DNA from: a virus
Direction: 5' to 3' (one strand)
IMG/VR virus record: IMGVR_UViG_3300034284_000578
Location: 44,577 to 108,576 of that record
Length of the DNA: 64,000 nt
Made by a program: the position numbers and the translations under genes. Below the pieces are notes generated by a model. It was given only the letters and a program-made list of their open reading frames with translations, was not told where the DNA came from and searched no databases. Below, one piece after another: positions 1 to 64,000 of this stretch. Positions within the stretch are counted from its first letter, which is position 1, and the number at the start of each line of letters is the position of its first letter.

Positions 1-1
1 A

Positions 2-1258
2 AAAGCATCTGAAGCACAATGGGTAGTTCCAAAATTTATAAGAGCAAAAAATTTAAATGAAGAAGATGCTGCTTTACTAATTGGCACCGAACTTTATGTT
101 TTAGATGAAAATGGTTCAAAGACATTTTCTGCTATAATAGAAGATACGTATACATTTTACTATGCAAGTAATCCAATAACCACTTTAAATTTAATAAATG
201 TAACTGGAAATTTAAATAGTTCTAAAGTTTACTATAGCAAAAATGTATTTGGAGTAATAGAGGAATATAGTATTGATTTGTATTCTATGATAATAGATTA
301 CTATCTTTATAAATGCCCGGATTCTTTTGGTTATCCAATATATGATTTTGAAGTTGGAATGATCGTTAATTTGGTTAATTTGGGGACTGCTATTTGGCTA
401 TTGTGTAATGGTGGTGAAACCGTGGAAGCAATAACAGAAGATGGATGCACTCCACTTTATGGAGGAATTATAGATCCAGAAAGAATAGATTTACCTAATC
501 AAAATTTAAAGCACGAAGATTTTGGAGCAGGATTTGAAGCCCAAATTAGTAAAGTGAACGAAAAGGGCGAAATAGAAGAAATACAAATATTAGATCCTGG
601 ATTTAATTGGGGATTAAATGTAAATGGATATGGCACGCAATTTACAGGTAAGCCTAATCCCAAAATTGAAAGTACTGACAGACTTTATGATTGCAGAATA
701 CGTTATGTTACTGGTTATTTGTTTACTGGAACTGGGTTTTATAGAAGTAAAAAATCACTGTTAAGCCAAATGGGCATTCTTCAAGATAATTTTTATTATC
801 AACAAAACTCATATGAAATTGGTTCTAACGTTAATTCTTACAAATTTTCTGACATTTTAAAACAAAATGTACATCCTGCGGGGTATAAGGCATTTTATCG
901 ATATGATGTTTTAGACAATATTATTGAAAAACGCGAATTGACTACTTCTGAGCCGGGATCATTTGAATTGCGTTTTGGTTTTGATGAAGATGGAAATACA
1001 CTTGGTTCTGATGTTTATGAAAATATCATACAGACTGAATTTCAAACCTTTTCCAATTTTGCAAATTTTAAAATTGGTTTAGAACCACCTGAAGTTACTG
1101 ATCTAAATATACTGGAAGAAGAAATTATATACACCACAGATTTAGAAATTTCAACAAATGATATTCCAGAAGATTCTGACGGTATAGAAGATTCTCCGTT
1201 AGTAATTCCAAATGAATTAACTTCACCTCCCAGATCTACAACAAGTCCTATAGAATAA
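2..1258 (+). CDS. gp7: Baseplate wedge protein, gp7-like; C-terminal part, 5'-truncated by the window
   Basis: The frame is open from position 2 (KASEAQWVVPKF...), upstream of the tracked TTG at 278. It has the LQDNFYYQQNSYEI...VHPAGY motif typical of T4-like gp7 C-termini and lies upstream of gp8. Confidence 0.75.
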   Translation, partial: KASEAQWVVPKFIRAKNLNEEDAALLIGTELYVLDENGSKTFSAIIEDTYTFYYASNPITTLNLINVTGNLNSSKVYYSKNVFGVIEEYSIDLYSMIIDYYLYKCPDSFGYPIYDFEVGMIVNLVNLGTAIWLLCNGGETVEAITEDGCTPLYGGIIDPERIDLPNQNLKHEDFGAGFEAQISKVNEKGEIEEIQILDPGFNWGLNVNGYGTQFTGKPNPKIESTDRLYDCRIRYVTGYLFTGTGFYRSKKSLLSQMGILQDNFYYQQNSYEIGSNVNSYKFSDILKQNVHPAGYKAFYRYDVLDNIIEKRELTTSEPGSFELRFGFDEDGNTLGSDVYENIIQTEFQTFSNFANFKIGLEPPEVTDLNILEEEIIYTTDLEISTNDIPEDSDGIEDSPLVIPNELTSPPRSTTSPIE

Positions 1259-1262
1259 AATT

Positions 1263-4200
1263 ATGCCAAATATTACTACATCAATAACTATTCAGCCCAC
1301 AATAAGCAGTTTGGATTCTTTAATAAATAGTCCGAATAATGCATATAATCAAGCATTGGGATCTTTGCCGGATGTTCCGCCACCCCCACCACCATCAACA
1401 GATGTGGTTATTGAAACCGATACAACAACAGATTTCGTATTCACTACAGACACAACAACAGATTTCGTATTCACTACAGACACAACAACAGATTTCGTAT
1501 TCACTACAGACACAACAACAGATTTCGTATTCACTACAGACACAACAACAGATGTTGTTGTTCCTCCATTGGATACTGATGTATCCGCATTAGACTACAC
1601 TGTTTGGGCAGCAGCATGGCAACGTGATGTAAATGTAAATGCACATTCTGTTGTTCCTATGATTTGGGTTGATCCTATGGGTGGATGGGGAGGACCAGGA
1701 ACTACAGATGTATTTACAGATGATGTGGTAAGTTCAACAAAATATAATCAATTTAAAACAACACTATTAAATGTACCAGAGGGAAGAAGAGTAATACAAC
1801 CAACATTTTGGGCAGCAGTTCCACCAAATTTAAATTGGTCACCTCTTACTTTTATTGATTATTATACTGCTTTGGATGGAACTACTTTTGATGGAAGAAA
1901 TATTTCTTGGACACCATGGCAAGAAAATATTATTGATGATGCAAAAACAAGTTTTAATCAATTTTTGGGTAGATGTAAAGCGGATGGTTTAACTTTTAAT
2001 TATATAACTGATAACACTTATTATGGTGATGGTGGTGCCCCAAGTATATGGAATTTATCAAAACCACCTGTAAGTGATAGAGATGCATACAAGATATACG
2101 TTTCAACCACCGGAAATGATAATTGGACTGGTCTATTCCCATATACTACAGGAACAAATGGACCAGTAAAAACAATTAAAAAGGCATCTGAACTTGCTAG
2201 AAATTATACAGGCAATAAAAACGTTGAAATTCAAATTCGTCAAGGTACATATCGTATGCTTGGCACAGATGCAAATCCTATCTTTTACTTAAATGAATCG
2301 AATAGTGGTAAAGAAGGAAAGTATATAACTTATAGACCATATAAGAATGAAACAGTCGTTATAAGTGGTGCTGAGGAAATAAGCCACAGTGCATTTACTT
2401 TAGTCAACTCTTCAGATTCTAAGTGGAGCAGAATATCGGCAGAAGCAAGAGGAAATGTTTATGTTGCTGATATTTCTGGTTATGATATTGGGCCCGGAAT
2501 TCCTTCCATGTGGAATGGTGGAAATATGGGTGGTGATGTTGGTAATGTCCAAGATATGCCTGCTTTGCCTGAATTGATTTTCAATGGCAAAACAATGACT
2601 GTTGCTAGATGGCCAAATAAAACATCACTCAATAGTAATGGATATACTTTTGGTGAATCTGCTGTAATTTCTTCTGTTGTCAGTAGTGGAACAAGCGGGG
2701 TGTGGTGTGTAGATCCAACTTATCTTGGAAGTAATGTCGATTTGTTAACAGATGGTCCGGCGGACGATGCAAGTTGTTATTGTGGTAGTGGTGCCCCACG
2801 TAATGAAAATTGCTTTCAAAATGCAACATTTACATATTCTTCAGATTATGATTCTGTTATTTCAACGTGGAGTAGTGCTGCAATAAATGATGGGATTTGG
2901 TTACACGGATTCTGGAGATGGGATTGGGCCGATGAAGCATATAAAGTCGTATCCATTAATACTGGTTCTAGAACTATTACTGTAGCATCAAAGAAGTCAC
3001 AATATGCTGTACAAAATTATTCACTTTGCAATCCAACAACTGGAGCATTAGATTCAACAGGAACATATTTATCCAATCCAACACCAAGACGTTGGTTTGC
3101 TCTTAATATTTTAGAAGAATTGGATACACCCGGTGAATATTACATCGATAGAGCCAACAAAAAGTTATATTTTTGGCCAACAGAAGCAATATCTGCTTCT
3201 TCAGAAATACGCATAACACACCGTGCAGTTGCTGGGCCCGGAGCAAAAGACGACGACGAGAATAGTTTTGAAGTTGGTTATCACCCAAACGGTTTCCCAG
3301 ACAGAACATGTTCAAAGTGTTTCCCATATAAAGGTTGGGAGGACACCAATTATGGTTGGTATCAACCCGGCGGCGCTTTGCAATCAAGACATGTTTACAA
3401 CAGCAAAAACACTTTAAAATCTCTATTTAAATTATACAAAACAAAAAATATTATAATTGAGGGATTAACTTTCCGTGATAGTGCTGGTAGTGGAATTGAA
3501 TTAAATCTATGCGAAAATGTAATTGTTCGCAAGTGCAAGATTTTTAACGTTAAAAAGGATGGAATAAATGCTATGGGTGGTAAAAATGTTACCATCGATA
3601 GTTGCACATTATATGATATTGGTAGAACTGCAATAATTAATACTGGCGGAAATAGACAAACTTTAGAACCAGCAAATAAATTGGTAACTAAATGTTCCAT
3701 TAAACGATGGAATAGAAATAAGTACAATTATGCTTCTGCTATAATTTTAAATGGCTGTGGCAACACTGCTTCTTATAATTTAATGTCTGATGGTAGTGCA
3801 GGTATACTGATTTATGGTGCAAATCTAACTGTAGAATATAACCATTTACATAATTTGATTGGAGAAACGGATGATGCTGGAGGAATATATGCAGGCAGAA
3901 ATACATCATTCATCAACAATGTAATCAGATACAATTTCTTTAACAACGTAAAAACTAATCTTCCGGGTGGTTATTATTACAGCAATTCAACAGTTCCGAG
4001 TGGTTGTGTTACTGCTGAAAATAAAAATACAGCAGGAACACACGGTGTTTATTTTGACGATTTAATGTCAAATTGTTCCGTTATTGGAAACGTTTTTTAT
4101 CAAATTGGTGGTGGTGAAGGATGTGCCGTATATTTTAATGGTGGTGTGAAAAACACTGTAAACAATAATCTTTTTATTGATTGTAATCGCGCATATGGTG

Positions 4201-7200
4201 CTGCGGTATCTACAAAAGGTTATTGGAATAATCATTTGAATGCTTCAAGAATAGCGATTGTTAATAATTTAAATTATCCTTGGTATGAAACTGGTGGACC
4301 GCTCGATTCAAATGGTAAAGAAACAAACGTTAGTGGATATAGTCCATACACTTGGTATGGTTCTGGTAATGGAAATACTTCTTGGGCTAATAACTCTTTA
4401 GCGGGAATAATGCCTGTTGTTGATATAACTGCCCCAATATATCAACAAACATGCCCACAATTATCTCAAATGATTTCTGTAAATGCTTCAAAGGTTGCAA
4501 CAATCGTTGAGGATGCTGCACAGTTTAAAAATAACACAAATAACAACGTAATAATTAATACTCCTTCGAATTCCGATAGGCTTGGAATTAACACCATTAG
4601 TGGTGAAACATGGTCGCAAGCAATATATGGAGGGTTTAATGTTGGTTCTGAATTAATAGAAGATACTAACACCGTTATTACTTTTGCTGAAAGAGCAAGT
4701 TTAAATTTCAAATTATCTGCTTCGGATTTGGCAACAATCAGAGCATCGTTGCCAACATTTGAAGATATTCCTTTTGAAAAAATACCAACATTATCTTATG
4801 TACCAGAATCTTATACTCAGCAAACATATTCAAACTGTGCTGTAGATAATAGACATTACACTTGCGAAAGAGATTTTTCAGATCCAGATGCTTTGGAGGC
4901 CATAGTAACTGATAGTAGATTTACAAGTACGGTAAATCCAGTAAATGGTAAAACGCTGTCGCAAGATTTTATGGATCGTTATAATGCTATTATTACTGAA
5001 ACAAATGGCATGGATCGTTCCCTATACACAAATCGAAGTTCCAGTTGGTATGTTTCACCAATAGCAACAGCATATAATGTACTATCTCCTAATTTTGGTT
5101 ACATTGTAGATGTTGGTGAACCATTTAGAATGCAACAGTTTCCGTGGTCCAATTCAAGTACAGATGCTGCAACTAGAGCATGGACTGGTGTGACTTTTGA
5201 TTGGGGAATTTATTATAGAACCACTTTCTTTAAGCAACCTCTTGCGAATAACGGTTATTCGAACGTCAAATATTCTATTGATTATTCTTATGCATTAAAT
5301 GCCGAAGAAGCACAATATGTTCAAGATCAATATGGTGGTTGGCAAGGAGACATAAGAGAAGATTACCCAGACGCTTTGTATACTCCACCATTATATGGTG
5401 AATTGGAAACTGGAATGTTTAATCGTTACACTTATGCAATAAATCCAGAAAATGATGATCAAAAATATTTGATGGGATTTGTGTGGGAAAATCAAGATTT
5501 ACCACAAGGTTATTTGAGATTTACAAGTCCAATTTGGGTTGCATTCTTAAGAGATATGAAACTATTAAGAGGCATAATTAGATCAAATCCAAACGCTTGG
5601 CAAAAATTGACACCTTGGATACCAAGTCCAGATGGTGGTGATATATCTGGTTCTAGAATGAGATATTCTAGAAGTCAAGGAGAAACGGCATTACAATTCT
5701 GGAAAGAAATGATTTTCCATGCTTGCTTACATGGAACACAACATTTTAATTATTGGAATTCTGGAGCCACATCTACAGTTGGTACAACAAATACATTAGA
5801 GTTGCACAATATTTTAGAAGAATGGCGTCAACGAAGCGGAAATAGTAGAGCGCAACCAGTAACAAATAGTAGAATTGCTGTTAATTCTTCTGTTATTATT
5901 AGTGGCGGTAGATTGCTTAGTAGTAACAAGTATCTTTGGAGAGTAACGGCTAAACCATCATCTTCAGTAACACTTAGAGCATACGGCAATTCTCTTGACA
6001 GAACCGACATTCCACAAACAATAACTTTAAATAATAACTCAAGAGGTGCTTGGCTTTTGACTGATAGTTCAGTTCCTCCAACTTATGTTCTTGATGAGGG
6101 TGGACAACAAGAAGATGTTGAATTGAAGTATATCACTTTGATGCGAGCAGATTATCATACTCAAATACACAGAGGTCGCGCCATATTTGGAGGCGCTTCT
6201 CACGACTATGGTAGTGGAATTGGATTTGATCAAAATGGTAAATCTCTCTCGGCTCTTCAATACATTTATAACACAGGTATTACATGGTCAGCTCACTCAG
6301 TTGGTAATTTGAATTGGTATTATGCTGCAAATTATAGATTAGATTCTAATGGAAATGCCATACCTGTCGTAGTTCGGACATCTCCCACAACAACCGTAAC
6401 TCACTGCAATAATGCATGTTATAGTAGTAGTGGTTGCTTCCAAGTACCAGGTATTCCTAGCATAATGTTTGTGAAATATATGTCCGAAACCGGCGAATGG
6501 GGAGCACCAATGCGTCCAAATGATCCATTCCCAAATGGTGCTGGTGGTAGTTTTGAATTTGTAACGGTAAATGGTGTTGTGTTTACAAAACAACCAACAG
6601 ATAGAGGAAAACCACTAGATTATAGTTTTACACATTATGGAAACAGCACCAATTCTTCTGGTATTCCTTATAGTTTCTGGGCAAGAACTCCAGCACAAAA
6701 TGGAAGAAATGATTTGGCATATGATTATACTTGGCAAGGAACAGTACAACTTAGACCTGGTCATGAACATGTCATTGACAGTAATAATTTAACAGTAAAA
6801 TTACGTCAACCTAGCGATGGTGCTCATCCTAAAAATGAACCGGGAAATATATGGAAGTATAAAGGTTTCGTTTTTGCACCAATAAGACAAGATGATGGAT
6901 GTGCTGATCATTTGTTTGTCGATCAATATAAAATGTTGTTAAACCTGTACAAAGCAGAGGAAGAATACAAATATTTTGTAATGAATTTGCCCACAGTACC
7001 TTCTTGCATTGTTCAAAGTGCAACTTGGAAATCTTTAGTTGCAGAAGAATTTGTAAATGGTGTGTTTAAACCAAAAGAAATATTTGTAAACTATGAAGAT
7101 GAATTAGTAGATCAAATTCGTTGTTTAAACATTACTGGCAGAACAGGTCCTAATAATTATGGTAGAATTAATAACCAACCACTAACCAATGAAATATGGG

Positions 7201-10200
7201 AAAGAATAGTTTCTTATATTAAATTGACCAGAAAAATGAATTATCATATTAAATCGGTATTTGGACCACAAGTTAAAATATCGCACTATGATATGTTTAA
7301 TTTACCATACTATCAGGAATGGAAACAGGGTTGGTGGCCAGCAAAAGATGGTCTTATATGGTCGACGGATTATTACACGGATATAGATAATGGTTGTCCA
7401 TTCTGTTCTGAATTGGACATAGATTACCCAGGTGATGTTGCGTATGCTGCTTTACCTTTAGAACAAAAACTAGTTTTTATACGCAAAGCAGTCGAAGCAT
7501 TACAGAGTAAAATATTTAAAATGGGTGCAGCGATTAGTAAAATGTGTCTATTTGAAAACGTAGAAGGACAACCAGATGTTCTTGACTTGAGACAAGAACT
7601 CTCAGAACTATTACCACAAATAGATCCTAATTTGTTTATTATTGAAGGATTAAATCACTATCCAAATTCTGCACATGGTGAAATATGTAATAACGTTCAC
7701 AAATATTATGCTGCAACTCCTAATGGATTTAATGAAGCCGCAGATGTAAATTTCAAAAATAATTCAGAAATAAACAAAAGTAGACAACAATCCATACACC
7801 ACAAAGAACAAGCCAGAGTTGGTATGTTTAATAATCAACGATCTGGTAAATTGTATTCTTGGTTTGTTCAGGGAGTTTGTGGTTCTGATGTGGCGGAAGC
7901 CATGTATGAATATTACAATTCCAATTTGAAAGATAATGCTGGATTTGTAAAATCTTGGACAGATACTAGCTTTGCTGCAACAGAAGTGTCTTCGTTCCCA
8001 TCTACAGAAACAGATCCAAATCATCTTGCTGGAGAAAGAATTTATAAAGTTAAATTTGCACCAAAAAATGCTTTAAGGAGAAGTTTTTTGAAACATATGC
8101 CATGGATTAACATGACAAATGATTTCTTAAATCGTTCTCAAATTGCAACAACAATCAAATATAAAGATGAGGTGATTTGGTCAGATAATAATATTTCCTC
8201 TGTTATAACTACAAATTTAAACGGAATAGCATCAGAACCAAAAGAATATCGCACTGAGGAGTATAACTTAAGACCATGTGCTCAAGGTGAATCACCAGTT
8301 TGTGTTTCAAATTGTCAACCAGGCGAAACACCAACGTTCAGTTGTAGAGATATAGTAGCAAATCCATATATAAAACCAAAACTGATAGAAGATAATTTTA
8401 AACTAAGAAACAATAATTTTGATACATTTAGTTGTAGTTCAGGAACTGCGGTAGTAGGGACCAATAAATCACCAAATTGTGTATCTTATTGCCATGTTGA
8501 TCCTGTTGTTCACGGTGCAGGTTCTACATCATATCCAACAACTAGTCTACTCAAAGCAAGAAGACACATTTATGGATTAGCGGTAGAGTATGCCGGTTAT
8601 GATGATATGGTAGCAATACCTCTTGAAGATTTTCCAAATGACATATATTGGGGTGGTTATCTGGGTGCAAATGGGGGCTTTGATCCATTTATCACCACAC
8701 CTCCTGCAACCGTATCGGCGGCTCAAGCACTTGATCGACCGGGTTGGCCTCATATTAGAGGAAGTGAAACTGCAAAACGAGCACAAGGATTAGGATTAAT
8801 TCTTGCTGCAAGAAAAGATTATTCAATTTACAAATACATTAAAAACCCAACACAAACAAATGTTAGAGATTGGCCACAACCAGCGGCAAACTTTGATGTG
8901 GACAGAAGACCAGGTATTGCTGCTACTATTACTGTATCTGGTGGACCAGGTGCTGAAGTAGTAATGGGCTATAGTGGTACAAACACAAATAGAGCAGAAT
9001 TCTTTAAGAAGTGTTTGGATGGAAGTGGAAATCCAATACCAAATGTTGGTTTCCAAAAACTTATTGATAACTATTTTACATGGAACTATGATAAGGGTGT
9101 TCGTAGATTTATGATTTGGACACCAGGCGGAACTGTATACCACACATATCCAAATGGTGAACGGCCAGCGGTATATACCTCTGCCATCACAAGTTCAATG
9201 GAACGTAGAATTTATGAAATTTATCAAGTCGCACAAGATGGTGTAACTACAGTAATTAATAAAATTGTAAATCCTGCCGAAGCATGTTGGAGAAATATAA
9301 CAACTCCAGTTGATGTATTCCCAACAGATGGACAAGTTAATACTCTTCTAATACCTGCAACTGTAGCAGAAGCAGAAAGTTATCCTCTTTGCTCTGATAC
9401 TGATTGGAATGGAACTTCACCTTGCTTTGATCCTGAAGGTAGAAAAAATGAAGTATTGACTTGTATGGAGCAATGGATTGATTCTCATCCAGACGCAGAT
9501 GTTGGTGTTTATATGGGTTATACAATACCAACCTTAAATGGTGAACCCGAAACTGGAACACCAACAATTATTGGTGATGCTGGTGGTGGTGGTTGGTTGC
9601 AAAATGCAGGAGATGCTGTTTGTTGTGAACCTGAGTGTTCTTTCAGTTTACTTTCAGATGCAAGTAATGGACTTCCTGCTAATAATCAAATCAGAAAACT
9701 GTTAGTAAATGGTAATACAATATATTCTGTAAATGCTGGTTCGGGTGGATTGTCTATATCCACTGATGGTGGTGCAACATATGTGACCAGAACAACAGCC
9801 AATGGTCTTGGAAGTAATACGATTAGTGATATTTTTGTTGTGGGTAATAATGTATATGCTGCAACTAACGGCGGATTATCTATCTCTACTGATGGTGGTC
9901 AAACTTTTATTAACAAAAGTGGTGGTTCTTCGGGTTTGGGGGGCACCAATTCAGCACATGTTGCTAGGATTAGTGGAGTTTTTGTAAAAAATAATACAAT
10001 TTATGCCGCAGTTGCGGGAGTTTCTGGTCCAACAGGAGGACAAACCGGGCTAGGTATTTCAACGGATGGTGGTGCTACTTTTACAATGCGAAATAGGACT
10101 AACAGCGGTTTAGGTGGTGGTAGCAGCGGTTCAGCTTGTAATACAGTATTTGTTGACACCGATAACAAAATTTATGTTGGAACACAGACCGGAGGATTGG

Positions 10201-11933
10201 GGATTTCAACCAATGGTGGCACCACCTTTACAATGAATGATTTTGGTGTCCAACTAGTTGACGTTCAACGTATAAAACAACTTAATAATAAACTTTATGT
10301 TGTTGCAAATAGAATTGGTATTTCTACTGATGGTGGACAAACATTTACCATTATTACACAAACAACTGCTCCGGGAATAATTCCTGGTTCTAATTTTATA
10401 GATTTGACACCAGTAACGAATGATATATTTTATACTAGTACGGGAACTGGTTTATACAAAACTATTAATAATGGACAATCTTTTACTAAAATTGATTTTG
10501 GTTACAATGGCTTATCACCAACATTAAATAGTTCCACAATAGAAATACACAACAATCTACTTTATATTGCTTCGTCGGCCGGTGGAGGAATAAGAGTAGG
10601 AACTAATTGTTTGCCAGCACCTTCTATTAGAGGATGGCAAATTCCAAATCCAGAAAATAATCCGGCACATGCTGCATTCTTACAATCCGAATTACAACCT
10701 TGGATTGATATTGGAATTAATTTCCTTGGAATGGATGTTGGAGTTGGTATGTTTAATTACCAATATGGTGGTGCATTGTCGTTTGGAGCAAATCCAGTAT
10801 CGAGAGAACCAGTTGGTGATTATAAACAATGGTTACAAACAACATTCCCAACCCTAAAAACAATCATTAATGAAGCAATACAACCCGACTGGAAAGCACC
10901 AGTATTGGATGAATTTAATAAACCAGTTGTTGGAAGAACTTATCCAAGAAAAACTCTGTTAAAGACAAATCGTGCAACAGAAGTATGTAAAGGTGTATTG
11001 GTTTCTTCTGAAACTTTGGGTGGAGAGCCTTGGAACACAGTATATACTGACGATTGCTGGCATAACAAAGGAAGAGAAAGATTTAGAAAACTAGATCCTG
11101 CTGGAAAAGATTACCGTACAGCGCAAGATCCTAATAATTTTGTTTATGCGCCAGGTGCATACCAATATTCTGCTTATATGATTCTTCTTAATGGTAATTT
11201 GAATTCATCAGAATGGAATATAGGATTACACAGTAATGCAAATACCATACAAGGTTGGGGTGGCTTAGATCCAAATAAAATGTGGTGTTGGTATAGAAAA
11301 AATACAGAAATTGGTTTATTTGTTGAAACCTTTTATCTGTTAAGTAAAACAATGAGAGATGCATATAGATTACAAAATCCAAATGAAGTGGATGCCGCTG
11401 GAAATAACACATATAATAATCTTTGGCAATTCACTCCAGCATGGCATGATAAAGGAATTTCTACACCTACTCCCACACCAAGTGGTGTTGCGTCTTGGGA
11501 TGGTAGAAATATATTGAGAGATAGTGATACCTACAACAAAGTAAGAAATGAAATGTTTGTCGAAGTTAAAAATTACATAGAAAGAGGATATGTTTATTGG
11601 ACTTCTCTCGGTAAAGATGCATTCCAAGTGCTTAAAGATGTACATTCTGATCTATTGAGTTATGTTGCCGGATTTGAATCCGACGACAATATCTTCCCAG
11701 AAGACGAAATTACAGAAAATCGTGCTACAGTTTTGTCGGACGATGTAAAAAATAATATAATAATTTCTACAGTATCTACAAAAGATAATGAAACCCTGTT
11801 GGCAACAGTAATAAATAATGAGGAAATAATTACAACAGATTTTGGTACAGATACTAGTCCGTTTGGAGATCCAGAATTAGTGGATTTTGAACCCAGCCCA
11901 GGGGAATTTGGTGGTGGTGGATTTGGACCATAA
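1263..11933 (+). CDS. Giant 3556-aa putative virion protein: parallel beta-helix (GH141/pectin-lyase-like) domain, Asp-box beta-propeller and probable GH-like barrels
   Basis: Beta-helix family motifs YVSTTGND..GP.KT, GFWRWDWAD, WFALNILEELDTPGEYYID, DDAGGIY, GVYFDD and IPFEKI lie at ~2090-4785. Six S-x-D/N-G-G-type Asp-boxes lie at ~9750-10490. The gene sits between gp7 and gp8. Confidence 0.7.
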   Translation: MPNITTSITIQPTISSLDSLINSPNNAYNQALGSLPDVPPPPPPSTDVVIETDTTTDFVFTTDTTTDFVFTTDTTTDFVFTTDTTTDFVFTTDTTTDVVVPPLDTDVSALDYTVWAAAWQRDVNVNAHSVVPMIWVDPMGGWGGPGTTDVFTDDVVSSTKYNQFKTTLLNVPEGRRVIQPTFWAAVPPNLNWSPLTFIDYYTALDGTTFDGRNISWTPWQENIIDDAKTSFNQFLGRCKADGLTFNYITDNTYYGDGGAPSIWNLSKPPVSDRDAYKIYVSTTGNDNWTGLFPYTTGTNGPVKTIKKASELARNYTGNKNVEIQIRQGTYRMLGTDANPIFYLNESNSGKEGKYITYRPYKNETVVISGAEEISHSAFTLVNSSDSKWSRISAEARGNVYVADISGYDIGPGIPSMWNGGNMGGDVGNVQDMPALPELIFNGKTMTVARWPNKTSLNSNGYTFGESAVISSVVSSGTSGVWCVDPTYLGSNVDLLTDGPADDASCYCGSGAPRNENCFQNATFTYSSDYDSVISTWSSAAINDGIWLHGFWRWDWADEAYKVVSINTGSRTITVASKKSQYAVQNYSLCNPTTGALDSTGTYLSNPTPRRWFALNILEELDTPGEYYIDRANKKLYFWPTEAISASSEIRITHRAVAGPGAKDDDENSFEVGYHPNGFPDRTCSKCFPYKGWEDTNYGWYQPGGALQSRHVYNSKNTLKSLFKLYKTKNIIIEGLTFRDSAGSGIELNLCENVIVRKCKIFNVKKDGINAMGGKNVTIDSCTLYDIGRTAIINTGGNRQTLEPANKLVTKCSIKRWNRNKYNYASAIILNGCGNTASYNLMSDGSAGILIYGANLTVEYNHLHNLIGETDDAGGIYAGRNTSFINNVIRYNFFNNVKTNLPGGYYYSNSTVPSGCVTAENKNTAGTHGVYFDDLMSNCSVIGNVFYQIGGGEGCAVYFNGGVKNTVNNNLFIDCNRAYGAAVSTKGYWNNHLNASRIAIVNNLNYPWYETGGPLDSNGKETNVSGYSPYTWYGSGNGNTSWANNSLAGIMPVVDITAPIYQQTCPQLSQMISVNASKVATIVEDAAQFKNNTNNNVIINTPSNSDRLGINTISGETWSQAIYGGFNVGSELIEDTNTVITFAERASLNFKLSASDLATIRASLPTFEDIPFEKIPTLSYVPESYTQQTYSNCAVDNRHYTCERDFSDPDALEAIVTDSRFTSTVNPVNGKTLSQDFMDRYNAIITETNGMDRSLYTNRSSSWYVSPIATAYNVLSPNFGYIVDVGEPFRMQQFPWSNSSTDAATRAWTGVTFDWGIYYRTTFFKQPLANNGYSNVKYSIDYSYALNAEEAQYVQDQYGGWQGDIREDYPDALYTPPLYGELETGMFNRYTYAINPENDDQKYLMGFVWENQDLPQGYLRFTSPIWVAFLRDMKLLRGIIRSNPNAWQKLTPWIPSPDGGDISGSRMRYSRSQGETALQFWKEMIFHACLHGTQHFNYWNSGATSTVGTTNTLELHNILEEWRQRSGNSRAQPVTNSRIAVNSSVIISGGRLLSSNKYLWRVTAKPSSSVTLRAYGNSLDRTDIPQTITLNNNSRGAWLLTDSSVPPTYVLDEGGQQEDVELKYITLMRADYHTQIHRGRAIFGGASHDYGSGIGFDQNGKSLSALQYIYNTGITWSAHSVGNLNWYYAANYRLDSNGNAIPVVVRTSPTTTVTHCNNACYSSSGCFQVPGIPSIMFVKYMSETGEWGAPMRPNDPFPNGAGGSFEFVTVNGVVFTKQPTDRGKPLDYSFTHYGNSTNSSGIPYSFWARTPAQNGRNDLAYDYTWQGTVQLRPGHEHVIDSNNLTVKLRQPSDGAHPKNEPGNIWKYKGFVFAPIRQDDGCADHLFVDQYKMLLNLYKAEEEYKYFVMNLPTVPSCIVQSATWKSLVAEEFVNGVFKPKEIFVNYEDELVDQIRCLNITGRTGPNNYGRINNQPLTNEIWERIVSYIKLTRKMNYHIKSVFGPQVKISHYDMFNLPYYQEWKQGWWPAKDGLIWSTDYYTDIDNGCPFCSELDIDYPGDVAYAALPLEQKLVFIRKAVEALQSKIFKMGAAISKMCLFENVEGQPDVLDLRQELSELLPQIDPNLFIIEGLNHYPNSAHGEICNNVHKYYAATPNGFNEAADVNFKNNSEINKSRQQSIHHKEQARVGMFNNQRSGKLYSWFVQGVCGSDVAEAMYEYYNSNLKDNAGFVKSWTDTSFAATEVSSFPSTETDPNHLAGERIYKVKFAPKNALRRSFLKHMPWINMTNDFLNRSQIATTIKYKDEVIWSDNNISSVITTNLNGIASEPKEYRTEEYNLRPCAQGESPVCVSNCQPGETPTFSCRDIVANPYIKPKLIEDNFKLRNNNFDTFSCSSGTAVVGTNKSPNCVSYCHVDPVVHGAGSTSYPTTSLLKARRHIYGLAVEYAGYDDMVAIPLEDFPNDIYWGGYLGANGGFDPFITTPPATVSAAQALDRPGWPHIRGSETAKRAQGLGLILAARKDYSIYKYIKNPTQTNVRDWPQPAANFDVDRRPGIAATITVSGGPGAEVVMGYSGTNTNRAEFFKKCLDGSGNPIPNVGFQKLIDNYFTWNYDKGVRRFMIWTPGGTVYHTYPNGERPAVYTSAITSSMERRIYEIYQVAQDGVTTVINKIVNPAEACWRNITTPVDVFPTDGQVNTLLIPATVAEAESYPLCSDTDWNGTSPCFDPEGRKNEVLTCMEQWIDSHPDADVGVYMGYTIPTLNGEPETGTPTIIGDAGGGGWLQNAGDAVCCEPECSFSLLSDASNGLPANNQIRKLLVNGNTIYSVNAGSGGLSISTDGGATYVTRTTANGLGSNTISDIFVVGNNVYAATNGGLSISTDGGQTFINKSGGSSGLGGTNSAHVARISGVFVKNNTIYAAVAGVSGPTGGQTGLGISTDGGATFTMRNRTNSGLGGGSSGSACNTVFVDTDNKIYVGTQTGGLGISTNGGTTFTMNDFGVQLVDVQRIKQLNNKLYVVANRIGISTDGGQTFTIITQTTAPGIIPGSNFIDLTPVTNDIFYTSTGTGLYKTINNGQSFTKIDFGYNGLSPTLNSSTIEIHNNLLYIASSAGGGIRVGTNCLPAPSIRGWQIPNPENNPAHAAFLQSELQPWIDIGINFLGMDVGVGMFNYQYGGALSFGANPVSREPVGDYKQWLQTTFPTLKTIINEAIQPDWKAPVLDEFNKPVVGRTYPRKTLLKTNRATEVCKGVLVSSETLGGEPWNTVYTDDCWHNKGRERFRKLDPAGKDYRTAQDPNNFVYAPGAYQYSAYMILLNGNLNSSEWNIGLHSNANTIQGWGGLDPNKMWCWYRKNTEIGLFVETFYLLSKTMRDAYRLQNPNEVDAAGNNTYNNLWQFTPAWHDKGISTPTPTPSGVASWDGRNILRDSDTYNKVRNEMFVEVKNYIERGYVYWTSLGKDAFQVLKDVHSDLLSYVAGFESDDNIFPEDEITENRATVLSDDVKNNIIISTVSTKDNETLLATVINNEEIITTDFGTDTSPFGDPELVDFEPSPGEFGGGGFGP
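1422..1553 (+). repeat. 30-bp tandem repeat (~4.4 perfect copies) encoding TTTDFVFTTD
   Basis: The unit acaacaacagatttcgtattcactacagac repeats head to tail, in frame, with no spacers. Confidence 0.95.
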
Positions 11934-11948
11934 TTAAAGGAACTATAA

Positions 11949-14426
11949 ATGGCAACATTCAGACAAAGAGGTAGAGAAAATAATGCAAAGGTGTTCATTA
12001 GTGATTTTGAAACTAAAACAAATAACACTTATTTTATTTCAATTGGCAATGCTGTAACAAGTCCAGTTGCCTCGGTTACACGAGCAGCAGATACCATGCA
12101 AGCAGATCAAAATGCATGGAACAATATGTTCTTTATGAACCAAATTTTCCGTTCAGATTTATCTCTAATGATAAAAAAGATAGATTGGATTTCCGGAACC
12201 AGATACGAGGCATTTGACAAAAATAAAAATCAATATGAATTGAACGAAAAGTTTTACGCATATAATTCTGAAAACAATAGTGTGTATCTTTGTTTAGCAA
12301 GTCCCGAAAATGAAAACAGTGTAAGCACCTATCCACCAACAACTCAAGGTTTAAACCCAGAAGTTAAACCCGATGGATATACTTGGAAATTTTTGTATCA
12401 AGTTCGAGAAGAGAATCTAGAAAAATTTGATTATCCCGGATTTCTACCAATAGAAAATGTAGGTGTTGAATTATATACAGACGAAAGAGTTTTACAACAA
12501 AATGTCGAGGTAAACACGGTAAAGGGTGCAATTGAATCGATTGATGTGGTTCAACAAGGTACTTCTTTCCCAGAAATAGTAAATAATAATTTTGTCTCGA
12601 ATTTGTATTATGGTTATGCTACAGAAGATACTGTTGAGGGGGATGATATTCATACAGAATATTATTTTGACGCAGATCTTGAAGGAAGAACAGAACTTTC
12701 AAGAGTTGCCAATTTTTATGATAATAACTATATAATACATTTTAAAAATGGTTACACTGCATTAATAGAAGAAACAGAAACAGTTACAAATCCCACATCG
12801 GGCAATCCTGCTATCAGATTTAAAATATGTAATCTATTGTACGATTTAGGTTCATTTTCAGGTGATATTGAATTTATAATACCACCACTAAACGAACCAT
12901 TTTGTATTATTCCTTATATAAGAGTAATTGGTAATGGTTCGGATGCGGTAGCAATACCTGTATTTGATCTTGATAAGAAAATTACAAGAGTAGATTTAAT
13001 CTATAATGGAAAAAACTATACTTATGCTGAAGCAAAGTTTTTAGTAAATTCCACTACAATTTTAAGCCCAGTTTTGGGATTAAATGGATTGACATCCAAT
13101 ATAGTAAAACTTCTTGGTGCAAAACATGTAATGATATCCAAGAAAATTAAACCAATTACTACATTATCACAATCAGATCCAATACTATATTCTTCTGTAG
13201 AAAATACAGGAGTTGTATATAGCGGAGATCAGTATCTAGATGTTGTTTCTGAAAATACATATTACACTCAATTTTGTTTAATTAAAAATCCTAAGATTTT
13301 AAATATCAACACCAATTTACAAGAAATTGCCGGTTCGACTATTTCCGAAATACGAGAAATGGTAATAGAATCCATAGATCCCAAAGTAACTATAGTTGTT
13401 GGTACTCCACTTAATCCATATACAAATAGTACAAACTTTTTTGAAGTAGATGACATAATTGTTCGGGGACCAGATTCTAGACCAGATCAATTTCAAGCAA
13501 AAATAACAAATGTTTCTGTAAGTGGAATCAGTACGACTGTAGAGTGCGATTTAATTAATGGTGCATTTGAAACATATTCTGGTTATAGAATAAAAAACAA
13601 TAAAAATACCTCTACAGATTTTTCCGATGATGAGTTTTTTCAATTTTTAGATTGTGAAGAAAATTGTTCAAATTCCATTTATGCAACCTATACCAATGTT
13701 TTTAATCCCACAGACTTTTCTTCGGATGATGCGCTTTTTGGGACAAGCAGTTATAAAAGTGCAGAAATATACCCACCCTTAAGTGGATATGTTTTTGTTA
13801 ATCCTGTATATCCAAATAGAGCAAAAGTAAAAGTAAAAGATGCCGAACTTGGTTTCTTGCCGGCAAGATATGTAGATGGGGAATTTGTGCCTGGTGAAAC
13901 TATAATTGGATTAAAAGATGTATTGGGTGTACCAACCATCACGGCAAAAGGTTCTCTAGTATCAATTAGTGAACCCACAGAAATATTGTCGGAAACCTCA
14001 TTTGGTTATGCTTATATTTTAAAATGTACCGTCAATCGTCCGGGTGCAGACACTATATACGATTTAGTTAATGAAGATGGTGTTTCTTTAGAAACTAATA
14101 CCATTATAAAACAACCAAGCACTGGTGCTATTGGAAAAATAATTAGAGTGGGATTACCAACAGGCACGGATGGTTCCAGCACTGTATATCTTTATGTTAA
14201 CAATTATAACGATAAATCTTTTTATGCTTCTTCATCAATACTACAAACAATTAATGATTTATACGATCCAACAACTGCTGAAAATATGAATATTTACGTT
14301 CAGGAAGTTATTTTTAATCCAAGACTTGTTCCATACTCTGGTGATTTGTTATATATAAATGATGCAGGTCCTGTGCAAAGACGAGTAGAAAATTCTGAAA
14401 TAATAAAACTTTTAATAGAGTTCTGA
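11949..14426 (+). CDS. gp8: Baseplate wedge subunit gp8
   Basis: Motifs W..M.....I, VYLCL and DGYTWKFLY, plus C-terminal YSGDLLYI....VQR....E.IKLLIEF, typical of cyanophage-type gp8. Confidence 0.85.
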   Translation: MATFRQRGRENNAKVFISDFETKTNNTYFISIGNAVTSPVASVTRAADTMQADQNAWNNMFFMNQIFRSDLSLMIKKIDWISGTRYEAFDKNKNQYELNEKFYAYNSENNSVYLCLASPENENSVSTYPPTTQGLNPEVKPDGYTWKFLYQVREENLEKFDYPGFLPIENVGVELYTDERVLQQNVEVNTVKGAIESIDVVQQGTSFPEIVNNNFVSNLYYGYATEDTVEGDDIHTEYYFDADLEGRTELSRVANFYDNNYIIHFKNGYTALIEETETVTNPTSGNPAIRFKICNLLYDLGSFSGDIEFIIPPLNEPFCIIPYIRVIGNGSDAVAIPVFDLDKKITRVDLIYNGKNYTYAEAKFLVNSTTILSPVLGLNGLTSNIVKLLGAKHVMISKKIKPITTLSQSDPILYSSVENTGVVYSGDQYLDVVSENTYYTQFCLIKNPKILNINTNLQEIAGSTISEIREMVIESIDPKVTIVVGTPLNPYTNSTNFFEVDDIIVRGPDSRPDQFQAKITNVSVSGISTTVECDLINGAFETYSGYRIKNNKNTSTDFSDDEFFQFLDCEENCSNSIYATYTNVFNPTDFSSDDALFGTSSYKSAEIYPPLSGYVFVNPVYPNRAKVKVKDAELGFLPARYVDGEFVPGETIIGLKDVLGVPTITAKGSLVSISEPTEILSETSFGYAYILKCTVNRPGADTIYDLVNEDGVSLETNTIIKQPSTGAIGKIIRVGLPTGTDGSSTVYLYVNNYNDKSFYASSSILQTINDLYDPTTAENMNIYVQEVIFNPRLVPYSGDLLYINDAGPVQRRVENSEIIKLLIEF

Positions 14427-14433
14427 GGAAAAT

Positions 14434-16368
14434 ATGACTTTTAAGAATCCAGATTTTAGTTCAAATTCACCATATTATGATGATTTTGAGGAAGCAAAGA
14501 ACTTTCTAAAAATACTTTTTAAGCCTGGATATGCAGTTCAAGCCAGAGAACTGACACAACTGCAAACTATTTTGCAATCTCAAGTTGCAAAATTTGCTGA
14601 TCATATTTTTCAAGATGGTAGTCAAGTTTTTGGTGGTAAAATACAAATTGTTAATACACCTTATGTTCGTTTAGAAAAATATACACAATCCACCATAGGT
14701 GCTACGACAAATTTAGCAAACGATTATTTAACAAATCTTCCTACCAATTTATTAAAAGTTTATAGCAAATCTGGAACAACATTTACCGAATTAGCAACAG
14801 TAAAAATATCGTATTTTGAACCATCCGGTTATTCTGCTGCTGATGATTATGCTGTTGCATTTTATAATGTAATTTCTATTGCAGAAACTCAAAACGGTAC
14901 ATTTGATATGCAACGGGAATATTACATTGGTTCTTCCACTGCTGGACCATTTGTAAAAGTTATAAATCCAACACAACAAACAACAACACCAGTTCAATAT
15001 ACAGTTGAACCATTCGGAAATGGTTACTTAGTAACTGTGGATGATGGTATTTTTTACATAGATGGTTATTTTGTAACTACACAAAAACAAACAATATCTC
15101 TATTTAAAAAATCTTCTCAGTATGAATCTGATTTTAGTATTGACACCGGATTAACATATAACTGGGCAAGTCAAGGTGTCAGATTATTTAATAAACCATC
15201 ACACAGAATTGGTTATACTATAAATCGTCAAATTGTTACTGCTACAGAAGATAGTACTCTAAATGATCCAGCGCGAGGATTTTATAATTACAATGCACCG
15301 GGTGCCGATAGATACAAAATTTCTCTAGAACTTACTCAAATTGAATATCGTTCTGGTATTGTAGATATTGATAATTATGTTACAACCGATTTCATCCAAA
15401 TTTTAAGAACAACAAATGGTGTAGTAGATTACATCAAAGATAAATCTTCTTATTCGCAGATTTTAGATTTATTTGCAAAAAGAACTCAAGACGAATCTGG
15501 TTCTTATACAGTTAAACCATTCATTGCTGAAGTAAAAAATCATTTAAGAAAAGATAGATATGTTTTAACAGTTAGCAATGATTCAATTACAAGTATGTTT
15601 CCGGCTACATCTTTTAGACCAGCAATAGATGGTTATGTGTGGGCGGGTTCTGCTGCATTTAATCCATATACTTCACCTTCATTAGCAAATGAACCATTTG
15701 TTATTGCAAAAATTGTGGATGTCATTGGTGATTATGATGCAAGTTTAGCAACACCAAAATCATTAAAAATTGTGGTCGAATTGCAAAATGCAAATAAATT
15801 TGCATTTGGACCTGCTTCGTATTTCTTAAAAAATACAAGCACTGGTGCCATAACTGGATTTAATATAAGTGGTGTTGAATTACAAATAGATTCTAAAGGA
15901 ACCTATTCCTTATCAGATGTGCCTGTTGGTGATCCAACTAAGATGACAATTACAATGCAACCCGGAAAGGCATATGTTTATGGTTATAATTATGAAACAT
16001 TTGCACCAAGAAGCGTTGATTATGTTATAAATGGGAATCAAACAGATATAAAGGTAGTTACTGGTCAAAATGTAGAATTTGAAGTTGGAAATTATGTTAA
16101 AGGTGTATTTGTACCAAGAATAACAACAAATACTATAAATTATGAACAAATGCCTTCTTTGGATTTGGTTGATGTTGATACAAATACATTTTTGATTTAT
16201 CCTGCAAATACAACTACAGCAGAAAGAAGAATATATGCATGGGCCCCATTCCTTGGAGCAAGTGAAGATATACAAGGTGACATGATTGATATGGTGTATT
16301 TAACCGATAGTGAAGGATTAGATGGTGCGAGATTTCCACACGAAAGCGTAATCTTTGTGGCCGAATAA
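14434..16368 (+). CDS. DUF4815/VrlC-like virion structural protein, N-terminal part
   Basis: PYYDDF....NFLKILFKPGYAVQARELTQLQTILQ, NAPGADRYKI, KRT.DESGSYTV and PGKAYV.GY motifs; follows gp8. Confidence 0.85.
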   Translation: MTFKNPDFSSNSPYYDDFEEAKNFLKILFKPGYAVQARELTQLQTILQSQVAKFADHIFQDGSQVFGGKIQIVNTPYVRLEKYTQSTIGATTNLANDYLTNLPTNLLKVYSKSGTTFTELATVKISYFEPSGYSAADDYAVAFYNVISIAETQNGTFDMQREYYIGSSTAGPFVKVINPTQQTTTPVQYTVEPFGNGYLVTVDDGIFYIDGYFVTTQKQTISLFKKSSQYESDFSIDTGLTYNWASQGVRLFNKPSHRIGYTINRQIVTATEDSTLNDPARGFYNYNAPGADRYKISLELTQIEYRSGIVDIDNYVTTDFIQILRTTNGVVDYIKDKSSYSQILDLFAKRTQDESGSYTVKPFIAEVKNHLRKDRYVLTVSNDSITSMFPATSFRPAIDGYVWAGSAAFNPYTSPSLANEPFVIAKIVDVIGDYDASLATPKSLKIVVELQNANKFAFGPASYFLKNTSTGAITGFNISGVELQIDSKGTYSLSDVPVGDPTKMTITMQPGKAYVYGYNYETFAPRSVDYVINGNQTDIKVVTGQNVEFEVGNYVKGVFVPRITTNTINYEQMPSLDLVDVDTNTFLIYPANTTTAERRIYAWAPFLGASEDIQGDMIDMVYLTDSEGLDGARFPHESVIFVAE

Positions 16369-16380
16369 TTAACGGATACA

Positions 16381-16388
16381 CATAAATA
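16381..16388 (+). promoter_or_regulatory. Putative gp55-dependent late promoter (CATAAATA)
   Basis: One mismatch to T4 TATAAATA, in the 36-bp gap before ATG 16405. Confidence 0.55.
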
Positions 16389-16404
16389 AGATAAAAGGGT
16401 AAAA

Positions 16405-19400
16405 ATGGCATTAACAACAGAAACAGATAACGGTTATAAGAATGGTTTGTCAAACGAACTCATGAGAGTTTCGGGTGAAACTAGTCAAGCAACATACACT
16501 GCGAGTTGTTTTTCTGACAAGGTTCCCGATGTCATTAGAATTAACTTTTTAGATCCATTTAGAGGGAACTTTAGAACTGCTTACGATCCAACCCGAACAA
16601 ATCTGGATGAAAGTTTAGATGGACAAAGAGGGTTTCGTGAAGAAATATTTTTAGAAGCAACAAGTCAAGGTAATTATGATATTTTAAAACATTTTAGAGT
16701 TAAACAAATTGACGGTTTAACTGGTAATGTTGTAGCAGAAGGTATTCCTTTAAGATGGGTTCCACCATCAGCAGATGGAAGAGGTGGAACGTTATTCATA
16801 AAGGTACTATATCAAGATTTACCAAATCCTACAACTTTTAATCAAGCAAATGGTGTAATATATTGTGACGCAATTGATCAATTTACATATGGTGGGAAAA
16901 CATATAGTGGTAATCCAATATCCGTTGGTACTACAATTAAATCTATACAAACAGTTTCTAACGTTTATAAACTAACAAGCGTTGAGGCTTATAATAGTGC
17001 CCCATCCACTCTACCTTGCGTTGGTGGTACAGAAGGTGTAATTACTTTGGGTAAAGGAATATATCAAAGCGGTCAAAGAGTAGTTTTGAAAGAATTATTA
17101 GCCGCAAATGGTTCTCCATGTACTAGTAGTTTTTCAGGTACGGGTGTAGTAATATCATCCACAATTGATACACTATCACAAAAAGTTTCGGTTTTCGTGG
17201 AGTTTGATCAACCACTAAACGATACTGCTGGAGAGAACGGCAATTGTTCGAATTGTACAAATACATCTGAAAGACTAGTTCTCTGCACAGGAGATGCTTC
17301 TGGTAGTTGCTTATCATCATGTTGCATATATTCTATCGATAACGTTAGAAAAATAAGTACACCAGAGTGTGGTACTGTACAAAAAATATATTTTTCGGAT
17401 GAGATTGCAGAAACCGGAGAATTTGTGCCTGGTAGAGAACTCTATCAATGGAAATATGAAAATTGTGGAAACCATCCCGGTAATGCGGCATTTTATACCA
17501 CAAAACAAGCAGATGCTCAATCTAAAATTGTCGGTGAATATTTAAATTGGGATACGGCGACTAAAGTTCTTTATGTTCTTTGTCCAAATTCTATAATGCA
17601 AATTAAGTACGGAAACGTATATCAATTAACAGAAACAGGAACTTTATTGTCTAGAGGTAGTGGTATATCTCCAACCAGTAAATTTGAAAGAAGAACAGGT
17701 TCATTTGTAAATCTGAGAAATACCACAGAAACACCAACCTATATTTCTGGTAGAGAATATCAACAAGTTTGGGACAGTACATCAGGAGGAGAGTTACTGG
17801 TTCAAACATTGACCAGTACTTCAACTTCATATAATACAAACTATGAATATGTAATTGGTGAAACTGTATTGCAAGCACTTACTGAAGATTTTGATGGTAA
17901 TGTTGTTGGTTATGCTGCTGGTACTGTTGTAGATTGGCAACCAAATACAACGGCTCTCGATAGTGTTCCAAGTATATTAACTATTAAAAGAAAGAAAATT
18001 GGTACAGAAAATCCTTTATTCATTGATACAAATGATCCATTAATTCCAGCCACAACAGAACTTGCTCGTTTTAGATTTGGTACAAATCTTGCACCAACCA
18101 CTACAGGTACACTATTAAAAAATACAAAAAGAAATATTCTTCCTTTGCGTGTGTTTGAAACAGTAAATACCACAGGAAATATAGCAACAGACTGGTATGA
18201 TTTTAGTTCTGAAAATGTTGTTCAGAACTCCACAACAACTGAACTAACTGATACTGTTGTCGTTGCTTCTATAGGAACGATTGCTAAAGGATCATCAATA
18301 GGTTCTACCAGAATAAAGGCAATAAAATTAAATGCAGGAAATGTTTACGATATTTCGTTGATGAATACAAATATATTCTATAATGAGCCTGTTTCATTTA
18401 AAGATGTAACTCAAATTGGTAAATCAAATATTTTAACAAATACTACTGGTGTGTCATATAGTTCAATTGAACCAGTTATAGAAGTACAACAAGACTATAT
18501 TAGTGGTGAATATGTAACTAGAATATTTAATCCTACCTCAGATAAACAAATAATACCATTACCAGCAGGCGATGTAATTGAAAATGTAACGTCTGGATCT
18601 GGTAATTTTGGTTCTACTTTATTAACAATACAACAAATTTTTGATGTAAATTTCCCATCAAATAGTGCAGAAGTTTTCATTGAAGGTAATATTAATGGTG
18701 CAGAATTTCCTAGTACATTTTCCACAACATATTCATTTGCAATAGATCAACTTGGTAATAGTTTAAATTTGGTTAAATATAACAATTTAGCAGCTGCTAA
18801 TGCTGAACCTTCAGACAACAATACACTGTATTATGATGTAATTGTAGCAGATGATGCAAATGTTGGTATAAAATTTAAGAAAAAATCAACAAGTACTGTT
18901 ACTAGTATTATCTTTGGTTCTGAAGTAAAGTGTTCTGCATCAAATGTTATAAAGGAAAAACGACAAAAAACATTTAATGCTACAACTTATTTGACGTACA
19001 ATACGTCTGGGCCATTTAAAGATAAATGGACTGCGATTATTCCCATTACAGGCGCTATTGATGTTTATAAATTAAATTCTGTTTTTGGTGTTTCCGGAAC
19101 ATCTTCACTTACAATAATTACAAACAATGTAAAAGATTGGTTCGGTATTTCAAAGGAAACAGACGATTATTTGTATAAACCAAGTATTTTAGTTCTAAAC
19201 GGAAACGGTGTCACAACAAATACAAATACTGATCCAAATCAAGGACCAATAACACCAACTGTACCAACTTTTGGTTTATTTGAGCGAGAAGGACTAACCG
19301 AAAATTATAGAGTAAAAATTAGAGTTAATGGTCTTGGATATGAAGGACCAACAGGTGGGGGAATTGTAGTCAGAGAATCTTATAAAGATACTAATGGTAA

Positions 19401-22284
19401 TCTTTTAAGTGTTAAAAATATTCCGTATTATGTCTCCAAAGTGGATGGAGAACAATATCATAGTACTGCATTTATAGATTGCAGAGGCACTTTAGTTGAT
19501 GATATTGTTTTCAATAAATTTGTAATATTACCACAATCATCTACAATTGGTACTACTCTTGGTGTGTATGCGCCCAGATATGATATTTTGTACATTAATA
19601 AAAATGGTTCATTTAAAGTTGCTTATGGAACTGCATCGTTTAATCCATCATATCCAGAATTGCCAGAAGATGGAATGATTCTCTATAAGATAAAGAAACC
19701 AAGTTATGTTTTTGATAATCAAGCACTAACTTTACAATATACAGACAATAGACGCTATACAATGCGCGACATTGGAAAATTGGAAAAGAGAGTACAACAA
19801 TTAGAAGTATATTCTGCCTTGTCCTTGTTGGAAAAAGACGCAGATTCACTTTTAGTTGAAGATGTTAATGGTAATAACAGATTTAAAAATGGTATAATTG
19901 TAGATCCATTTGAAAACCACAAAATTGGTGAAGTTTCTCACGTAGATTATAATGTTGCCGTAGATCCTACAGAAACTTGTCTACGTCCAAAAGCACAAAC
20001 AGAAAATTTAAAATTGTCATATGTGACTCCTACAGAGTCTGCAAAATTTATTGAGGTTTTAAATACTAAAACTGGCGTGACCGGAAATGTAAGTAATCCT
20101 TCAATATCAACTGGATTGTTTATGCTTCCATTTACTGAAACGGCATTCGTCGTTCAACCACAAGCAACTCGTGCAATGTCAGTTACTCCATTTGAAACAT
20201 TAAACCTTGAAGGTACTGTTCGTCTTTCTCCAAGAGAAGATGACTGGGTAGATACTGAAACTAGACCAGATTTGAATGTAAATCTTGCTGGAGAAAATGA
20301 TATATGGGAAGATATTTTGGATGAACTAAATTCATCTGAAGATGGTCCTTTTGCTTTGAACTTTGGTAATTGGTCTGAATTAAGTAGACAAACTACTTCA
20401 AACACAACAACCAATACAACAAGAAGAGGAAGAAGAAGAACAACAACTAGAACTACAACTACCAATTCAACAATAAGAGAAGAAAGAAATATTACTGGAG
20501 AACAACTGCGAACCGGAACTGAACAAGTTTCTTTGGGTGATCGGGTTGTGGATGTTTCTTTCATTCCTTATATGAGAGGTAGAAGAATTAAAATAGTAAT
20601 TACTGGTTTGAAAACCAATGCTAGACTATATCCGTTCTTTGACGGTGTTGATGTTTCACAATATTGCTATTTGTATAATACTTTGGGTGCTTTAGATACA
20701 GATCTAGCACAAGTTTCTTTGACCGAAGCGAATAAATTTACAAATACCAATAGTGGGTTTAAGAAATCTTCCGCACAAGGAAATGCTTTTATAATTTTTG
20801 ATATGCCAACTGGTACTTTTAGAACTGGTGATAGAAAATTTACAATTTCAGATAACCAAAATAATGATTTTTCAAGAGCAACTACGTTTGCAACCGGAAC
20901 ATATTCCGCATCTGGTCTTTCTCAAGTAAGAGAAACAACAAAAGCAACAATTAGAACTTTTGAAACTGAAACAATTAATATAACAGAAGAAAGAGTAAGA
21001 TCTGAAACGGCTGTAAATGTTCAAACAACAACTGTTCGTGTAGATCCTTTGGCACAAACATTTACAATAAATCCAGAACTCTATCCAAATGGAATATTTT
21101 TAAGTAGCATTGATGTTTTCTTTGCAAGAAAACCCGATAATTCTACAAACATTCCAGTAAAGGTAGAAGTAAGACCAACTGTAAATGCATTCCCAGATGC
21201 ATATAAAATTTATCCCGGTGGTATCTCTATACTTCACCCAAGTCAAGTTAATGTTTCAGATACACCATCTGCTAACAATTCCGCAACAGCAACAAGATTT
21301 AATTTTGAAACTCCGGTATATCTTGAACCGGGTGAGCATTGCTTTATTGTAAGGTCAACAACAGATGAATATGAAATTTATGTTGCAGAAATAGGTCAAA
21401 CATTAGTTAATAGTACACAAAGAGTAACAGAACAACCATATGTTGGTGTTTTCTTCAGTTCTTCAAATGCAACTACTTGGTTGCCACAACCAGCAATGGA
21501 TATGATGATGGTACTCAATAAGTGTGAATTTACCCCAAATCAAACATATACTTTTGCATGTAAAACAAATGTTGCCGGAAAAGATGTAAAATATGAGTTA
21601 TTGAATCTAAATAATGCTTATCAAGAATTTGATGTTTCAAAACTTTTCTGGAGAATAAGTGATAATAATACATTAAATGGAACATATTCTCCAATTAATG
21701 CAAATGAAAACGTTAAATACACCTCCACAAAAACATTACTAGATGGTGAATCTTTATACTTCAAGGCAACAGCATTAACTACAAGTAAAGATGTTTGCCC
21801 AATTGTTAACACCGAAAGAATGAGTGCATTCTTGGTAAAGAATTTGATAGAAAATAACAGCTCCACACAAACCAATGGAGAATTGAATCCATATGCAAAT
21901 GATTTTGGTGATATAAAGAGAACTAGATATATTACAAAAATAGTAACTCTTGAAGAAGGATTTGAATCTACTGGATTTAAATTAATACTATCTGTAAATA
22001 AGCCTGTTGGTACAAAAATAAAAGCATTCTTAAAGTATCAACCAGCAGAACAAACAAAAACATTCCACGAAAATCCATATGTTGAACTTGTTCCTGATAT
22101 GGGTTCTTCAGCATTTGATAGTTTCTTTACAAGAACAGAAGAAGAATATGTCGATGTTCAATTTGCTTTACCAGTAGACTCTTCTTCGCCATATAATAAA
22201 TTTGCTATAAAACTGTGTTTGTTTAGTGATAATCCTGCGTTTGTACCAAAAATACAAGATTTAAGAGGAATTGCTGTTCTATGA
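16405..22284 (+). CDS. DUF4815/VrlC-like virion structural protein, C-terminal part, with a Cys-rich N-terminal region
   Basis: RRYTMRDIGKLEKRV..LE.Y..LSLLE, NRFKNG..VD.F, DPLAQTF and terminal P.IQDLRGIA motifs. Confidence 0.85.
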   Translation: MALTTETDNGYKNGLSNELMRVSGETSQATYTASCFSDKVPDVIRINFLDPFRGNFRTAYDPTRTNLDESLDGQRGFREEIFLEATSQGNYDILKHFRVKQIDGLTGNVVAEGIPLRWVPPSADGRGGTLFIKVLYQDLPNPTTFNQANGVIYCDAIDQFTYGGKTYSGNPISVGTTIKSIQTVSNVYKLTSVEAYNSAPSTLPCVGGTEGVITLGKGIYQSGQRVVLKELLAANGSPCTSSFSGTGVVISSTIDTLSQKVSVFVEFDQPLNDTAGENGNCSNCTNTSERLVLCTGDASGSCLSSCCIYSIDNVRKISTPECGTVQKIYFSDEIAETGEFVPGRELYQWKYENCGNHPGNAAFYTTKQADAQSKIVGEYLNWDTATKVLYVLCPNSIMQIKYGNVYQLTETGTLLSRGSGISPTSKFERRTGSFVNLRNTTETPTYISGREYQQVWDSTSGGELLVQTLTSTSTSYNTNYEYVIGETVLQALTEDFDGNVVGYAAGTVVDWQPNTTALDSVPSILTIKRKKIGTENPLFIDTNDPLIPATTELARFRFGTNLAPTTTGTLLKNTKRNILPLRVFETVNTTGNIATDWYDFSSENVVQNSTTTELTDTVVVASIGTIAKGSSIGSTRIKAIKLNAGNVYDISLMNTNIFYNEPVSFKDVTQIGKSNILTNTTGVSYSSIEPVIEVQQDYISGEYVTRIFNPTSDKQIIPLPAGDVIENVTSGSGNFGSTLLTIQQIFDVNFPSNSAEVFIEGNINGAEFPSTFSTTYSFAIDQLGNSLNLVKYNNLAAANAEPSDNNTLYYDVIVADDANVGIKFKKKSTSTVTSIIFGSEVKCSASNVIKEKRQKTFNATTYLTYNTSGPFKDKWTAIIPITGAIDVYKLNSVFGVSGTSSLTIITNNVKDWFGISKETDDYLYKPSILVLNGNGVTTNTNTDPNQGPITPTVPTFGLFEREGLTENYRVKIRVNGLGYEGPTGGGIVVRESYKDTNGNLLSVKNIPYYVSKVDGEQYHSTAFIDCRGTLVDDIVFNKFVILPQSSTIGTTLGVYAPRYDILYINKNGSFKVAYGTASFNPSYPELPEDGMILYKIKKPSYVFDNQALTLQYTDNRRYTMRDIGKLEKRVQQLEVYSALSLLEKDADSLLVEDVNGNNRFKNGIIVDPFENHKIGEVSHVDYNVAVDPTETCLRPKAQTENLKLSYVTPTESAKFIEVLNTKTGVTGNVSNPSISTGLFMLPFTETAFVVQPQATRAMSVTPFETLNLEGTVRLSPREDDWVDTETRPDLNVNLAGENDIWEDILDELNSSEDGPFALNFGNWSELSRQTTSNTTTNTTRRGRRRTTTRTTTTNSTIREERNITGEQLRTGTEQVSLGDRVVDVSFIPYMRGRRIKIVITGLKTNARLYPFFDGVDVSQYCYLYNTLGALDTDLAQVSLTEANKFTNTNSGFKKSSAQGNAFIIFDMPTGTFRTGDRKFTISDNQNNDFSRATTFATGTYSASGLSQVRETTKATIRTFETETINITEERVRSETAVNVQTTTVRVDPLAQTFTINPELYPNGIFLSSIDVFFARKPDNSTNIPVKVEVRPTVNAFPDAYKIYPGGISILHPSQVNVSDTPSANNSATATRFNFETPVYLEPGEHCFIVRSTTDEYEIYVAEIGQTLVNSTQRVTEQPYVGVFFSSSNATTWLPQPAMDMMMVLNKCEFTPNQTYTFACKTNVAGKDVKYELLNLNNAYQEFDVSKLFWRISDNNTLNGTYSPINANENVKYTSTKTLLDGESLYFKATALTTSKDVCPIVNTERMSAFLVKNLIENNSSTQTNGELNPYANDFGDIKRTRYITKIVTLEEGFESTGFKLILSVNKPVGTKIKAFLKYQPAEQTKTFHENPYVELVPDMGSSAFDSFFTRTEEEYVDVQFALPVDSSSPYNKFAIKLCLFSDNPAFVPKIQDLRGIAVL

Positions 22285-22478
22285 GCGAAATACCAATAAC
22301 TGGTAGAGACGATCTAAAGAGAGATCGTAAAACTGGAGCAGTTTTATCATGTGATCGAAATAAACTAATGGAAGCAAAAAGAATTAAGCGAGAAAACGAT
22401 AGATATATAACATTAGAAAAAAGAGTTAGAGAATTAGAAAATATAATTCAATCATTACTAAAAGGCAATAACAAATGA
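22281..22478 (+). CDS. Small conserved T4-like protein with a coiled-coil C-terminus
   Basis: LKRD.KTGAV...D motif; ATGA overlaps with both neighbours; usual position after the DUF4815 gene. Confidence 0.7.
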   Translation: MSEIPITGRDDLKRDRKTGAVLSCDRNKLMEAKRIKRENDRYITLEKRVRELENIIQSLLKGNNK

Positions 22479-25400
22479 GTGCATTCAGAGAACCAGTATT
22501 TGATTTAGATACACTAACAAATTCAGATACAGTAATCACTTGGTTGAATCGCACAAACCAATTAATTAATGGTTTGAATTCTTTATATGTGGTTGATATC
22601 TTTGATGGTGATGGTATATGCACTACTCGCGCTGATGGTATTGTTACCATTAACATTGATCCTGGTCCGGGTATTGGGTTCACTGTTGGGAATGAATTAA
22701 CAATAAAATTTAATGGAGTAACTGAACTTACTAGTGCTTCTACCGTTTCTCCAACTCTTGGGACGGACTATGCTTTAATTGAAAGATCTGGAAGTCTTCT
22801 AAAGGTAAAATTGGATTCTCTTTTACCACCAACACTAAAGCACACTCACACATTTGAACAAAGTTTAAATATTCAAGGACAACAATTAACTTTAGCATCT
22901 TCTCAATCTGTAATAGGAAGTAGTGCAAATAATTGGTTTGCCATTCTTAAAGCAAATGGAAATAGCATAGGTGAATCATCAAATGCTTATATAAAATTTG
23001 GTGGATTTAATAACAGTTGGTTCGTTGGCACTAATTTTACATTTGAAAATAACTATGGAATATTTTCAAATTATGTGACAGAATCAAATACTCAAGCAAA
23101 TTTTAATTTCTGCACACAAGATTTGCCGGGTTCAAATCTTTCTACAAACGATGACGATCTTTCTGTAAGCATATTGTCTTTAAATTTTAACGTAGGTGCA
23201 GCACCAACAGATTGGAAGTATGGTGCTATTGGTGAAACTGCAACAACAACTTGGCCAGCAACTTGGAAATTAAAATTTGCAGAATCTCTTGCAGGATTTT
23301 ACTTCTATGATGCAGATTCTACTGATTTAGATCAACCAATTTTGACTTTGCAAAAGTTGGGTGCTTATGACAATTTAGTTAATATTAATGGTAAAATTTA
23401 TATTACCGACATAGAAAATTCTTCACAATTTATTTCTTCTCCATCTGGAGCAAATAAAGTAGTTTTAACTGGTTCTGATGGACAAGTAAATAAAAAGTTT
23501 ACAAACAGAATAGTCACTACAGATTATGTGTCTTTGTCTGAAGGTGATATCGTATATGTTGGAACAATTACAGACGGAGATATAACTTATGCAAAAGCAC
23601 AAGCATCACCAGCAGGAAACTATGACATAGTTGGTATAGTTGAATCTGTAATAGGTGGTCAAGCCACAATAGTTTTAAATGGTGAATTTGAGTTTAATTC
23701 AATAACAAGTCTTGAACCAGGCATTAAATATTACCTTTCCCAAAGCACTGCTGGTGATTTCGTGGAGGAAGGAACATACAGTTCTGGAATAATTAAACCC
23801 GTATTTGTTGCAATTTCGGATAAAAAAGGTGTTTTGATTACATCGTTTACTCCCGAAAATGCAAATATAGATCAAATTACTATTTTCAATAGTTCCGATT
23901 CTAGCACAGAGAGTTTGGAGATTGATGAACCAAATTATAATTTGACTCTCGTTGGTGGTCAAAATATTAAACTTGACATCAATACAGATAATGAAATTGA
24001 AATTCGCGTAGAAGGTTTGGCTGGTGCACAAGACACATTTAAGATCATACAAGTAAATGGTGTGGGTTCTGATGGAGATGGACAAGTAGTTTCAGCAAAT
24101 CCAGATGACGTTATATCGTTTACTAGTAGCACACTTAAAATAGAAGCAAATAATACAACTAAAACTATTAATTTTGAAGGGCAAAACAGTTTTAGCAGCG
24201 TAATCTTTACAGATGCAGATTCTGCTATTACATATACCGCCGAAGTACCTTCAGATACATTACAATTTATTGCAGGACCCGGAATAACATTTACACACAA
24301 TACAGATGATTCTATTATCATAACAGCATCTGTTACTGGTGGTGTTGCTACAAGTAATATCAACTATGATGCAAGATACCAAGTATTGGCAAGCGGAAAT
24401 ACAACAACTGCTTCAACTGTAAGTTTATTGGGTAGTGGAACTGGTTCATTCGTATCTAATTTGGGTGCCAGTTATGATGATGTTTCTCTAGCATTAGAGC
24501 CTGCAAAAACAATAACATATACCACTAGTGGAATATACACTTACGATTCTTCGAGTTATGATGTTGACTCCGGAGGATTCTGGCCAACAGATACGCTTGG
24601 TAAATATCTACCCTCGGAACTTGCTGGTTTCGTTGTTGGTAGAATAACACCAAGTGCAAATAGTACATCAGTGTTCCCCTCTTCTTCGATACAAAGACTG
24701 GGAAGAAACGCATTACGTTTCTTGATGGGTATTGCTCCAACAGGATATATTGACAATATAAGCAGTGTATACAGCAAATGGACAATAGATGGTGGTTCTA
24801 ATTACATTACCGCAGCTGATAAAAATGGTGCAATTTTCTTTGAAGCAGGAACTGGAATTTCTTTATCAAATCCAGGCTCTCCAAATAGAATAGTAATAAC
24901 AAATACTGGAGTTGCACAAAACGCATTTGCTAAGGTAAACATTAAGAATAAAAATGGTACTACTTTAGATAGTTTTGACGCAAATACTTCTAGTGATAAC
25001 TTTACATTAAAATCTGGTCAATTTATATCAATAACATCAGACACAAATAATGATACTGCTATTTTTGATTTAAATATATCAGACGATTATGTGTTGCTTG
25101 GAAATCCCGGAACAACAGATGGAATGAGCGCAATTTCAGTTTCCTCTAACTCTTTTGTTGGAAGAGTTGGCAGTGGACCAATTGAAGCAATAACAAATTC
25201 AGATTTGGCATGGACAACAGGGGCTGGAACTTCTACAGCACCATCTTTACAAATGCCATATTTTGGTTTAATTGAAGTTGGTACTGGTGGTTCTCCTACT
25301 TATTTAAATGCACTAGGGGCAAACAAAGGAAAACTTACATTTAGTGCTGGTACAAATATTAGTTTTACCGCAAATGACGCAACAAATACTATAACTATAA

Positions 25401-27079
25401 ATTCACTTGGAGGTTCAACTCAACCAACACCAACTATACGTCAAATTATTGTTGGTACTGGAGGAGTCAACACTGTTGATGCTAATTTAACTTCTTTAGC
25501 ATTCAAAACTGGTGCTGGTTTAACTGCTACTGGTACTTACGATTCAACAGCAAAAGAATTAACTGTAAATTATGCTTTATCTCCTATAGGACCAAATTCA
25601 ATTTTAGCAAATGCTACATCCCTTGGCGCTGTACCATCCACAATAACAATAAGTCCAAATACTTTCTTAGGACGCGCATCATCGGGCGATATGCAGGCAA
25701 TTCCTGTTAGTGGAGCAGGAACAACAGTTAGAAGTATGTTGGGTATAAGTTGGTTTAATAATATTGGTACACAAAATTTCTCAGAACCAAGTCCAAATTT
25801 AAGTACTGCGGTGGCAACAAATGGTGAAACTTTGTTGTTTAGAAACACGGATGGAACCGCAACTTTAACAACTACAGCAGTTTCTGGTACAAAAACTATA
25901 GGAATATCTACAAAAACTCTTCTTTTTACTGATGCAACCCCAAGATTTGCATCAGCAAGTACTCTTATGAGTGCAACTTCTTTTGGTACAGAAGTATATT
26001 ACGGTAATCTGACATCAGGCTTAGGCTCAACAACAACAAAACAAAATTATTATTATCTTGAATATTTTAATGCTAAACCAGGCGGTGAACAAACTGATAT
26101 TCTTTCCAAAGAATATAGATTTAATGCAATAGGTAATTTTGATGATGACAATACAATAGAAATAACTTCAGCATTAGCCGGAAGAACTGCAATATCCTAT
26201 GTCTTCAATAATGCAGTAACTGAAATTGTGTATACTGATGCTTATACACTAAATGTTAAAACTTACAATAGTTCGAGTGCTTTACAAAATGGGACATTTA
26301 CTGCTTTAGCAAGTAACATTACATTGAATTCTGAAAATGACATAGCATTTTCTGGTTCTGGTCGGAGTGTGACTCTAAACTCTAAACAAATTAGATCTAC
26401 TTCTAATATTGTTGACATAGGAACATCAGGCGCATACGCAAAACTCCGTTCTGTAAATTTTACAGGGACAGCAACCGAAGACCTTCTTTTTATAGCAGAT
26501 GAAGTGTTTGTATTATCATTTCAACCATTTTCTGGTACTGAAACCGCCGGGTTATATTTTCAAGATACCGCCCCAACAGTGAAAATATTTGGATCACCGG
26601 ATTCTGGCACCAATAAAATTACATTTGATATTAATATTGATTTTGGTGTTGTTGCGGGTACAACTAGAACTATTAATTTTGCAAATGCAACGGTTACAGG
26701 ATTGTCTGTAAGCACCCACTCTGATACACATAGATGGGCGCAAGATGAATTGTTTGATAGTAACGGTGGTAGCGCGGCCGCAGATGCAATTCAAGCATGG
26801 GAAGTTGGTGCTGTTGCAAGAGGTAAACCAGTCCTCCTAAATACCATTGCAATAGCAAATACAGATGGTAAGTATAATTTTGATTTGAATGCAGTGGCAA
26901 CAAAAGATCTATTATACAGTGGTACGACTACATATAATACCACAAACTATTCTGTAACAATTACAGATCCAAATAGAGGACCACTGTATTTGGTAGTACC
27001 AAATGGCACAGATCCAACTGCTGGCGGGGCACCTATTGGACCACCCGGACAAATTATCTTTGTAAGAAAGCAACCTTAA
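22475..27079 (+). CDS. Long fibre protein, 1534 aa (tail or neck fibre)
   Basis: N-terminal DT..TW..RTN motif; Gly/Thr/Ser-rich; repeated F..I......A....D.L.F.AG.GI modules; a G.YYLS...G domain common in phage fibres. Confidence 0.7.
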   Translation: MSAFREPVFDLDTLTNSDTVITWLNRTNQLINGLNSLYVVDIFDGDGICTTRADGIVTINIDPGPGIGFTVGNELTIKFNGVTELTSASTVSPTLGTDYALIERSGSLLKVKLDSLLPPTLKHTHTFEQSLNIQGQQLTLASSQSVIGSSANNWFAILKANGNSIGESSNAYIKFGGFNNSWFVGTNFTFENNYGIFSNYVTESNTQANFNFCTQDLPGSNLSTNDDDLSVSILSLNFNVGAAPTDWKYGAIGETATTTWPATWKLKFAESLAGFYFYDADSTDLDQPILTLQKLGAYDNLVNINGKIYITDIENSSQFISSPSGANKVVLTGSDGQVNKKFTNRIVTTDYVSLSEGDIVYVGTITDGDITYAKAQASPAGNYDIVGIVESVIGGQATIVLNGEFEFNSITSLEPGIKYYLSQSTAGDFVEEGTYSSGIIKPVFVAISDKKGVLITSFTPENANIDQITIFNSSDSSTESLEIDEPNYNLTLVGGQNIKLDINTDNEIEIRVEGLAGAQDTFKIIQVNGVGSDGDGQVVSANPDDVISFTSSTLKIEANNTTKTINFEGQNSFSSVIFTDADSAITYTAEVPSDTLQFIAGPGITFTHNTDDSIIITASVTGGVATSNINYDARYQVLASGNTTTASTVSLLGSGTGSFVSNLGASYDDVSLALEPAKTITYTTSGIYTYDSSSYDVDSGGFWPTDTLGKYLPSELAGFVVGRITPSANSTSVFPSSSIQRLGRNALRFLMGIAPTGYIDNISSVYSKWTIDGGSNYITAADKNGAIFFEAGTGISLSNPGSPNRIVITNTGVAQNAFAKVNIKNKNGTTLDSFDANTSSDNFTLKSGQFISITSDTNNDTAIFDLNISDDYVLLGNPGTTDGMSAISVSSNSFVGRVGSGPIEAITNSDLAWTTGAGTSTAPSLQMPYFGLIEVGTGGSPTYLNALGANKGKLTFSAGTNISFTANDATNTITINSLGGSTQPTPTIRQIIVGTGGVNTVDANLTSLAFKTGAGLTATGTYDSTAKELTVNYALSPIGPNSILANATSLGAVPSTITISPNTFLGRASSGDMQAIPVSGAGTTVRSMLGISWFNNIGTQNFSEPSPNLSTAVATNGETLLFRNTDGTATLTTTAVSGTKTIGISTKTLLFTDATPRFASASTLMSATSFGTEVYYGNLTSGLGSTTTKQNYYYLEYFNAKPGGEQTDILSKEYRFNAIGNFDDDNTIEITSALAGRTAISYVFNNAVTEIVYTDAYTLNVKTYNSSSALQNGTFTALASNITLNSENDIAFSGSGRSVTLNSKQIRSTSNIVDIGTSGAYAKLRSVNFTGTATEDLLFIADEVFVLSFQPFSGTETAGLYFQDTAPTVKIFGSPDSGTNKITFDINIDFGVVAGTTRTINFANATVTGLSVSTHSDTHRWAQDELFDSNGGSAAADAIQAWEVGAVARGKPVLLNTIAIANTDGKYNFDLNAVATKDLLYSGTTTYNTTNYSVTITDPNRGPLYLVVPNGTDPTAGGAPIGPPGQIIFVRKQP

Positions 27080-27081
27080 TT

Positions 27082-29664
27082 ATGTTTGTTAGAGATAACT
27101 CAAATAACCCAAGAGAAATTTCTAGAATTTTTGTACGTGATGCTTCTGGAACTCCACAAGAAATTTCTAAAATTTATGTTAGAGATGCAAGTGGTGTACC
27201 AAAGTTAGTATTTGATAATACCGTAACCACTGTGCCTTCATTGTGTAGTGATTGTGATGTTGGTTATGTTTATTATTATAATACAGGCATTTCAACAACA
27301 GCGAGTGTTGTTACTAGTAACATCAATGTTACTACAAAAACACGGCTGCTTCAGATCGCGCCAACAATTACATGTTCTGGAAATTTGACGATTTCAACCG
27401 GAGCAAGACCAGCCCTAAATCCAATTAGAACTTTAGATAAAACTTATTGGAAAAAAACATCACTATCCTATAATTATATTAAAACATATTTAGAAAATAA
27501 TAATATAGAAACAAACGAAGATTTAGCTTCTTCAATATATTTTCAAACTCTTGAACAATCTTTATTGTGTAATTCTTCAACTTGTTTTTGTAATTGGTTT
27601 GATAGTACATTTATTGGGCCTATTCTTTCCCAAACATCATCGTCCACGCAACCAATTTTTGGATATGCCGGTGACGTAACCAATGCGTTTTGGACAGCAT
27701 TACAAGATGGATATGCTCCATTAATAAATTATCCCATATTACCCGGATTCATATTAATAGATTATAAGACTTCTAATTTTAAAAGCACAATAGTTTCTCG
27801 CATAAGCAGACCGAGATATAAATGGACAGATCATGGCAGAACTGTGACTGTTTTAGATGACGATGGTATTGAAGAAGAAACATATATACCCACCGGCGCC
27901 TACGATCAAAGATATGCTCCCGGAGGTACGTGCTTAACCGGTTCAGCTCAAGTTGCTGCAACTAGAGACAGTTCAATATATCCATACTATGATCGTTTTG
28001 TACTACTTGATGTAGATTTAAGTACAATAGGAAATTTTAATTCAGTTGGTGGAAATAGATCTTATCTAGATTTACCATGCGGACAAGAATATTGTGTTAC
28101 TTTATTTGATCAAGAATTTTATAGAACATGGGCCCACGGGACATGTTGGAATTTTGGTAACGGCGGTACACAAGAATTTATATGGGCAATAGGAAATAAT
28201 AATAATTTTCCAGCAACTGTAAGTTGTGCTAATTCTGGATCATATGGAGCACCTTGGACAAATACACAAATTTCACTTGGTACATTAGGAACAACATCCG
28301 GGTTTGGTGGGGATTGTGCGGTTTTCGTTGATAGAGATCAAATAACCATAGATGGTGTTGGACAATATTATAACCCATATTCATATTTGTTAATTGCTGA
28401 CAATTCTGCAACAGATCGAACAATTCCAGTTTTGACTGCGGCAAGTGATTTACAGGATTGCTGCACTAACTGTTTCTATGGTCCTGTGACTGATGACACA
28501 ACAACAGAAGATATGTGTCGTGAAATATACCAAATACCACCAATTAATACACAAAATCCTAATGGTGCTAATTTAAAATTTTTTGAAGATGTTAGTACAC
28601 TCATTGCGCTTAATACGGAAAACGAAAACCAAACTGCAAGCGCAAAGGTTAGATTTACTTTGCCATTATATTTGACTTTACCGGAATTCGATACTCTTAT
28701 TGTAAAATTAAAAAATCTAACAGATACTCAACTTGACGATTTTATTAATGGTGGAGATTTTAATTACAATGGAACACAATCAATAAAAGACTTAGTTGGT
28801 GTAACTTTGTCTGGAAAAGATTTAGTTTTATGGAAAGCACTGTGCGATATACTTGGTTTTAATTTATTTACAAGAGATCCATTAAATACGGGTGGAATAC
28901 CACTATCTTCACATAGTTTTCAATATGAAGAAAATCGTTGGCCTGTTACAGTCAGTGGTTCGTGCATTCCGGCATCAGTCCCCTATCAACGGGGTCCTCT
29001 AAGCTCAGGATTTAGTGGTTCTCAACAATTAATTGGTATTACGACCGCAACAAATGCTGCTGCTCTGGGTCAATTTCCAATACTGAAATGGAACATTTTT
29101 GGATTTCCAACTACTGATACAACACACTATGTTGTTTTTGAAATGATAGCAAGTGGAAATAGATGTATATCTGCTGCAATAAATTTAAATACTATTCGAA
29201 ATAATAATAGAAATTTAAGAGCAGCACTAAAAGGAATAACATTACAACCTGTAAATTTTGCATGTGAAAATCTTAAAAAATCTAAAGTTCCAATTAGTGG
29301 TAGTTCTTCGTTAGAGCCAAAAACTTATAAATTTGCTCACCCTGTTTTTATTGATTCACTCGTAAGAAGCAACAATTTAAATATATCTATTTACGATAAT
29401 TTTAAATCAAATGTGACACCTCCGGGATTAACAATTGATCAGGGGGGTACAGAATCTGGATCGTGGTCTACACTTTCTGGAACCACCTCTAATGAGTTTA
29501 AATATAAATTTTTGGTATTTGCAAGATCTACAGATTTAACAAATACCGCCCCAATTGCCCACTATTCATGTTTGATGCTTAGGCCGTTTACAACTTATAA
29601 AGCATTTTTAGATAAATATTACCCACTAGAAAAGTTTACAACAACTGATGGTATTCCAGATTGA
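27082..29664 (+). CDS. Putative fibre-tip adhesin / receptor-binding protein, Cys-rich
   Basis: Three tandem (I)F/YVRD.S..P.EIS repeats at the N-terminus; directly follows the fibre gene. Confidence 0.5.
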   Translation: MFVRDNSNNPREISRIFVRDASGTPQEISKIYVRDASGVPKLVFDNTVTTVPSLCSDCDVGYVYYYNTGISTTASVVTSNINVTTKTRLLQIAPTITCSGNLTISTGARPALNPIRTLDKTYWKKTSLSYNYIKTYLENNNIETNEDLASSIYFQTLEQSLLCNSSTCFCNWFDSTFIGPILSQTSSSTQPIFGYAGDVTNAFWTALQDGYAPLINYPILPGFILIDYKTSNFKSTIVSRISRPRYKWTDHGRTVTVLDDDGIEEETYIPTGAYDQRYAPGGTCLTGSAQVAATRDSSIYPYYDRFVLLDVDLSTIGNFNSVGGNRSYLDLPCGQEYCVTLFDQEFYRTWAHGTCWNFGNGGTQEFIWAIGNNNNFPATVSCANSGSYGAPWTNTQISLGTLGTTSGFGGDCAVFVDRDQITIDGVGQYYNPYSYLLIADNSATDRTIPVLTAASDLQDCCTNCFYGPVTDDTTTEDMCREIYQIPPINTQNPNGANLKFFEDVSTLIALNTENENQTASAKVRFTLPLYLTLPEFDTLIVKLKNLTDTQLDDFINGGDFNYNGTQSIKDLVGVTLSGKDLVLWKALCDILGFNLFTRDPLNTGGIPLSSHSFQYEENRWPVTVSGSCIPASVPYQRGPLSSGFSGSQQLIGITTATNAAALGQFPILKWNIFGFPTTDTTHYVVFEMIASGNRCISAAINLNTIRNNNRNLRAALKGITLQPVNFACENLKKSKVPISGSSSLEPKTYKFAHPVFIDSLVRSNNLNISIYDNFKSNVTPPGLTIDQGGTESGSWSTLSGTTSNEFKYKFLVFARSTDLTNTAPIAHYSCLMLRPFTTYKAFLDKYYPLEKFTTTDGIPD

Positions 29665-29689
29665 CATTTATTTTTATTGACTATATAAT
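29661..29689 (+). promoter_or_regulatory. Consensus sigma70-type (early) promoter
   Basis: TTGACA (29661-29666), 17-bp spacer, TATAAT (29684-29689); SD AAGGAG precedes ATG 29716. Confidence 0.85.
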
Positions 29690-29715
29690 GTACCTGACTT
29701 TATAAAGGAGAAATT

Positions 29716-30063
29716 ATGAAAGTTCGATTGATTGATATTTATAGTTCTGTATCTGTTTTAAACAAATTAATTGAAGAACCACTTCCAACAAAGATTTCAT
29801 TTAAATTAATGAAACTGTTAAACGTATTGAACGCAGAAGTTAAGTTAGTAGAAGATCAAAGATTAAAGTTGGTAAAGCAATACGCATCAGATGGTACGGT
29901 TGTTTCTGAAGAAAATAAAGAACTATTTTTGAAAGAATTTAGTGAGTTTTTGAACGAAGAAGTAGATGTCTCATGGGAACCAATTGAAGTAGATACGTTG
30001 GGCGATAACATGAAACTTTCGGTTGCAGATTTAGCAAAAATTCAATATTTGTTTAAAGATTAA
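29716..30063 (+). CDS. Hypothetical helical phage protein (DUF1617-like)
   Basis: Strong SD and its own promoter. The LP.KISFKL.K.......E......R.KLVKQY pattern resembles DUF1617-type proteins. Confidence 0.6.
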   Translation: MKVRLIDIYSSVSVLNKLIEEPLPTKISFKLMKLLNVLNAEVKLVEDQRLKLVKQYASDGTVVSEENKELFLKEFSEFLNEEVDVSWEPIEVDTLGDNMKLSVADLAKIQYLFKD

Positions 30064-30086
30064 GTAAACAACATTTACAAAAAAGG

Positions 30087-30125
30087 ATCTCCTTGGTTTT
30101 ATAAATAATGTAGAACCAAGGAGAT
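30087..30125 (+). promoter_or_regulatory. Late promoter TATAAATA inside an RBS-sequestering hairpin upstream of gp13
   Basis: Perfect 12-bp inverted repeat atctccttggtt (30087-30098) / aaccaaggagat (30114-30125); TATAAATA at 30100-30107; SD AAGGAG in the right arm. Confidence 0.85.
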
Positions 30126-30132
30126 TTTACAT

Positions 30133-30957
30133 ATGGCAAAACCTTCAACAAGGGAACAACTTAAAGATTATTGTCTAAGACGACTCGGTTATCCTGTTGT
30201 ACAAATCAACGTGGATGATTCGCAAATAGAGGATCGTGTAGACGATGCTTTACAGTTTTTTGCCGAATACCATTTTGATGGTGTAGAGAGAGTTTATTTA
30301 AGAAAACAAGTCACTCAGCAAGACATAGAGCGGGGTTATATAGATTTAACCCAACCAACTTTGGCTGCAACTGACGATGGTATAGAAATTAAAGCAGCAC
30401 CCGCATTAGACCCAGATGGTAATTCAATAATTAGTGTAATTCGTTGCTTTCAATTATTTGATACTTTGGGTGGTTTGGGTATGTTTGATGCAAAGTATCA
30501 AATCGCTTTAAATGACTTATACGGGTTAAGAACCAACACATATGGTGACTCGTTAATTGGGTATAACATAACAAGAAGTCATATGCAAATGCTTCAGGAT
30601 ATGTTGACCCCCGAGAAGATGATTGAGTTTAGCCGTGTCACAAACAGAATTTATGTGGAAACAAATTGGTCAGAAAAAATGACTAAGGGTGATTACTTGG
30701 TATTTGAGGCATATAAAATTCTTGATCCTTCGTTGTATCCAGAAATCTATAATGATCGTTTATTAAAGATGTACTTGACTGCTTTAATTAAGCAACAATG
30801 GGGATTGAATTTATCGAAGTTTAGCGGTATGAGTTTACCGGGTGGTGTTTCATTTAATGGTGCTAATATGGCATCTGAAGCAAAATCAGAAGTTGAAAAA
30901 ATAGAAAACGAAATTCAAGCCAAATACGAACTCCCACCACAAGGATTTATAGGATAA
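30133..30957 (+). CDS. gp13: Neck protein gp13
   Basis: MAKP..R.QLKDYCLRRLG.PV.QINVDD.Q..DR.DDALQ.F.EYHFDG; KQQWG.NLSKF.G..LPGGV. Confidence 0.95.
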   Translation: MAKPSTREQLKDYCLRRLGYPVVQINVDDSQIEDRVDDALQFFAEYHFDGVERVYLRKQVTQQDIERGYIDLTQPTLAATDDGIEIKAAPALDPDGNSIISVIRCFQLFDTLGGLGMFDAKYQIALNDLYGLRTNTYGDSLIGYNITRSHMQMLQDMLTPEKMIEFSRVTNRIYVETNWSEKMTKGDYLVFEAYKILDPSLYPEIYNDRLLKMYLTALIKQQWGLNLSKFSGMSLPGGVSFNGANMASEAKSEVEKIENEIQAKYELPPQGFIG

Positions 30958-30958
30958 A

Positions 30959-31675
30959 ATGGCTTTAAATCCACACTTTAATAATTACGCCTATAAGCCC
31001 CAACAAGATCTCATGGAAGATCTTATTGAGGAGTCCATTAAAATTAATGGAATAAATGTCTATTACATTCCTCGTAGATTTGCAAATTTAGATCAGTTGT
31101 TTGGTGAAGATTCTACTTCTTATTTTAAAGATGCAATTCAAATAGAAATGTTTATGGACAACTACTCTGGGTTTTCTGGAGAGCGCGAAATTATTTCAAA
31201 GTTTGGTTTAGAAATAAGAGATACATTAAGTTTAGTTGTTTCGAAAAGAAGATTCCAAAGAGAAGCAGCAAAATTTGAAGTAATGGCAGATCGTCCAGTT
31301 CAAATAAGCAATCCAATGGAAGGTGATTTAATTTTTCATCCATTCTCAAAGGGATTATTTGAAATTAAATATGTAGATAACAAAGAAGTATTTTATCAAT
31401 TTGGAAAACTATACACATATAAATTAGAATGCGAACTCTTCAAGTACTCTTACGAAAACTTGAATACTGGTATATCCGAAATAGATTCAATACAAACAAA
31501 TTTGACGCAAACTGTTACACAACAAATGGATTATAATTCCGATGGAATCGTAGACGAGACCATCACATCTATTCAAGATACAAAACAACAAAGCGATAAT
31601 GATATACTACAATCTGGTACAAGAGATTTGATTGACTTTACTGAAATTGATCCATTCTCGGAGAATAAGTATTAA
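30959..31675 (+). CDS. gp14: Neck protein gp14
   Basis: Q.L.EDL..ESIKI.G..VYYIPR, SKFGLEIRD, EGDLIF.P and DFTE.DPF motifs. Confidence 0.95.
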   Translation: MALNPHFNNYAYKPQQDLMEDLIEESIKINGINVYYIPRRFANLDQLFGEDSTSYFKDAIQIEMFMDNYSGFSGEREIISKFGLEIRDTLSLVVSKRRFQREAAKFEVMADRPVQISNPMEGDLIFHPFSKGLFEIKYVDNKEVFYQFGKLYTYKLECELFKYSYENLNTGISEIDSIQTNLTQTVTQQMDYNSDGIVDETITSIQDTKQQSDNDILQSGTRDLIDFTEIDPFSENKY

Positions 31676-32343
31676 TGTTTACTACTTTCTATCATGGTAT
31701 TACAAAAAAGATAACAGCGGCTTTTGGTACGCTGTTTAATAACATTTACATAGAACGTGGTTCTGGGAATACTTATAAGAAAATAAAAGTTCCATTAACA
31801 TATGCTCCAAAAGAAAGAATGATGGAGCGTTTAAATTTGGAATTAGATGATCCTGTTGCATATGCAACTGCGCTTGGAATACCAAGAATGTCATTTATGA
31901 TGACAGGATTGGAATATGATACGGAAAGAAAACTGAATAGTTTAACAAAAAGACGCGCAGAAAAGGTACAAACAAATGGTGATGTTATCATTAATTATCA
32001 CTTTAACGAAGTACCATATAAACTAGCATTTTCTTTATTCATTTATAGTCGCACTATGGATGATGGTTTAAAAATTATTGAACAAATATTTCCATTCTTT
32101 ACACCTGAATTTACAATAACAATTAAACCAAGTGTATTGAGTGATGGTTATGAAAAATTAGATATTCCTATTACATTGGTTAGCACCAATACCGATCAAC
32201 AATTTGAAGGATCGTTTAAAGACGACAATCAAAGAACCATTATATTTGAATTGCAATTTACTGCTAGAACTTATTACTATGGACCAGTAAAAGAAGCAGG
32301 ACTTATCAAAACTATCGACGTTAATCTTTTCAATTTGGATTAA
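31675..32343 (+). CDS. gp15: Tail sheath stabiliser / terminator gp15 (short at the C-terminus)
   Basis: FYH...K....AFGTLFNNI, KVPLTYAPK, PRMSF and EQI.PFF.P motifs. Confidence 0.92.
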   Translation: MFTTFYHGITKKITAAFGTLFNNIYIERGSGNTYKKIKVPLTYAPKERMMERLNLELDDPVAYATALGIPRMSFMMTGLEYDTERKLNSLTKRRAEKVQTNGDVIINYHFNEVPYKLAFSLFIYSRTMDDGLKIIEQIFPFFTPEFTITIKPSVLSDGYEKLDIPITLVSTNTDQQFEGSFKDDNQRTIIFELQFTARTYYYGPVKEAGLIKTIDVNLFNLD

Positions 32344-32344
32344 T

Positions 32345-32512
32345 ATGGCAAAGAAATTAGTAAACATTCATATAGAACCAGTAGTATATTTAAAGGACAC
32401 CAATGATGATTATGTCCTAGATACTAATGGCGATAAAATTGAATTAAAGTCTGGAGTACAAGTAGTTCCAAGTGATGACTACGATATAAAAGAAACAATC
32501 ACAGAATATTAA
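32345..32512 (+). CDS. 55-aa ORF absent from the ORF track; resembles a detached gp15 C-terminal tail
   Basis: ATG lies 1 nt after the gp15 stop. Translates as MAKKLVNIHIEPVVYLKDTNDD...PSDDYDIKETITEY* and fills the gp15-gp16 gap. Confidence 0.65.
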   Translation: MAKKLVNIHIEPVVYLKDTNDDYVLDTNGDKIELKSGVQVVPSDDYDIKETITEY

Positions 32513-32522
32513 TGGATACATT

Positions 32523-32978
32523 ATGTCATTTGATGAACTGGAAAAACAATTTAATATAGAACCAACCCCGCAACCAGAAGTCCCACAATTACGCAAAGCA
32601 ACAGAAATTACTGTTCAAAAGGACGATCTGGATAAAGATTATCTCACGGTAAGAGATAATTTAAAAGAACTAATAAACAAAGGTACATCTGCTATAGATG
32701 GTATTCTGAATTTAGCATCGGAAACAGAACAACCAAGAGCATATGAAGTTCTTGCACAATTAATTAAAACTGTTGCTGAGACGAATAAAGATCTGTTGGA
32801 TATGCACAACAAAATGAAGGTCATTAAGGGAGAACCTCAAGCCAATACTCCCAATTCTGTAACAACCAACAACTCCATATTTGTTGGTAGCACAGCAGAT
32901 CTTCAAAAACTGCTCCGTGGAAAAATAAAAGAAATTGAGAAGTTAGAAAATAATGGCGATATTATAGATGCAGAATAA
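32523..32978 (+). CDS. gp16: Terminase small subunit gp16
   Basis: DY...R.NL..LI.KG..A.DG, PRAYEV..QLIK and NN.IFVGSTADLQKLL motifs. Confidence 0.95.
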   Translation: MSFDELEKQFNIEPTPQPEVPQLRKATEITVQKDDLDKDYLTVRDNLKELINKGTSAIDGILNLASETEQPRAYEVLAQLIKTVAETNKDLLDMHNKMKVIKGEPQANTPNSVTTNNSIFVGSTADLQKLLRGKIKEIEKLENNGDIIDAE

Positions 32979-34590
32979 AGAAAAAACATATCTTGGAAAT
33001 CCAAATCTTAAGCGAGCAAATGTAAACGTTTCTTTTACTCCCGAACAAGTAGAAGAATATGTTAAATGCTCTCAAGATCCGATTTACTTTATTAAAAACT
33101 ATGTCAAGATTGTAAGTCTGGACAAAGGACTTATCAATTTTAATATGTTTGATTTCCAAGAATTGTTTGTTGAAACTATTAATGAAAATAGATTCACAAT
33201 AGGCAAAATGCCTCGTCAGTGTGGTAAGTCAACTACTCTGGTTGCTTATATTCTTTGGTATATTCTTTTTAATCCTACCAGTAATGTTGCTATTCTTGCG
33301 AATAAACAAACTGTAGCAAAGTTGCACATGGATAGATTGAAGGTTGCATACGAATACCTCCCAAAGTGGCTGCAACAAGGTATTAAAGAATGGAATAAAA
33401 TGAGCATAGAACTGGAAAACGGTTCTAAAATTATTGCTGCTGCTACCTCTGCTTCTGCTATCCGTGGTGGATCTTTTAATCTCATCATGTTGGACGAGTT
33501 TGCTCACGTTCCCGAAAACATTGCAAATGATTTCTATACCTCTGTGTTTCCAACAATTACTTCTGGTAAGAGTACCAAATTAGTAATAATTTCCACACCA
33601 AATGGTTTGAATTTATTCTATAAGATTTGGGTAGATTCTGCGGAACACCGAAACGACTTTAAGAATGTAGAAATTCATTGGAGTCAAGTACCGGGTAGAG
33701 ATCAGGCTTGGCGGGAACAAGAAATCCGCAACTTGGGTTCTGAAGACAAGTTCCGAACAGAACACGAATGCGATTTCATTGGTTCTACAAATACACTTAT
33801 TAGTGCAAATAAATTAAAGACTTTGGTATTCCGCAATCCAATTTATAAAAATGACGATGGATTGAAAGTTTATGAAAAACCAAAAGAGAAGCATAGTTAT
33901 TTGACTTTGGTTGATACCTCTAGAGGACAAGGATTAGACTATAGTGCATTTTGTGTACTTGATATAACTGAGATGCCCTATAAGGTTGTTGCTGTGTTTA
34001 AAAATAACATGATTTCTCCTATGGTATATCCCAATATTATTATGAATACTTCTAGGGAATACAATGAAGCATTTATTTTAGTAGAAATTAATGATATTGG
34101 CGGACAAGTTGCTGATATTTTGTATAAAGAATTGGAATATGAAAATGTTCTAATATCTTCGGTACGGGGAAGAAAGGGTCAGACTTTAGATGGTGGGTTT
34201 GGTAATTCGGATACCCAGTTGGGTGTACGCACCACAAAGGTTGTAAAGCGTCTAGGATGCTCCGTATTGAAGAGTATGATAGAGAGCGACAAACTGATAC
34301 TAAACGATATCGATATCATGCGGGAACTTGTTACCTTTATTTCAAAAAATAATTCATATGAAGCAGATACTGGCAGCAATGACGATCTGATCATGTGCTT
34401 GGTTCTTTTTGGTTGGTTGAGTACACAAACTTATTTTAAAGATTTGACAGATTTGGATATAAGAAAGACTCTATTTCAAAAGCAAATTGATGCGATTGAG
34501 GAAGAAATTATGCCTTTTGGTTTCCTAAGTAACGTGGATTATGGGGATGATGATGGGTTTGGTGGTGAATTTGGCAATACTATTTTGTAA
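32968..34590 (+). CDS. gp17: Terminase large subunit gp17
   Basis: YLGNPNLK; Walker A MPRQCGKSTT; Walker B LDEFAH; STPNG; nuclease motifs VDTSRG.G.DYSAF and NDDL.M. Confidence 0.97.
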   Translation: MQNKEKTYLGNPNLKRANVNVSFTPEQVEEYVKCSQDPIYFIKNYVKIVSLDKGLINFNMFDFQELFVETINENRFTIGKMPRQCGKSTTLVAYILWYILFNPTSNVAILANKQTVAKLHMDRLKVAYEYLPKWLQQGIKEWNKMSIELENGSKIIAAATSASAIRGGSFNLIMLDEFAHVPENIANDFYTSVFPTITSGKSTKLVIISTPNGLNLFYKIWVDSAEHRNDFKNVEIHWSQVPGRDQAWREQEIRNLGSEDKFRTEHECDFIGSTNTLISANKLKTLVFRNPIYKNDDGLKVYEKPKEKHSYLTLVDTSRGQGLDYSAFCVLDITEMPYKVVAVFKNNMISPMVYPNIIMNTSREYNEAFILVEINDIGGQVADILYKELEYENVLISSVRGRKGQTLDGGFGNSDTQLGVRTTKVVKRLGCSVLKSMIESDKLILNDIDIMRELVTFISKNNSYEADTGSNDDLIMCLVLFGWLSTQTYFKDLTDLDIRKTLFQKQIDAIEEEIMPFGFLSNVDYGDDDGFGGEFGNTIL

Positions 34591-34610
34591 AAATCGAAAC
34601 ACCATAAAAT

Positions 34611-34618
34611 TATACATA
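34611..34618 (+). promoter_or_regulatory. Putative late promoter variant TATACATA upstream of gp18
   Basis: One mismatch to TATAAATA, intergenic. The same context aattatacatatt recurs upstream of regA. Confidence 0.55.
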
Positions 34619-34679
34619 TTCCTAGCAAATAGTATTTTCTAATTATAGAAATAACACACGGCGTCTAGAAGGAGAAACA

Positions 34680-36506
34680 ATGGCAATTCAAATTAGCCCA
34701 GGCGTAAATGTAACAGAAAAAGATGTCACACTTTTGGTGCCAGCAATCGCCACCACACCAGCAGGTATGATTGGCTTGTTCCAATGGGGACCAGGCAACG
34801 AACCAGTGACAATTACGAGCGAAAAAGAACTTTCAGAAGTATTTTATAAGCCAGCAAAAGCATCAGGCGTAATGACCGATGCCACCAAATACAACAGGTG
34901 GTGGTGGTCTGCTGCCAATTTCTTGTCTTACGGTAACAATATTAAAATTGTAAGATTTATTAACGATAGTGCTGGTTCATTTACCGCAACCTCAGGAACT
35001 GCTGCGGTTGCAGGACATAATCTTTGCGGATTGACATCATTTAGAGCATATACCCCAGTAGTTGGAAATGGATTCTGGGGAGCAAAGTATCCAGGCGAAC
35101 TCGGCAACAGCATCAAGGTAGTTGTTTTAGATTACTATGCTGCTGAAACATATGATGCCGATACAGACGGAAACGCCAATCAATATATCGACTACATTGG
35201 TAATTTTGATGGTTTGCCAGGAACATCCCCTTGGGCAGAAACAGTAACCGGAGCAGAAATTAAAGACGAGATTCACGTTCTTGTAATTGATGCTGATGGT
35301 AAAATTTCTGGTACTGCTGGTACAATTCTTGAAAAATTTGCATACCTTTCAAAGGCATCAAACGCAGTAAATCAAAACGGAACAACTAATTATTATAAAG
35401 ATGTTATTAACAATGAATCAAAGTATGTTTGGTCATTATATCATTTAGATAACGCAAGTGCTGCAAATAATTCATCAAATGTAAGTGCATTTGGTGCTGT
35501 AAGTTCCACTGGTACTACACCGTGGGGAACCGCCGTAACAACTACTACATCCGCCTTTAAAGTAGTTAAAACTGGTGAAAATCTTGTTGTTACTATGCTC
35601 TACGGTGGATTGGTTGGAAATACACCAAATGATAACGATATCGCAGAAGCATTTAACACATACATGGGTGATCCAGAAATTATCGATGTTTCAATGTTCA
35701 TTACCGGACCACTTGGTAAAACAGCGGCTTATCGTGTAACAGAAATAGCAGAAACAAGAAAAGATGTTGTGGCATTCGTGTCCCCAACACCAACAAATGG
35801 TTTCAATCAAACACCAAGTGCATATTTGAATGACATCATCACATTTAGAACAAATGGAGATTCCACTTCATACGGTGTAGCCGATACTGGTTACAAATTG
35901 CAATACGACAATTATAACGACGAATATGTTTATATTCCTCTAAATGCAGATATTGCAGGATTGTGCGCTCGTACAGACACAACAAACGATCCTTGGTTCT
36001 CTCCAGCCGGATTAAACCGTGGTGGAATTAACAGAGTAATCAAACTTCCTTTCAATCCAAATCAAGCACAACGCGATGATTTGTATAAGATTGGAATGAA
36101 TCCTGTAGTTTCATTCCCCGGAATTGGTCCTGTTCTTTACGGAGACAAGACTCTCTTAAGTAGACCATCTGCCTTTGACAGAATCAATGTTCGCAGATTG
36201 TTCATAATTCTTGAGAAATCAATTGCAACTGCCGCCAAGTTCCAACTCTTTGAATTCAACGATGAGTTTACAAGAGCACAATTTGTAAACTTGGTAACTC
36301 CATTCCTCAGAAATGTTCTTGGAAGAAGAGGTATCACCGATTTCCGTGTAGTTTGTGATGAAACAAACAATACAGCACAAGTAATCGACTCAAACAACTT
36401 TGTAGCAGATATCTATATCAAACCAAACAAATCAATCAACTTCATTCAACTCAACTTCATTGCTACACCAACTGGTTTGAGCTTTGAAGAGGTCGTTGGA
36501 GCCTAA
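34680..36506 (+). CDS. gp18: Tail sheath protein gp18
   Basis: SPGV.V.E.D, G.FQWGP, PWFSPAG..RG, SAFDRINVRRLF and SINFIQLNF motifs. Confidence 0.97.
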   Translation: MAIQISPGVNVTEKDVTLLVPAIATTPAGMIGLFQWGPGNEPVTITSEKELSEVFYKPAKASGVMTDATKYNRWWWSAANFLSYGNNIKIVRFINDSAGSFTATSGTAAVAGHNLCGLTSFRAYTPVVGNGFWGAKYPGELGNSIKVVVLDYYAAETYDADTDGNANQYIDYIGNFDGLPGTSPWAETVTGAEIKDEIHVLVIDADGKISGTAGTILEKFAYLSKASNAVNQNGTTNYYKDVINNESKYVWSLYHLDNASAANNSSNVSAFGAVSSTGTTPWGTAVTTTTSAFKVVKTGENLVVTMLYGGLVGNTPNDNDIAEAFNTYMGDPEIIDVSMFITGPLGKTAAYRVTEIAETRKDVVAFVSPTPTNGFNQTPSAYLNDIITFRTNGDSTSYGVADTGYKLQYDNYNDEYVYIPLNADIAGLCARTDTTNDPWFSPAGLNRGGINRVIKLPFNPNQAQRDDLYKIGMNPVVSFPGIGPVLYGDKTLLSRPSAFDRINVRRLFIILEKSIATAAKFQLFEFNDEFTRAQFVNLVTPFLRNVLGRRGITDFRVVCDETNNTAQVIDSNNFVADIYIKPNKSINFIQLNFIATPTGLSFEEVVGA

Positions 36507-36524
36507 TCGAAGAGGGAGCAATAA

Positions 36525-37070
36525 ATGGACATTAGCAAGTTTACATCTAAATTCGATGGCGGAGCAAGATCAAATCTGTTCCAATTCAGAGTCAGTAATT
36601 TACCATCAGGCATTCCTGCTTTCAATGCGGACGATCAAATCATCCACGTTAAAAGCATTCAATTGCCAGAAACAACAGTTGGTGAAATTCCTGTAAATCA
36701 CATGGGAAGAATTTACAAATTCCCAGGCGATAGAGTTTATAATGACGTATCACTTACTATCTTGAGTGATGGTAGTGATATGCGCGTAAGACATTTCTTC
36801 GAAGCATGGAACCATGTTTGGAATCGTCATTTTGCAAACGTAGGATTGTTGCCAAATGCTGAAAACTTGAACGCTGTAGTTGAATTAATTCAATTGGATC
36901 GCGGTCACAACCCAATCAGAACATATAAACTACAAAAAGCATGGTGCAGTGATGTCTCTGCCGTAGATTTGTCACACGACAACAATGACGCTTTAGTTGA
37001 ATTTACAGTAACATTGAAGTACCACTTCTTCGAAGTAGACGGTAAGAACGGTCTTCACTTAAGACGTTAA
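36525..37070 (+). CDS. gp19: Tail tube protein gp19
   Basis: GGAR.NLF, GR..K.PGDR, FEAW and EFTVT..Y motifs; follows gp18. Confidence 0.93.
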   Translation: MDISKFTSKFDGGARSNLFQFRVSNLPSGIPAFNADDQIIHVKSIQLPETTVGEIPVNHMGRIYKFPGDRVYNDVSLTILSDGSDMRVRHFFEAWNHVWNRHFANVGLLPNAENLNAVVELIQLDRGHNPIRTYKLQKAWCSDVSAVDLSHDNNDALVEFTVTLKYHFFEVDGKNGLHLRR

Positions 37071-37101
37071 CCTACCTATATACTCGTGAAGGAGTTTTAT
37101 A

Positions 37102-38739
37102 ATGGCATTTGATATATTCGGTTTTACTTTTGGTAGAACTAAAGAGCAACAACAATCTGTTCCCTCAGTAATTCCCCCGGCTATGGACGATGGCGCATCC
37201 TTCGTCCAAGCCGGTGGTTTTCAAGGTTGGTATGTAGATCTTGATGGTACTGTCAAGTCTGATGTAGATTTGGTTAAAAAGTATCGTGAAATGAGTCTCC
37301 ATGCTGAAGTTGAAATGGGCATAGAAGATATTGTGAATGAAGTAATAACAGAAGATGCTTCCGGTACATTTATTAAATTAAATATAGACAAAGTAGATTC
37401 TAGTATTATTCCAGAAGAAGTTAAAAAAGTTTTATATGACGAATTTAAACACATTTTATTCTTATTGGATTTCAATAGAAAGTGTTATGAGATTGTTCGT
37501 CGCTGGTATATTGATGGTAGGTTATATTACCACATTATTCTGGAAGATGATCCACGACAAGGAATAAAAGAAGTACGACAAGTAGATCCTCTTAGAATTA
37601 AAAAAGTAAGAGAAATAAAGAAAAAACAAAAAGTAAATGGTGTTGATGTTATTGATGGTGTAGAAGAATATTATTTGTACACCGTTCAAGAAAGATTTAA
37701 CATGTATGATACCACTCAAGGTATCAAGTTATCTCCCGACTCCATTAATTACTGCCACTCAGGTTTATTTGATTACGGCACAAAAAGAGTAGTAAGTTAT
37801 CTTCATAAAGCAATTAAACCATTGAACCAATTAAGAATGGTCGAAGATGCTACCGTAATTTATCGTTGGTCAAGAGCACCAGAGCGTAGAATATTCTATA
37901 TCGACGTTGGTTCTTTGCCAAAAAATAAAGCAGAGCAGTATCTGAGAGACATCATGTTGCGTTATCGCAATAAGATTACATACGATGCCGGTACTGGCGA
38001 AATCCGCGACGACAGAAAACACTTGAGTATGTTGGAAGATTATTGGCTCCCCCGTCGTGAAGGTGGTAAGGGAACAGAAATTCAAACACTATCCGGTGGT
38101 CAAAATCTAGGCGAAATGGAAGATGTAAAATACTTCCAAAAGAAACTGTTTAGAAGTTTGAATATACCCATGTCACGTTTAGAAGCGGACAATGGATTTA
38201 ACATGGGTAGAGCAGCAGATATTAGCAGAGACGAATTAAAGTTTGCTAAATTTATTTCTCGCCTTCGCTCTCGGTTCTCAGAGTTGTTCTTAAACTTTAT
38301 GAGAACTCAATTGATTGCAAAAGGAATAGTAGATATTGACGAATGGAATAAGATTTGTCAATATATCCGATTTGACTATTCTACAGATTCAATGTTCTTA
38401 GAATCTAAGCAATCTGAAGTGCTAAAAGACAGAATGGCAATTTTGAGAGAAGTTTCCGATTATTCTGGTAAGTATTTCTCGGAAGAATGGATTAGAAAGA
38501 ATATTCTTCATCAAACAGACGAAGACATTCAATTGATTGATTCTCAAATTGAACAAGAAAAAATGATACAAGAACAAAAGCAAATGGAAGAACAAATGCG
38601 CGCCGAGCAATTGGCAGCACAAACTATGGGTGTTCCTGGCGGTGCGCCTGGAGCGGGAGCATCCGCACCAAGTCAACCAACAGCAGTTGCACCACAGCAA
38701 TCAACGGGAGTAGATTACGATGCCAGCAGCCTTTTATGA
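37102..38739 (+). CDS. gp20: Portal vertex protein gp20
   Basis: RRWYIDGR, SYLHKAIKPLNQLRM.EDA.VIYR..RAPERRIFYIDVG and EDYWLPRREGG.GTEI motifs. Confidence 0.98.
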   Translation: MAFDIFGFTFGRTKEQQQSVPSVIPPAMDDGASFVQAGGFQGWYVDLDGTVKSDVDLVKKYREMSLHAEVEMGIEDIVNEVITEDASGTFIKLNIDKVDSSIIPEEVKKVLYDEFKHILFLLDFNRKCYEIVRRWYIDGRLYYHIILEDDPRQGIKEVRQVDPLRIKKVREIKKKQKVNGVDVIDGVEEYYLYTVQERFNMYDTTQGIKLSPDSINYCHSGLFDYGTKRVVSYLHKAIKPLNQLRMVEDATVIYRWSRAPERRIFYIDVGSLPKNKAEQYLRDIMLRYRNKITYDAGTGEIRDDRKHLSMLEDYWLPRREGGKGTEIQTLSGGQNLGEMEDVKYFQKKLFRSLNIPMSRLEADNGFNMGRAADISRDELKFAKFISRLRSRFSELFLNFMRTQLIAKGIVDIDEWNKICQYIRFDYSTDSMFLESKQSEVLKDRMAILREVSDYSGKYFSEEWIRKNILHQTDEDIQLIDSQIEQEKMIQEQKQMEEQMRAEQLAAQTMGVPGGAPGAGASAPSQPTAVAPQQSTGVDYDASSLL

Positions 38740-39319
38740 ATTTAATATAGAACAAGGTTCTGATTTTATAACATCAGTAAAGGCGATGAAACCCGGCGGT
38801 GGTATTTTTCGCTTTATTCCAAAAGCAAATCAAACTGTTTGGACTGGTACAACTTTAAACATTGATGTGCCTGAAGAAATTAAGTTGTTTAAATCAACAG
38901 AATCTGCTGCATTCGGTTGGATGAAAGGTATACCATCTAGTACATTTTTGACGGTAAGAAGTAAAGTAAAAGATAATAAAGGTGTTTTACAAATACAAGG
39001 AACTAGAGTCTATACATTTAATGGTTCTACCAAAAGAATAACAACTACTAGTTTTAGTCCAGAGGCCTCAACCAAAGAACTAATAGAATTTACATTAGTT
39101 CCAGACAATACCGAATATAATTTAACTATGAGAATGCCTGCTGGCACAACCTGTGGAACAAATGGTAACGCACCAACAGGAACAACATGTTACAGTGGAA
39201 AATATCTTTATGATATTGAACTGGAATATAAAATTGGAGATGAGGGAGAAACACCAACCCCATTTGTTATTCGTTTATTGCAAGGAAGAATGACATTTAA
39301 TCCTAACGTAACCACGTAA
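38720..39319 (+). CDS. Putative virion adaptor/anchor protein (Ig-like, BppU-N-like)
   Basis: F.IEQG.DF N-terminus and G.Y.YDIE....RLLQG.....P.VT C-terminus, typical of small T4-like structural proteins that precede fibres. Confidence 0.6.
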   Translation: MPAAFYEFNIEQGSDFITSVKAMKPGGGIFRFIPKANQTVWTGTTLNIDVPEEIKLFKSTESAAFGWMKGIPSSTFLTVRSKVKDNKGVLQIQGTRVYTFNGSTKRITTTSFSPEASTKELIEFTLVPDNTEYNLTMRMPAGTTCGTNGNAPTGTTCYSGKYLYDIELEYKIGDEGETPTPFVIRLLQGRMTFNPNVTT

Positions 39320-39320
39320 A

Positions 39321-41639
39321 ATGGCAACTAATTTTAAGATATACGTCAGTAATTTTCCACAAAAGACCGCCTATAGAAGAGGCGCAACTATAGACGTATA
39401 CCAAATAAATAAAATCATTTACACCCAAGCACAAGAAATAGATAATTTAAACTTAGCAGGTGAATTGTATGAAGATGCTATAGGAATTAAAGGAGATTCT
39501 TGTACTAGTGGTTTAATTGGTTGCGATGAAGCATTCGTAGCACCAAATCCAAATGAATGTAGTGGTGGAGAAAGAGGACCAGCAGGACCAGCAGGTCCAC
39601 AAGGACCTGCCGGCCCAACAGGACCCCAAGGACCTGCTGGTGGTGGTGCTAGAATATTTTGCGGTTATCTTCAAGGACCACCAGCACCACCGGCTGGAGA
39701 AATTTCAATTGAATGTTTAAAAAGCGCAACTGGTTATGTTGTAAATAAAAATGGTGCAGCACTTGGTGGTACAAATCCATTTAGTCCCGGTTCTGGATCT
39801 AATTTAAATAATTTTCAACATAACTTTGGTACTACTGGTGGAACTCAGTATGTCATAGGGACTAATGGTAGTCCAGTACAAGGAAATAATTGTAGTAGCC
39901 CTTCTCCCGCACAAGATAGATTAGATGAATTTTTTGATCCACCAAAATATATTCACACTCCGGTATTTAAAGGTTCAAATGTTAATGAAACTTGTTATTC
40001 ATCAACTCAATGGACATTTGGTGAATATTTAAACGCATTTGGTCAAGGATCAGCAGAACTTGGTAGTGGTTTGAGTAATTTTTGTCGAAATGGGGCAAAT
40101 GCAGCAAACAATAGTGCATCTGGATTAATATTCGTCCCAACACAATCAATATACGGTGGTGGTAACGCTACTAGAATGGAAGATTGGTGGGAAATATTAA
40201 AGGGAGCAGATGGTAACGGTGGTAATGGACTATATGACTCATTAGTAGACAATAATCCAGATTGTGGTCCAGAAGGACCATCATCATCACCACCAATAGC
40301 AGATCAGGGTGGTGTATTAAATAGTCAATGCACTGAAACCGGTGGAACTCCTCCTTCTTCTACACCATTAGAGGGAAATGACAATCCCTGCAATGGTGGA
40401 TGCAATAATCCTATTGCAAATTGTTCAGAGTTAACAGATGGTGATATTTTTATCGACGCAACTAACGGAGTAATGTATTTCTACTCAGGGGGAGCGTGGT
40501 CAAGTTCCGGTGTCCCTTTAGGGGGTGAGTCTGCTTGCGATGGACAAGCAGACGGAGGACCAGATTTTACATCAGCAGATGAGTGCCCACAAATAACTTG
40601 TTTTTGCCCACCGTGTGAAGAATGTCCAGATCCATGTCCAGATCCATGCACCGGATGCACCAGTGGTTGTATAACAAATCAATGCTGTCCAGATGGTGAA
40701 CCTAGTTTAATACTTTGCGGTCCGCCAAATACAGGGGGTTGTCCACCTGGACAATGCCCGAGACCAGATGGATGCGGTTCGTGCGGAAGTTGTGATGGAA
40801 GCACCAATCAATTCAATAGTGCTATGGTATTTCCAGATGAAATGATTACAGAAAATGCTAGTGTTTTAAATACACTACTAAACACTTTAAATGCAAGTAA
40901 TCTTGACTATTATGTTTCTGGAACTATGGCACTGGAAGCATACTTAAATGGAAGTGGATTCCCTGGCAAACAAAGAATGGGTGATTTTGATTTTGTTATT
41001 GATAGAAAAGATCTTAAAACATTTAATAATTTAGTTCAAGATAATTTTTATTTAGATATTATTACTGTAGAGGCACCATTCATGTCAAGAGATGATGCAA
41101 TGCCTCAGTTGTCCTTGATAAGTAAAACTAATAATTACGCTCCTTATTTTGATCCCATAACTATACCTGTTATTTTATCGGGTTCTGAAGAAATATGGTC
41201 AGGAGTAACTATTCCTAAACCAAGTGAATTTGGACAAAAAAGTTTTAAAACTATAAATTATGGAGGAAAAAGAAACTTATCATTTAAGTGTATTCCTCTA
41301 TACTATCCTATATTACAAAAAGTAAGAGCTGGCCGTCCAAAAGATATAATAGACTTAAAGGTTTTATATTTTGCTGGTTTAATAACTGAAGATGTTTTAT
41401 CTGAATTTACTCCAACTGATTTGGAAAAATACAACGAAATAGTATCTTACTTTGGAGATGGTTCTAATGCTGCATTTTTTGCAAGAAAAAACTACACTAT
41501 TGATCAATTACAAAATTTGGCTAATAATTACAATAATTTTAAATATGCACCAGCATTTAAAAAGAAATGGACATGGGTTCCAGCATATGGTGGATGGGTA
41601 GACCCAGAGGACATAATAACGCCCGGTTCCGGTTCTTAA
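39321..41639 (+). CDS. Collagen-like, Cys-rich fibre protein with a C-terminal nucleotidyltransferase-like domain
   Basis: (G-X-Y)8 at 39567-39641; GDIFID...G.MY.Y..G.W fibre motif; Cys-rich tract at ~40580-40795; then YYVSG..AL...R.GDFDF...K..AGRPKDIIDL. Confidence 0.6.
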   Translation: MATNFKIYVSNFPQKTAYRRGATIDVYQINKIIYTQAQEIDNLNLAGELYEDAIGIKGDSCTSGLIGCDEAFVAPNPNECSGGERGPAGPAGPQGPAGPTGPQGPAGGGARIFCGYLQGPPAPPAGEISIECLKSATGYVVNKNGAALGGTNPFSPGSGSNLNNFQHNFGTTGGTQYVIGTNGSPVQGNNCSSPSPAQDRLDEFFDPPKYIHTPVFKGSNVNETCYSSTQWTFGEYLNAFGQGSAELGSGLSNFCRNGANAANNSASGLIFVPTQSIYGGGNATRMEDWWEILKGADGNGGNGLYDSLVDNNPDCGPEGPSSSPPIADQGGVLNSQCTETGGTPPSSTPLEGNDNPCNGGCNNPIANCSELTDGDIFIDATNGVMYFYSGGAWSSSGVPLGGESACDGQADGGPDFTSADECPQITCFCPPCEECPDPCPDPCTGCTSGCITNQCCPDGEPSLILCGPPNTGGCPPGQCPRPDGCGSCGSCDGSTNQFNSAMVFPDEMITENASVLNTLLNTLNASNLDYYVSGTMALEAYLNGSGFPGKQRMGDFDFVIDRKDLKTFNNLVQDNFYLDIITVEAPFMSRDDAMPQLSLISKTNNYAPYFDPITIPVILSGSEEIWSGVTIPKPSEFGQKSFKTINYGGKRNLSFKCIPLYYPILQKVRAGRPKDIIDLKVLYFAGLITEDVLSEFTPTDLEKYNEIVSYFGDGSNAAFFARKNYTIDQLQNLANNYNNFKYAPAFKKKWTWVPAYGGWVDPEDIITPGSGS

Positions 41640-41656
41640 ACTTAAATAAACTAAAG

Positions 41657-41664
41657 TATAAATA
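41657..41664 (+). promoter_or_regulatory. Late promoter TATAAATA
   Basis: Exact T4 late consensus, intergenic, upstream of the prohead core genes. Confidence 0.8.
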
Positions 41665-41684
41665 ATGAAAAGAGGATTATACCG

Positions 41685-41960
41685 ATGTCTACAGAAAAAA
41701 TTATAGATTCTTTATTTGATAACAACTTGGAGCAATTCCGCAAGCAAGTCCATGCTGCTTTATTTGTAAAAACCGGAGAATATATGAACTCCGCAAAACA
41801 AGTAGTCGCTGGCGCCATGATGAATCCTCCAGAAGAAGTACAAGAGGAAAAAAAGAAACTATCTAAAGAGCAATTAGCAGCAGTAAGAGCACCACATGAT
41901 AAAATTACCCGTGGAGACATTATTGCTCTTGCTCAAAAGAACGCAAAGAAAAAGGGGTAA
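41685..41960 (+). CDS. Prohead core protein, gp67-like
   Basis: Short helical protein (IIDSL..NN...F...V.AAL..K......AK..VA..M) directly upstream of gp21. Confidence 0.65.
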   Translation: MSTEKIIDSLFDNNLEQFRKQVHAALFVKTGEYMNSAKQVVAGAMMNPPEEVQEEKKKLSKEQLAAVRAPHDKITRGDIIALAQKNAKKKG

Positions 41961-41965
41961 TATAG

Positions 41966-42613
41966 ATGAAACTTATTACTGAAACAAGACAACAAGACAT
42001 TCAATATGTTTCTGAAGCCGCAGAGGGTGGTAAGAAGTCTTACTTCATTCGTGGTGTTTTCGCAGAGTCCAATAAAGTAAACAAGAATCAACGATTTTAC
42101 GAAGGACCAGTCATGGAGATGGCTGTACAAACATACAATGATACCTTTGTAAAAAATAGTCGCGCTTTGGGTGAACTTGGACATCCAGAAGGACCAACTG
42201 TTAATTTAGAAAGAGTATGCCACATGATCAAAGATCTTCATGTGGAGGGTAGTCAAGTAATGGGTAATGCAAAGATCATGGACACCCCATATGGTAGAAT
42301 TGTACAAAACCTTATTGATGAAGGTGCTAAACTTGGAGTGTCTACCCGTGGTATGGGTTCATTGGCTGAGCGCAATGGAGTCAATTATGTGCAAAAAGAC
42401 TTCATGCTTGCCGCTGTCGATGTAGTTGCAGATCCCTCTGCACCAAACGCATTCGTAGACGGCATCATGGAAGGTAAAGAATGGGTTTGGGACAATGGTG
42501 TTTTCAAACCAACAATCATTGAGAATTACAAAAAACAAATTGAAAAAGCAGGATCAAGAAACTTGGAAGAAGCCAAATTGAAAGTATTCCGCGATTTCTT
42601 ATCTAAATTGTGA
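41966..42613 (+). CDS. gp21: Prohead protease gp21
   Basis: MKLITE, RALGELGHP.GPT.NL.RV.H, LGVS.RGMGSL and D.VADPSAP.AFV.GIMEGKEW motifs. Confidence 0.97.
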   Translation: MKLITETRQQDIQYVSEAAEGGKKSYFIRGVFAESNKVNKNQRFYEGPVMEMAVQTYNDTFVKNSRALGELGHPEGPTVNLERVCHMIKDLHVEGSQVMGNAKIMDTPYGRIVQNLIDEGAKLGVSTRGMGSLAERNGVNYVQKDFMLAAVDVVADPSAPNAFVDGIMEGKEWVWDNGVFKPTIIENYKKQIEKAGSRNLEEAKLKVFRDFLSKL

Positions 42614-42617
42614 AATA

Positions 42618-42625
42618 TATAAATA
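42618..42625 (+). promoter_or_regulatory. Late promoter TATAAATA (gp22)
   Basis: Exact consensus, intergenic; SD AAGGAG downstream. Confidence 0.85.
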
Positions 42626-42655
42626 ACTGAGCGACAAATCAAGGAGATTTAACAA

Positions 42656-43870
42656 ATGGACCCCAAGAAAATTGCAGAAGAAATCGTAAAAGATTTATTC
42701 GATACATATGAACTCGTCGAAGAAAAAGAAGAAAAGGACGAGGAAGAAGAAGGCGAAGAAGAAGAAGAAGCCGGTGAGGAAGAAGAAGGCGAAGAAGAAG
42801 CCGGTGAGGAAGAAGAAGGCGAAGAAGAAGGTGAAGAAGAGGCAGAAGACAAGGCTCCAGTTGCTAAAGCAGTTGGTAATGCCATGAAGGGTTCTGCTAC
42901 TACATCTGCTGCCGCTTCAATCTCCCTTAAAGGTCAATTACCACAACCAACAAAAGGTTCTGGACATGTCCACGATGCCTTGGGTGGTGGTGTAAAGGAT
43001 GCACATGGCGGTGGTGAGCAAATCATCCAACCAACAGGTGGAAATCCCGGTGCATTGGCTGCATCTCTCAACATGAAGCCATCATTCACTTCTCCACAAG
43101 CACCACAAATGACCAGTGAGCAATTAGCCTCTGATATTACAGCAATCTTTGGTTCACAAGAACTATCTGAAGATTTTGTAAAGAATGCTGCTTCAATTTA
43201 TGAAGCCGCAGTTGCTTCAAAGGTTGAAACAATTGCAGAAGCATTAGTCGAACAATTTGAAGAAAAGTTGGTAGAAGAAGTAGAAACTGTAAAGTCTGCT
43301 TTGGTAGAACAACTTGATAATTATTTGGCTTATGTTGTCCAAGAATGGGCAAAAGAAAATGCAGTTGCCATTGAAAATGGTTTAAGAACAGAAATTGCAG
43401 AAGACTTCATCAATGGTTTGAAGAATCTTTTTGCGGAATCTTATGTTGAAATTCCAGAAGAAAAAGTAAATCTGTTTGATGAACTTTCGGAAGCGGTCGA
43501 AACTCTTGAAGGTAGAATAAACGAAGAGATTGAAAAGAACGTAGTTCTCAATCAAGAAATTAGTTTACTAACCGCTCAAAGAGTATTTGCTGAAGAAACA
43601 AGAGGATTGACTGTTCTTCAAGCAGAAAAAGCAAGAGAGATTGCAGAAAATCTCGAATACTCTGGAGAAGAAGATTTCCGCAGTAAAGTAAAGACCTTGG
43701 TTGAAGGTGTTGTTTCTGGAGCCAAAAAGGTTGCACCAAAGAATGTTCAAAAGGTAAATGAACAAATTACACTTTTGGAACAAGCAACTGAAGATGAGCC
43801 AGAGCAAGAAACACTCTCTCCACTCATGGAACTTTATTCAAACACAATTAACAGAACACTAAAATCTTAA
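42656..43870 (+). CDS. gp22: Prohead scaffold protein gp22
   Basis: LSEDF...A..IYEAAV, D.YL.YVV.EW..EN.VAIE.GLR.EIAE.F..GLK.LF.E motifs; acidic N-terminus. Confidence 0.95.
   Translation: MDPKKIAEEIVKDLFDTYELVEEKEEKDEEEEGEEEEEAGEEEEGEEEAGEEEEGEEEGEEEAEDKAPVAKAVGNAMKGSATTSAAASISLKGQLPQPTKGSGHVHDALGGGVKDAHGGGEQIIQPTGGNPGALAASLNMKPSFTSPQAPQMTSEQLASDITAIFGSQELSEDFVKNAASIYEAAVASKVETIAEALVEQFEEKLVEEVETVKSALVEQLDNYLAYVVQEWAKENAVAIENGLRTEIAEDFINGLKNLFAESYVEIPEEKVNLFDELSEAVETLEGRINEEIEKNVVLNQEISLLTAQRVFAEETRGLTVLQAEKAREIAENLEYSGEEDFRSKVKTLVEGVVSGAKKVAPKNVQKVNEQITLLEQATEDEPEQETLSPLMELYSNTINRTLKS
42761..42830 (+). repeat. 30-bp tandem duplication in the Glu-rich tract of gp22
   Basis: gaagaagaagccggtgaggaagaagaaggc occurs twice plus a partial third copy (EEEAGEEEEG). 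Confidence 0.85.
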
Positions 43871-43887
43871 TTCAAAAATTGAGAAAT

Positions 43888-43895
43888 TATAAATA
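43888..43895 (+). promoter_or_regulatory. Late promoter TATAAATA (gp23)
   Basis: Exact consensus upstream of SD AAGGAG and ATG 43931. Confidence 0.85.
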
Positions 43896-43930
43896 AACTC
43901 AGACAAAAAGGTTTAAAGGAGCAAAGAAAA

Positions 43931-45394
43931 ATGGACCCTAATCGTCAAATGATCACAGAATCTGCCCGCAAAAAGTGGCAACCAATCCTTGAGCACAAGG
44001 CATTGCCAGAAATCAAGGACAGTTATAAAAAGACTGTAACAACAATCCTCTTGGAGAACCAAGAGCGCGCACTCCGCGAATCATACCAAGGTATTGCCGG
44101 TACAGGACTCGGTAACATTGGTGGGTTTGAAGCCGGTGCAACCTCAACAACTGGTACTGGTATCGATTCATTCGATCCAATCATGATCAGTTTGGTTCGT
44201 CGCGCTATGCCAAATTTGATGGCTTACGACATCGCTGGTGTTCAACCAATGAACGGCCCAACCGGCTTGATCTTCGCAATGAAGACAAAGTATCAAAACG
44301 CTGGTACAGGAACAATTGGTGCCCGCGCTGGTAATGCCAGTGAAGCACTGTTCAAGGAAGCCAACACAAGTTGGTCCGGTGAAACTGGTGCTGCTGGTGA
44401 CATGGGAGATATCTTCCAAGATGACGCCGGTTCAACCGATGGACGCTTCGAAGCCGGTCGTGGATTTGCCACATCTAAGGGTGAAAAACTCGGAGATGGT
44501 ACAAATAACTTTAACGAAATGTCTTTCACAATCGAAAAGACAGCCGTTACAGCCAAGACTCGCGCCCTCAAGGCAGAGTACACAACAGAACTCGCTCAAG
44601 ACCTCAAGGCCGTTCACGGACTTGACGCTGAGACAGAGTTGGCTAACATCCTCTCAACCGAAATCATGTTTGAAATCAACCGCGAGTTGGTTCGTCAAAT
44701 CTATGATGTCGCTAAGTTGGGTTGCCAACAAGCCGACCTCGCCGGTAAGGCTTCAGGTGGTGGTTTGAATGGTGCCGCAGGTGGTGGTACATATAACCTC
44801 GAACTCGACTCCGATGGTCGTTGGAGTGCTGAAAAGTTCCGTGGTTTGACCTTCCAAATCGAGCGCGAGTGCAACGTAGTAGGTGCTGAGACTCGTCGTG
44901 GTAAGGGTAACTTTATCATCACAAGTCCAGACGTTGCTGCTGCCCTCAGTATGAGTGGTTTGCTCGACTTCTCTCCAGCCTTCAGTGGTGCTCTTAACAC
45001 AGACGTTAATGGCAACACCTTCGCTGGTACACTCCACGGTGGACGTATCAAGGTTTACATTGATCCATATTCAATGCCAACCCACACAGAAACCTTCTCA
45101 CCAATCAATTTCGTATGCGTAGGATATAAGGGAACAAGTCCATACGACGCTGGTCTCTTCTACTGCCCATACGTTCCATTGCAAATGGTAAGAGCCGTTG
45201 ATACAGGTACATTCCAACCAAAGATTGGTTTCAAGACCCGTTATGGTATGGTAAGTAACCCATACGTTCTCAATGCAAGCAGTCTCCCAGACGCTGAAAC
45301 ATTGACACGTAGACGTAATCAATACTACCGCATCTTCCGCGTAGATAACCTACACGGTAACGACGCCACATACAACCCAACAACCGCTAACTAA
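43931..45394 (+). CDS. gp23: Major capsid protein gp23
   Basis: LVRRAMPNLMAYDIAGVQPM.GPTGLIFAM, RALKAEY..ELAQDLKAVHGLDAE.EL and FQPKIGFKTRYG motifs. Confidence 0.99.
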   Translation: MDPNRQMITESARKKWQPILEHKALPEIKDSYKKTVTTILLENQERALRESYQGIAGTGLGNIGGFEAGATSTTGTGIDSFDPIMISLVRRAMPNLMAYDIAGVQPMNGPTGLIFAMKTKYQNAGTGTIGARAGNASEALFKEANTSWSGETGAAGDMGDIFQDDAGSTDGRFEAGRGFATSKGEKLGDGTNNFNEMSFTIEKTAVTAKTRALKAEYTTELAQDLKAVHGLDAETELANILSTEIMFEINRELVRQIYDVAKLGCQQADLAGKASGGGLNGAAGGGTYNLELDSDGRWSAEKFRGLTFQIERECNVVGAETRRGKGNFIITSPDVAAALSMSGLLDFSPAFSGALNTDVNGNTFAGTLHGGRIKVYIDPYSMPTHTETFSPINFVCVGYKGTSPYDAGLFYCPYVPLQMVRAVDTGTFQPKIGFKTRYGMVSNPYVLNASSLPDAETLTRRRNQYYRIFRVDNLHGNDATYNPTTAN

Positions 45395-45417
45395 TATTAG
45401 CGCGTAAACCAACGAGT

Positions 45418-45449
45418 AGAGGGTTCCGAAAGGAACCCTTTATTCTTTT
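45418..45449 (+). terminator. Rho-independent terminator after gp23
   Basis: Stem-loop agggttcc-GAAA-ggaaccct followed by a T-rich tail. Confidence 0.9.
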
Positions 45450-45456
45450 ATAGATA
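45449..45456 (+). promoter_or_regulatory. Late promoter variant TATAGATA, probably giving a leaderless gp3 mRNA
   Basis: Lies right after the terminator and 5 nt before ATG 45462, with no SD in between. Confidence 0.6.
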
Positions 45457-45461
45457 CTATT

Positions 45462-45989
45462 ATGAGCAATCTAATTACAAACGCAATACAAAGACAGCCA
45501 AAGTCGATCAACCCAATGCAGTTGAACGAATATAAAATGGTATTGCATAGAACTCCTCATATAGTTTATTTCTGTCAGTCAATCAACCTACCCGGTATCC
45601 AATCTAGTCCTATATCGCAGCCTAGTCCCTTTGCCACCGATATAAAGAGGACTCCAGGCAAGGTAACGCATGATGATTTAAATGTTAAATTCATTGTAAA
45701 TGAAGATATGTCTAATTGGCTGGAATTGTATAATTGGTTGAGAACGATAACTCCAATCGATACATTCAATAATCAAGTTCAAGAAACACAAAGATTTTCT
45801 GATATTTCAATAATAGTAATGAACAGCAAGTCTTTAGGTTTATTGCATTTCACATATAGAGATTGTTTTCCTTTGGCAATATCTGGATTAGATCTAGACA
45901 GTACTGTTAGTGATATTAATCCTGCGATTGCTGGAGTAACATTTGCATACAGCGGGTTTACAGTAGAAACCCTCAGACAGAACATTTAA
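45462..45989 (+). CDS. gp3: Tail completion / tube-fold protein, gp3-like
   Basis: P...YFCQS.NLPGI, L...F.V.EDM.NW.E.YNW and F.Y.D.FP...SGL motifs; conserved gp23-gp3-uvsY-uvsW order. Confidence 0.8.
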   Translation: MSNLITNAIQRQPKSINPMQLNEYKMVLHRTPHIVYFCQSINLPGIQSSPISQPSPFATDIKRTPGKVTHDDLNVKFIVNEDMSNWLELYNWLRTITPIDTFNNQVQETQRFSDISIIVMNSKSLGLLHFTYRDCFPLAISGLDLDSTVSDINPAIAGVTFAYSGFTVETLRQNI

Positions 45990-46017
45990 TTGCTTTTTAC
46001 TTGATGTGTGATATACT
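45990..46017 (+). promoter_or_regulatory. Sigma70-type promoter for uvsY
   Basis: TTGCTT (45990-45995), 16-bp spacer, TATACT (46012-46017) with extended TGn. Confidence 0.65.
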
Positions 46018-46033
46018 CCCAATAGGAGATTTT

Positions 46034-46471
46034 ATGCTATTTGATGATATTAAAAAGATGGCGGATGTTGATTTGAAGTTCAATGAATCTGAACTGGATA
46101 CGGAGTCTCTACGCATTCCCCAGTTACATGGTAAATATTTAAATATGCTGTACGATGAGAAACTTGTACTACGCAAATGGAAAAATGAACTCGGTCAACT
46201 TTTAAAACTAAAATGGGAATACTACACTGGCAAAATGTCAGAGGAACAACTAAAGGAACTCAATTGGGAGCCATTTCAGTTGCGTATTCTAAAACAAGAT
46301 GTTGAATTGTACATGGAATCTGATGCAGATCTAAATCAAAAAAGAGATAGAGTATTTGTACAAGAAGAAAAAGTAAACTACTTAGAATCAATTATCAAAA
46401 TGATTTCTAATCGTCAATACCACATACGAGACGCCATTACTTGGCGTAAGTTCATAAATGGAGAATCATAA
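46034..46471 (+). CDS. uvsY: Recombination mediator UvsY
   Basis: D......LD.ESL.IPQLH.KY, KWEYY.GK and I..R...I..AI.W.KF..G motifs. Start reassigned to ATG 46034, which follows SD AGGAG. Confidence 0.92.
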   Translation: MLFDDIKKMADVDLKFNESELDTESLRIPQLHGKYLNMLYDEKLVLRKWKNELGQLLKLKWEYYTGKMSEEQLKELNWEPFQLRILKQDVELYMESDADLNQKRDRVFVQEEKVNYLESIIKMISNRQYHIRDAITWRKFINGES

Positions 46472-46472
46472 T

Positions 46473-46491
46473 TGTCCTAAATAATAGGACA
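46473..46491 (+). promoter_or_regulatory. Late promoter-like CCTAAATA within a hairpin covering the uvsW RBS and start
   Basis: tgtccta (46473-46479), loop aataa, taggaca (46485-46491). The right arm holds AGGA and the A of the ATG. Confidence 0.65.
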
Positions 46492-47966
46492 TGAGTGATT
46501 TAATAATTGAACCAGTTGATTCTGTTTATATCAAGGTAAAGTGTGAAAAAGGATATGCTAAAGAACTTTCCGATTTTTTCACGTTCAAAGTACCTGGTCA
46601 TAAATTCATGCCTGCGTTTAGGAATAAAATGTGGGATGGACAGATCAAACTATACAATATCTACAAGCAAGAAATCTACGCCGGATTGGAAGATTATGTT
46701 ATCCAATTTGCGAAAGATAGATCGTATAACATTGAGAGACGCGAAACTCCAAAGAAAAATTCGATTACTCCTGATGAAGTCGTAAAGTTTGCAAAACTTT
46801 TAAATATCCCATTCAATCTTCACGATCACCAAGTAGAAGGCATCTGTCATGCAATTAACAATGATAGATGTCTTTTGCTTTCTCCAACTGGTTCCGGAAA
46901 GAGTCTTATCATTTATACTTTGGTAAGATACTATCTTGATAGAATCAGTCCTAAAAAGAAAATACTAATCATTGTTCCAACTATTTCATTAGTTACACAA
47001 ATGTATTCCGATTTCTTTGAATATTCAAAAACATCCGAATGGAAACTGCGGAAGTATTGCCACAAGATACATGGTGGGGAAGAAAAAGAAACAGACAAGC
47101 AAATAGTAATCTCAACTTGGCAAAGCATTTATAAGATGCCAAAAACTTACTTCGACGAATTCGAAGTAGTAATAGGCGACGAATGCCATTTGTTTAAATC
47201 AAAATCACTAACAGCGATAATGACCAAACTTACAGGTTGTCCTTATCGCATCGGTACAACTGGTACTTTGGATGGAACATTCACCCATAAACTAGTAATA
47301 GAAGGACTGTTTGGAAGAGTCCACAAAGTCACCAGTACAAAAGAGTTGATGGATAAGGAACTATTATCCAAATTAAATATTGATTGTATTGTTTTAAATT
47401 ATCCACCAGAAGTAAAACAAAGTTGTAAGAAATTCAAATACGCAGAAGAAATTGACTGGTTGGTGCAAAATCAAAAGCGAAACGAATTCATTTGTAATTT
47501 GGCAGAAAGTTTAAAGGGAAATACTCTAATACTATTTCAGTTTGTAGAAAAACATGGAAAGGTATTGTACGACATTTTACAAAAGATGAACAATAAAAAA
47601 GTATTCTTTGTGCATGGTGGTACTGAAGCAGATGACAGAGAAATGATAAGAAAAATTGTAGAGAAGGAAGAAAACGCCATTATTGTAGCATCATACGGTA
47701 CATTCAGTACAGGTATATCCATTAAACGACTACATAATATTGTATTCTCATCTCCATCTAAGAGTAGAATACGGGTGTTACAAAGTATTGGAAGACAACT
47801 TAGAAAATCGGAATTTAAAGAAAAAGCAAAGTTGTATGATATAGCGGATGATTTGTCTTGGAAGTCTCATCAAAATCACACGCTTAGACATTTTGGTGAA
47901 AGACTTAAAATATATGAACACGAAAAGTTTGATTTTCGTAAAATAGTAATATCGATAGAGGAGTAA
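46491..47966 (+). CDS. uvsW: SF2 helicase UvsW
   Basis: SPTGSGKS, GDECH, GTTGT, SYGTFSTGI and LQSIGR.LR motifs. Confidence 0.97.
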   Translation: MSDLIIEPVDSVYIKVKCEKGYAKELSDFFTFKVPGHKFMPAFRNKMWDGQIKLYNIYKQEIYAGLEDYVIQFAKDRSYNIERRETPKKNSITPDEVVKFAKLLNIPFNLHDHQVEGICHAINNDRCLLLSPTGSGKSLIIYTLVRYYLDRISPKKKILIIVPTISLVTQMYSDFFEYSKTSEWKLRKYCHKIHGGEEKETDKQIVISTWQSIYKMPKTYFDEFEVVIGDECHLFKSKSLTAIMTKLTGCPYRIGTTGTLDGTFTHKLVIEGLFGRVHKVTSTKELMDKELLSKLNIDCIVLNYPPEVKQSCKKFKYAEEIDWLVQNQKRNEFICNLAESLKGNTLILFQFVEKHGKVLYDILQKMNNKKVFFVHGGTEADDREMIRKIVEKEENAIIVASYGTFSTGISIKRLHNIVFSSPSKSRIRVLQSIGRQLRKSEFKEKAKLYDIADDLSWKSHQNHTLRHFGERLKIYEHEKFDFRKIVISIEE

Positions 47967-47968
47967 AT

Positions 47969-48601
47969 ATGGATTCAGAGTATAAAGTGCTAAAACTAAC
48001 AAACGGTGATAGCGTTATTACGGAAATAAGTTCTACTTCCGAAAAATCAATATTTCTCCATAGACCTATGGCATTTAAGACAGTAATGATGATGGATGAG
48101 AATATGAATTCTACCGAAGTTCTTTTATTAAAGAATTGGGCAGAGTATTCAGCCGATACTGATATAGAAGTACCATTAAACTCTATTATGACATCATGGA
48201 AACCCGATGTTCTATTATTAAATTGTTATGAGATGGAAAAGATAAAACAAGACGCTCCGGAGATATACAAACTTTTAAAATCAAAGGATAAAAGTTTGCC
48301 TCCAGTAAATCCAAACATAATGCCAATGCTGCCTGGAATGCCCGGTTTAATTCCACCCACTCCCAAAAACATTCCAAATAATATGGCAAATTTTAATTTA
48401 AATTTACCAATGGATGTTGCTAAACAATTGATTGAATTTTTAGAGGCGCAGGGTATAGATTTAATTGGACCGGACTTTTCAGATAATGAATTACCCGAAG
48501 AGATGTCTGATGAAGAAATGATAGATGACTTATCAGAAGATCAGGGTTTTGGGAATAATTTAGACGATTGGTCTTCCGATCCCCAAGACTACCTCAAGTA
48601 A
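47969..48601 (+). CDS. Conserved hypothetical protein between uvsW and gp55
   Basis: KL.NG..VI N-terminus, SD GAGGAG, conserved synteny, acidic tail. Confidence 0.75.
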   Translation: MDSEYKVLKLTNGDSVITEISSTSEKSIFLHRPMAFKTVMMMDENMNSTEVLLLKNWAEYSADTDIEVPLNSIMTSWKPDVLLLNCYEMEKIKQDAPEIYKLLKSKDKSLPPVNPNIMPMLPGMPGLIPPTPKNIPNNMANFNLNLPMDVAKQLIEFLEAQGIDLIGPDFSDNELPEEMSDEEMIDDLSEDQGFGNNLDDWSSDPQDYLK

Positions 48602-48636
48602 TATATTGCAGGGCCCGGTATCCACCGGCACTGAGA

Positions 48637-48664
48637 ATTATAAGGGGTTTCGCAAATCTGTCAA
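48637..48664 (-). promoter_or_regulatory. Consensus sigma70 promoter on the minus strand (antisense)
   Basis: + strand tgtcaa (48659-48664) reads TTGACA and attata (48637-48642) reads TATAAT; 16-bp spacer. Confidence 0.7.
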
Positions 48665-48685
48665 GACAAAAATATAGGAAATCGC

Positions 48686-48713
48686 TTGCTTTATGCGAGC
48701 GTTGTAGTATCAT
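48686..48713 (+). promoter_or_regulatory. Putative promoter for the gp55 operon
   Basis: TTGCTT (48686-48691), 16-bp spacer, TATCAT (48708-48713); back to back with the antisense promoter. Confidence 0.55.
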
Positions 48714-48733
48714 ACTCACAAGCGGAGAACATT

Positions 48734-49330
48734 ATGAAAAAGAACAAAAAGAAAAAGAAGAAGCAAGAAGAAGTTATAGAAGAGCCTCTTCCTGAAGAAG
48801 TAATTGAAGAAATTCAAAAGAAATCACATTACATCAACAATAAAATGTTTTTTGATGAAATGGTTGAATGGAAAACAAAAGTAAACGAATCAAAAGAGGT
48901 TGGAGATCCCATACCACCAGTAACTCCGTATATTGGTCAATGTTTTATGGAAATTGCTGAAAATTTGGCAAAGAAACCAAACTTTATGAATTATCCATTT
49001 AAAGACGATATGATTGGTGATGGGGTTGAAAATTGTTTGATGTATTGCTCAAACTTTGATCCCACCAAATCGAATAATCCCTTTTCTTACTTTACCCAAA
49101 TAATTTACTATGCGTTCTTGCGTAGAATTCAAAAAGAGAAGAAACAAACATTAATTAAATACAAATACCTAAAGTCTTTGGATACAAAAGGTGATTTATC
49201 TGAATACTTAAAGCATATGGGTATAAGTGAAGACGAAGAAAATTATTTAAAAACATTAGATGAAGAGACACCCAAAAAGCCAAAGAATAAAAAGAAAAAT
49301 CGCAAGAGTCTAATAATGGAGGATGAATGA
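48734..49330 (+). CDS. gp55: Late-transcription sigma factor gp55
   Basis: HYINNK.F, YIG.CF..IAE.L..KPNF.NY...DDMI.DG.ENC and NPFSYFTQIIYYAFLRRIQKEKKQ motifs. Start reassigned to ATG 48734, after GGAG. Confidence 0.97.
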   Translation: MKKNKKKKKKQEEVIEEPLPEEVIEEIQKKSHYINNKMFFDEMVEWKTKVNESKEVGDPIPPVTPYIGQCFMEIAENLAKKPNFMNYPFKDDMIGDGVENCLMYCSNFDPTKSNNPFSYFTQIIYYAFLRRIQKEKKQTLIKYKYLKSLDTKGDLSEYLKHMGISEDEENYLKTLDEETPKKPKNKKKNRKSLIMEDE

Positions 49331-50376
49331 AAATAGCATTTTTGGCTGATACTCATTTTGGTGCTAGAAATGATGCTCCATTATTTTTAGATCACTTTTT
49401 AGACTTTTTTGAAAATCAATTCTTCCCGTATTTGGAAGAACACAATATTAAGACAATAATTCACTTGGGTGATCTAATGGATCGCCGCAAGTTTGTTAAT
49501 TTTCATACACTAAATCAAGTTCGCAAGAGGTTTATAGACAAATTAAAAAATGGCAACTACGAAATGCATTGTATTGCGGGCAATCATGATACCTATTTTA
49601 GAAATACTAATGATGTTAACTCTCTTCGAGAATTGTTTGACGGAGACTTCAAGATATACGATTTTTTACCAGCAAAGGTAAACTTTAGTGGAGTTGATTT
49701 TGTATTTGTTCCGTGGTTAAATAAAGCAAACAGTGAACAATCTTTAGAGTTCATTAAAAATACCTCTGCTGATTTTGTTCTTGGTCATTTTGAATTTGTG
49801 GGATATCAAGTTCTCCGTGGGGTAAAGCACGAAGAAGGAACCGATCCATCTTTGTTCTCCAAGTTTGAACACGTTTATTCGGGACACTTCCATTGTAAGC
49901 AAACAGATAAGAATATCTCATATCTTGGCACACCTTACCAAATAACATTTGGTGATGTTAATGAACGCAAAGGTTTTCATGTGTTTGACACAGATACCCG
50001 CGTTATGGAATTCATCCCAAATAAAAACCGAATGTTCTATGTTCTTCGTTATAATGATAAAGACGAAGATCCTATGAAAATTGATTTTACAGAATATAAG
50101 AACAAGTTTGTAAAAATTATTGTAGAAACAAAAACTAAACCATACATTTTTGATAGATTTATGGATAGTCTTTATGGTGCTCAAGTAGCAAACTTAACGG
50201 TTGCGGAAGAGCAAAACAATGATATACTTTCGGTTGATAAAGTTGATGCATCATTGGATACGGTATCCATCATCAATAATGAAATTGATGGGATGCAAGA
50301 AGTTCAGAATAAAGAAAAACTTAAGAAGATTATTCATGAACTTTATTTAGAGAGCCTTTCTTCACAAGAAACATGA
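49327..50376 (+). CDS. gp47: Recombination nuclease gp47 (Mre11/SbcD-like)
   Basis: DTHFG.R, HLGD..D.R, GNHD and SGHFH metallophosphoesterase motifs. Confidence 0.96.
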   Translation: MKIAFLADTHFGARNDAPLFLDHFLDFFENQFFPYLEEHNIKTIIHLGDLMDRRKFVNFHTLNQVRKRFIDKLKNGNYEMHCIAGNHDTYFRNTNDVNSLRELFDGDFKIYDFLPAKVNFSGVDFVFVPWLNKANSEQSLEFIKNTSADFVLGHFEFVGYQVLRGVKHEEGTDPSLFSKFEHVYSGHFHCKQTDKNISYLGTPYQITFGDVNERKGFHVFDTDTRVMEFIPNKNRMFYVLRYNDKDEDPMKIDFTEYKNKFVKIIVETKTKPYIFDRFMDSLYGAQVANLTVAEEQNNDILSVDKVDASLDTVSIINNEIDGMQEVQNKEKLKKIIHELYLESLSSQET

Positions 50377-50936
50377 ATATTTTTGTATTAGATAACAATC
50401 CACGAATCGCCGCGCAAATGATGTGCGATAAGCATGTAGTTAAAATGATTCTAGAATCTTGTCAATTGATGTCTACTGCCCATCATGTTTTGGATGGTAA
50501 TGAGATTACAAGAACCACAAAGAACGGAAGAAAGTTTAAGACATGGGAAGTAAATAAGCCAGGATTTACTTTTTTGCGTTGCACTATGATAAACCACCCA
50601 TGCACCATATGGACTCGCGCAAGCGCAGAATCATATTACTGGTTGTGGGAACATACTCACGAAATGTTAAAAGTGTATCAAGCACGGTATAACAAAATTC
50701 ATTGTTATGACAATATGATTCAATATAGTTTGGCACATTGTCCGAAAAATATACCAAATAATACAATGCCACCATTTGCTCAAGCGATGCCGGATCAATA
50801 CAAAAATTCTGATGCGGTTCGGGCATATCGTGATTATTACATTCACGAAAAGTCTAGATTTGCAAAATGGAAAACAGGAAATGCACCATCTTGGTATACG
50901 GAAGGTGTGAGCAGCATAAATACTGTACAAACATGA
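50373..50936 (+). CDS. Pyrimidine-dimer DNA glycosylase family protein (DenV-like)
   Basis: MNIF.LD..P..AA...CDKHVVKMILE..Q..STAH, NHPC.IW.R and AYR.YY...K..FAKW motifs. Confidence 0.8.
   Translation: MNIFVLDNNPRIAAQMMCDKHVVKMILESCQLMSTAHHVLDGNEITRTTKNGRKFKTWEVNKPGFTFLRCTMINHPCTIWTRASAESYYWLWEHTHEMLKVYQARYNKIHCYDNMIQYSLAHCPKNIPNNTMPPFAQAMPDQYKNSDAVRAYRDYYIHEKSRFAKWKTGNAPSWYTEGVSSINTVQT
50915..50922 (+). promoter_or_regulatory. Putative late promoter CATAAATA for the gp68-like gene
   Basis: One mismatch to consensus, 10 nt before ATG 50933. Confidence 0.5.
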
Positions 50937-51367
50937 TTACAATAGTAGAAAATATAATTACAGTAGATACAGAAGAAGAAACCAAAATGGTTGAATTGTT
51001 TTTGGAAGAAAACCATTTTGATTTTGATTTATTGTGTAATAATTTTTTAATATACGATCCGGTTGACGAGTTACTTGAAGAATTTATGGATTCTTCTTTG
51101 GATATTTTGCTTGACGAAGGCGTTGCACAGCGTAAAATTGTAGTCAGAAACGGAAAAAGAAAAGTTATCTTTAGATGCAAGCCCGGTGAAAAGAAAATAG
51201 GAAGACGTTGCGCTCGTAGAAAGAGTTCCGAGTTGGCAAAAATGCGTCGGCGCGCCAGACGGGCTGCTAGAAAATCAAAGAGTAAAAGAGGTCGTGCATT
51301 AAGAAAGAGAAGAATTTCTTTGCGTAGAAGAAAGACTCTTGGTGGTGCTAAGAAGCACAAGCATTAA
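50933..51367 (+). CDS. Prohead core protein, gp68-like (acidic N-half, very basic C-half)
   Basis: ATGA overlap with the upstream gene gives start MITIVE. L-D-E is followed by ...RRRARRAARKSKSKRGRALRKRRISLRRRKTLG, similar to the basic tail of T4 gp68. Confidence 0.6.
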   Translation: MITIVENIITVDTEEETKMVELFLEENHFDFDLLCNNFLIYDPVDELLEEFMDSSLDILLDEGVAQRKIVVRNGKRKVIFRCKPGEKKIGRRCARRKSSELAKMRRRARRAARKSKSKRGRALRKRRISLRRRKTLGGAKKHKH

Positions 51368-51369
51368 TT

Positions 51370-53073
51370 ATGATTACATTTACTAAGATTCGTTGGAAGA
51401 ATTTCCTTTCAACTGGAAATAGTTTCACAGAATTAAATCTTACAAAAAACAAATCCACCCTAATCAGTGGTGAAAATGGTGCAGGAAAGACAACCTTTCT
51501 TGATGCTATTTCATTTGTATTGTTTGGAAAACCATATAGAAATATTAATATTCCACAACTTGCAAATAGCATCAATCAAAAAGATTGTAGGGTAGAAATT
51601 GAATTTACTATTGGAAGTTCAGAATATAAAATTATTCGTGGTTTAGCCCCAAAGATTTTTGAAATTTATAAGGATGGAAATCTTTTAAATCAAGATTCCA
51701 AATCCAAAGATTATCAAAAAATGCTTGAAGAGCAGATTCTTAAGATGAATCATAAGTCTTTTTGTCAGGTTGTAATTCTTGGCAGCACAAACTATGTTCC
51801 ATTTATGCGTTTAGCCGCAGCAGAGAGAAGATCAATTGTAGAATATCTTTTGGATATTGATGTGTTTTCTGTAATGAATACTCTGCTCAAAGCAAAGGTA
51901 TCTACTGCAAAAGACGGAATTAAAGATATTGAACACCGTCTTGCTATCCTAATGGAGCGCGCCAAAGCACAAAAGAATCACATTAAGGTTCTTCAAGAAA
52001 AGAGCAAGGAATCGAAGGATAAGATCCTAGTAGAAATAGATACAAACCAAAATACTATTTCCGATCTACAAAAAGATATTGAAAAACTATCACAAGCAAT
52101 AGATAATCTGTCTGGTCAAACTAGTACTGGTGATGAAGATGAATTCGGTAAAGTTTCATATCAAATATCTCATTTAAATGAGCAGATTGCTAAACTGAAC
52201 AAAGAGATTACATATTACCAAAAAAACAAAGAATGTACTCTTTGTAAGCAAAAACTTTCAGAGGAACACAAGAGCGGAATTGTGAGTGGTCTAGAAGCAA
52301 GCAAATCTGAACTCGGATCTAAAGTTGAAGAACTAAACAAAATAATTGCTGAACTTCAAGTGGGAATTGAAAATGATCGCAAGATCGGTAAACAAATTCT
52401 TGCACTCGAAAAAGAAGTAGCAGAAAAGAATAATACTATCTCTGCCTGCAATCAGTTTATTTCTAAGTTGCAAAAAGAAATGAATAAAGATGATTCTGTT
52501 GACTTTACAGCAGAAGATGCAAAACTAAATTCAATAGTAGAAGAGGGAAAGAAGGAAACAGAACTCCGTCAGGAGATGTCTGACGATCTTCATTACTATT
52601 CTATTGCTGCTCTGCTTCTCAAGGACACCGGAATCAAAAGCAAAATCATCAAGCATTATCTTCCAATTATGAATAAGGTAATCAATGGTTATCTTGGTAA
52701 GATGGATTTCTTTGTACAGTTTGAACTGAGTGAATCTTTTGAAGAAACAATCAAGAGTCGTTACCGCGATATCTTCACTTATGATAGTTTTAGTGAGGGA
52801 GAAAAGCGCAAGATTGACTTGGCTCTATTGTTCGCCTGGCGTTACATTGCACAATTAAAGAATTCTCTCAACTGCAATCTATTGATCTTTGATGAAGTTA
52901 TGGATGGTAGTCTTGACGATTCTGCCACAGAAGCATTCTTGAATATTCTAAAGGGTTTGGATAAGGGGACGAATGTTTATGTAATTTCCCACAAGTCCAA
53001 AGAAATTCTTCAAGACAAGTTCCAAGATCATATTGTATTTGTAAAAAGAAACAATTTTAGCAAGATACTATGA
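51370..53073 (+). CDS. gp46: Recombination ATPase gp46 (Rad50/SbcC-like)
   Basis: WKNFLSTGN; Walker A GENGAGKTT; Zn-hook CTLC; signature FSEGEK; Walker B LIFDE. Confidence 0.97.
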   Translation: MITFTKIRWKNFLSTGNSFTELNLTKNKSTLISGENGAGKTTFLDAISFVLFGKPYRNINIPQLANSINQKDCRVEIEFTIGSSEYKIIRGLAPKIFEIYKDGNLLNQDSKSKDYQKMLEEQILKMNHKSFCQVVILGSTNYVPFMRLAAAERRSIVEYLLDIDVFSVMNTLLKAKVSTAKDGIKDIEHRLAILMERAKAQKNHIKVLQEKSKESKDKILVEIDTNQNTISDLQKDIEKLSQAIDNLSGQTSTGDEDEFGKVSYQISHLNEQIAKLNKEITYYQKNKECTLCKQKLSEEHKSGIVSGLEASKSELGSKVEELNKIIAELQVGIENDRKIGKQILALEKEVAEKNNTISACNQFISKLQKEMNKDDSVDFTAEDAKLNSIVEEGKKETELRQEMSDDLHYYSIAALLLKDTGIKSKIIKHYLPIMNKVINGYLGKMDFFVQFELSESFEETIKSRYRDIFTYDSFSEGEKRKIDLALLFAWRYIAQLKNSLNCNLLIFDEVMDGSLDDSATEAFLNILKGLDKGTNVYVISHKSKEILQDKFQDHIVFVKRNNFSKIL

Positions 53074-53522
53074 ATCTGGCAACAATAGACAATTTAAAAG
53101 AAGTCATGGGGATATTCAAGCAACACAAAGAATATTTTCCCCATATACGCCAAGATTATATTACCCGGAAAATAGTTGCAAAAAATACTATATTCGAAGA
53201 TAATGTTGTAATCACCTTTAGCCTATATAAAAAGGATGTCAAGTTGGGTAACTTGACCGTTCCAAAGGGTCAAACAATGCTGCATCAGATTGCAGCAGGG
53301 ACACAAGGTAACGGAAGCGCATCTAAAGTTTTGAATCAATTTTTACAATATGCAGGAACCGATGTATGGCTATCAGTCAGAGCAAACAACGAAAGAGCAA
53401 TAAAGTTCTACCTGAAGCACGGGTTTCAGGAAGTGGGAACAATATCGTGGATGGGCGGGAAACTGCCGGGAGTGATTTACAGGTGGGAAAGAAACCCTTT
53501 TACGAGCGTAATGACCACGTAA
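53070..53522 (+). CDS. GNAT-family acetyltransferase
   Basis: LHQIA...QGNGSA (acetyl-CoA motif A) and WLSVRANNERAIKFY.K.GF..VG (motif B). Confidence 0.85.
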   Translation: MNLATIDNLKEVMGIFKQHKEYFPHIRQDYITRKIVAKNTIFEDNVVITFSLYKKDVKLGNLTVPKGQTMLHQIAAGTQGNGSASKVLNQFLQYAGTDVWLSVRANNERAIKFYLKHGFQEVGTISWMGGKLPGVIYRWERNPFTSVMTT

Positions 53523-55069
53523 TTAATAATCTAGATGTAAATGTTTACTTTGAGGATCTACTTGCAATGACTCCAAAGGAGTTTGAGCAATGGGTAATCA
53601 AGATGCGTAAAGCAATTCTGGATTCATGGGACACATATGGTTGTCCCCCAAGAACAGGAAAAGACGAGCAAGATATAATTGATCAGTTTAATCAACTGGG
53701 ACAATATCCTGTTCATGAATTTACACATTCAGATGAACTATCTAATGTTCCTGATGATGTAATTGTAAATAAATCTCGCATCGGTGTAGAAGTAGATCAG
53801 TGGTTCTCAAATATGTTTAAGACGAGAATCAATTATTCTGCGAACGATACGGGATATTCCATTTACGATATGTTTGCTGACGATAAGTATTTGCCACGAA
53901 TGATTCGCGGCACTATGCGTCATTTGCGTCGTGACTCTTTCTATAAGCATGCCTTATCCACAATCAAGCACGATAAAAAATATTCTGTAGTAGATGTAGC
54001 ATCTGGTGATGAATGGATGGAAGCATTTTTTAATAGTTCATCCGTATTTACTGGTTACGATTTTATGCTAGAGCAAGTTGCTCCACGGGAAGGTGCTAGT
54101 AGTAGTTACTTCCAACTTGAGCAGTCTAACATTCTTCAACTGACAAAAGAGCAGTTTGAAAAGTGGAAACCCAAGATGGCATATCGGCATTATTCTACAT
54201 TCGATCATGAGAATTTACCAGACGATCAATTATATGCCATTCGTCTGTACAAGAAGGGTGAAAGAGTTTTCCCCGCCGGTTTTGCTTCTTTCCGTATTGG
54301 TTATATTCAACCCGCAGTCAACTTTCCACCAATGACTGCTAAGTATTTGTATGAGAGATTTACAGAACACTGCAAGGATCAAGATCGTATTGTAATTTAC
54401 GATCCATCTAGTGGATGGGGTGGTAGAATTCTAGGAGCAATGTCTATCCGCGATGACAGGAATGTACACTATGTTGGAACTGATCCTAATCCCGAAAATT
54501 GGCAATGTGATGGTCACTCTTCTAAGTACCATGCTATTGCAGATTTTTATAATACAAAAACATATAGAGCGAATCCCTTCTTTTCTTCAACTAATACTTG
54601 CGATCTATATCAGCTTGGCTCTGAAGTCATTTCTGAGAACACCAACTTCCAACAATACAAAGGCAAAGTAGATTTGGTATTTACTTCACCACCGTATTTT
54701 AACAGAGAAGCATATTCTGAAGATGAGAATCAATCATATAAGAAATTTTCTTCATATGATTCTTGGCGAGATGGGTTTTTAAGACCAACACTAGAAACCT
54801 GTGTTTCTTATTTAAAGAATGATAGGTATCTTTTATGGAATATTGCTGACTTATTGGTAAGTGGTGATTACCTTCCATTAGAAGAAGATTCTAGAAAAAT
54901 ACTAGAGTCTTTGGGTATGGAATACAAATTTACATTAAAGATGGCACTGGAAAACATGCCCGGTCAAAATCGTGTGGGTGAAGATGGTTTACCAAAGTGT
55001 AAAAATTATTGTAAGGTTAATGGTAGATTTCACAAATACGAACCAGTATTTGTTTTCTATAAACCTTGA
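53483..55069 (+). CDS. Amino-DNA methyltransferase (N4-C/N6-A type) with a long N-terminal extension
   Basis: SAM motif YDPSSGWGGR..G, G.DPN, catalytic FTSPPYF..E.Y. The frame is open from 53366; a start at GTG 53483 (after GGGAG) is more likely. Confidence 0.8.
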   Translation: MGKKPFYERNDHVINNLDVNVYFEDLLAMTPKEFEQWVIKMRKAILDSWDTYGCPPRTGKDEQDIIDQFNQLGQYPVHEFTHSDELSNVPDDVIVNKSRIGVEVDQWFSNMFKTRINYSANDTGYSIYDMFADDKYLPRMIRGTMRHLRRDSFYKHALSTIKHDKKYSVVDVASGDEWMEAFFNSSSVFTGYDFMLEQVAPREGASSSYFQLEQSNILQLTKEQFEKWKPKMAYRHYSTFDHENLPDDQLYAIRLYKKGERVFPAGFASFRIGYIQPAVNFPPMTAKYLYERFTEHCKDQDRIVIYDPSSGWGGRILGAMSIRDDRNVHYVGTDPNPENWQCDGHSSKYHAIADFYNTKTYRANPFFSSTNTCDLYQLGSEVISENTNFQQYKGKVDLVFTSPPYFNREAYSEDENQSYKKFSSYDSWRDGFLRPTLETCVSYLKNDRYLLWNIADLLVSGDYLPLEEDSRKILESLGMEYKFTLKMALENMPGQNRVGEDGLPKCKNYCKVNGRFHKYEPVFVFYKP

Positions 55070-55093
55070 CAACGCAGCAATGCCTGATACACT
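55066..55093 (+). promoter_or_regulatory. Sigma70-type promoter, probably giving a leaderless mRNA at ATG 55101
   Basis: TTGACA (55066-55071), 16-bp spacer, TGn-TACACT (55088-55093); ATG 7 nt downstream; no SD. Confidence 0.7.
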
Positions 55094-55100
55094 ATAACCC

Positions 55101-56255
55101 ATGAGCAAGAAACGCTACAAGTCCATCGGTAGGGGTGATACTGTTGAATCTGTATTACTTGGTGGTGAGCCAAACATTGCCGCCATGAAGATTACAGACG
55201 ATAGTGAACTCATTTGGCAAATTCAAAAGGCTTTGAATTGGTATAATTATAATTGGTCTGAAAAGGACTATCGCAAAGCCACACTAGAATATTTGAAGAA
55301 AAACAAATACAGCAAAAGCGATCAGGAGAAGGTGGAAAATGCATCAACCGTAAGTTTTGACTTTCGGTGTGTTGGTGCATATTGTCGCGTTTCTAACAAT
55401 GGCGTGGCACTACCTGAAGCAAAGAAGAAACTAGTTCAAACTCATATTGATAATTTGATCAAAGAGGGATCTAAAGTTCAATATTTGGCACCAGTTGCGG
55501 ATAAACCAAAAGTTTCAATTCAAGACAGAATTAATGAACAAGTTTCTGAATATATCTGCGAACTTGAAATTCGTGTAGATGAATTGGTTAATTATTTAAC
55601 AAAACCAACATCAAATAAATTTCAATTTGAAATAACAGAATGGATTCGTAAAAAGGATGTAAAGTCCATGCAAGCGCAAATGATTGCGGATTCTTTTAAA
55701 CCAAGAATTAAAGAATTGGAAGAAGCCATTTCTGGTAAAGATGAAGATTTAAAGCAAGCATATTCTTGGATCAGTAAGCCAAAACTTAAAAAGTACTTAG
55801 AATTCCATCAAGACATGGTTGTGCAATTACAAGCACAAGCGCAATTTGCAAAGAAGATTCGCAAACCAAGAAAGAAGAAAAAGAAGAAGCCAGAGCAATT
55901 AATTGCAAAATTAAAGTATCAGAAGGAATGCACTGAGTTTAATTTGAATTCAGTTGATCCTAGAGAAATTATTGGTGCAAAGAAATTAGTTGCATTCAAC
56001 ACAAAATATCGTACACTTACTGTGTACGACGCATCTCCTTTGGTTGATGGTTTTACAATCAAAGGAACTACACTAATTGGTTTTGATGAGGGTTCTTCAA
56101 AAACAAAGAAACTTCGTGATCCTAAAAGTGTACTCTCGCGCATGATTGGTGGCGTTCGTGCCATTAATAATGCATGGGAAACTGTTAAAACAAAAGAATC
56201 TGTCCCGAATGGCAGATTTAACGAAAATACCGTAATTATACAGGTAATTAAATGA
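55101..56255 (+). CDS. Conserved hypothetical T4-like protein (basic)
   Basis: ALNWYNY, L.EAY, S.DP..IIGA..L..FNTK.R.L, KKLR.P and NGR.N..T.I motifs seen in aquatic T4-like phages. Confidence 0.75.
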   Translation: MSKKRYKSIGRGDTVESVLLGGEPNIAAMKITDDSELIWQIQKALNWYNYNWSEKDYRKATLEYLKKNKYSKSDQEKVENASTVSFDFRCVGAYCRVSNNGVALPEAKKKLVQTHIDNLIKEGSKVQYLAPVADKPKVSIQDRINEQVSEYICELEIRVDELVNYLTKPTSNKFQFEITEWIRKKDVKSMQAQMIADSFKPRIKELEEAISGKDEDLKQAYSWISKPKLKKYLEFHQDMVVQLQAQAQFAKKIRKPRKKKKKKPEQLIAKLKYQKECTEFNLNSVDPREIIGAKKLVAFNTKYRTLTVYDASPLVDGFTIKGTTLIGFDEGSSKTKKLRDPKSVLSRMIGGVRAINNAWETVKTKESVPNGRFNENTVIIQVIK

Positions 56256-57088
56256 TTCTAATTGACAATACACAAATCATACTTTCATCTATCTTTTCTC
56301 AATATAATTCACCGGATCAGTTAGATGAAGATATGATTCGACATATTACTTTAAACACATATCGTTACTATCGAAATAGATTCCATCAGGAGTATGGTGA
56401 ACTTGTAATTTGTCAAGACGCCGGTAATTATTGGCGTAAAGATATTTTTCCGCTCTACAAGCACAATCGGAAAAAGACTCAAGCAAAGGATGAATTTTAT
56501 TGGAAGCAAGTTTTTGAAACTCTTACTAAGATTCGTAATGAAGTTGCGGAAAATATGCCATACCGTACAATGCGAATTGAACGGTGTGAAGCCGATGATA
56601 TTATTGCCACTTTGTCTAAGCACTATCACACACAGGAAAAGATTTTGATTGTTTCCGGTGATAAAGATTTCAAGCAATTGATGCGATATCCAAATATTGT
56701 TCAATATAGCCCAAATCAAAAGGGATTTATTACATGTGAATCCCCGGATAAGTTTTTGTTTGAACACATCGTGCGTGGAGATTCGGGAGATGGTATTCCC
56801 AATATTCTCTCGGATGATGATGTTTTTGCTGTAGACGGCAAGAGACAAAAACCACTATCTTCTAAGAAGTTGGACACTTGGTCTAGCACAGGTAATGTGC
56901 CAAACGATCTACAAAGTAACTGGAACCGCAACCAAATGTTGGTAGATCTGTCCTACATACCTCAAGAGTATGAGCAGGCAATTCTTGCGGAATACAACAA
57001 ACCAATTACAGTAGATCGCAGCAAGATTTTTAATTATTTTGTTGAAAAAGGTTTGAAGAATCTTATGAATGACATTCAAGATTTTTAA
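56252..57088 (+). CDS. rnh: T4-type RNase H (5'-3' exonuclease)
   Basis: MILID, WR...FP.YK..R, EADDII, SGDKDF.QL and GD.GDGIPNILS motifs. Confidence 0.93.
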   Translation: MILIDNTQIILSSIFSQYNSPDQLDEDMIRHITLNTYRYYRNRFHQEYGELVICQDAGNYWRKDIFPLYKHNRKKTQAKDEFYWKQVFETLTKIRNEVAENMPYRTMRIERCEADDIIATLSKHYHTQEKILIVSGDKDFKQLMRYPNIVQYSPNQKGFITCESPDKFLFEHIVRGDSGDGIPNILSDDDVFAVDGKRQKPLSSKKLDTWSSTGNVPNDLQSNWNRNQMLVDLSYIPQEYEQAILAEYNKPITVDRSKIFNYFVEKGLKNLMNDIQDF

Positions 57089-57094
57089 TGGAGA

Positions 57095-57577
57095 TTGATT
57101 ATGGAAACCCCAGATGAAAACATACTTCGTCAGCAAGCAATGGCGAATCAAAGAAATATTATGCATAAAGCCGCTTCATTTGCTAAATCAATGGCATCTC
57201 GCGGCGTTACTAATAAAAAAGTAATACCAGAAACAAAAACATTACGACAATTGAGTTGTCATGGTGATGATAATCTCATTCCGTGTTCAAATAGAAAAGA
57301 AAGTGATAAATTTCCAAACTCATTCTATTGTGGTGCTTGTGGGTGTGGAGATAAGCAAGGAACTCAATTGATAGATTTGACTGTGGATGGTAAAGAAAAC
57401 TATGGCAAACTCGACTATCCTAAGGTTTGGTGTCCTTTGGACATGCCAGGATTTCAACCATACAAGCCATCAAGTCAAGAACCTATTGAAATGCAAAATA
57501 GTCGCAAAAAAGAAATTGAAAATCGTATGAGTGTCGAGTATATTACAGAGAAGTCTAAAGGAGAATCTATACAATGA
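57095..57577 (+). CDS. Cys-rich, putative Zn-binding hypothetical protein
   Basis: R..SC.G....PC, FYCGACGCGD and WCPL. The true start may be ATG 57101 (SD GGAG). Confidence 0.6.
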   Translation: MIMETPDENILRQQAMANQRNIMHKAASFAKSMASRGVTNKKVIPETKTLRQLSCHGDDNLIPCSNRKESDKFPNSFYCGACGCGDKQGTQLIDLTVDGKENYGKLDYPKVWCPLDMPGFQPYKPSSQEPIEMQNSRKKEIENRMSVEYITEKSKGESIQ

Positions 57578-58257
57578 CTACAGCAACTACAATTAAACTC
57601 TCAAAGAAAACTCTTGATATCCTCAAGAACTATGCATCAATTAATTCCAACATTCTAGTAAATCCGGGTAATGTTATCACCACGATTTCCCCAGTAAAGA
57701 ATGTTCTAGCAGAAGCAACTGTAGACGAAACATTCGATACTCAGTTTGGTGTTTGGGATCTTAACAAGTTCCTTGGAACTGTGAGTTTGTTTACTGATCC
57801 TGAATTTGAATTCCACCAAAAGTATGTGGTTATTTCTGGTTCAAATGGTTCTTCTGTTAAGTATTTTTATTGTGAACCAAAGTTGTTGACCACACCCACA
57901 AAGAAGATTCAAATGCCTGCTGGTGTGGTAAACTTCAAGTTAACCCAAAAGAACTTTACAGAACTGCAAAAGGCAGCATCTGTTCTGCAACTTCCTGATA
58001 TTGCCGTGCGGTCTAATGATGGTAGAATGGAACTTGTTGCGCTCGACAAGAACGACGACACCTCAAATAGTTATTCGGTCGATTTGGGTGATACCGATGC
58101 AGACTTTGAATTCTACTTTAAGGTAGAAAATCTAAAGTTGATCTATGGTGATTACAATGTAGAAATCACAGAAAAGGTTGTTAGTAAGTTTACTCACGAA
58201 ACAATGAATCTATCGTATTGGATTGCACTAGAACCGGATTCAAAGTACAACGGATAA
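57574..58257 (+). CDS. gp45: Sliding clamp gp45
   Basis: KLS..TL.ILKNYASIN, FG..DLN.FL, FKVENLK...G.Y.V and YWIALE.DS motifs. Confidence 0.96.
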   Translation: MTTATTIKLSKKTLDILKNYASINSNILVNPGNVITTISPVKNVLAEATVDETFDTQFGVWDLNKFLGTVSLFTDPEFEFHQKYVVISGSNGSSVKYFYCEPKLLTTPTKKIQMPAGVVNFKLTQKNFTELQKAASVLQLPDIAVRSNDGRMELVALDKNDDTSNSYSVDLGDTDADFEFYFKVENLKLIYGDYNVEITEKVVSKFTHETMNLSYWIALEPDSKYNG

Positions 58258-58260
58258 TAT

Positions 58261-59208
58261 ATGGAAACAAACAATGATACATTCTTGTGGGTGGAAAAAT
58301 ACCGTCCGCAGAAAGTTGATGATTGTGTTCTTCCCGATAGTCTAAAGAAGACTTTCAAGGAAATGGTTGGTTCTGGAGAACTCCAGAACCTTCTCCTTTC
58401 TGGGGGACCAGGTTGTGGCAAAACAACTGTTGCAAAGGCTCTATGTAATGAACTTGACATGGAGTGGATTATTATCAACTGCTCTGAAGATGGAAACATT
58501 GACACTCTGCGTACAAAGATCCGCAACTTTGCCAGCACCGTGTCTTTGACAGGAAACCGCAAAGCAGTGATCCTAGATGAGTTTGATTATTCAAATCCAC
58601 AGTCAACTCAACCTGCTCTCCGAGGATTTATCGAAGAGTTTGCAGATAATTGCCGATTCATTTTGACTTGCAACTTTAAGAATCGAGTGATTGAACCTCT
58701 GCATTCTAGATGCACATGCATTGATTTTAAGTTTACCCCGAAGGACAAGATGAAACTTGGTCCATTCATCTTGGATCGTTTGAAGTTCATTCTGGACAAA
58801 GAAAAGGTAAAGTATGATGAGAAGGTTCTTGTTAAACTCATCATGCGTCATGCGCCAGATCTACGCAGACTTTTGAACGAGTTGCAGCGTTATTCTGTTT
58901 CCGGTGAAATTGATGTTGGTATTCTTAAGGAAGTCGGAGATCTTAATATTGATGATCTAACCGATGCAATGAAGAAGAAAAACTTTCCTGCTGTTCGAAA
59001 GTGGGTTGTTGCAAACTTAGACAACGATCAATCTCAAGTGTTCCGTAAGTTGTATGAGGGATTGCAGGATACAATGGAACCCGAAAGCATTCCTACTTTT
59101 GTATTGATTATTTCCGAATATCAGTATAAGTCTGCATTTGTTGCCGATCAAGAAATCAATATGACTGCTTGTTTGGTGCAAGTGATGATGGAGTGCAACT
59201 TCAAATGA
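58261..59208 (+). CDS. gp44: Clamp loader large subunit gp44
   Basis: LWVEKYRP, G.PGCGKTT, LDEFD and PLHSRC motifs. Confidence 0.97.
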   Translation: METNNDTFLWVEKYRPQKVDDCVLPDSLKKTFKEMVGSGELQNLLLSGGPGCGKTTVAKALCNELDMEWIIINCSEDGNIDTLRTKIRNFASTVSLTGNRKAVILDEFDYSNPQSTQPALRGFIEEFADNCRFILTCNFKNRVIEPLHSRCTCIDFKFTPKDKMKLGPFILDRLKFILDKEKVKYDEKVLVKLIMRHAPDLRRLLNELQRYSVSGEIDVGILKEVGDLNIDDLTDAMKKKNFPAVRKWVVANLDNDQSQVFRKLYEGLQDTMEPESIPTFVLIISEYQYKSAFVADQEINMTACLVQVMMECNFK

Positions 59209-59579
59209 AACTTACAGATTGGTTAAATTCCATCAATATTACCAAAAAGAATATTTTGGAAGATCCTTTACTGGAAAAGGAATATTCTCCGTATATTATT
59301 AACCGATCTTTATCGTATTTTCCGGATACTCTGTTTCATGCAAATGAAATGAATCAGAAGCATCTGTTACCCAAGAAACTACAATACGACTATTTGCGTA
59401 TGGTAGTCCGTAAGCGTAAGCGGTTTTCTAAATGGGATAAGAAGGATCATAGTGACGATCTGGAATTGATTAAGCAATACTACAATTATTCTACAAAAAA
59501 AGCATTAGAGGTTTTGCCTCTGTTGACAAAAGAACATATTGCATATATACGCAACCTTACTGGCGGGGTTAGAAAGTAA
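59205..59579 (+). CDS. gp62: Clamp loader small subunit gp62
   Basis: L.DWLNSIN..K, Y.PYIINRSLS.F.DT...ANEMN and RKRKRFSKW motifs. Start reassigned to ATG 59205 (ATGA overlap). Confidence 0.93.
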   Translation: MKLTDWLNSINITKKNILEDPLLEKEYSPYIINRSLSYFPDTLFHANEMNQKHLLPKKLQYDYLRMVVRKRKRFSKWDKKDHSDDLELIKQYYNYSTKKALEVLPLLTKEHIAYIRNLTGGVRK

Positions 59580-59623
59580 TAATTATACATATTAGGAGAA
59601 GTTTACTAATATGGATTATTATT
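59578..59623 (+). promoter_or_regulatory. Hairpin over the regA translation-initiation region, containing late-promoter-like TATACATA
   Basis: aataattatacatattag (59578-59595) pairs with ctaatatggattattatt (59606-59623) at 16 of 18 positions; TATACATA at 59584-59591; ATG at 59624. Confidence 0.6.
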
Positions 59624-60034
59624 ATGGAACAGAATAGTATTGAAATCAATTCGCTGCTGGAAGTGCAACTTAAGGATTCTGAATCCTTTTTAAAAATTAA
59701 AGAAACATTGACAAGAATTGGCGTTTCTTCCAAAAAAGAGAAGAAATTGTACCAATCCTGTCATATTTTACATAAAAGAAGTAAATATTACATTGTGCAT
59801 TTTAAAGAATTATTTCTTCTGGATGGATTAAGTTCTGACATAGATGAAACCGATATCGGTAGAAGAAATACGATTGCAAAGTTATTAGAGGAATGGAATT
59901 TATTAACCGTTGTTGATAAGGAAAAATTAAACAGCATTTTGACTCCTTTAAATCAAATAAAGATAATTCCATTTAAGGAAAAGACCGAATGGGAACTTTG
60001 CCCTAAATATCATATCGGAAAGGGTAAAAAATAA
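59624..60034 (+). CDS. regA: Translational repressor RegA
   Basis: FLKIKETLTRIG..S.K.KKLYQSCHILHK...YYIVHFKELF.LDG and W.L.PKY.IG motifs. Confidence 0.97.
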   Translation: MEQNSIEINSLLEVQLKDSESFLKIKETLTRIGVSSKKEKKLYQSCHILHKRSKYYIVHFKELFLLDGLSSDIDETDIGRRNTIAKLLEEWNLLTVVDKEKLNSILTPLNQIKIIPFKEKTEWELCPKYHIGKGKK

Positions 60035-60414
60035 TGGACGCAGGAATATACGACTTACATGCAGAATTTGGTGTTGATTATTCTGTAGAATTTGAATACA
60101 CTCAAAACGATGGAACTGCCATAAATTTAGGACAGGGTGAGTTGTCTTTTTATGTTAAAAAATCAATTCTACCTTATGATACCTTATTTGAAGTTCATTC
60201 AAATGGTGCTATCGTTGAAGGAGTTCTTCCATTCCCATCCTCTGAGTCTGGTTATGGTACAATTACCGTGTCAAATGGTGTTGCTACCCTACAAATAACC
60301 GCAGAAACTATGGATCAACTCCAACCTACTACCTATTTTTATACTCTAGTTAGACACTTAAATGGTGTAGAAACTATGCTCTTGAAGGGTAAATTTGTCG
60401 TGGAGGCAGCATGA
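60034..60414 (+). CDS. Putative virion adaptor/anchor protein, paralogue-like of 38720..39319
   Basis: AG.YD...E.G.DY N-terminus and Y.Y.L......LLKG.F.V C-terminus. Confidence 0.6.
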   Translation: MDAGIYDLHAEFGVDYSVEFEYTQNDGTAINLGQGELSFYVKKSILPYDTLFEVHSNGAIVEGVLPFPSSESGYGTITVSNGVATLQITAETMDQLQPTTYFYTLVRHLNGVETMLLKGKFVVEAA

Positions 60415-60530
60415 GAAAATTAGTAGTGACTGAAACCCAAAGAAGCAAGGCCACACATAAAAGAGGTACTATAAATAGAGTAGTAATAAAGAAAGCATCT
60501 ACAAAGACTACAACTATTTTAGTACCATAA
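60411..60530 (+). CDS. 39-aa basic ORF absent from the ORF track
   Basis: ATGA overlap upstream, SD GGAGG, TAATG overlap downstream. Translates as MRKLVVTETQRSKATHKRGTINRVVIKKASTKTTTILVP*. Confidence 0.6.
   Translation: MRKLVVTETQRSKATHKRGTINRVVIKKASTKTTTILVP
60470..60477 (+). promoter_or_regulatory. Late promoter TATAAATA upstream of the fibre cluster
   Basis: Exact consensus 52 nt before ATG 60530, inside the small ORF. Confidence 0.5.
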
Positions 60531-60763
60531 TGGCAAAAAAGATCTACTACTACGATAAAAGAGCAAATGCCGCTGTTACCGAGTTAACATCGTTAGTTGT
60601 ACCTGTTGCTGAACCAACACTCACGACTATTCAAGGTTGGTTGCAACATCCTATGGGAGAATTGGCACCAAGTTCTATATTGACGGTGGATAGTGCAGGT
60701 AAATTAGATATTCTAAAAGTAGATGTTATTGAATTTGCGACTCTTGATGGTGGGGAATTTTAA
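60530..60763 (+). CDS. Small fibre-associated protein ending in LDGGEF
   Basis: TAATG overlaps on both sides; C-terminal DGG motif. Confidence 0.6.
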   Translation: MAKKIYYYDKRANAAVTELTSLVVPVAEPTLTTIQGWLQHPMGELAPSSILTVDSAGKLDILKVDVIEFATLDGGEF

Positions 60764-61233
60764 TGTCCGATGTGACGATTAAAATTAAACGTTCGCTTAC
60801 ACCCGGAAACGTACCAGCCGATCTAGAGTTGGGTGAGTTGGCTATAAATATCCCCGATAAAAAAATATATATCGGTGATAATTCTACCGATGGTAACGCA
60901 TTAATAATTGATGGACTGGCAAGCGGTGGTGGAACAATATATACCGCTGGTTCCGGTATTAATATAACGGGAACTGTAATAAGATTAGATCCTGCTATCT
61001 TTACAACATCAACAAACACTTTGAATATACTAGCGAACACCGTAAATTTTACAGGTGGTTCACCAAGTCTAACCGGAGTTTCTTCCATAACGTCACAGGG
61101 AGGAAACCTATATATTACAGGCAATCTGATTGTATCGGGTTATATTGAAACGGATACAGGAATCCGAGGCAACACCGATGTAACAGAGGAATATCTGGGT
61201 TATGGAATGGTATTAGATGGCGGATCATACTAA
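60763..61233 (+). CDS. Short fibre protein with an Mtd-N/gp34-N-like head; ends in LDGGSY
   Basis: IKIKRS...G.VP..L..GELAIN..D.KIYIG motif. Confidence 0.7.
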   Translation: MSDVTIKIKRSLTPGNVPADLELGELAINIPDKKIYIGDNSTDGNALIIDGLASGGGTIYTAGSGINITGTVIRLDPAIFTTSTNTLNILANTVNFTGGSPSLTGVSSITSQGGNLYITGNLIVSGYIETDTGIRGNTDVTEEYLGYGMVLDGGSY

Positions 61234-61245
61234 CGAGGAAAATAA

Positions 61246-63732
61246 ATGGCAACTATTAAGATTAAACGTGGTACATCAGATCCAACAGCAACACAAGTAA
61301 CAAATGCTGGTGAATTGGCAGCAAATACAACCACACCAAAGATTTGGTTAAAGACTGCTGATGATAGCAGCACAACTCCAATTTGGGTTGGTGCTCAAAT
61401 CGAAGCATCGCCTGGTGACTGGACATCTGCGGTTAAACTCGCAACACAAAGTGCAGTCAATACCACCTTTATGCCAAAGGCGGGTGGTACATTTACTGGT
61501 GCTGTAAGTTTTGGTCAAGGATCGACTGCTCCCGGTGAAATTCGTCTTCTAGAAGATACAGATGATGGTTCAAATTATAGTGCGTTCAGGGGATCTGCAA
61601 GATCGGCAAATATTACTTATGTAATGCCTACAACTGATCCTACTGCTGGACAAGTTTTATCTGCTGGTGCTCCTTCTTCAAACGTTTCTACTTTATCTTG
61701 GATTGATTCTGGTAGTGCAAGCACAATTGCTGTAACTGATGATGATGCAACAACAACTTTGTATCCAATGTTTTCCACAGTTACAAGTGGAAGCACGACA
61801 ACAAAAATAGACTCTGATGGTATGACGTATAATGCTTCGACAGATTCATTGACAATACCAGGCGACTTGGCTGTAAATGGTGCCGACATCACCACAACTG
61901 CAACTGGCACAGCAACTGTGTTCAATACTAATGCCACAACAGTCAACATGGCTGGTGCTGCAACAACCGCAACAATTGGTTACACTGGCACAGCATCATC
62001 CACAACCAACATCTCAAATGGTGCGGTGGGTAGTTCAAATACAAAAACTCTTAATCTTGGGGCGGGCGGGGGCTTAGGGACCGTAAACGTAAACATAGGT
62101 TCGGAATCTGCAGGAACTACCACTATAAACAGTTCGACTTTAGCCGGAAATTTCGCAAATAGTACGCAAAATGTATTTAATACCAACCATACAGTAGTAA
62201 ATGCATTTGGAGCAGCAACTACTCTTACAATGGGAGCAACAAGTGGCGCAACAACCAGTATTCGTGGTGGCACATTAGTCGGAAATACAACAACACAAAA
62301 CGTATTTAATGCTACAGCGACAACAGTAAATGCATTCGGTGCCGGTACAACTGTATCAATCGGTGCTACTACTGGTACTACCACGGTTAGAAATGATTTG
62401 AACATTGCTTCTGGAAAAGTATACCAAATAAATGCAACTTCAATATTGAGTGCTACGACTTTGGGTTCCAGTGTAGTAAGTTCATCTTTAACATCAGTAG
62501 GAACAATTGCAACTGGTGTATGGGAAGCAACAGATGTAGGAGTTGCTCACGGTGGTACGGGTACGTCCGATGGTAGTATCACAGGTACTGGTGCTTTAAC
62601 ATTTACCGCTGGCGGAACAAACACAAACGTAAACTTGGTTCCAAATGGAAACGGTACAGTTGATGTTGGATCTAAGAGAATTACTAATCTTGCAACACCC
62701 TCATCATCTACGGATGCTGCCACACGCGGATATGTTGATAGTGTCGCGCAAGGTTTGCACTTTCACGCAACTGCAAAAGGAGCAACAACTGCAACTTTGG
62801 CATCTCTGTCTGGTGCAACAGTAAGTTATAGCGGAGGAACTCAAGCAATAACTTGGACAGGTGGAACTGCATTAACAAGTACATTTACTGATGGTGTTTC
62901 TTTTACTGCGAGTACAACAGAATCTTCCGCTAGTAGAATTCTTGTAAAAAATGAAGGAGATGTTGGTGGATTAGGTGCAGCATATAACGGAATTTATTAT
63001 GTGTATGGTGCCAGAGAATTGAGAAGATCTGTAGACGCAAATACAGCAGCAGAATATATCGGTGGTGATTTCATCTTCATTTTAGAAGGAACAACATATA
63101 ACAACACAGGTTGGGTGCAAACAGAAGTTATCACTACATTGGACACAGATTCCATTCTGTGGGATCAATTCTCCGGTGCTGGTACATTTATTGCCGATGA
63201 AGTTACTTTAACCAAAAGTGGAGATACATTTAGTATCAAGAGCACATATATTGGACAATCTAGCATAACTACTCTTGGTACAATCGGAACAGGTACATGG
63301 CAAGGTACAGTAATTGGTTTGACTTATGGTGGTACAGGTAAAGCACTAACAGCCAGTGCCGGTGGTATCGTCTATACTGACGCAGATAGCATGGAAGTTC
63401 TTGCTGCCGGTACATCTGGTTATGTGCTAACTTCAGGTGGATCTGGTGCGCCATCGTGGACAAATGCAACAGACGCAAATACTACATCTGCTATCGTACA
63501 GCGAGATGGTTCTGGTAATTTTAGTGCAGGAACAATTACTGCCAGTTTAACTGGTACAGCATCAAATGCTTCAGCAGTAACTATGGCAAGTGAAACCTCA
63601 GATACTACTTGCTTCTTGGCTTTCGTAAATACGGCATCTGCATCAAATCAAGCGTTAAAGTATAATTCGTCATTAGCATATAACGCATCTACGAACTATT
63701 TGGAAGCCAATATTGATGGTGGAACTTATTAA
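61246..63732 (+). CDS. Tail fibre protein, 828 aa; ends in IDGGTY
   Basis: IKIKRG....GELA head; VFNT.ATTVN.FGAAT repeats; SSLTSVGTI..G.W, ITNLATP....DAAT..YVD, RILVKN.....NGIY and IVQRDGSGNFSAGTITA.L.G.A fibre motifs. Confidence 0.85.
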   Translation: MATIKIKRGTSDPTATQVTNAGELAANTTTPKIWLKTADDSSTTPIWVGAQIEASPGDWTSAVKLATQSAVNTTFMPKAGGTFTGAVSFGQGSTAPGEIRLLEDTDDGSNYSAFRGSARSANITYVMPTTDPTAGQVLSAGAPSSNVSTLSWIDSGSASTIAVTDDDATTTLYPMFSTVTSGSTTTKIDSDGMTYNASTDSLTIPGDLAVNGADITTTATGTATVFNTNATTVNMAGAATTATIGYTGTASSTTNISNGAVGSSNTKTLNLGAGGGLGTVNVNIGSESAGTTTINSSTLAGNFANSTQNVFNTNHTVVNAFGAATTLTMGATSGATTSIRGGTLVGNTTTQNVFNATATTVNAFGAGTTVSIGATTGTTTVRNDLNIASGKVYQINATSILSATTLGSSVVSSSLTSVGTIATGVWEATDVGVAHGGTGTSDGSITGTGALTFTAGGTNTNVNLVPNGNGTVDVGSKRITNLATPSSSTDAATRGYVDSVAQGLHFHATAKGATTATLASLSGATVSYSGGTQAITWTGGTALTSTFTDGVSFTASTTESSASRILVKNEGDVGGLGAAYNGIYYVYGARELRRSVDANTAAEYIGGDFIFILEGTTYNNTGWVQTEVITTLDTDSILWDQFSGAGTFIADEVTLTKSGDTFSIKSTYIGQSSITTLGTIGTGTWQGTVIGLTYGGTGKALTASAGGIVYTDADSMEVLAAGTSGYVLTSGGSGAPSWTNATDANTTSAIVQRDGSGNFSAGTITASLTGTASNASAVTMASETSDTTCFLAFVNTASASNQALKYNSSLAYNASTNYLEANIDGGTY

Positions 63733-63751
63733 TAAATGAAAGAGATATATT

Positions 63752-64000
63752 ATGTCAGAAGTGAATTATAATGAAACAGTCGTAATTCCATTCCTTCAGA
63801 AGAAGTTCCAAGAACTTGTAAACAACAATTTAGTTCTTGAAGTTAATTTGATGGTGGAACAGAATAAAAACAAAGACCTAACAGAAAAATTTAATAACAC
63901 CACTCAGAACTTTGCTTTAGAAATTTCTAAGCGAGATGATTTAATTTCCGAATATAAAGGAAAGTATAATCAATTACAATCTGAATCGCCAATAATTGGT
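63752..64000 (+). CDS. Coiled-coil protein, 3'-truncated by the window
   Basis: ATG 63752 begins MSEVNYNETVVIPFLQKKFQELVNNNLVLEVNL..., open to the window end. Confidence 0.65.
   Translation, partial: MSEVNYNETVVIPFLQKKFQELVNNNLVLEVNLMVEQNKNKDLTEKFNNTTQNFALEISKRDDLISEYKGKYNQLQSESPIIG

Follow-up and report, generated by a model that had tools for sequence, protein, structure and literature searches.

A giant baseplate-linked protein of an uncultured T4-like myophage carries a β-helix and a β-propeller as inserted modules

Host recognition by phages is commonly portrayed as the swapping of fibre tips or spike heads. The locus described here, in a 64-kb stretch of viral DNA (64,000 nucleotides, hereafter the window), raises the question of whether one giant chain has been assembled by placing whole domains inside others, and whether its enzyme-like modules cut polysaccharide or only bind it. 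An earlier note, made from the sequence alone, had proposed a multi-catalytic depolymerase in which two barrels are each interrupted by an inserted module, and every landmark motif that it quoted was located at its place in the translation.

The giant gene (positions 1263–11933, + strand, as for all features below) starts with ATG and encodes 3556 residues and a stop codon in one uninterrupted frame, and is likewise kept as a single ORF in the relatives L001 and L003; the L002 sequence shows a TGA that may not be genuine. It is flanked by a baseplate wedge gene matching gp7-like PHROGs (2–1258, open at the 5′ end of the window) and by a gene for a baseplate wedge subunit (phrog_438; 11949–14426), so that the proposed baseplate linkage is borne out by both neighbours. 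The order of the giant gene and its baseplate-wedge neighbours is repeated in L006 and L007, with the same upstream neighbour preceding the giant gene in L006. The phage is an uncultured T4-like myophage, in whose baseplate gene block the giant gene lies; the position of the gene, together with the fold of its product, suggests a glycan-binding virion protein. The N-terminal ~45 residues (MPNI..NPNN..NQAL; 1263–1397) are common to P0014, P0017, P0018, and P0019, and are proposed to form the virion-attachment end. They are followed by a perfect 30-nt tandem repeat of 4.4 copies (1422–1553), encoding a linker of Thr/Asp-rich decapeptides that is found in longer versions in P0014. A PHROG search with the giant protein and a megablast search with its gene gave no match, and no paralog of any of its modules was found elsewhere within the window.

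The host unit of the first insertion, barrel 1, is split in the query into an N-terminal half comprising about strands 1–4 (residues 105–270; 1575–2072), with VWAAAW at residue 114 and extending up to FNYITD (residues 245–250), and a C-terminal half with a β-sandwich (residues 1190–1612; 4830–6098), containing EAIVTDSRF at residue 1212 and HFNYWN at residues 1494–1499. When residues 1176–1960 alone were used as the search query, 78 relatives were retrieved, and in more than 30 of these, among them P0017 (49–223 joined to 237–659), P0018, P0019, P0026, P0039, P0047, and P0058, a homolog of residues 105–270 lies immediately upstream without any insert. P0017, a counterpart that lacks inserts and shares the N-terminus and block order of the query, is collinear with the query once both inserts are subtracted. 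The insertion junctions match to the residue (in the query, ..SIWNL.., the β-helix, then ..NRHYTC..AIVTDSRF). At the β-helix insertion point, P0017 has a 30-residue Cys-rich loop, and P0014 and P0008 have a Cys-bounded RCC1 propeller in the same barrel loop. By comparison of these sequences, the two segments are confirmed as parts of one conserved unit.

The fold of this unit was predicted for P0047, a natural insert-free member of 560 residues (one of three cluster members of 560–561 residues), so that the model represents a homolog with ~25–30% identity to the query and not the query chain itself. The prediction (pLDDT, 84.6; pTM, 0.88) is one (β/α)8 barrel with a β-sandwich, and its best structural matches are the barrels of GH42, GH164, GH5, GH140, and GH35 (Z-scores, 10–14.4), with single GH5 catalytic domains aligned over model residues ~20–470, spanning both halves. 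GH barrels also fill the top Foldseek matches of the model throughout; against BFVD viral structures, Foldseek gave no match of any kind at E ≤ 0.001. The β-helix is confirmed to be inserted in the loop following the fourth strand of the barrel. Thus, the suspicion of an interrupted α/β domain is upheld by the contiguous halves of the relatives and by the P0047 model, and the reading of the flanks as independent domains is ruled out in favor of a GH-like (β/α)8 barrel as the host unit. At the sequence level, a PDB profile search with the barrel-1 family gave no meaningful match (E ≥ 0.31). For both barrel 1 and the C-terminal unit described below, no curated GH family of Pfam or NCBIfam scored above its cutoff, and a tblastn search against 50,697 deposited phage genomes found no match.

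The module inserted in barrel 1 is a GH141-like right-handed β-helix (residues 278–1175; 2094–4787), running from IYVSTTGND (residue 278, nt ~2094) to IPFEKIP (residues 1169–1175, nt ~4787). It scores 33.8–40.7 bits against Pfam Beta_helix (PF13229; cutoff, 25.9), and matches PDB entry 9rx2, of which no mention was found in the literature, over two stretches (E = 8.5e-16). The match to GH141 BT1002 (5mqp; E = 3.9e-6) covers the N-terminal ~95 residues only, and the GH141 insertion domain (PF21231, GH141_M) is scored at 15.6–22 bits, below its cutoff of 27. At least 518 bacterial relatives were confirmed among at least 600 candidate stretches, the best listed one covering residues 4–903 of 916, and the stand-alone phage protein P0015 terminates 3 residues past the IPFE.IP motif that it shares with the query. 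These bacterial relatives and this common end point agree with the earlier description of a complete bacterial-type β-helix. The expectation that its taxonomy would point to a host was disappointed, since the matches listed are scattered over PVC bacteria, Hydrogenedentota, Armatimonadota, Paenibacillus, and others at 24–29% identity and give no host clue.

The second insertion lies in a C-terminal scaffold belonging to an orphan family. Its first, α/β part (residues 2421–2786; 8523–9620) contains GVRRFMIW at residue 2612 and VGVYMGY at residue 2747; its second part (residues 3117–3500; 10611–11762) contains INFLGMD at residue 3152, an invariant N-E pair in IINEA at residue 3201, and a later invariant Glu, and is followed by a low-complexity acidic/Gly-rich tail (11763–11933). 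Between the two parts is a Cys-bounded BNR/Asp-box β-propeller (residues 2787–3116; 9621–10610), delimited by CC..C at residues 2787–2792 (nt 9621) and by C3116 (nt 10610). Six Asp-box motifs of the pattern S-x-D-x-G-x-T-W/F/Y are found at residues 2833, 2875, 2933, 2982, 3021, and 3067, and the excised segment scores 31.2 bits against Pfam BNR (PF02012; cutoff, 27). The propeller model, of moderate confidence, superposes on solved propellers over model residues ~392–720 (Z-scores, 22–25.5). Judging by its strand pattern, it is likely to be seven-bladed, with an Asp-box in six of the blades, against the six-bladed propeller, with an Arg triad and a Tyr/Glu nucleophile, of sialidases (GH33/34/83). 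Structurally, it is closest to virginiamycin B lyase, to a hybrid two-component system (sensor domain), and to WD40 propellers, and no sialidase appears among the top 50 matches; the modeled propeller resembles binding or sensor propellers more closely than sialidases. The propeller is missing, with contiguous flanks, in at least 12 relatives, including P0002, P0004, P0005, P0006, P0008, P0010–P0013, P0017, and P0019, and, as judged from these alignments, is a lineage-specific insertion. It is hyper-divergent in L002, and its dS against that relative (0.71, versus 0.16–0.19 for the propeller flanks) marks it as the fastest-diverging segment of the giant protein.

The earlier note had further taken the propeller flanks as two halves of one GH-like barrel. 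Here, the true insertion of the propeller stands, and the single barrel is at most a candidate. An AlphaFold2 (AF2) prediction of residues 2400–3556 with 10 sequences reached a pLDDT of 44.8 and a pTM of 0.35, and nothing in it was usable beyond the propeller and a handful of barrel-like elements. Word-seeded homolog searches with the C-terminal unit returned solely fragments of the same giant family, its PDB profile search gave nothing at E ≤ 10, and hhalign linked the unit and the middle region neither to barrel 1 nor to each other, the sole match being an overlap artefact. In the ESM Atlas, the closest named clusters of the unit are GH-like barrels at 0.82–0.84 only, to be taken as a lead rather than as evidence. 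Since the C-terminal unit lacks a confident fold, the propeller could lie in a linker joining two separate, always-adjacent domains, outside any one barrel. This arrangement, which we regard as quite possible though short of even odds, fits the insertion point, a ~40-residue Gly/Pro-rich stretch, as well as the flanks that no confident model joins and the searches in which the unit matched no barrel. It fits less well with the flanks being contiguous and co-occurring in every case, and with the alternation of helices and strands on either side of the insert in the low-confidence model.

Whether the enzyme-like folds still act as enzymes was considered from their conserved residues. Just past the fourth strand, the barrel-1 family has the motif FDYxxDDxE, with Glu in 34 of 36 sequences; the query reads FNYITDN..G, in which neither the second Asp nor the otherwise nearly invariant Glu is retained, and this Glu, which is only a putative catalytic residue, is also absent from P0003–P0005, P0007, and P0017. 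Clan GH-A enzymes carry their acid/base Glu where strand 4 ends and their nucleophile Glu where strand 7 ends. Other conserved positions of barrel 1 include an invariant Glu (E1482 in the query) and His (H1486) in the helix past the seventh strand, and an Arg pair, a Tyr, and acidic residues close to the strand ends. In the β-helix, the bacterial motif GNxHxxExN (Asn in 79/79 and His in 73/79) has become GANLTVEYN in the query, with loss of the Asn and His and an additional D566N replacement, and it also drifts in several phage copies. Because the family motifs of both modules are altered in the query, catalysis by barrel 1 and the β-helix appears doubtful.

These replacements, together with the non-sialidase affinities of the propeller, would be expected of an adhesin or decoration protein in which enzyme-like folds are kept for binding or structure, so that glycans are recognized and nothing is degraded. 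We consider this a serious contender, though at somewhat below an even chance. Against it, most other near-invariant residues of the β-helix are retained (E619, D621, E625, D629, E858, D871, D932, and D933), as are the invariant N-E pair and later Glu of the C-terminal unit; the catalytic residues of the barrel-1, β-helix, and C-terminal families are themselves candidates only; and all modules are under purifying selection, with dN/dS of 0.03–0.34 across all major segments (query versus L001 and L003). A depolymerase in which at least two putatively active modules together digest a complex capsule or sheath draws on the GH clan-A fold of barrel 1 (in the homolog model), the full-length GH141-like β-helix, and the protein-language-model lead for the C-terminal unit. 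It is nonetheless unlikely, with motif residues gone from two modules and the GH families of CAZy, Pfam, and NCBIfam all below curated threshold. The multi-catalytic part of the original proposal is accordingly not established.

The reading that we prefer, with a probability of about 0.65, is a baseplate-anchored scaffold of ~2200 residues that carries two inserted modules and binds, and perhaps cuts, glycans, with module swaps retuning its specificity. The scaffold comprises the N-terminal peptide, the Thr/Asp repeat linker, the GH-A-like barrel with its β-sandwich, the middle region, and the orphan α/β unit, with the ~900-residue GH141-like β-helix placed in the strand-4 loop of the barrel and the BNR/Asp-box propeller in the Gly/Pro-rich loop of the C-terminal unit. 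Its N-terminus may anchor the protein at the baseplate periphery, from where the carbohydrate-active-like modules could bind, and perhaps cut, a polysaccharide of the host surface; exchange of the plug-in modules, of which the propeller changes fastest, would then retune specificity.

Variation within the family bears on such exchange. The middle region of the query (residues 1613–2420; 6099–8522) has no family match, and its ESM Atlas search gave noise; in relatives, this region holds an RCC1 propeller at residues ~1822–1827 or a β-helix at residues ~1946–1972 (query numbering). In another lineage, the barrel loop is filled by an RCC1 propeller and the β-helix is located ~700 residues further downstream. 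Altogether, the family has four sites, each empty or occupied by one module: a β-helix or RCC1 propeller in the barrel loop, an RCC1 propeller in the second, a β-helix in the third, and the BNR propeller in the fourth. We tentatively suggest, at close to but just under an even chance, that fixed scaffold loops in the giant baseplate proteins of aquatic T4-like phages serve as docking ports, among which whole enzyme-like or propeller domains are inserted, exchanged, or moved; a GH-like TIM barrel would provide one of the ports, in a loop on its catalytic face. If so, host range in these phages diversifies through swaps of nested domains, and not, as is usual, through exchanged C-terminal tips.

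Among related phages, one and the same loop inside a conserved barrel may be empty or filled by a 900-residue β-helix or an RCC1 propeller, and a BNR propeller that evolves fast occupies a second site. P0017 (no insert; not found in IMG/VR), the query, and P0014/P0008 form a natural series for studying how very large domains are grafted into a TIM-barrel loop without wrecking the barrel, how such grafts retune receptor specificity, and what role is played by two scaffold families that have no Pfam, PHROG, or NCBIfam model. The family may also aid the annotation of large unnamed baseplate and host-recognition genes in marine and freshwater myophages.

In comparison with known systems, the barrel-1 family model is most like GH42 β-galactosidases (4ucf and 1kwk; Z-scores, 13.6–14.4, over 332–391 aligned residues), and is also similar to GH164 (6t5o; 345 aligned residues) and, across both halves, to GH5 (Z-scores, ~10–11). 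It differs from these clan GH-A hydrolases, which have a C-terminal β-sandwich, in having no sequence-level match to GH families in Pfam, NCBIfam, or PDB profiles, and the query barrel further lacks the family's conserved post-strand-4 Glu and holds a 900-residue domain in its strand-4 loop. The β-helix module has the N-terminal cap and β-helix core in common with GH141 (the α-L-fucosidase BT1002, 5mqp, which has a catalytic Asp pair) and with related right-handed β-helix proteins (9rx2, and pectate lyase and polygalacturonase folds), with the GH141 insertion domain matched weakly, below the Pfam cutoff, whereas its length of ~900 residues contrasts with ~580–670 in bacterial relatives. As in phage tailspike and tail-fibre depolymerases, a carbohydrate-active β-helix fold occurs in a tail- or baseplate-associated protein encoded in a plastic structural-gene region; hypervariable host-recognition regions have been described in pelagimyophages and cyanomyophages (PMC7029224). 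Unlike the C-terminal β-helix of a trimeric tailspike, which follows an N-terminal adaptor, the β-helix of the query is internal, nested inside the TIM barrel of a 3556-residue chain. Whole domains in catalytic-face barrel loops are familiar from glycosidases, such as domain B of GH13 and the PA14 domain inserted in GH3, and the query likewise has a whole domain in a catalytic-face barrel loop. In contrast to those cases, what is inserted in the query family is itself either a propeller or a complete enzyme-like domain, and the contents of the loop vary among close relatives, in some of which it is empty.

The 3556-aa protein is encoded by a single open frame of 3556 codons (window positions 1263–11933, plus strand), and the giant gene is likewise one ORF in the near-identical contigs L001 and L003. 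Downstream of it in the window come the genes for the tail sheath, terminase, and neck, and the sheath shares 45–46% identity with those of the pelagimyophages Mosig and HTVC008M; the setting is that of a T4-like myophage. Both ORFs flanking the giant gene match baseplate-wedge PHROGs, and two further contigs (L006 and L007) repeat the order of a wedge gene, a gp7-like gene, and then the giant gene or a β-helix gene. Pelagimyophages and cyanomyophages have plastic, hypervariable structural regions (PMC7029224), and the giant gene is located within such a region, in the baseplate block. Farther along the window, a DUF4815/VrlC-type protein occupies two consecutive ORFs (14434–16368 and 16405–22284), the first matched by Pfam DUF4815 and both by phrog_358. 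Between these and the neck genes are ORFs of 1534 aa (22475–27079) and 860 aa (27082–29664) with no PHROG or Pfam match, which are candidates for further host-recognition proteins. In the giant protein itself, the N-terminal ~45 residues are conserved and common to relatives of differing architecture. A perfect 30-nt tandem repeat (1422–1553; 4.4 copies, 100% matches) codes for TTDFVFTTDT-type decapeptides of a Thr/Asp-rich linker; because the array in the relative P0014 is longer and more varied, the repeat copy number is probably variable.

The earlier note, whose quoted motifs were all found where it placed them, proposed that a β-helix enzyme interrupts an α/β domain and that whole domains were inserted into barrel loops; the enzyme is placed here at aa 278–1175 and the flanking parts at aa 105–270 and 1190–1612. 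The downstream piece alone (aa 1176–1960), searched against 1.8 billion representative proteins, yielded 78 relatives, in which the upstream piece (aa 85–280) was then sought. It directly precedes the downstream piece in more than 30 of them, with a gap of only about 10–40 residues, as in the relatives P0017 (49–223 and 237–659), P0018 (468–628 and 639–1062), and P0019 (49–227 and 242–631); the distant relatives P0022, P0026, P0030, P0039, P0047, and P0058 show the same contiguity. The junctions align residue for residue between the query and its relatives: the query runs from FNYITDN..SIWNLSKPP into the β-helix and on to NRHYTC..EAIVTDSRF, and in P0017 the same flanks are bridged by a 30-residue Cys-rich loop. 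P0017 (2220 aa, from a 159-kb contig) is collinear with the query except that both inserts are missing; it is a natural insert-free counterpart. P0008 and P0014 (the latter from L006) carry a Cys-bounded RCC1 propeller in exactly that barrel loop, and in this lineage the β-helix follows about 700 residues later, flanked by ..NGVFKP.. and ..PLT.E.W... In P0006, P0007, and P0016, an RCC1 propeller of ~550 aa lies at query position ~1822–1827, so that the family has four insertion sites and three types of plug-in module in all. One member of the barrel family (L088:7800–9755) directly follows the regA and clamp-loader genes on another T4-like contig, so that the family extends beyond the baseplate block.

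As a stand-in for the 1510-aa nest of the query, P0047, a natural insert-free member of 560 aa (from a cluster of three, 560–561 aa), was modeled with high confidence from 37 family sequences (pLDDT, 84.6; pTM, 0.88). The top Foldseek matches, though weak, were all glycosidase barrels, and an exhaustive structural search gave GH42 β-galactosidases (Z-scores, 14.4, 13.6, and 13.6) and a GH164 mannosidase (13.8), then many GH5, GH140, and GH35 enzymes (10–12). Single GH5 catalytic domains align across residues ~20–470 of the model, which cover the equivalents of aa 105–270 and 1190–1500 of the query, so that the flanks constitute two halves of one (β/α)8 barrel, as had been surmised. A β-sandwich follows the barrel (~1527–1612 in the query). 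By the strand order of the model, the insertion loop comes after the fourth barrel strand (FNYITD); in P0047 it corresponds to a surface coil modeled with lower confidence (residues ~165–180), and general TIM-barrel geometry would place the loop on the catalytic face. Altogether, we consider the β-helix a true intra-barrel insertion with a probability of about 0.85. Searches of BFVD viral structures, curated models, and deposited phage genomes revealed no counterpart of the barrel family.

The inserted module passes the cutoff of Pfam Beta_helix; its match to the GH141 insertion domain stays below the cutoff. A three-sequence profile matched the parallel β-helix repeat protein 9rx2 in the PDB in two stretches (E = 8.5e-16), the GH141 founder BT1002 (5mqp) in its N-terminal part only (E = 3.9e-6), and also pectate lyase and polygalacturonosidase. 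With each prokaryote species represented by one genome, a scan confirmed at least 518 relatives among the 600 candidate stretches listed; the best of those listed cover residues 4–903 of the 916-aa module (24–29% identity), confirming a complete bacterial-type module. These relatives are scattered among PVC phyla, Hydrogenedentota, Paenibacillus, and other taxa, so that their taxonomy does not point to a host. The module boundary predicted in the earlier note is confirmed by the stand-alone phage protein P0015 (from L007), which ends three residues past the same IPFE.IP motif. L007:7167–10535, after gp6-like and gp7-like genes of another phage, encodes a stand-alone 1122-aa protein in which an N-terminal region without a Pfam match precedes the same β-helix module. 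In the 91% identical contig L002, a lone in-frame TGA (10628–10630) splits the giant gene into same-frame ORFs of 1035 and 2520 aa; it replaces the Gly codon of window aa ~1036, nt ~4368 (..ETAVS*YSPY versus ..ETNVSGYSPY). Possible explanations are an error, a nonsense mutation, and read-through.

The second proposed nest, a propeller inside a C-terminal barrel, was borne out in part. The segment aa 2787–3116 has six Asp-boxes, passes Pfam BNR when scanned alone, and matches solved propellers (Z-scores, 22–25.5), although local model confidence is only moderate; the strand pattern of the model suggests seven blades. The propeller is present only in the closest kin of the query (P0003 and L001–L003), and its flanks are contiguous in P0002, P0004, P0005, P0006, P0008, P0010–P0013, P0017, and P0019, which marks it as very probably a recent insertion. 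Compared with L002, it shows a dS of 0.71 and 88 changed residues of 324 (27%), against a dS of 0.16–0.19 in the flanks. Such divergence is indicative of cassette exchange or of a faster turnover, and suggests that the insert alone was replaced by recombination; a dN/dS of 0.31 indicates that the propeller is still constrained. P0009, a metagenomic protein of 2101 aa with an N-terminal RCC1 propeller and several tandem BNR propellers (30–38% identical to the window propeller), may act as a reservoir for cassettes of this type. The reading of the flanks (aa 2421–2786 and 3117–3500) as one barrel found no firm support: the AF2 model of aa 2400–3556 from ten sequences reached a pLDDT of only 44.8, PDB profile searches gave no match, hhalign gave no link to the first barrel, and no relatives were found outside the giant proteins. 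Language-model neighbors are GH-like barrel families (0.82–0.84), which is only a lead. In favor of one barrel, the weak model alternates helices and strands on both sides of the insert, and the flanks always co-occur; there is also an invariant N-E (IINEA) at a predicted strand end and, further along, an invariant Glu that follows a hydrophobic strand, which may be a clan-A-like pattern. We slightly favor a single domain as the propeller host.

Directly after strand 4, the first-barrel family has a near-invariant FDYxxDDxE motif (Glu in 34/36), which reads FNYITDN..G in the query and its kin; other invariant residues (Asp205, Asp1217, Arg1219, Glu1482, and His1486) are retained. The bacterial β-helix motif GNxHxxExN (Asn in 79/79, His in 73/79) is GANLTVEYN in the query, which has Asn in place of Asp566 and retains most of the other near-invariant acidic residues. 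These losses would lower the odds of the predicted activity in both modules, and it is unlikely that two or more modules are active enzymes. The dN/dS values of 0.03–0.34 indicate purifying selection on all major segments, so that every module matters to the phage. In the picture that we regard as reasonably probable, the N-terminal ~45 residues and the repeat linker would anchor the protein at the periphery of the wedge, the glycan-active-like modules would engage host surface polysaccharide, and the plug-in modules, the propeller above all, would set specificity. Precedents exist both for domain insertions in glycosidase barrels and for β-helix depolymerases on phage tails. New here are the scale (the module in the barrel loop measures 900 aa), the fact that inserts at a single loop are interchangeable among relatives, and two scaffold families without a curated model or a counterpart in deposited phage genomes.

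Follow-up and report, generated by a model that had tools for sequence, protein, structure and literature searches.

In the window, that is, the whole stretch of 64,000 nucleotides analysed here, two ORFs on the + strand lie between the portal gene gp20 and a gp67-like gene, as the sequence-only reading had proposed. The source is an uncultured T4-like aquatic phage. The first ORF (38720-39319) encodes a protein of 199 aa and the second (39321-41639) one of 772 aa. The last 20 nt of gp20 are shared with the start of the 199-aa ORF, and the 772-aa ORF begins 1 nt after the stop of the 199-aa ORF. Upstream are gp19, which encodes the tail tube (36525-37070; Pfam and PHROGs), and gp20 itself (37102-38739; PF07230, E 6e-167). 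Downstream are the gp67-like gene, encoding a small prohead-type protein (41685-41960; phrog_1064, E 0.003), and the gp21 protease gene (41966-42613; PF03420, E 4e-32). Because homologues of both ORFs were found at 38-97% identity, the two ORFs are real genes.

A T4-type late-promoter consensus, TATAAATA (41657-41664, + strand), precedes the gp67-like gene by 21 nt and marks the right edge of the exchangeable cassette described below. The ORFs at 30133, 42656 and 43931 are preceded by the same octamer, and judging from its sequence it is probably a working promoter. The cassette is located at the 3' end of the gp18-gp19-gp20 run, directly upstream of this late-promoter consensus of the prohead-core genes. 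In relatives, the gap between gp20 and gp21 is variable: Pelagibacter phage Mosig has five small ORFs there, whereas P-SSM4 has one.

Architecture of the 772-aa protein and its partner

The 772-aa protein (39321-41639, + strand) consists of a collagen-containing, Cys-rich body, a Cys/Pro-rich hinge and a C-terminal nucleotidyltransferase (NTase) domain, an order also found in full-length fused homologues. The (GXY)8 stretch, GDIFID block, Cys/Pro tract and C-terminal motifs that had been read from this region were all present in the translation. The body, of about 440 aa and with 31 Cys, is specific to this phage lineage, and the NTase domain comprises about 215 aa. The N-terminal segment (aa 1-82; 39321-39566) is conserved, contains three Cys in invariant alignment columns and is presumably the attachment end. 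It is followed by a collagen-like stretch (aa 83-109; 39567-39647) of eight G-X-Y triplets (aa 83-106) and GGG, to which all matches to PHROG tail fibres and Pfam Collagen are confined. Within the body, conservation is highest in the block DGDIFIDATNGVMYFYSGGAW (aa 373-393; 40437-40499), which is invariant in nine homologues and for which no family match was found. Apart from the eight collagen triplets, comparisons including Pfam, PHROGs and PDB revealed no link between the body and known fibres.

In the hinge (aa 406-500; 40536-40820), 18 of the 95 residues are Cys and 16 are Pro, whereas the last 272 residues of the protein contain a single Cys. The hinge differs in length and sequence among homologues. 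A 12-bp tandem duplication, two copies of TGTCCAGATCCA encoding CPDPCPDP (40623-40646, + strand), is at the left recombination breakpoint of the cassette.

The 199-aa gene (38720-39319, + strand) is conserved at its ends in the alignment of homologues, and its middle is hypervariable with indels. Its product had a weak match to phrog_1084, a family of unknown function (E 1e-4; PHROGs). Calling this protein an "adaptor" and the DGDIFID motif "fibre-type" is an interpretation of the sequence-only reading, and no Pfam, PHROG or PDB match beyond the collagen triplets supported either term.

Fold and candidate catalytic residues of the C-terminal domain

The AlphaFold model of residues 501-772 (mb821b45bf1ae; pLDDT 66.5, pTM 0.63) showed a two-lobed NTase domain proper (aa 505-715; 40833-41465, + strand), followed by a conserved C-terminal tail of about 57 aa (41466-41636) without a confident fold (pLDDT below 50). 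The predicted order of elements is H-E-H-E-H-E, as in NTases. The best Foldseek matches were all NTases, MenT1 being the first at E 1e-5. VIA-align superposed 163 of 194 residues on MenT1 with an rmsd of 3.2 (Z 12.5), and gave Z 11.3 for ANT(2'')-Ia and Z 10.4 for TM1012. Further structural matches were JHP933, LnuA and 5uvd. In an unbiased search of 48,161 PDB representatives, ranks 1-11 were all of the NTase fold, after which Z fell below 7. The neighbours in the ESM Atlas belonged to AbiEii, DUF6036, DUF2204 and Aminoglyc_resit clusters. The model thus shows a two-lobed fold of the Pol-beta superfamily of the MenT1/ANT(2'')/TM1012/JHP933 kind. No significant match was found to Pfam, NCBIfam, PADLOC or PDB sequence models, so the domain represents an orphan NTase family.

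Nine residues were invariant in five domains of 38-85% identity: G534, T535, D555, D557, D579, K667, K674, D675 and D678 (G34, T35, D55, D57, D79, K167, K174, D175 and D178 in domain numbering, to which 500 is added). According to DSSP of the model, G534-T535 (40920-40925) forms an hG[GS]-type motif at the beta1/alpha2 junction. D555-F-D557 (40983-40991) is a predicted metal-binding DxD motif on beta2, and D579 (41055-41057) is a candidate third carboxylate on beta3 (model strand 76-82). K667 and K674-D675-x-x-D678 (41319-41354; model helices 161-170 and 173-184), all in the helical lobe, are candidates for MenT motifs III and IV (K137 and D152 in MenT1). By alignment, the residues expected of a catalytic set all appear to be kept, namely the G-T pair, the DxD, a third Asp and the Lys and Asp of the helical lobe. 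The DxD and K...KD..D motifs noticed earlier were conserved across all five domains, together with the third Asp.

Similar to MenT1 (Rv0078A) and other MenT/AbiEii DUF1814 toxins, the domain has a two-lobed layout with DxD on beta2 and Lys and Asp in the helical lobe. D555 and D557 probably correspond to D41 and D43 of MenT1, and the predicted catalytic set matches D41/D43/K137/D152 in the kinds of residues, of which D41, K137 and D152 are essential in MenT1 (PMC10435456). Different from MenT1, which has T39, no conserved Ser/Thr is found two residues before the first Asp. Moreover, the identity is only about 13-14%, no PF08843 or PADLOC defence-system model was matched and, different from the free toxins, the domain is the C-terminal part of a collagen-like late phage protein and has no antitoxin gene. 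The proposed assignment to an AbiEii/MenT-like group consequently held for the fold and the nearest structures, but not for an AbiEii/NTase sequence-model match or an antitoxin neighbour. The antibiotic NTases ANT(2'')-Ia and LnuA as well as TM1012, JHP933 and 5uvd aligned over nearly whole chains at Z 9-11, although none of them belongs to a structural phage protein or shows significant sequence similarity to the domain. Among PDB proteins, the family HMM touched 5uvd alone, the NTase-like antigen of P. brasiliensis, whose EDVD aligned to D555-F-D557 in the hG[GS]...DxD region at a non-significant E of 0.43. No substrate has been assigned to TM1012, JHP933 or 5uvd.

Recurrence of the fusion and exchange of the 3' cassettes

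Three full-length fused homologues were found (P0004, P0005 and P0015), and in contigs L001 and L006, from other samples, the frame is also continuous through the fusion. Neither a stop nor a frameshift was present in any of at least eight contigs. Because at least four diverged versions recur in independent assemblies, the fusion is not an assembly artefact. Our literature search found no description of a collagen-containing, fibre-like protein that ends in an NTase domain.

Comparison by blastn with the near-isogenic contig L016, whose flanks are 96% identical, placed the breakpoints at 40633 and 41643. The segment in between (40634-41642, + strand) comprises the rest of the hinge, the NTase domain and the stop codon. 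In L016 it is replaced by 1218 nt that encode a short Cys/Tyr tail and a DUF6734 protein, so that the alternative allele consists of a 30-aa Tyr-rich tip and a separate DUF6734 gene. The NTase block was 98.4% identical to those of L001 and L006, whereas the identities in the same comparison were 78% for gp20, 87.5% for gp21, 51% for the gp67-like gene and 54-64% for the fibre body. Likewise, DUF6734 moves together with the 3'-terminal 30 codons of the short-tail fibre, as one block of 97-100% identity that sits on fibre bodies only about 60% identical. There are hence two alternative 3' cassettes, both horizontally mobile and freely recombining onto diverged fibre bodies, and the NTase domain is one of them, in keeping with the suggestion of alternative tips at this locus. 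In addition, L016 and L008 have backbones 99.5% identical and yet differ in both the 199-aa gene (54%) and the fibre body (61%), showing that these two are exchanged as a pair.

Sister phages carry the NTase-free allele; therefore, proteins of the 772-aa type work without the NTase. Co-transfer of a fibre tip with a downstream accessory gene is known for the T4 gp37 tip with gp38, lambda stf-tfa and Mu S-U. Similar to these pairs, the short-tail tip and DUF6734 move together, in the slot that the NTase cassette fills in the other allele. Different from them, DUF6734 could not be related to any known fibre chaperone, and the accessory part of the NTase allele is joined to the fibre protein instead of being separate. 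The two cassettes may play equivalent roles, but only by analogy.

The dN/dS was 0.03 for the portal gene and 0.30 for the fibre body. In the NTase block, 13 distinct changes were replacements and 1 was silent; none of them affected a carboxylate or Lys, and about half of the population-level replacements fell in the C-terminal tail of about 57 aa. The 13:1 ratio is indistinguishable from dN/dS = 1 (P ~0.16), and dN/dS of 0.3 or less was rejected (P ~0.002); the excess is also compatible with relaxed constraint. An active site that is conserved within a fast-changing periphery suggests a constant chemistry with a variable interaction surface.

Possible roles of the NTase domain

The reading that we rank as most likely, although tentatively, is that the domain is an active NTase tethered at the end of the fibre and working inside the infected cell. 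The 772-aa protein would trimerise into a virion appendage that the 199-aa partner holds in place, and the NTase at its far end would be a working enzyme. Since NTP/NDP-X donors exist only in cells, its activity would fall within the infected cell, at the time of assembly. The acceptor would be a hydroxyl of the appendage or of a molecule bound to it, and the group transferred would be nucleotidyl or phospho-alcohol. The enzyme would take over the role that the Tyr-rich tip and DUF6734 have in the other allele. Enzymes fused 1:1 to their own substrates are uncommon, which counts against this reading, as does the fact that near-isogenic phages manage without the NTase.

It is unlikely that the NTase fold was reused as a non-catalytic, receptor-binding domain at the distal end of the fibre, whose metal/phosphate site may grip a phosphorylated surface glycan. 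The domain does sit in the position of an alternative C-terminal tip, is exchanged as fibre tips are, has spread horizontally among diverged phages and has predominantly replacement changes. FKRP/LicD-type glycan phosphotransferases are also among its structural neighbours (Z 7.4-8.5), and NTPs are absent outside cells. However, the full catalytic set is invariant and the periphery variable, whereas in binding tips it is usually the binding site that varies, and NTase folds without catalysis have usually lost their carboxylates. Moreover, crystal structures show MenT1 and ANT(2''), the nearest relatives, as monomers (PMC10435456), whereas tips are trimeric.

Quite unlikely is packaging of the protein, or of an NTase cleaved off it, for entry into the next host. 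There it would act as a MenT-type tRNA/RNA NTase or as an anti-defence enzyme, by analogy with T4 Alt and internal proteins and with MuF-fused and polyvalent-protein NTases. T4 Alt is a head-packaged ADP-ribosyltransferase. As in these systems, an enzyme of a conflict-type superfamily would be physically coupled to a particle protein, and it is encoded among morphogenesis genes. The gene is in the head module, with the portal on one side and the prohead-core genes on the other; the closest fold is that of a tRNA-modifying toxin, MenT1; and presence/absence polymorphism with fast surface evolution is typical of conflict genes. An I-x-E triplet, which we take to be the T4 gp21 cleavage consensus, is at the start of the domain (aa 509-511) in three of five homologues, but it is short and not kept in all members. 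NTase-superfamily domains, including Pol-beta NTase and RelA/SpoT domains, do occur in injected phage and plasmid proteins, either polyvalent proteins or MuF-RelA/SpoT fusions (Iyer et al., 2017; PMC5512222). Those proteins, however, carry minimal NTases on ArdC-N and RelA/SpoT on MuF, without a collagen stretch or Cys-rich body, and the word "collagen" does not appear in that paper. Known ejected proteins have no collagen triple helix or body with 31 Cys, and Pfam and PDB-type searches of the protein found no MuF, ArdC-N or capsid-targeting signature.

We consider it improbable that the domain serves in folding, with catalysis irrelevant, by nucleating assembly of the collagen-like trimer in the manner of the C-terminal intramolecular chaperones known from other fibres. 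Collagen-like helices require a trimerisation nucleus, and the replacement of the native C-terminal tail and downstream gene by the cassette is reminiscent of fibre tip/chaperone pairs. Similar to collagen-like Peptidase_S74 phage fibres, the protein has an N-terminal anchor, a collagen stretch and a C-terminal globular domain. The latter is of the NTase fold instead, and no match to Peptidase_S74 or another chaperone family was found. In addition, the structural relatives are not trimers and the invariant catalytic residues would be left unexplained. P0017, a collagen-only match, carries PF13884.

There is similarly little probability that the domain is a nearly neutral passenger in decay, derived from an accessory gene fused via stop loss in a recombination hot spot. 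The variable gp20-gp21 gap, the near-isogenic phages without the domain and a replacement ratio indistinguishable from neutrality fit such an origin. The intact frames, the invariance of the catalytic residues down to 38% identity and the recent spread of the NTase block into diverged backgrounds do not. Nor was a clear free-standing copy of the domain seen among the homologues; P0006 is without helix 1 and may be a fragment.

Finally, the probability that a fibre gene and an unrelated NTase gene were joined by an assembly or sequencing artefact is negligible: contigs L002, L003, L004 and L012 start or end within the NTase region, but this explanation is contradicted by the recurrence of the junction with the same architecture in diverged sequences (38-85%) from independent samples and assemblers, and by a codon GC3 that is uniform across the cassette (0.17-0.20).

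Genome setting and architecture of the fusion

The window covers part of the 108.6-kb IMG/VR record of a T4-like myophage, in which the late genes follow T4 order: the ORFs at 32968 and 34680, gp19, gp20, a two-gene cassette, a gp67-like gene, gp21 and the ORFs at 42656 and 43931. From their place in the T4 gene order alone, these four ORFs are identified as gp17, gp18 (also 608 aa in the related contig L008), gp22 and gp23, respectively, and the ORF at 30133 as gp13. The closest cultured portal proteins, those of Pelagibacter phage Mosig, cyanophages P-SSM4 and S-CAM22 and Methylophilales phage Melnitz, showed 51–53% identity. In these relatives, one to five small unrelated ORFs are found between gp20 and gp21, and this interval is thus a variable slot. 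The two genes of the cassette encode a 199-aa protein (38720–39319, + strand) and a 772-aa protein (39321–41639, + strand), the latter consisting of a collagen-containing, Cys-rich fibre body, a Cys/Pro hinge and a C-terminal nucleotidyltransferase (NTase) domain. Both ORFs and all sequence features named in the sequence-only reading were present at the locus, and no paralogues were found elsewhere in the 108-kb genome.

The genes are tightly packed, with an overlap of 20 nt at gp20 and 1 nt between the 199-aa and 772-aa ORFs. The two-gene cassette ends 18 nt upstream of a TATAAATA octamer (41657–41664), the T4 late-promoter consensus, which is itself located before the gp67-like gene. Further copies are found ahead of the ORFs at 42656 (42618–42625), 43931 (43888–43895) and 30133 (30100–30107), and the spacing between octamer and gene ranged from 21 to 36 nt over the four. 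The octamer total in the window was 7, which is not above chance; the + strand copies were all intergenic and before late genes. Because an octamer follows them, the 199-aa and 772-aa genes form the 3' end of the run that includes gp18, gp19 and gp20, and from this placement we infer that they are expressed late. Sigma-70-like promoters and terminators within the cassette were discarded as candidates, as their counts were not above those of shuffled sequence. The gp67-like prohead gene is highly variable: it encodes 91 aa in the window (41685–41960) and in the related contigs L008 and L016, 138 aa in L001 (L001:1954-2370) and 131 aa in L009 (L009:6634-7029), and shares 51% nucleotide identity with that of L001 beside a gp21 at 87.5%.

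Three proteins matched in database searches, P0004 (801 aa), P0005 (802 aa) and P0015 (722 aa), are built like the 772-aa protein. Compared with the window protein, their bodies were 39–50% and their NTase domains 40–85% identical. Moreover, the junction is crossed by uninterrupted frames in L001 and L006, which come from other metagenomes. The fusion, proposed from a single sequence, is therefore the same in related phages; it is real and recurrent. GC3 was uniform (0.17–0.20) across the 199-aa gene, body and NTase domain and was below that of gp20 (0.29), gp21 (0.32) and the ORF at 43931 (0.45). A foreign origin of the NTase by composition was rejected, as its GC of 0.31 reflects amino-acid content and its GC3 equals that of the fibre body and 199-aa gene. 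A free NTase made from an internal translation start was also rejected, since no Shine-Dalgarno sequence precedes M502 or M508. Four independent metagenome contigs (L002, L003, L004/L006 and L012) start or stop inside the NTase block, at domain residues 100–101, 133 and 159, which is what assemblers do at a polymorphic cassette common to diverged genomes.

Fold, active site and family of the C-terminal domain

The AlphaFold model of the C-terminal domain, built from an alignment of seven sequences, was of moderate confidence (pLDDT 66.5, pTM 0.63), with residues 5–212 mostly above 60 pLDDT and the final 60 residues below 50. The model begins helix-strand-helix-strand-helix-strand, the canonical order for NTases, and contains the alpha-beta-alpha-beta-alpha-beta sandwich of the Pol-beta core. 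Its top Foldseek matches were solely NTases, including MenT1, MenT3/TglT, TM1012, 5uvd (a fungal NTase-like antigen), ANT(2'')-Ia, LnuA and JHP933, many of them with a probability of 1.0. VIA-align scored MenT1 at Z 12.5, with 163 residues aligned at rmsd 3.2, ahead of ANT(2'')-Ia (Z 11.3) and TM1012 (Z 10.4). In a scan of 48,161 PDB representatives, which was independent of Foldseek, ranks 1–11 were all NTase-fold chains, below which only unrelated helical fragments with Z < 7 were found. The Pol-beta-superfamily NTase fold suspected from motifs is therefore confirmed by the order of model elements, Foldseek, VIA-align and the PDB scan. An ESM Atlas feature search led to the same clan, and the BFVD viral structure library returned solely weak NTase matches, to poly(A) polymerases and LicD. 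At the sequence level, no match to PDB proteins reached significance in phmmer or in three profile searches; the best match of the family profile was 5uvd (E 0.43), aligned motif-to-motif at '..DY.v.G...R.gDfDiVi'.

Comparison of five domains with 38–85% identity (window, P0004, P0005, P0015 and P0006) revealed polar residues that were invariant in all five: G534-T535, D555, D557, D561-R562, D579, K602-T603-N604, K656, K667, K674-D675 and D678. The invariant S533-G534-T535, which corresponds to the hG[GS] motif, closes model strand 30–34 at the beta1/alpha2 junction, and the invariant D555-F-D557-F, which corresponds to [DE]h[DE]h, opens model strand 56–60 at the start of beta2. In the model, D579 lies within strand 76–82 on beta3 and is a candidate for the third carboxylate of the two-metal site, while K667 and D675/D678 are predicted to form a Lys/Asp cluster on two helices of the second, helical lobe. 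K667 and D675/D678 are candidates for the motif III Lys and motif IV Asp of AbiEii/MenT proteins, which in MenT1 are K137 and D152. The essential residues of MenT1 are D41, D43, K137 and D152 (PMC10435456); the conserved Asp and Lys residues of the domain are of the same kinds. The Ser/Thr that is auto-phosphorylated in MenT proteins, two positions ahead of the first Asp, is not conserved in the domain. Given that the catalytic set is invariant and the periphery variable, the domain is quite probably a working enzyme, or at least has a working nucleotide/metal site.

Membership in the AbiEii/MenT group, as proposed in the sequence-only reading, was not supported. The domain had no Pfam match to PF08843 (AbiEii/MenT, DUF1814) at E up to 10, a PF08843 search of the phage genome found none, PADLOC models did not match, and an adjacent AbiEi/MenA antitoxin is absent: the fibre body is fused upstream, and the late-promoter consensus and gp67-like gene are downstream. 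Similarly, Pfam, NCBIfam, PHROGs and PADLOC gave nothing significant for the C-terminal domain, P0005, P0006 or P0015. The domain shares the MenT1-type NTase fold and probably the chemistry, but AbiEii/DUF1814 membership is not demonstrable; the most fitting description is a new NTase family of very small size. Six matches were found among 1.84 billion representative proteins, one of which was spurious (P0010, a repetitive protein), and searches of 5.8 billion clusters gave 1 or 2. Four viral contigs and one metagenome contig were also matched, and the 185,579 species genomes searched contained no match to the family. Except for the short fragments P0006, P0007 and P0009, the family was seen solely within the cassette.

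Exchange of the fibre tip

In the related contig L016, whose two flanks match the window at 96.4% and 95.6% identity, window positions 40634–41642 are replaced by a different segment of 1218 nt; its products are a short fibre end rich in Cys and Tyr and, from a separate gene, a DUF6734 protein of 333 aa. DUF6734 (PF20508) was assigned with an E of 1e-37 for the L008 and L009 orthologues, and the L016 copy is ~98% identical to that of L008; the window's own genome record contains no DUF6734 gene. The left breakpoint is inside a 12-bp tandem repeat encoding CPDPCPDP. P0011 displays this switch too: its identity to the window protein is 97% across residues 1–420, and its tail is a different one. 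P0016 represents a third allele, with a long Cys-rich tail and without the NTase. Alternative tips at this locus in related phages, a possibility raised from the sequence, are thus present, and the NTase is a replaceable cassette. The NTase block of the window was 98.4% identical to that of L001 or L006, whereas the identities outside it were 54–64% in the fibre body, 78% in gp20, 87.5% in gp21, 51% in the gp67-like gene and 76% in gp22. This difference indicates that the block recently moved between diverged phages.

The identities between L016 and L008 were 99.2–99.8% in gp19, gp20, the gp67-like gene, gp21 and gp22 and 97.7% in DUF6734, but just 54% for the 199-aa gene and 61% for the fibre body; these two are swapped together. 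Identity returns to 97–100% exactly 90 nt upstream of the fibre stop codon, so that the last 30 fibre residues (…CYYYNGYHYPG…) travel with DUF6734. The frame listed for DUF6734 begins at a TTG, with a 23-nt overlap at the fibre stop (L016:9538-9560, L008:9472-9494); in L009, an ATG start is 3 nt after the fibre stop. This arrangement suggests that fibre tip and DUF6734 are translationally coupled. The C termini of the NTase allele (…YGGWVDPEDIITPGSGS, window 41580–41636, aa 754–772) and the short-tail allele (…YNGYHYPGIIVAPGGV, L008:9440-9494) both fit a loose Y-x-G-aromatic…P…I-I-x-x-P-G-x-G pattern with no DNA homology between them, which could be chance or a common terminal peptide.

The AlphaFold model of DUF6734 had a pLDDT of 33, and there was no PDB match. 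ESM Atlas gave only weak GT-A-type leads, and with these a glycosyltransferase assignment is not claimed. Nor is a relationship between DUF6734 and the NTase claimed, as hhalign gave a probability of 0.2 and the PHROG match to a 'nucleotidyltransferase' family was non-significant (E 0.16). DUF6734 was neither mentioned in the literature searched nor matched in the genome collections.

Selection and possible roles of the proposed appendage

The 199-aa and 772-aa proteins may together form a host-facing appendage, a fibre with its holder. This is suggested by the hypervariability of the 199-aa/body pair within an almost invariant head and tail backbone, by the conserved N terminus, collagen stretch and Cys/Pro hinge, and by a 3' end that behaves like a classical fibre tip moving with an accessory gene. 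Such pairs are known from T4 gp37/gp38, lambda stf/tfa and Mu S/U, which the 3' end of the locus resembles in the joint transfer of tip and accessory gene. In the portal, dN/dS was 0.03, compared with 0.30 in the fibre body and 0.35–0.83 in the 199-aa gene. Six contigs have nearly identical NTase blocks, among which 13 distinct replacements were counted against 1 silent change; none of the 13 is at a carboxylate or Lys, one is T603S, and about half are in the unmodelled C-terminal 80 residues. By a binomial estimate, these counts exclude a dN/dS of 0.3 or less (P about 0.002) and are compatible with neutrality (P about 0.16). Members of the 199-aa family (181–218 aa across alleles) have strongly conserved ends and a hypervariable, indel-rich middle (aa ~100–160), as would fit an exposed loop region borne by a conserved scaffold. 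The locus has three levels of modularity: the adaptor is paired with the body, tip and accessory gene form one cassette, and a fused enzyme forms another, all inside an otherwise highly conserved T4-type head module.

The NTase occupies the slot of tip plus accessory gene. NTases need an activated nucleotide donor, and because donors are intracellular, the most economical reading is that the enzyme would act during assembly, inside the infected cell, on the appendage or something bound to it. Combined with the appendage anatomy, this assembly-stage action is a credible if tentative proposal; an enzyme that modifies the particle would represent a new kind of virion post-translational chemistry.

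The domain might instead be a catalytically silent binding tip, which we consider rather unlikely.

Delivery of the domain as a MenT-like effector is unlikely; it would link the MenT/AbiEii toxin fold to phage offence. No MuF, ArdC-N or other carrier domain was matched in Pfam or PHROGs. A particle-coupled NTase has precedent, given that Pol-beta NTase and RelA/SpoT domains occur in injected polyvalent and MuF-fused proteins (PMC5512222). Neither the collagen-fibre context nor the present NTase family was described there or in other literature searched.

It is similarly improbable that the NTase is carried by the virion in active form and serves as an exchangeable module for host interaction, with fibre-end enzyme chemistry new to phage appendages. 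Such a module might mark the fibre with a nucleotide or phospho-alcohol to be read by a host receptor, might attack a host-surface phosphodiester by the reverse, phosphorolytic reaction, or might itself pass into the cell as a MenT-like effector, and its swap with the Tyr-tip/DUF6734 cassette would alter host range or defence evasion. Phage fibres and spikes carry hydrolases, lyases and esterases; to our knowledge none has an NTase, and none with an NTase was found in a limited literature search.

A role as a folding nucleus is very unlikely; no Peptidase_S74 domain (PF13884) was matched at the C terminus. The collagen stretch consists of eight uninterrupted G-X-Y triplets at aa 83–106, whose Gly positions do not vary among 9 homologues; eight triplets are few for a stable triple helix that lacks a nucleating domain. 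A near-neutral passenger is just as doubtful. The fusion is conserved, its active site kept and its cassette mobile between phages. The natural near-isogenic pairs with and without the NTase provide a ready comparison for function.

Beyond the collagen stretch, the 772-aa protein showed no homology to a known fibre or virion domain: its PHROG tail-fibre matches were limited to aa 53–163, and no Pfam domain was found in 9 family members. tblastn gave no match in 50,697 phage records; in cultured phages, the full 772-aa protein, the body by itself and the 199-aa protein were all without a match, and megablast of the 10-kb region gave none. Finally, I-T-E at aa 509–511 (40845–40853), in the first helix of the NTase domain, fits I-x-E, the T4 prohead protease gp21 cleavage consensus; the triplet is present in the window protein, P0004 and P0015 and absent from P0005 and P0007.
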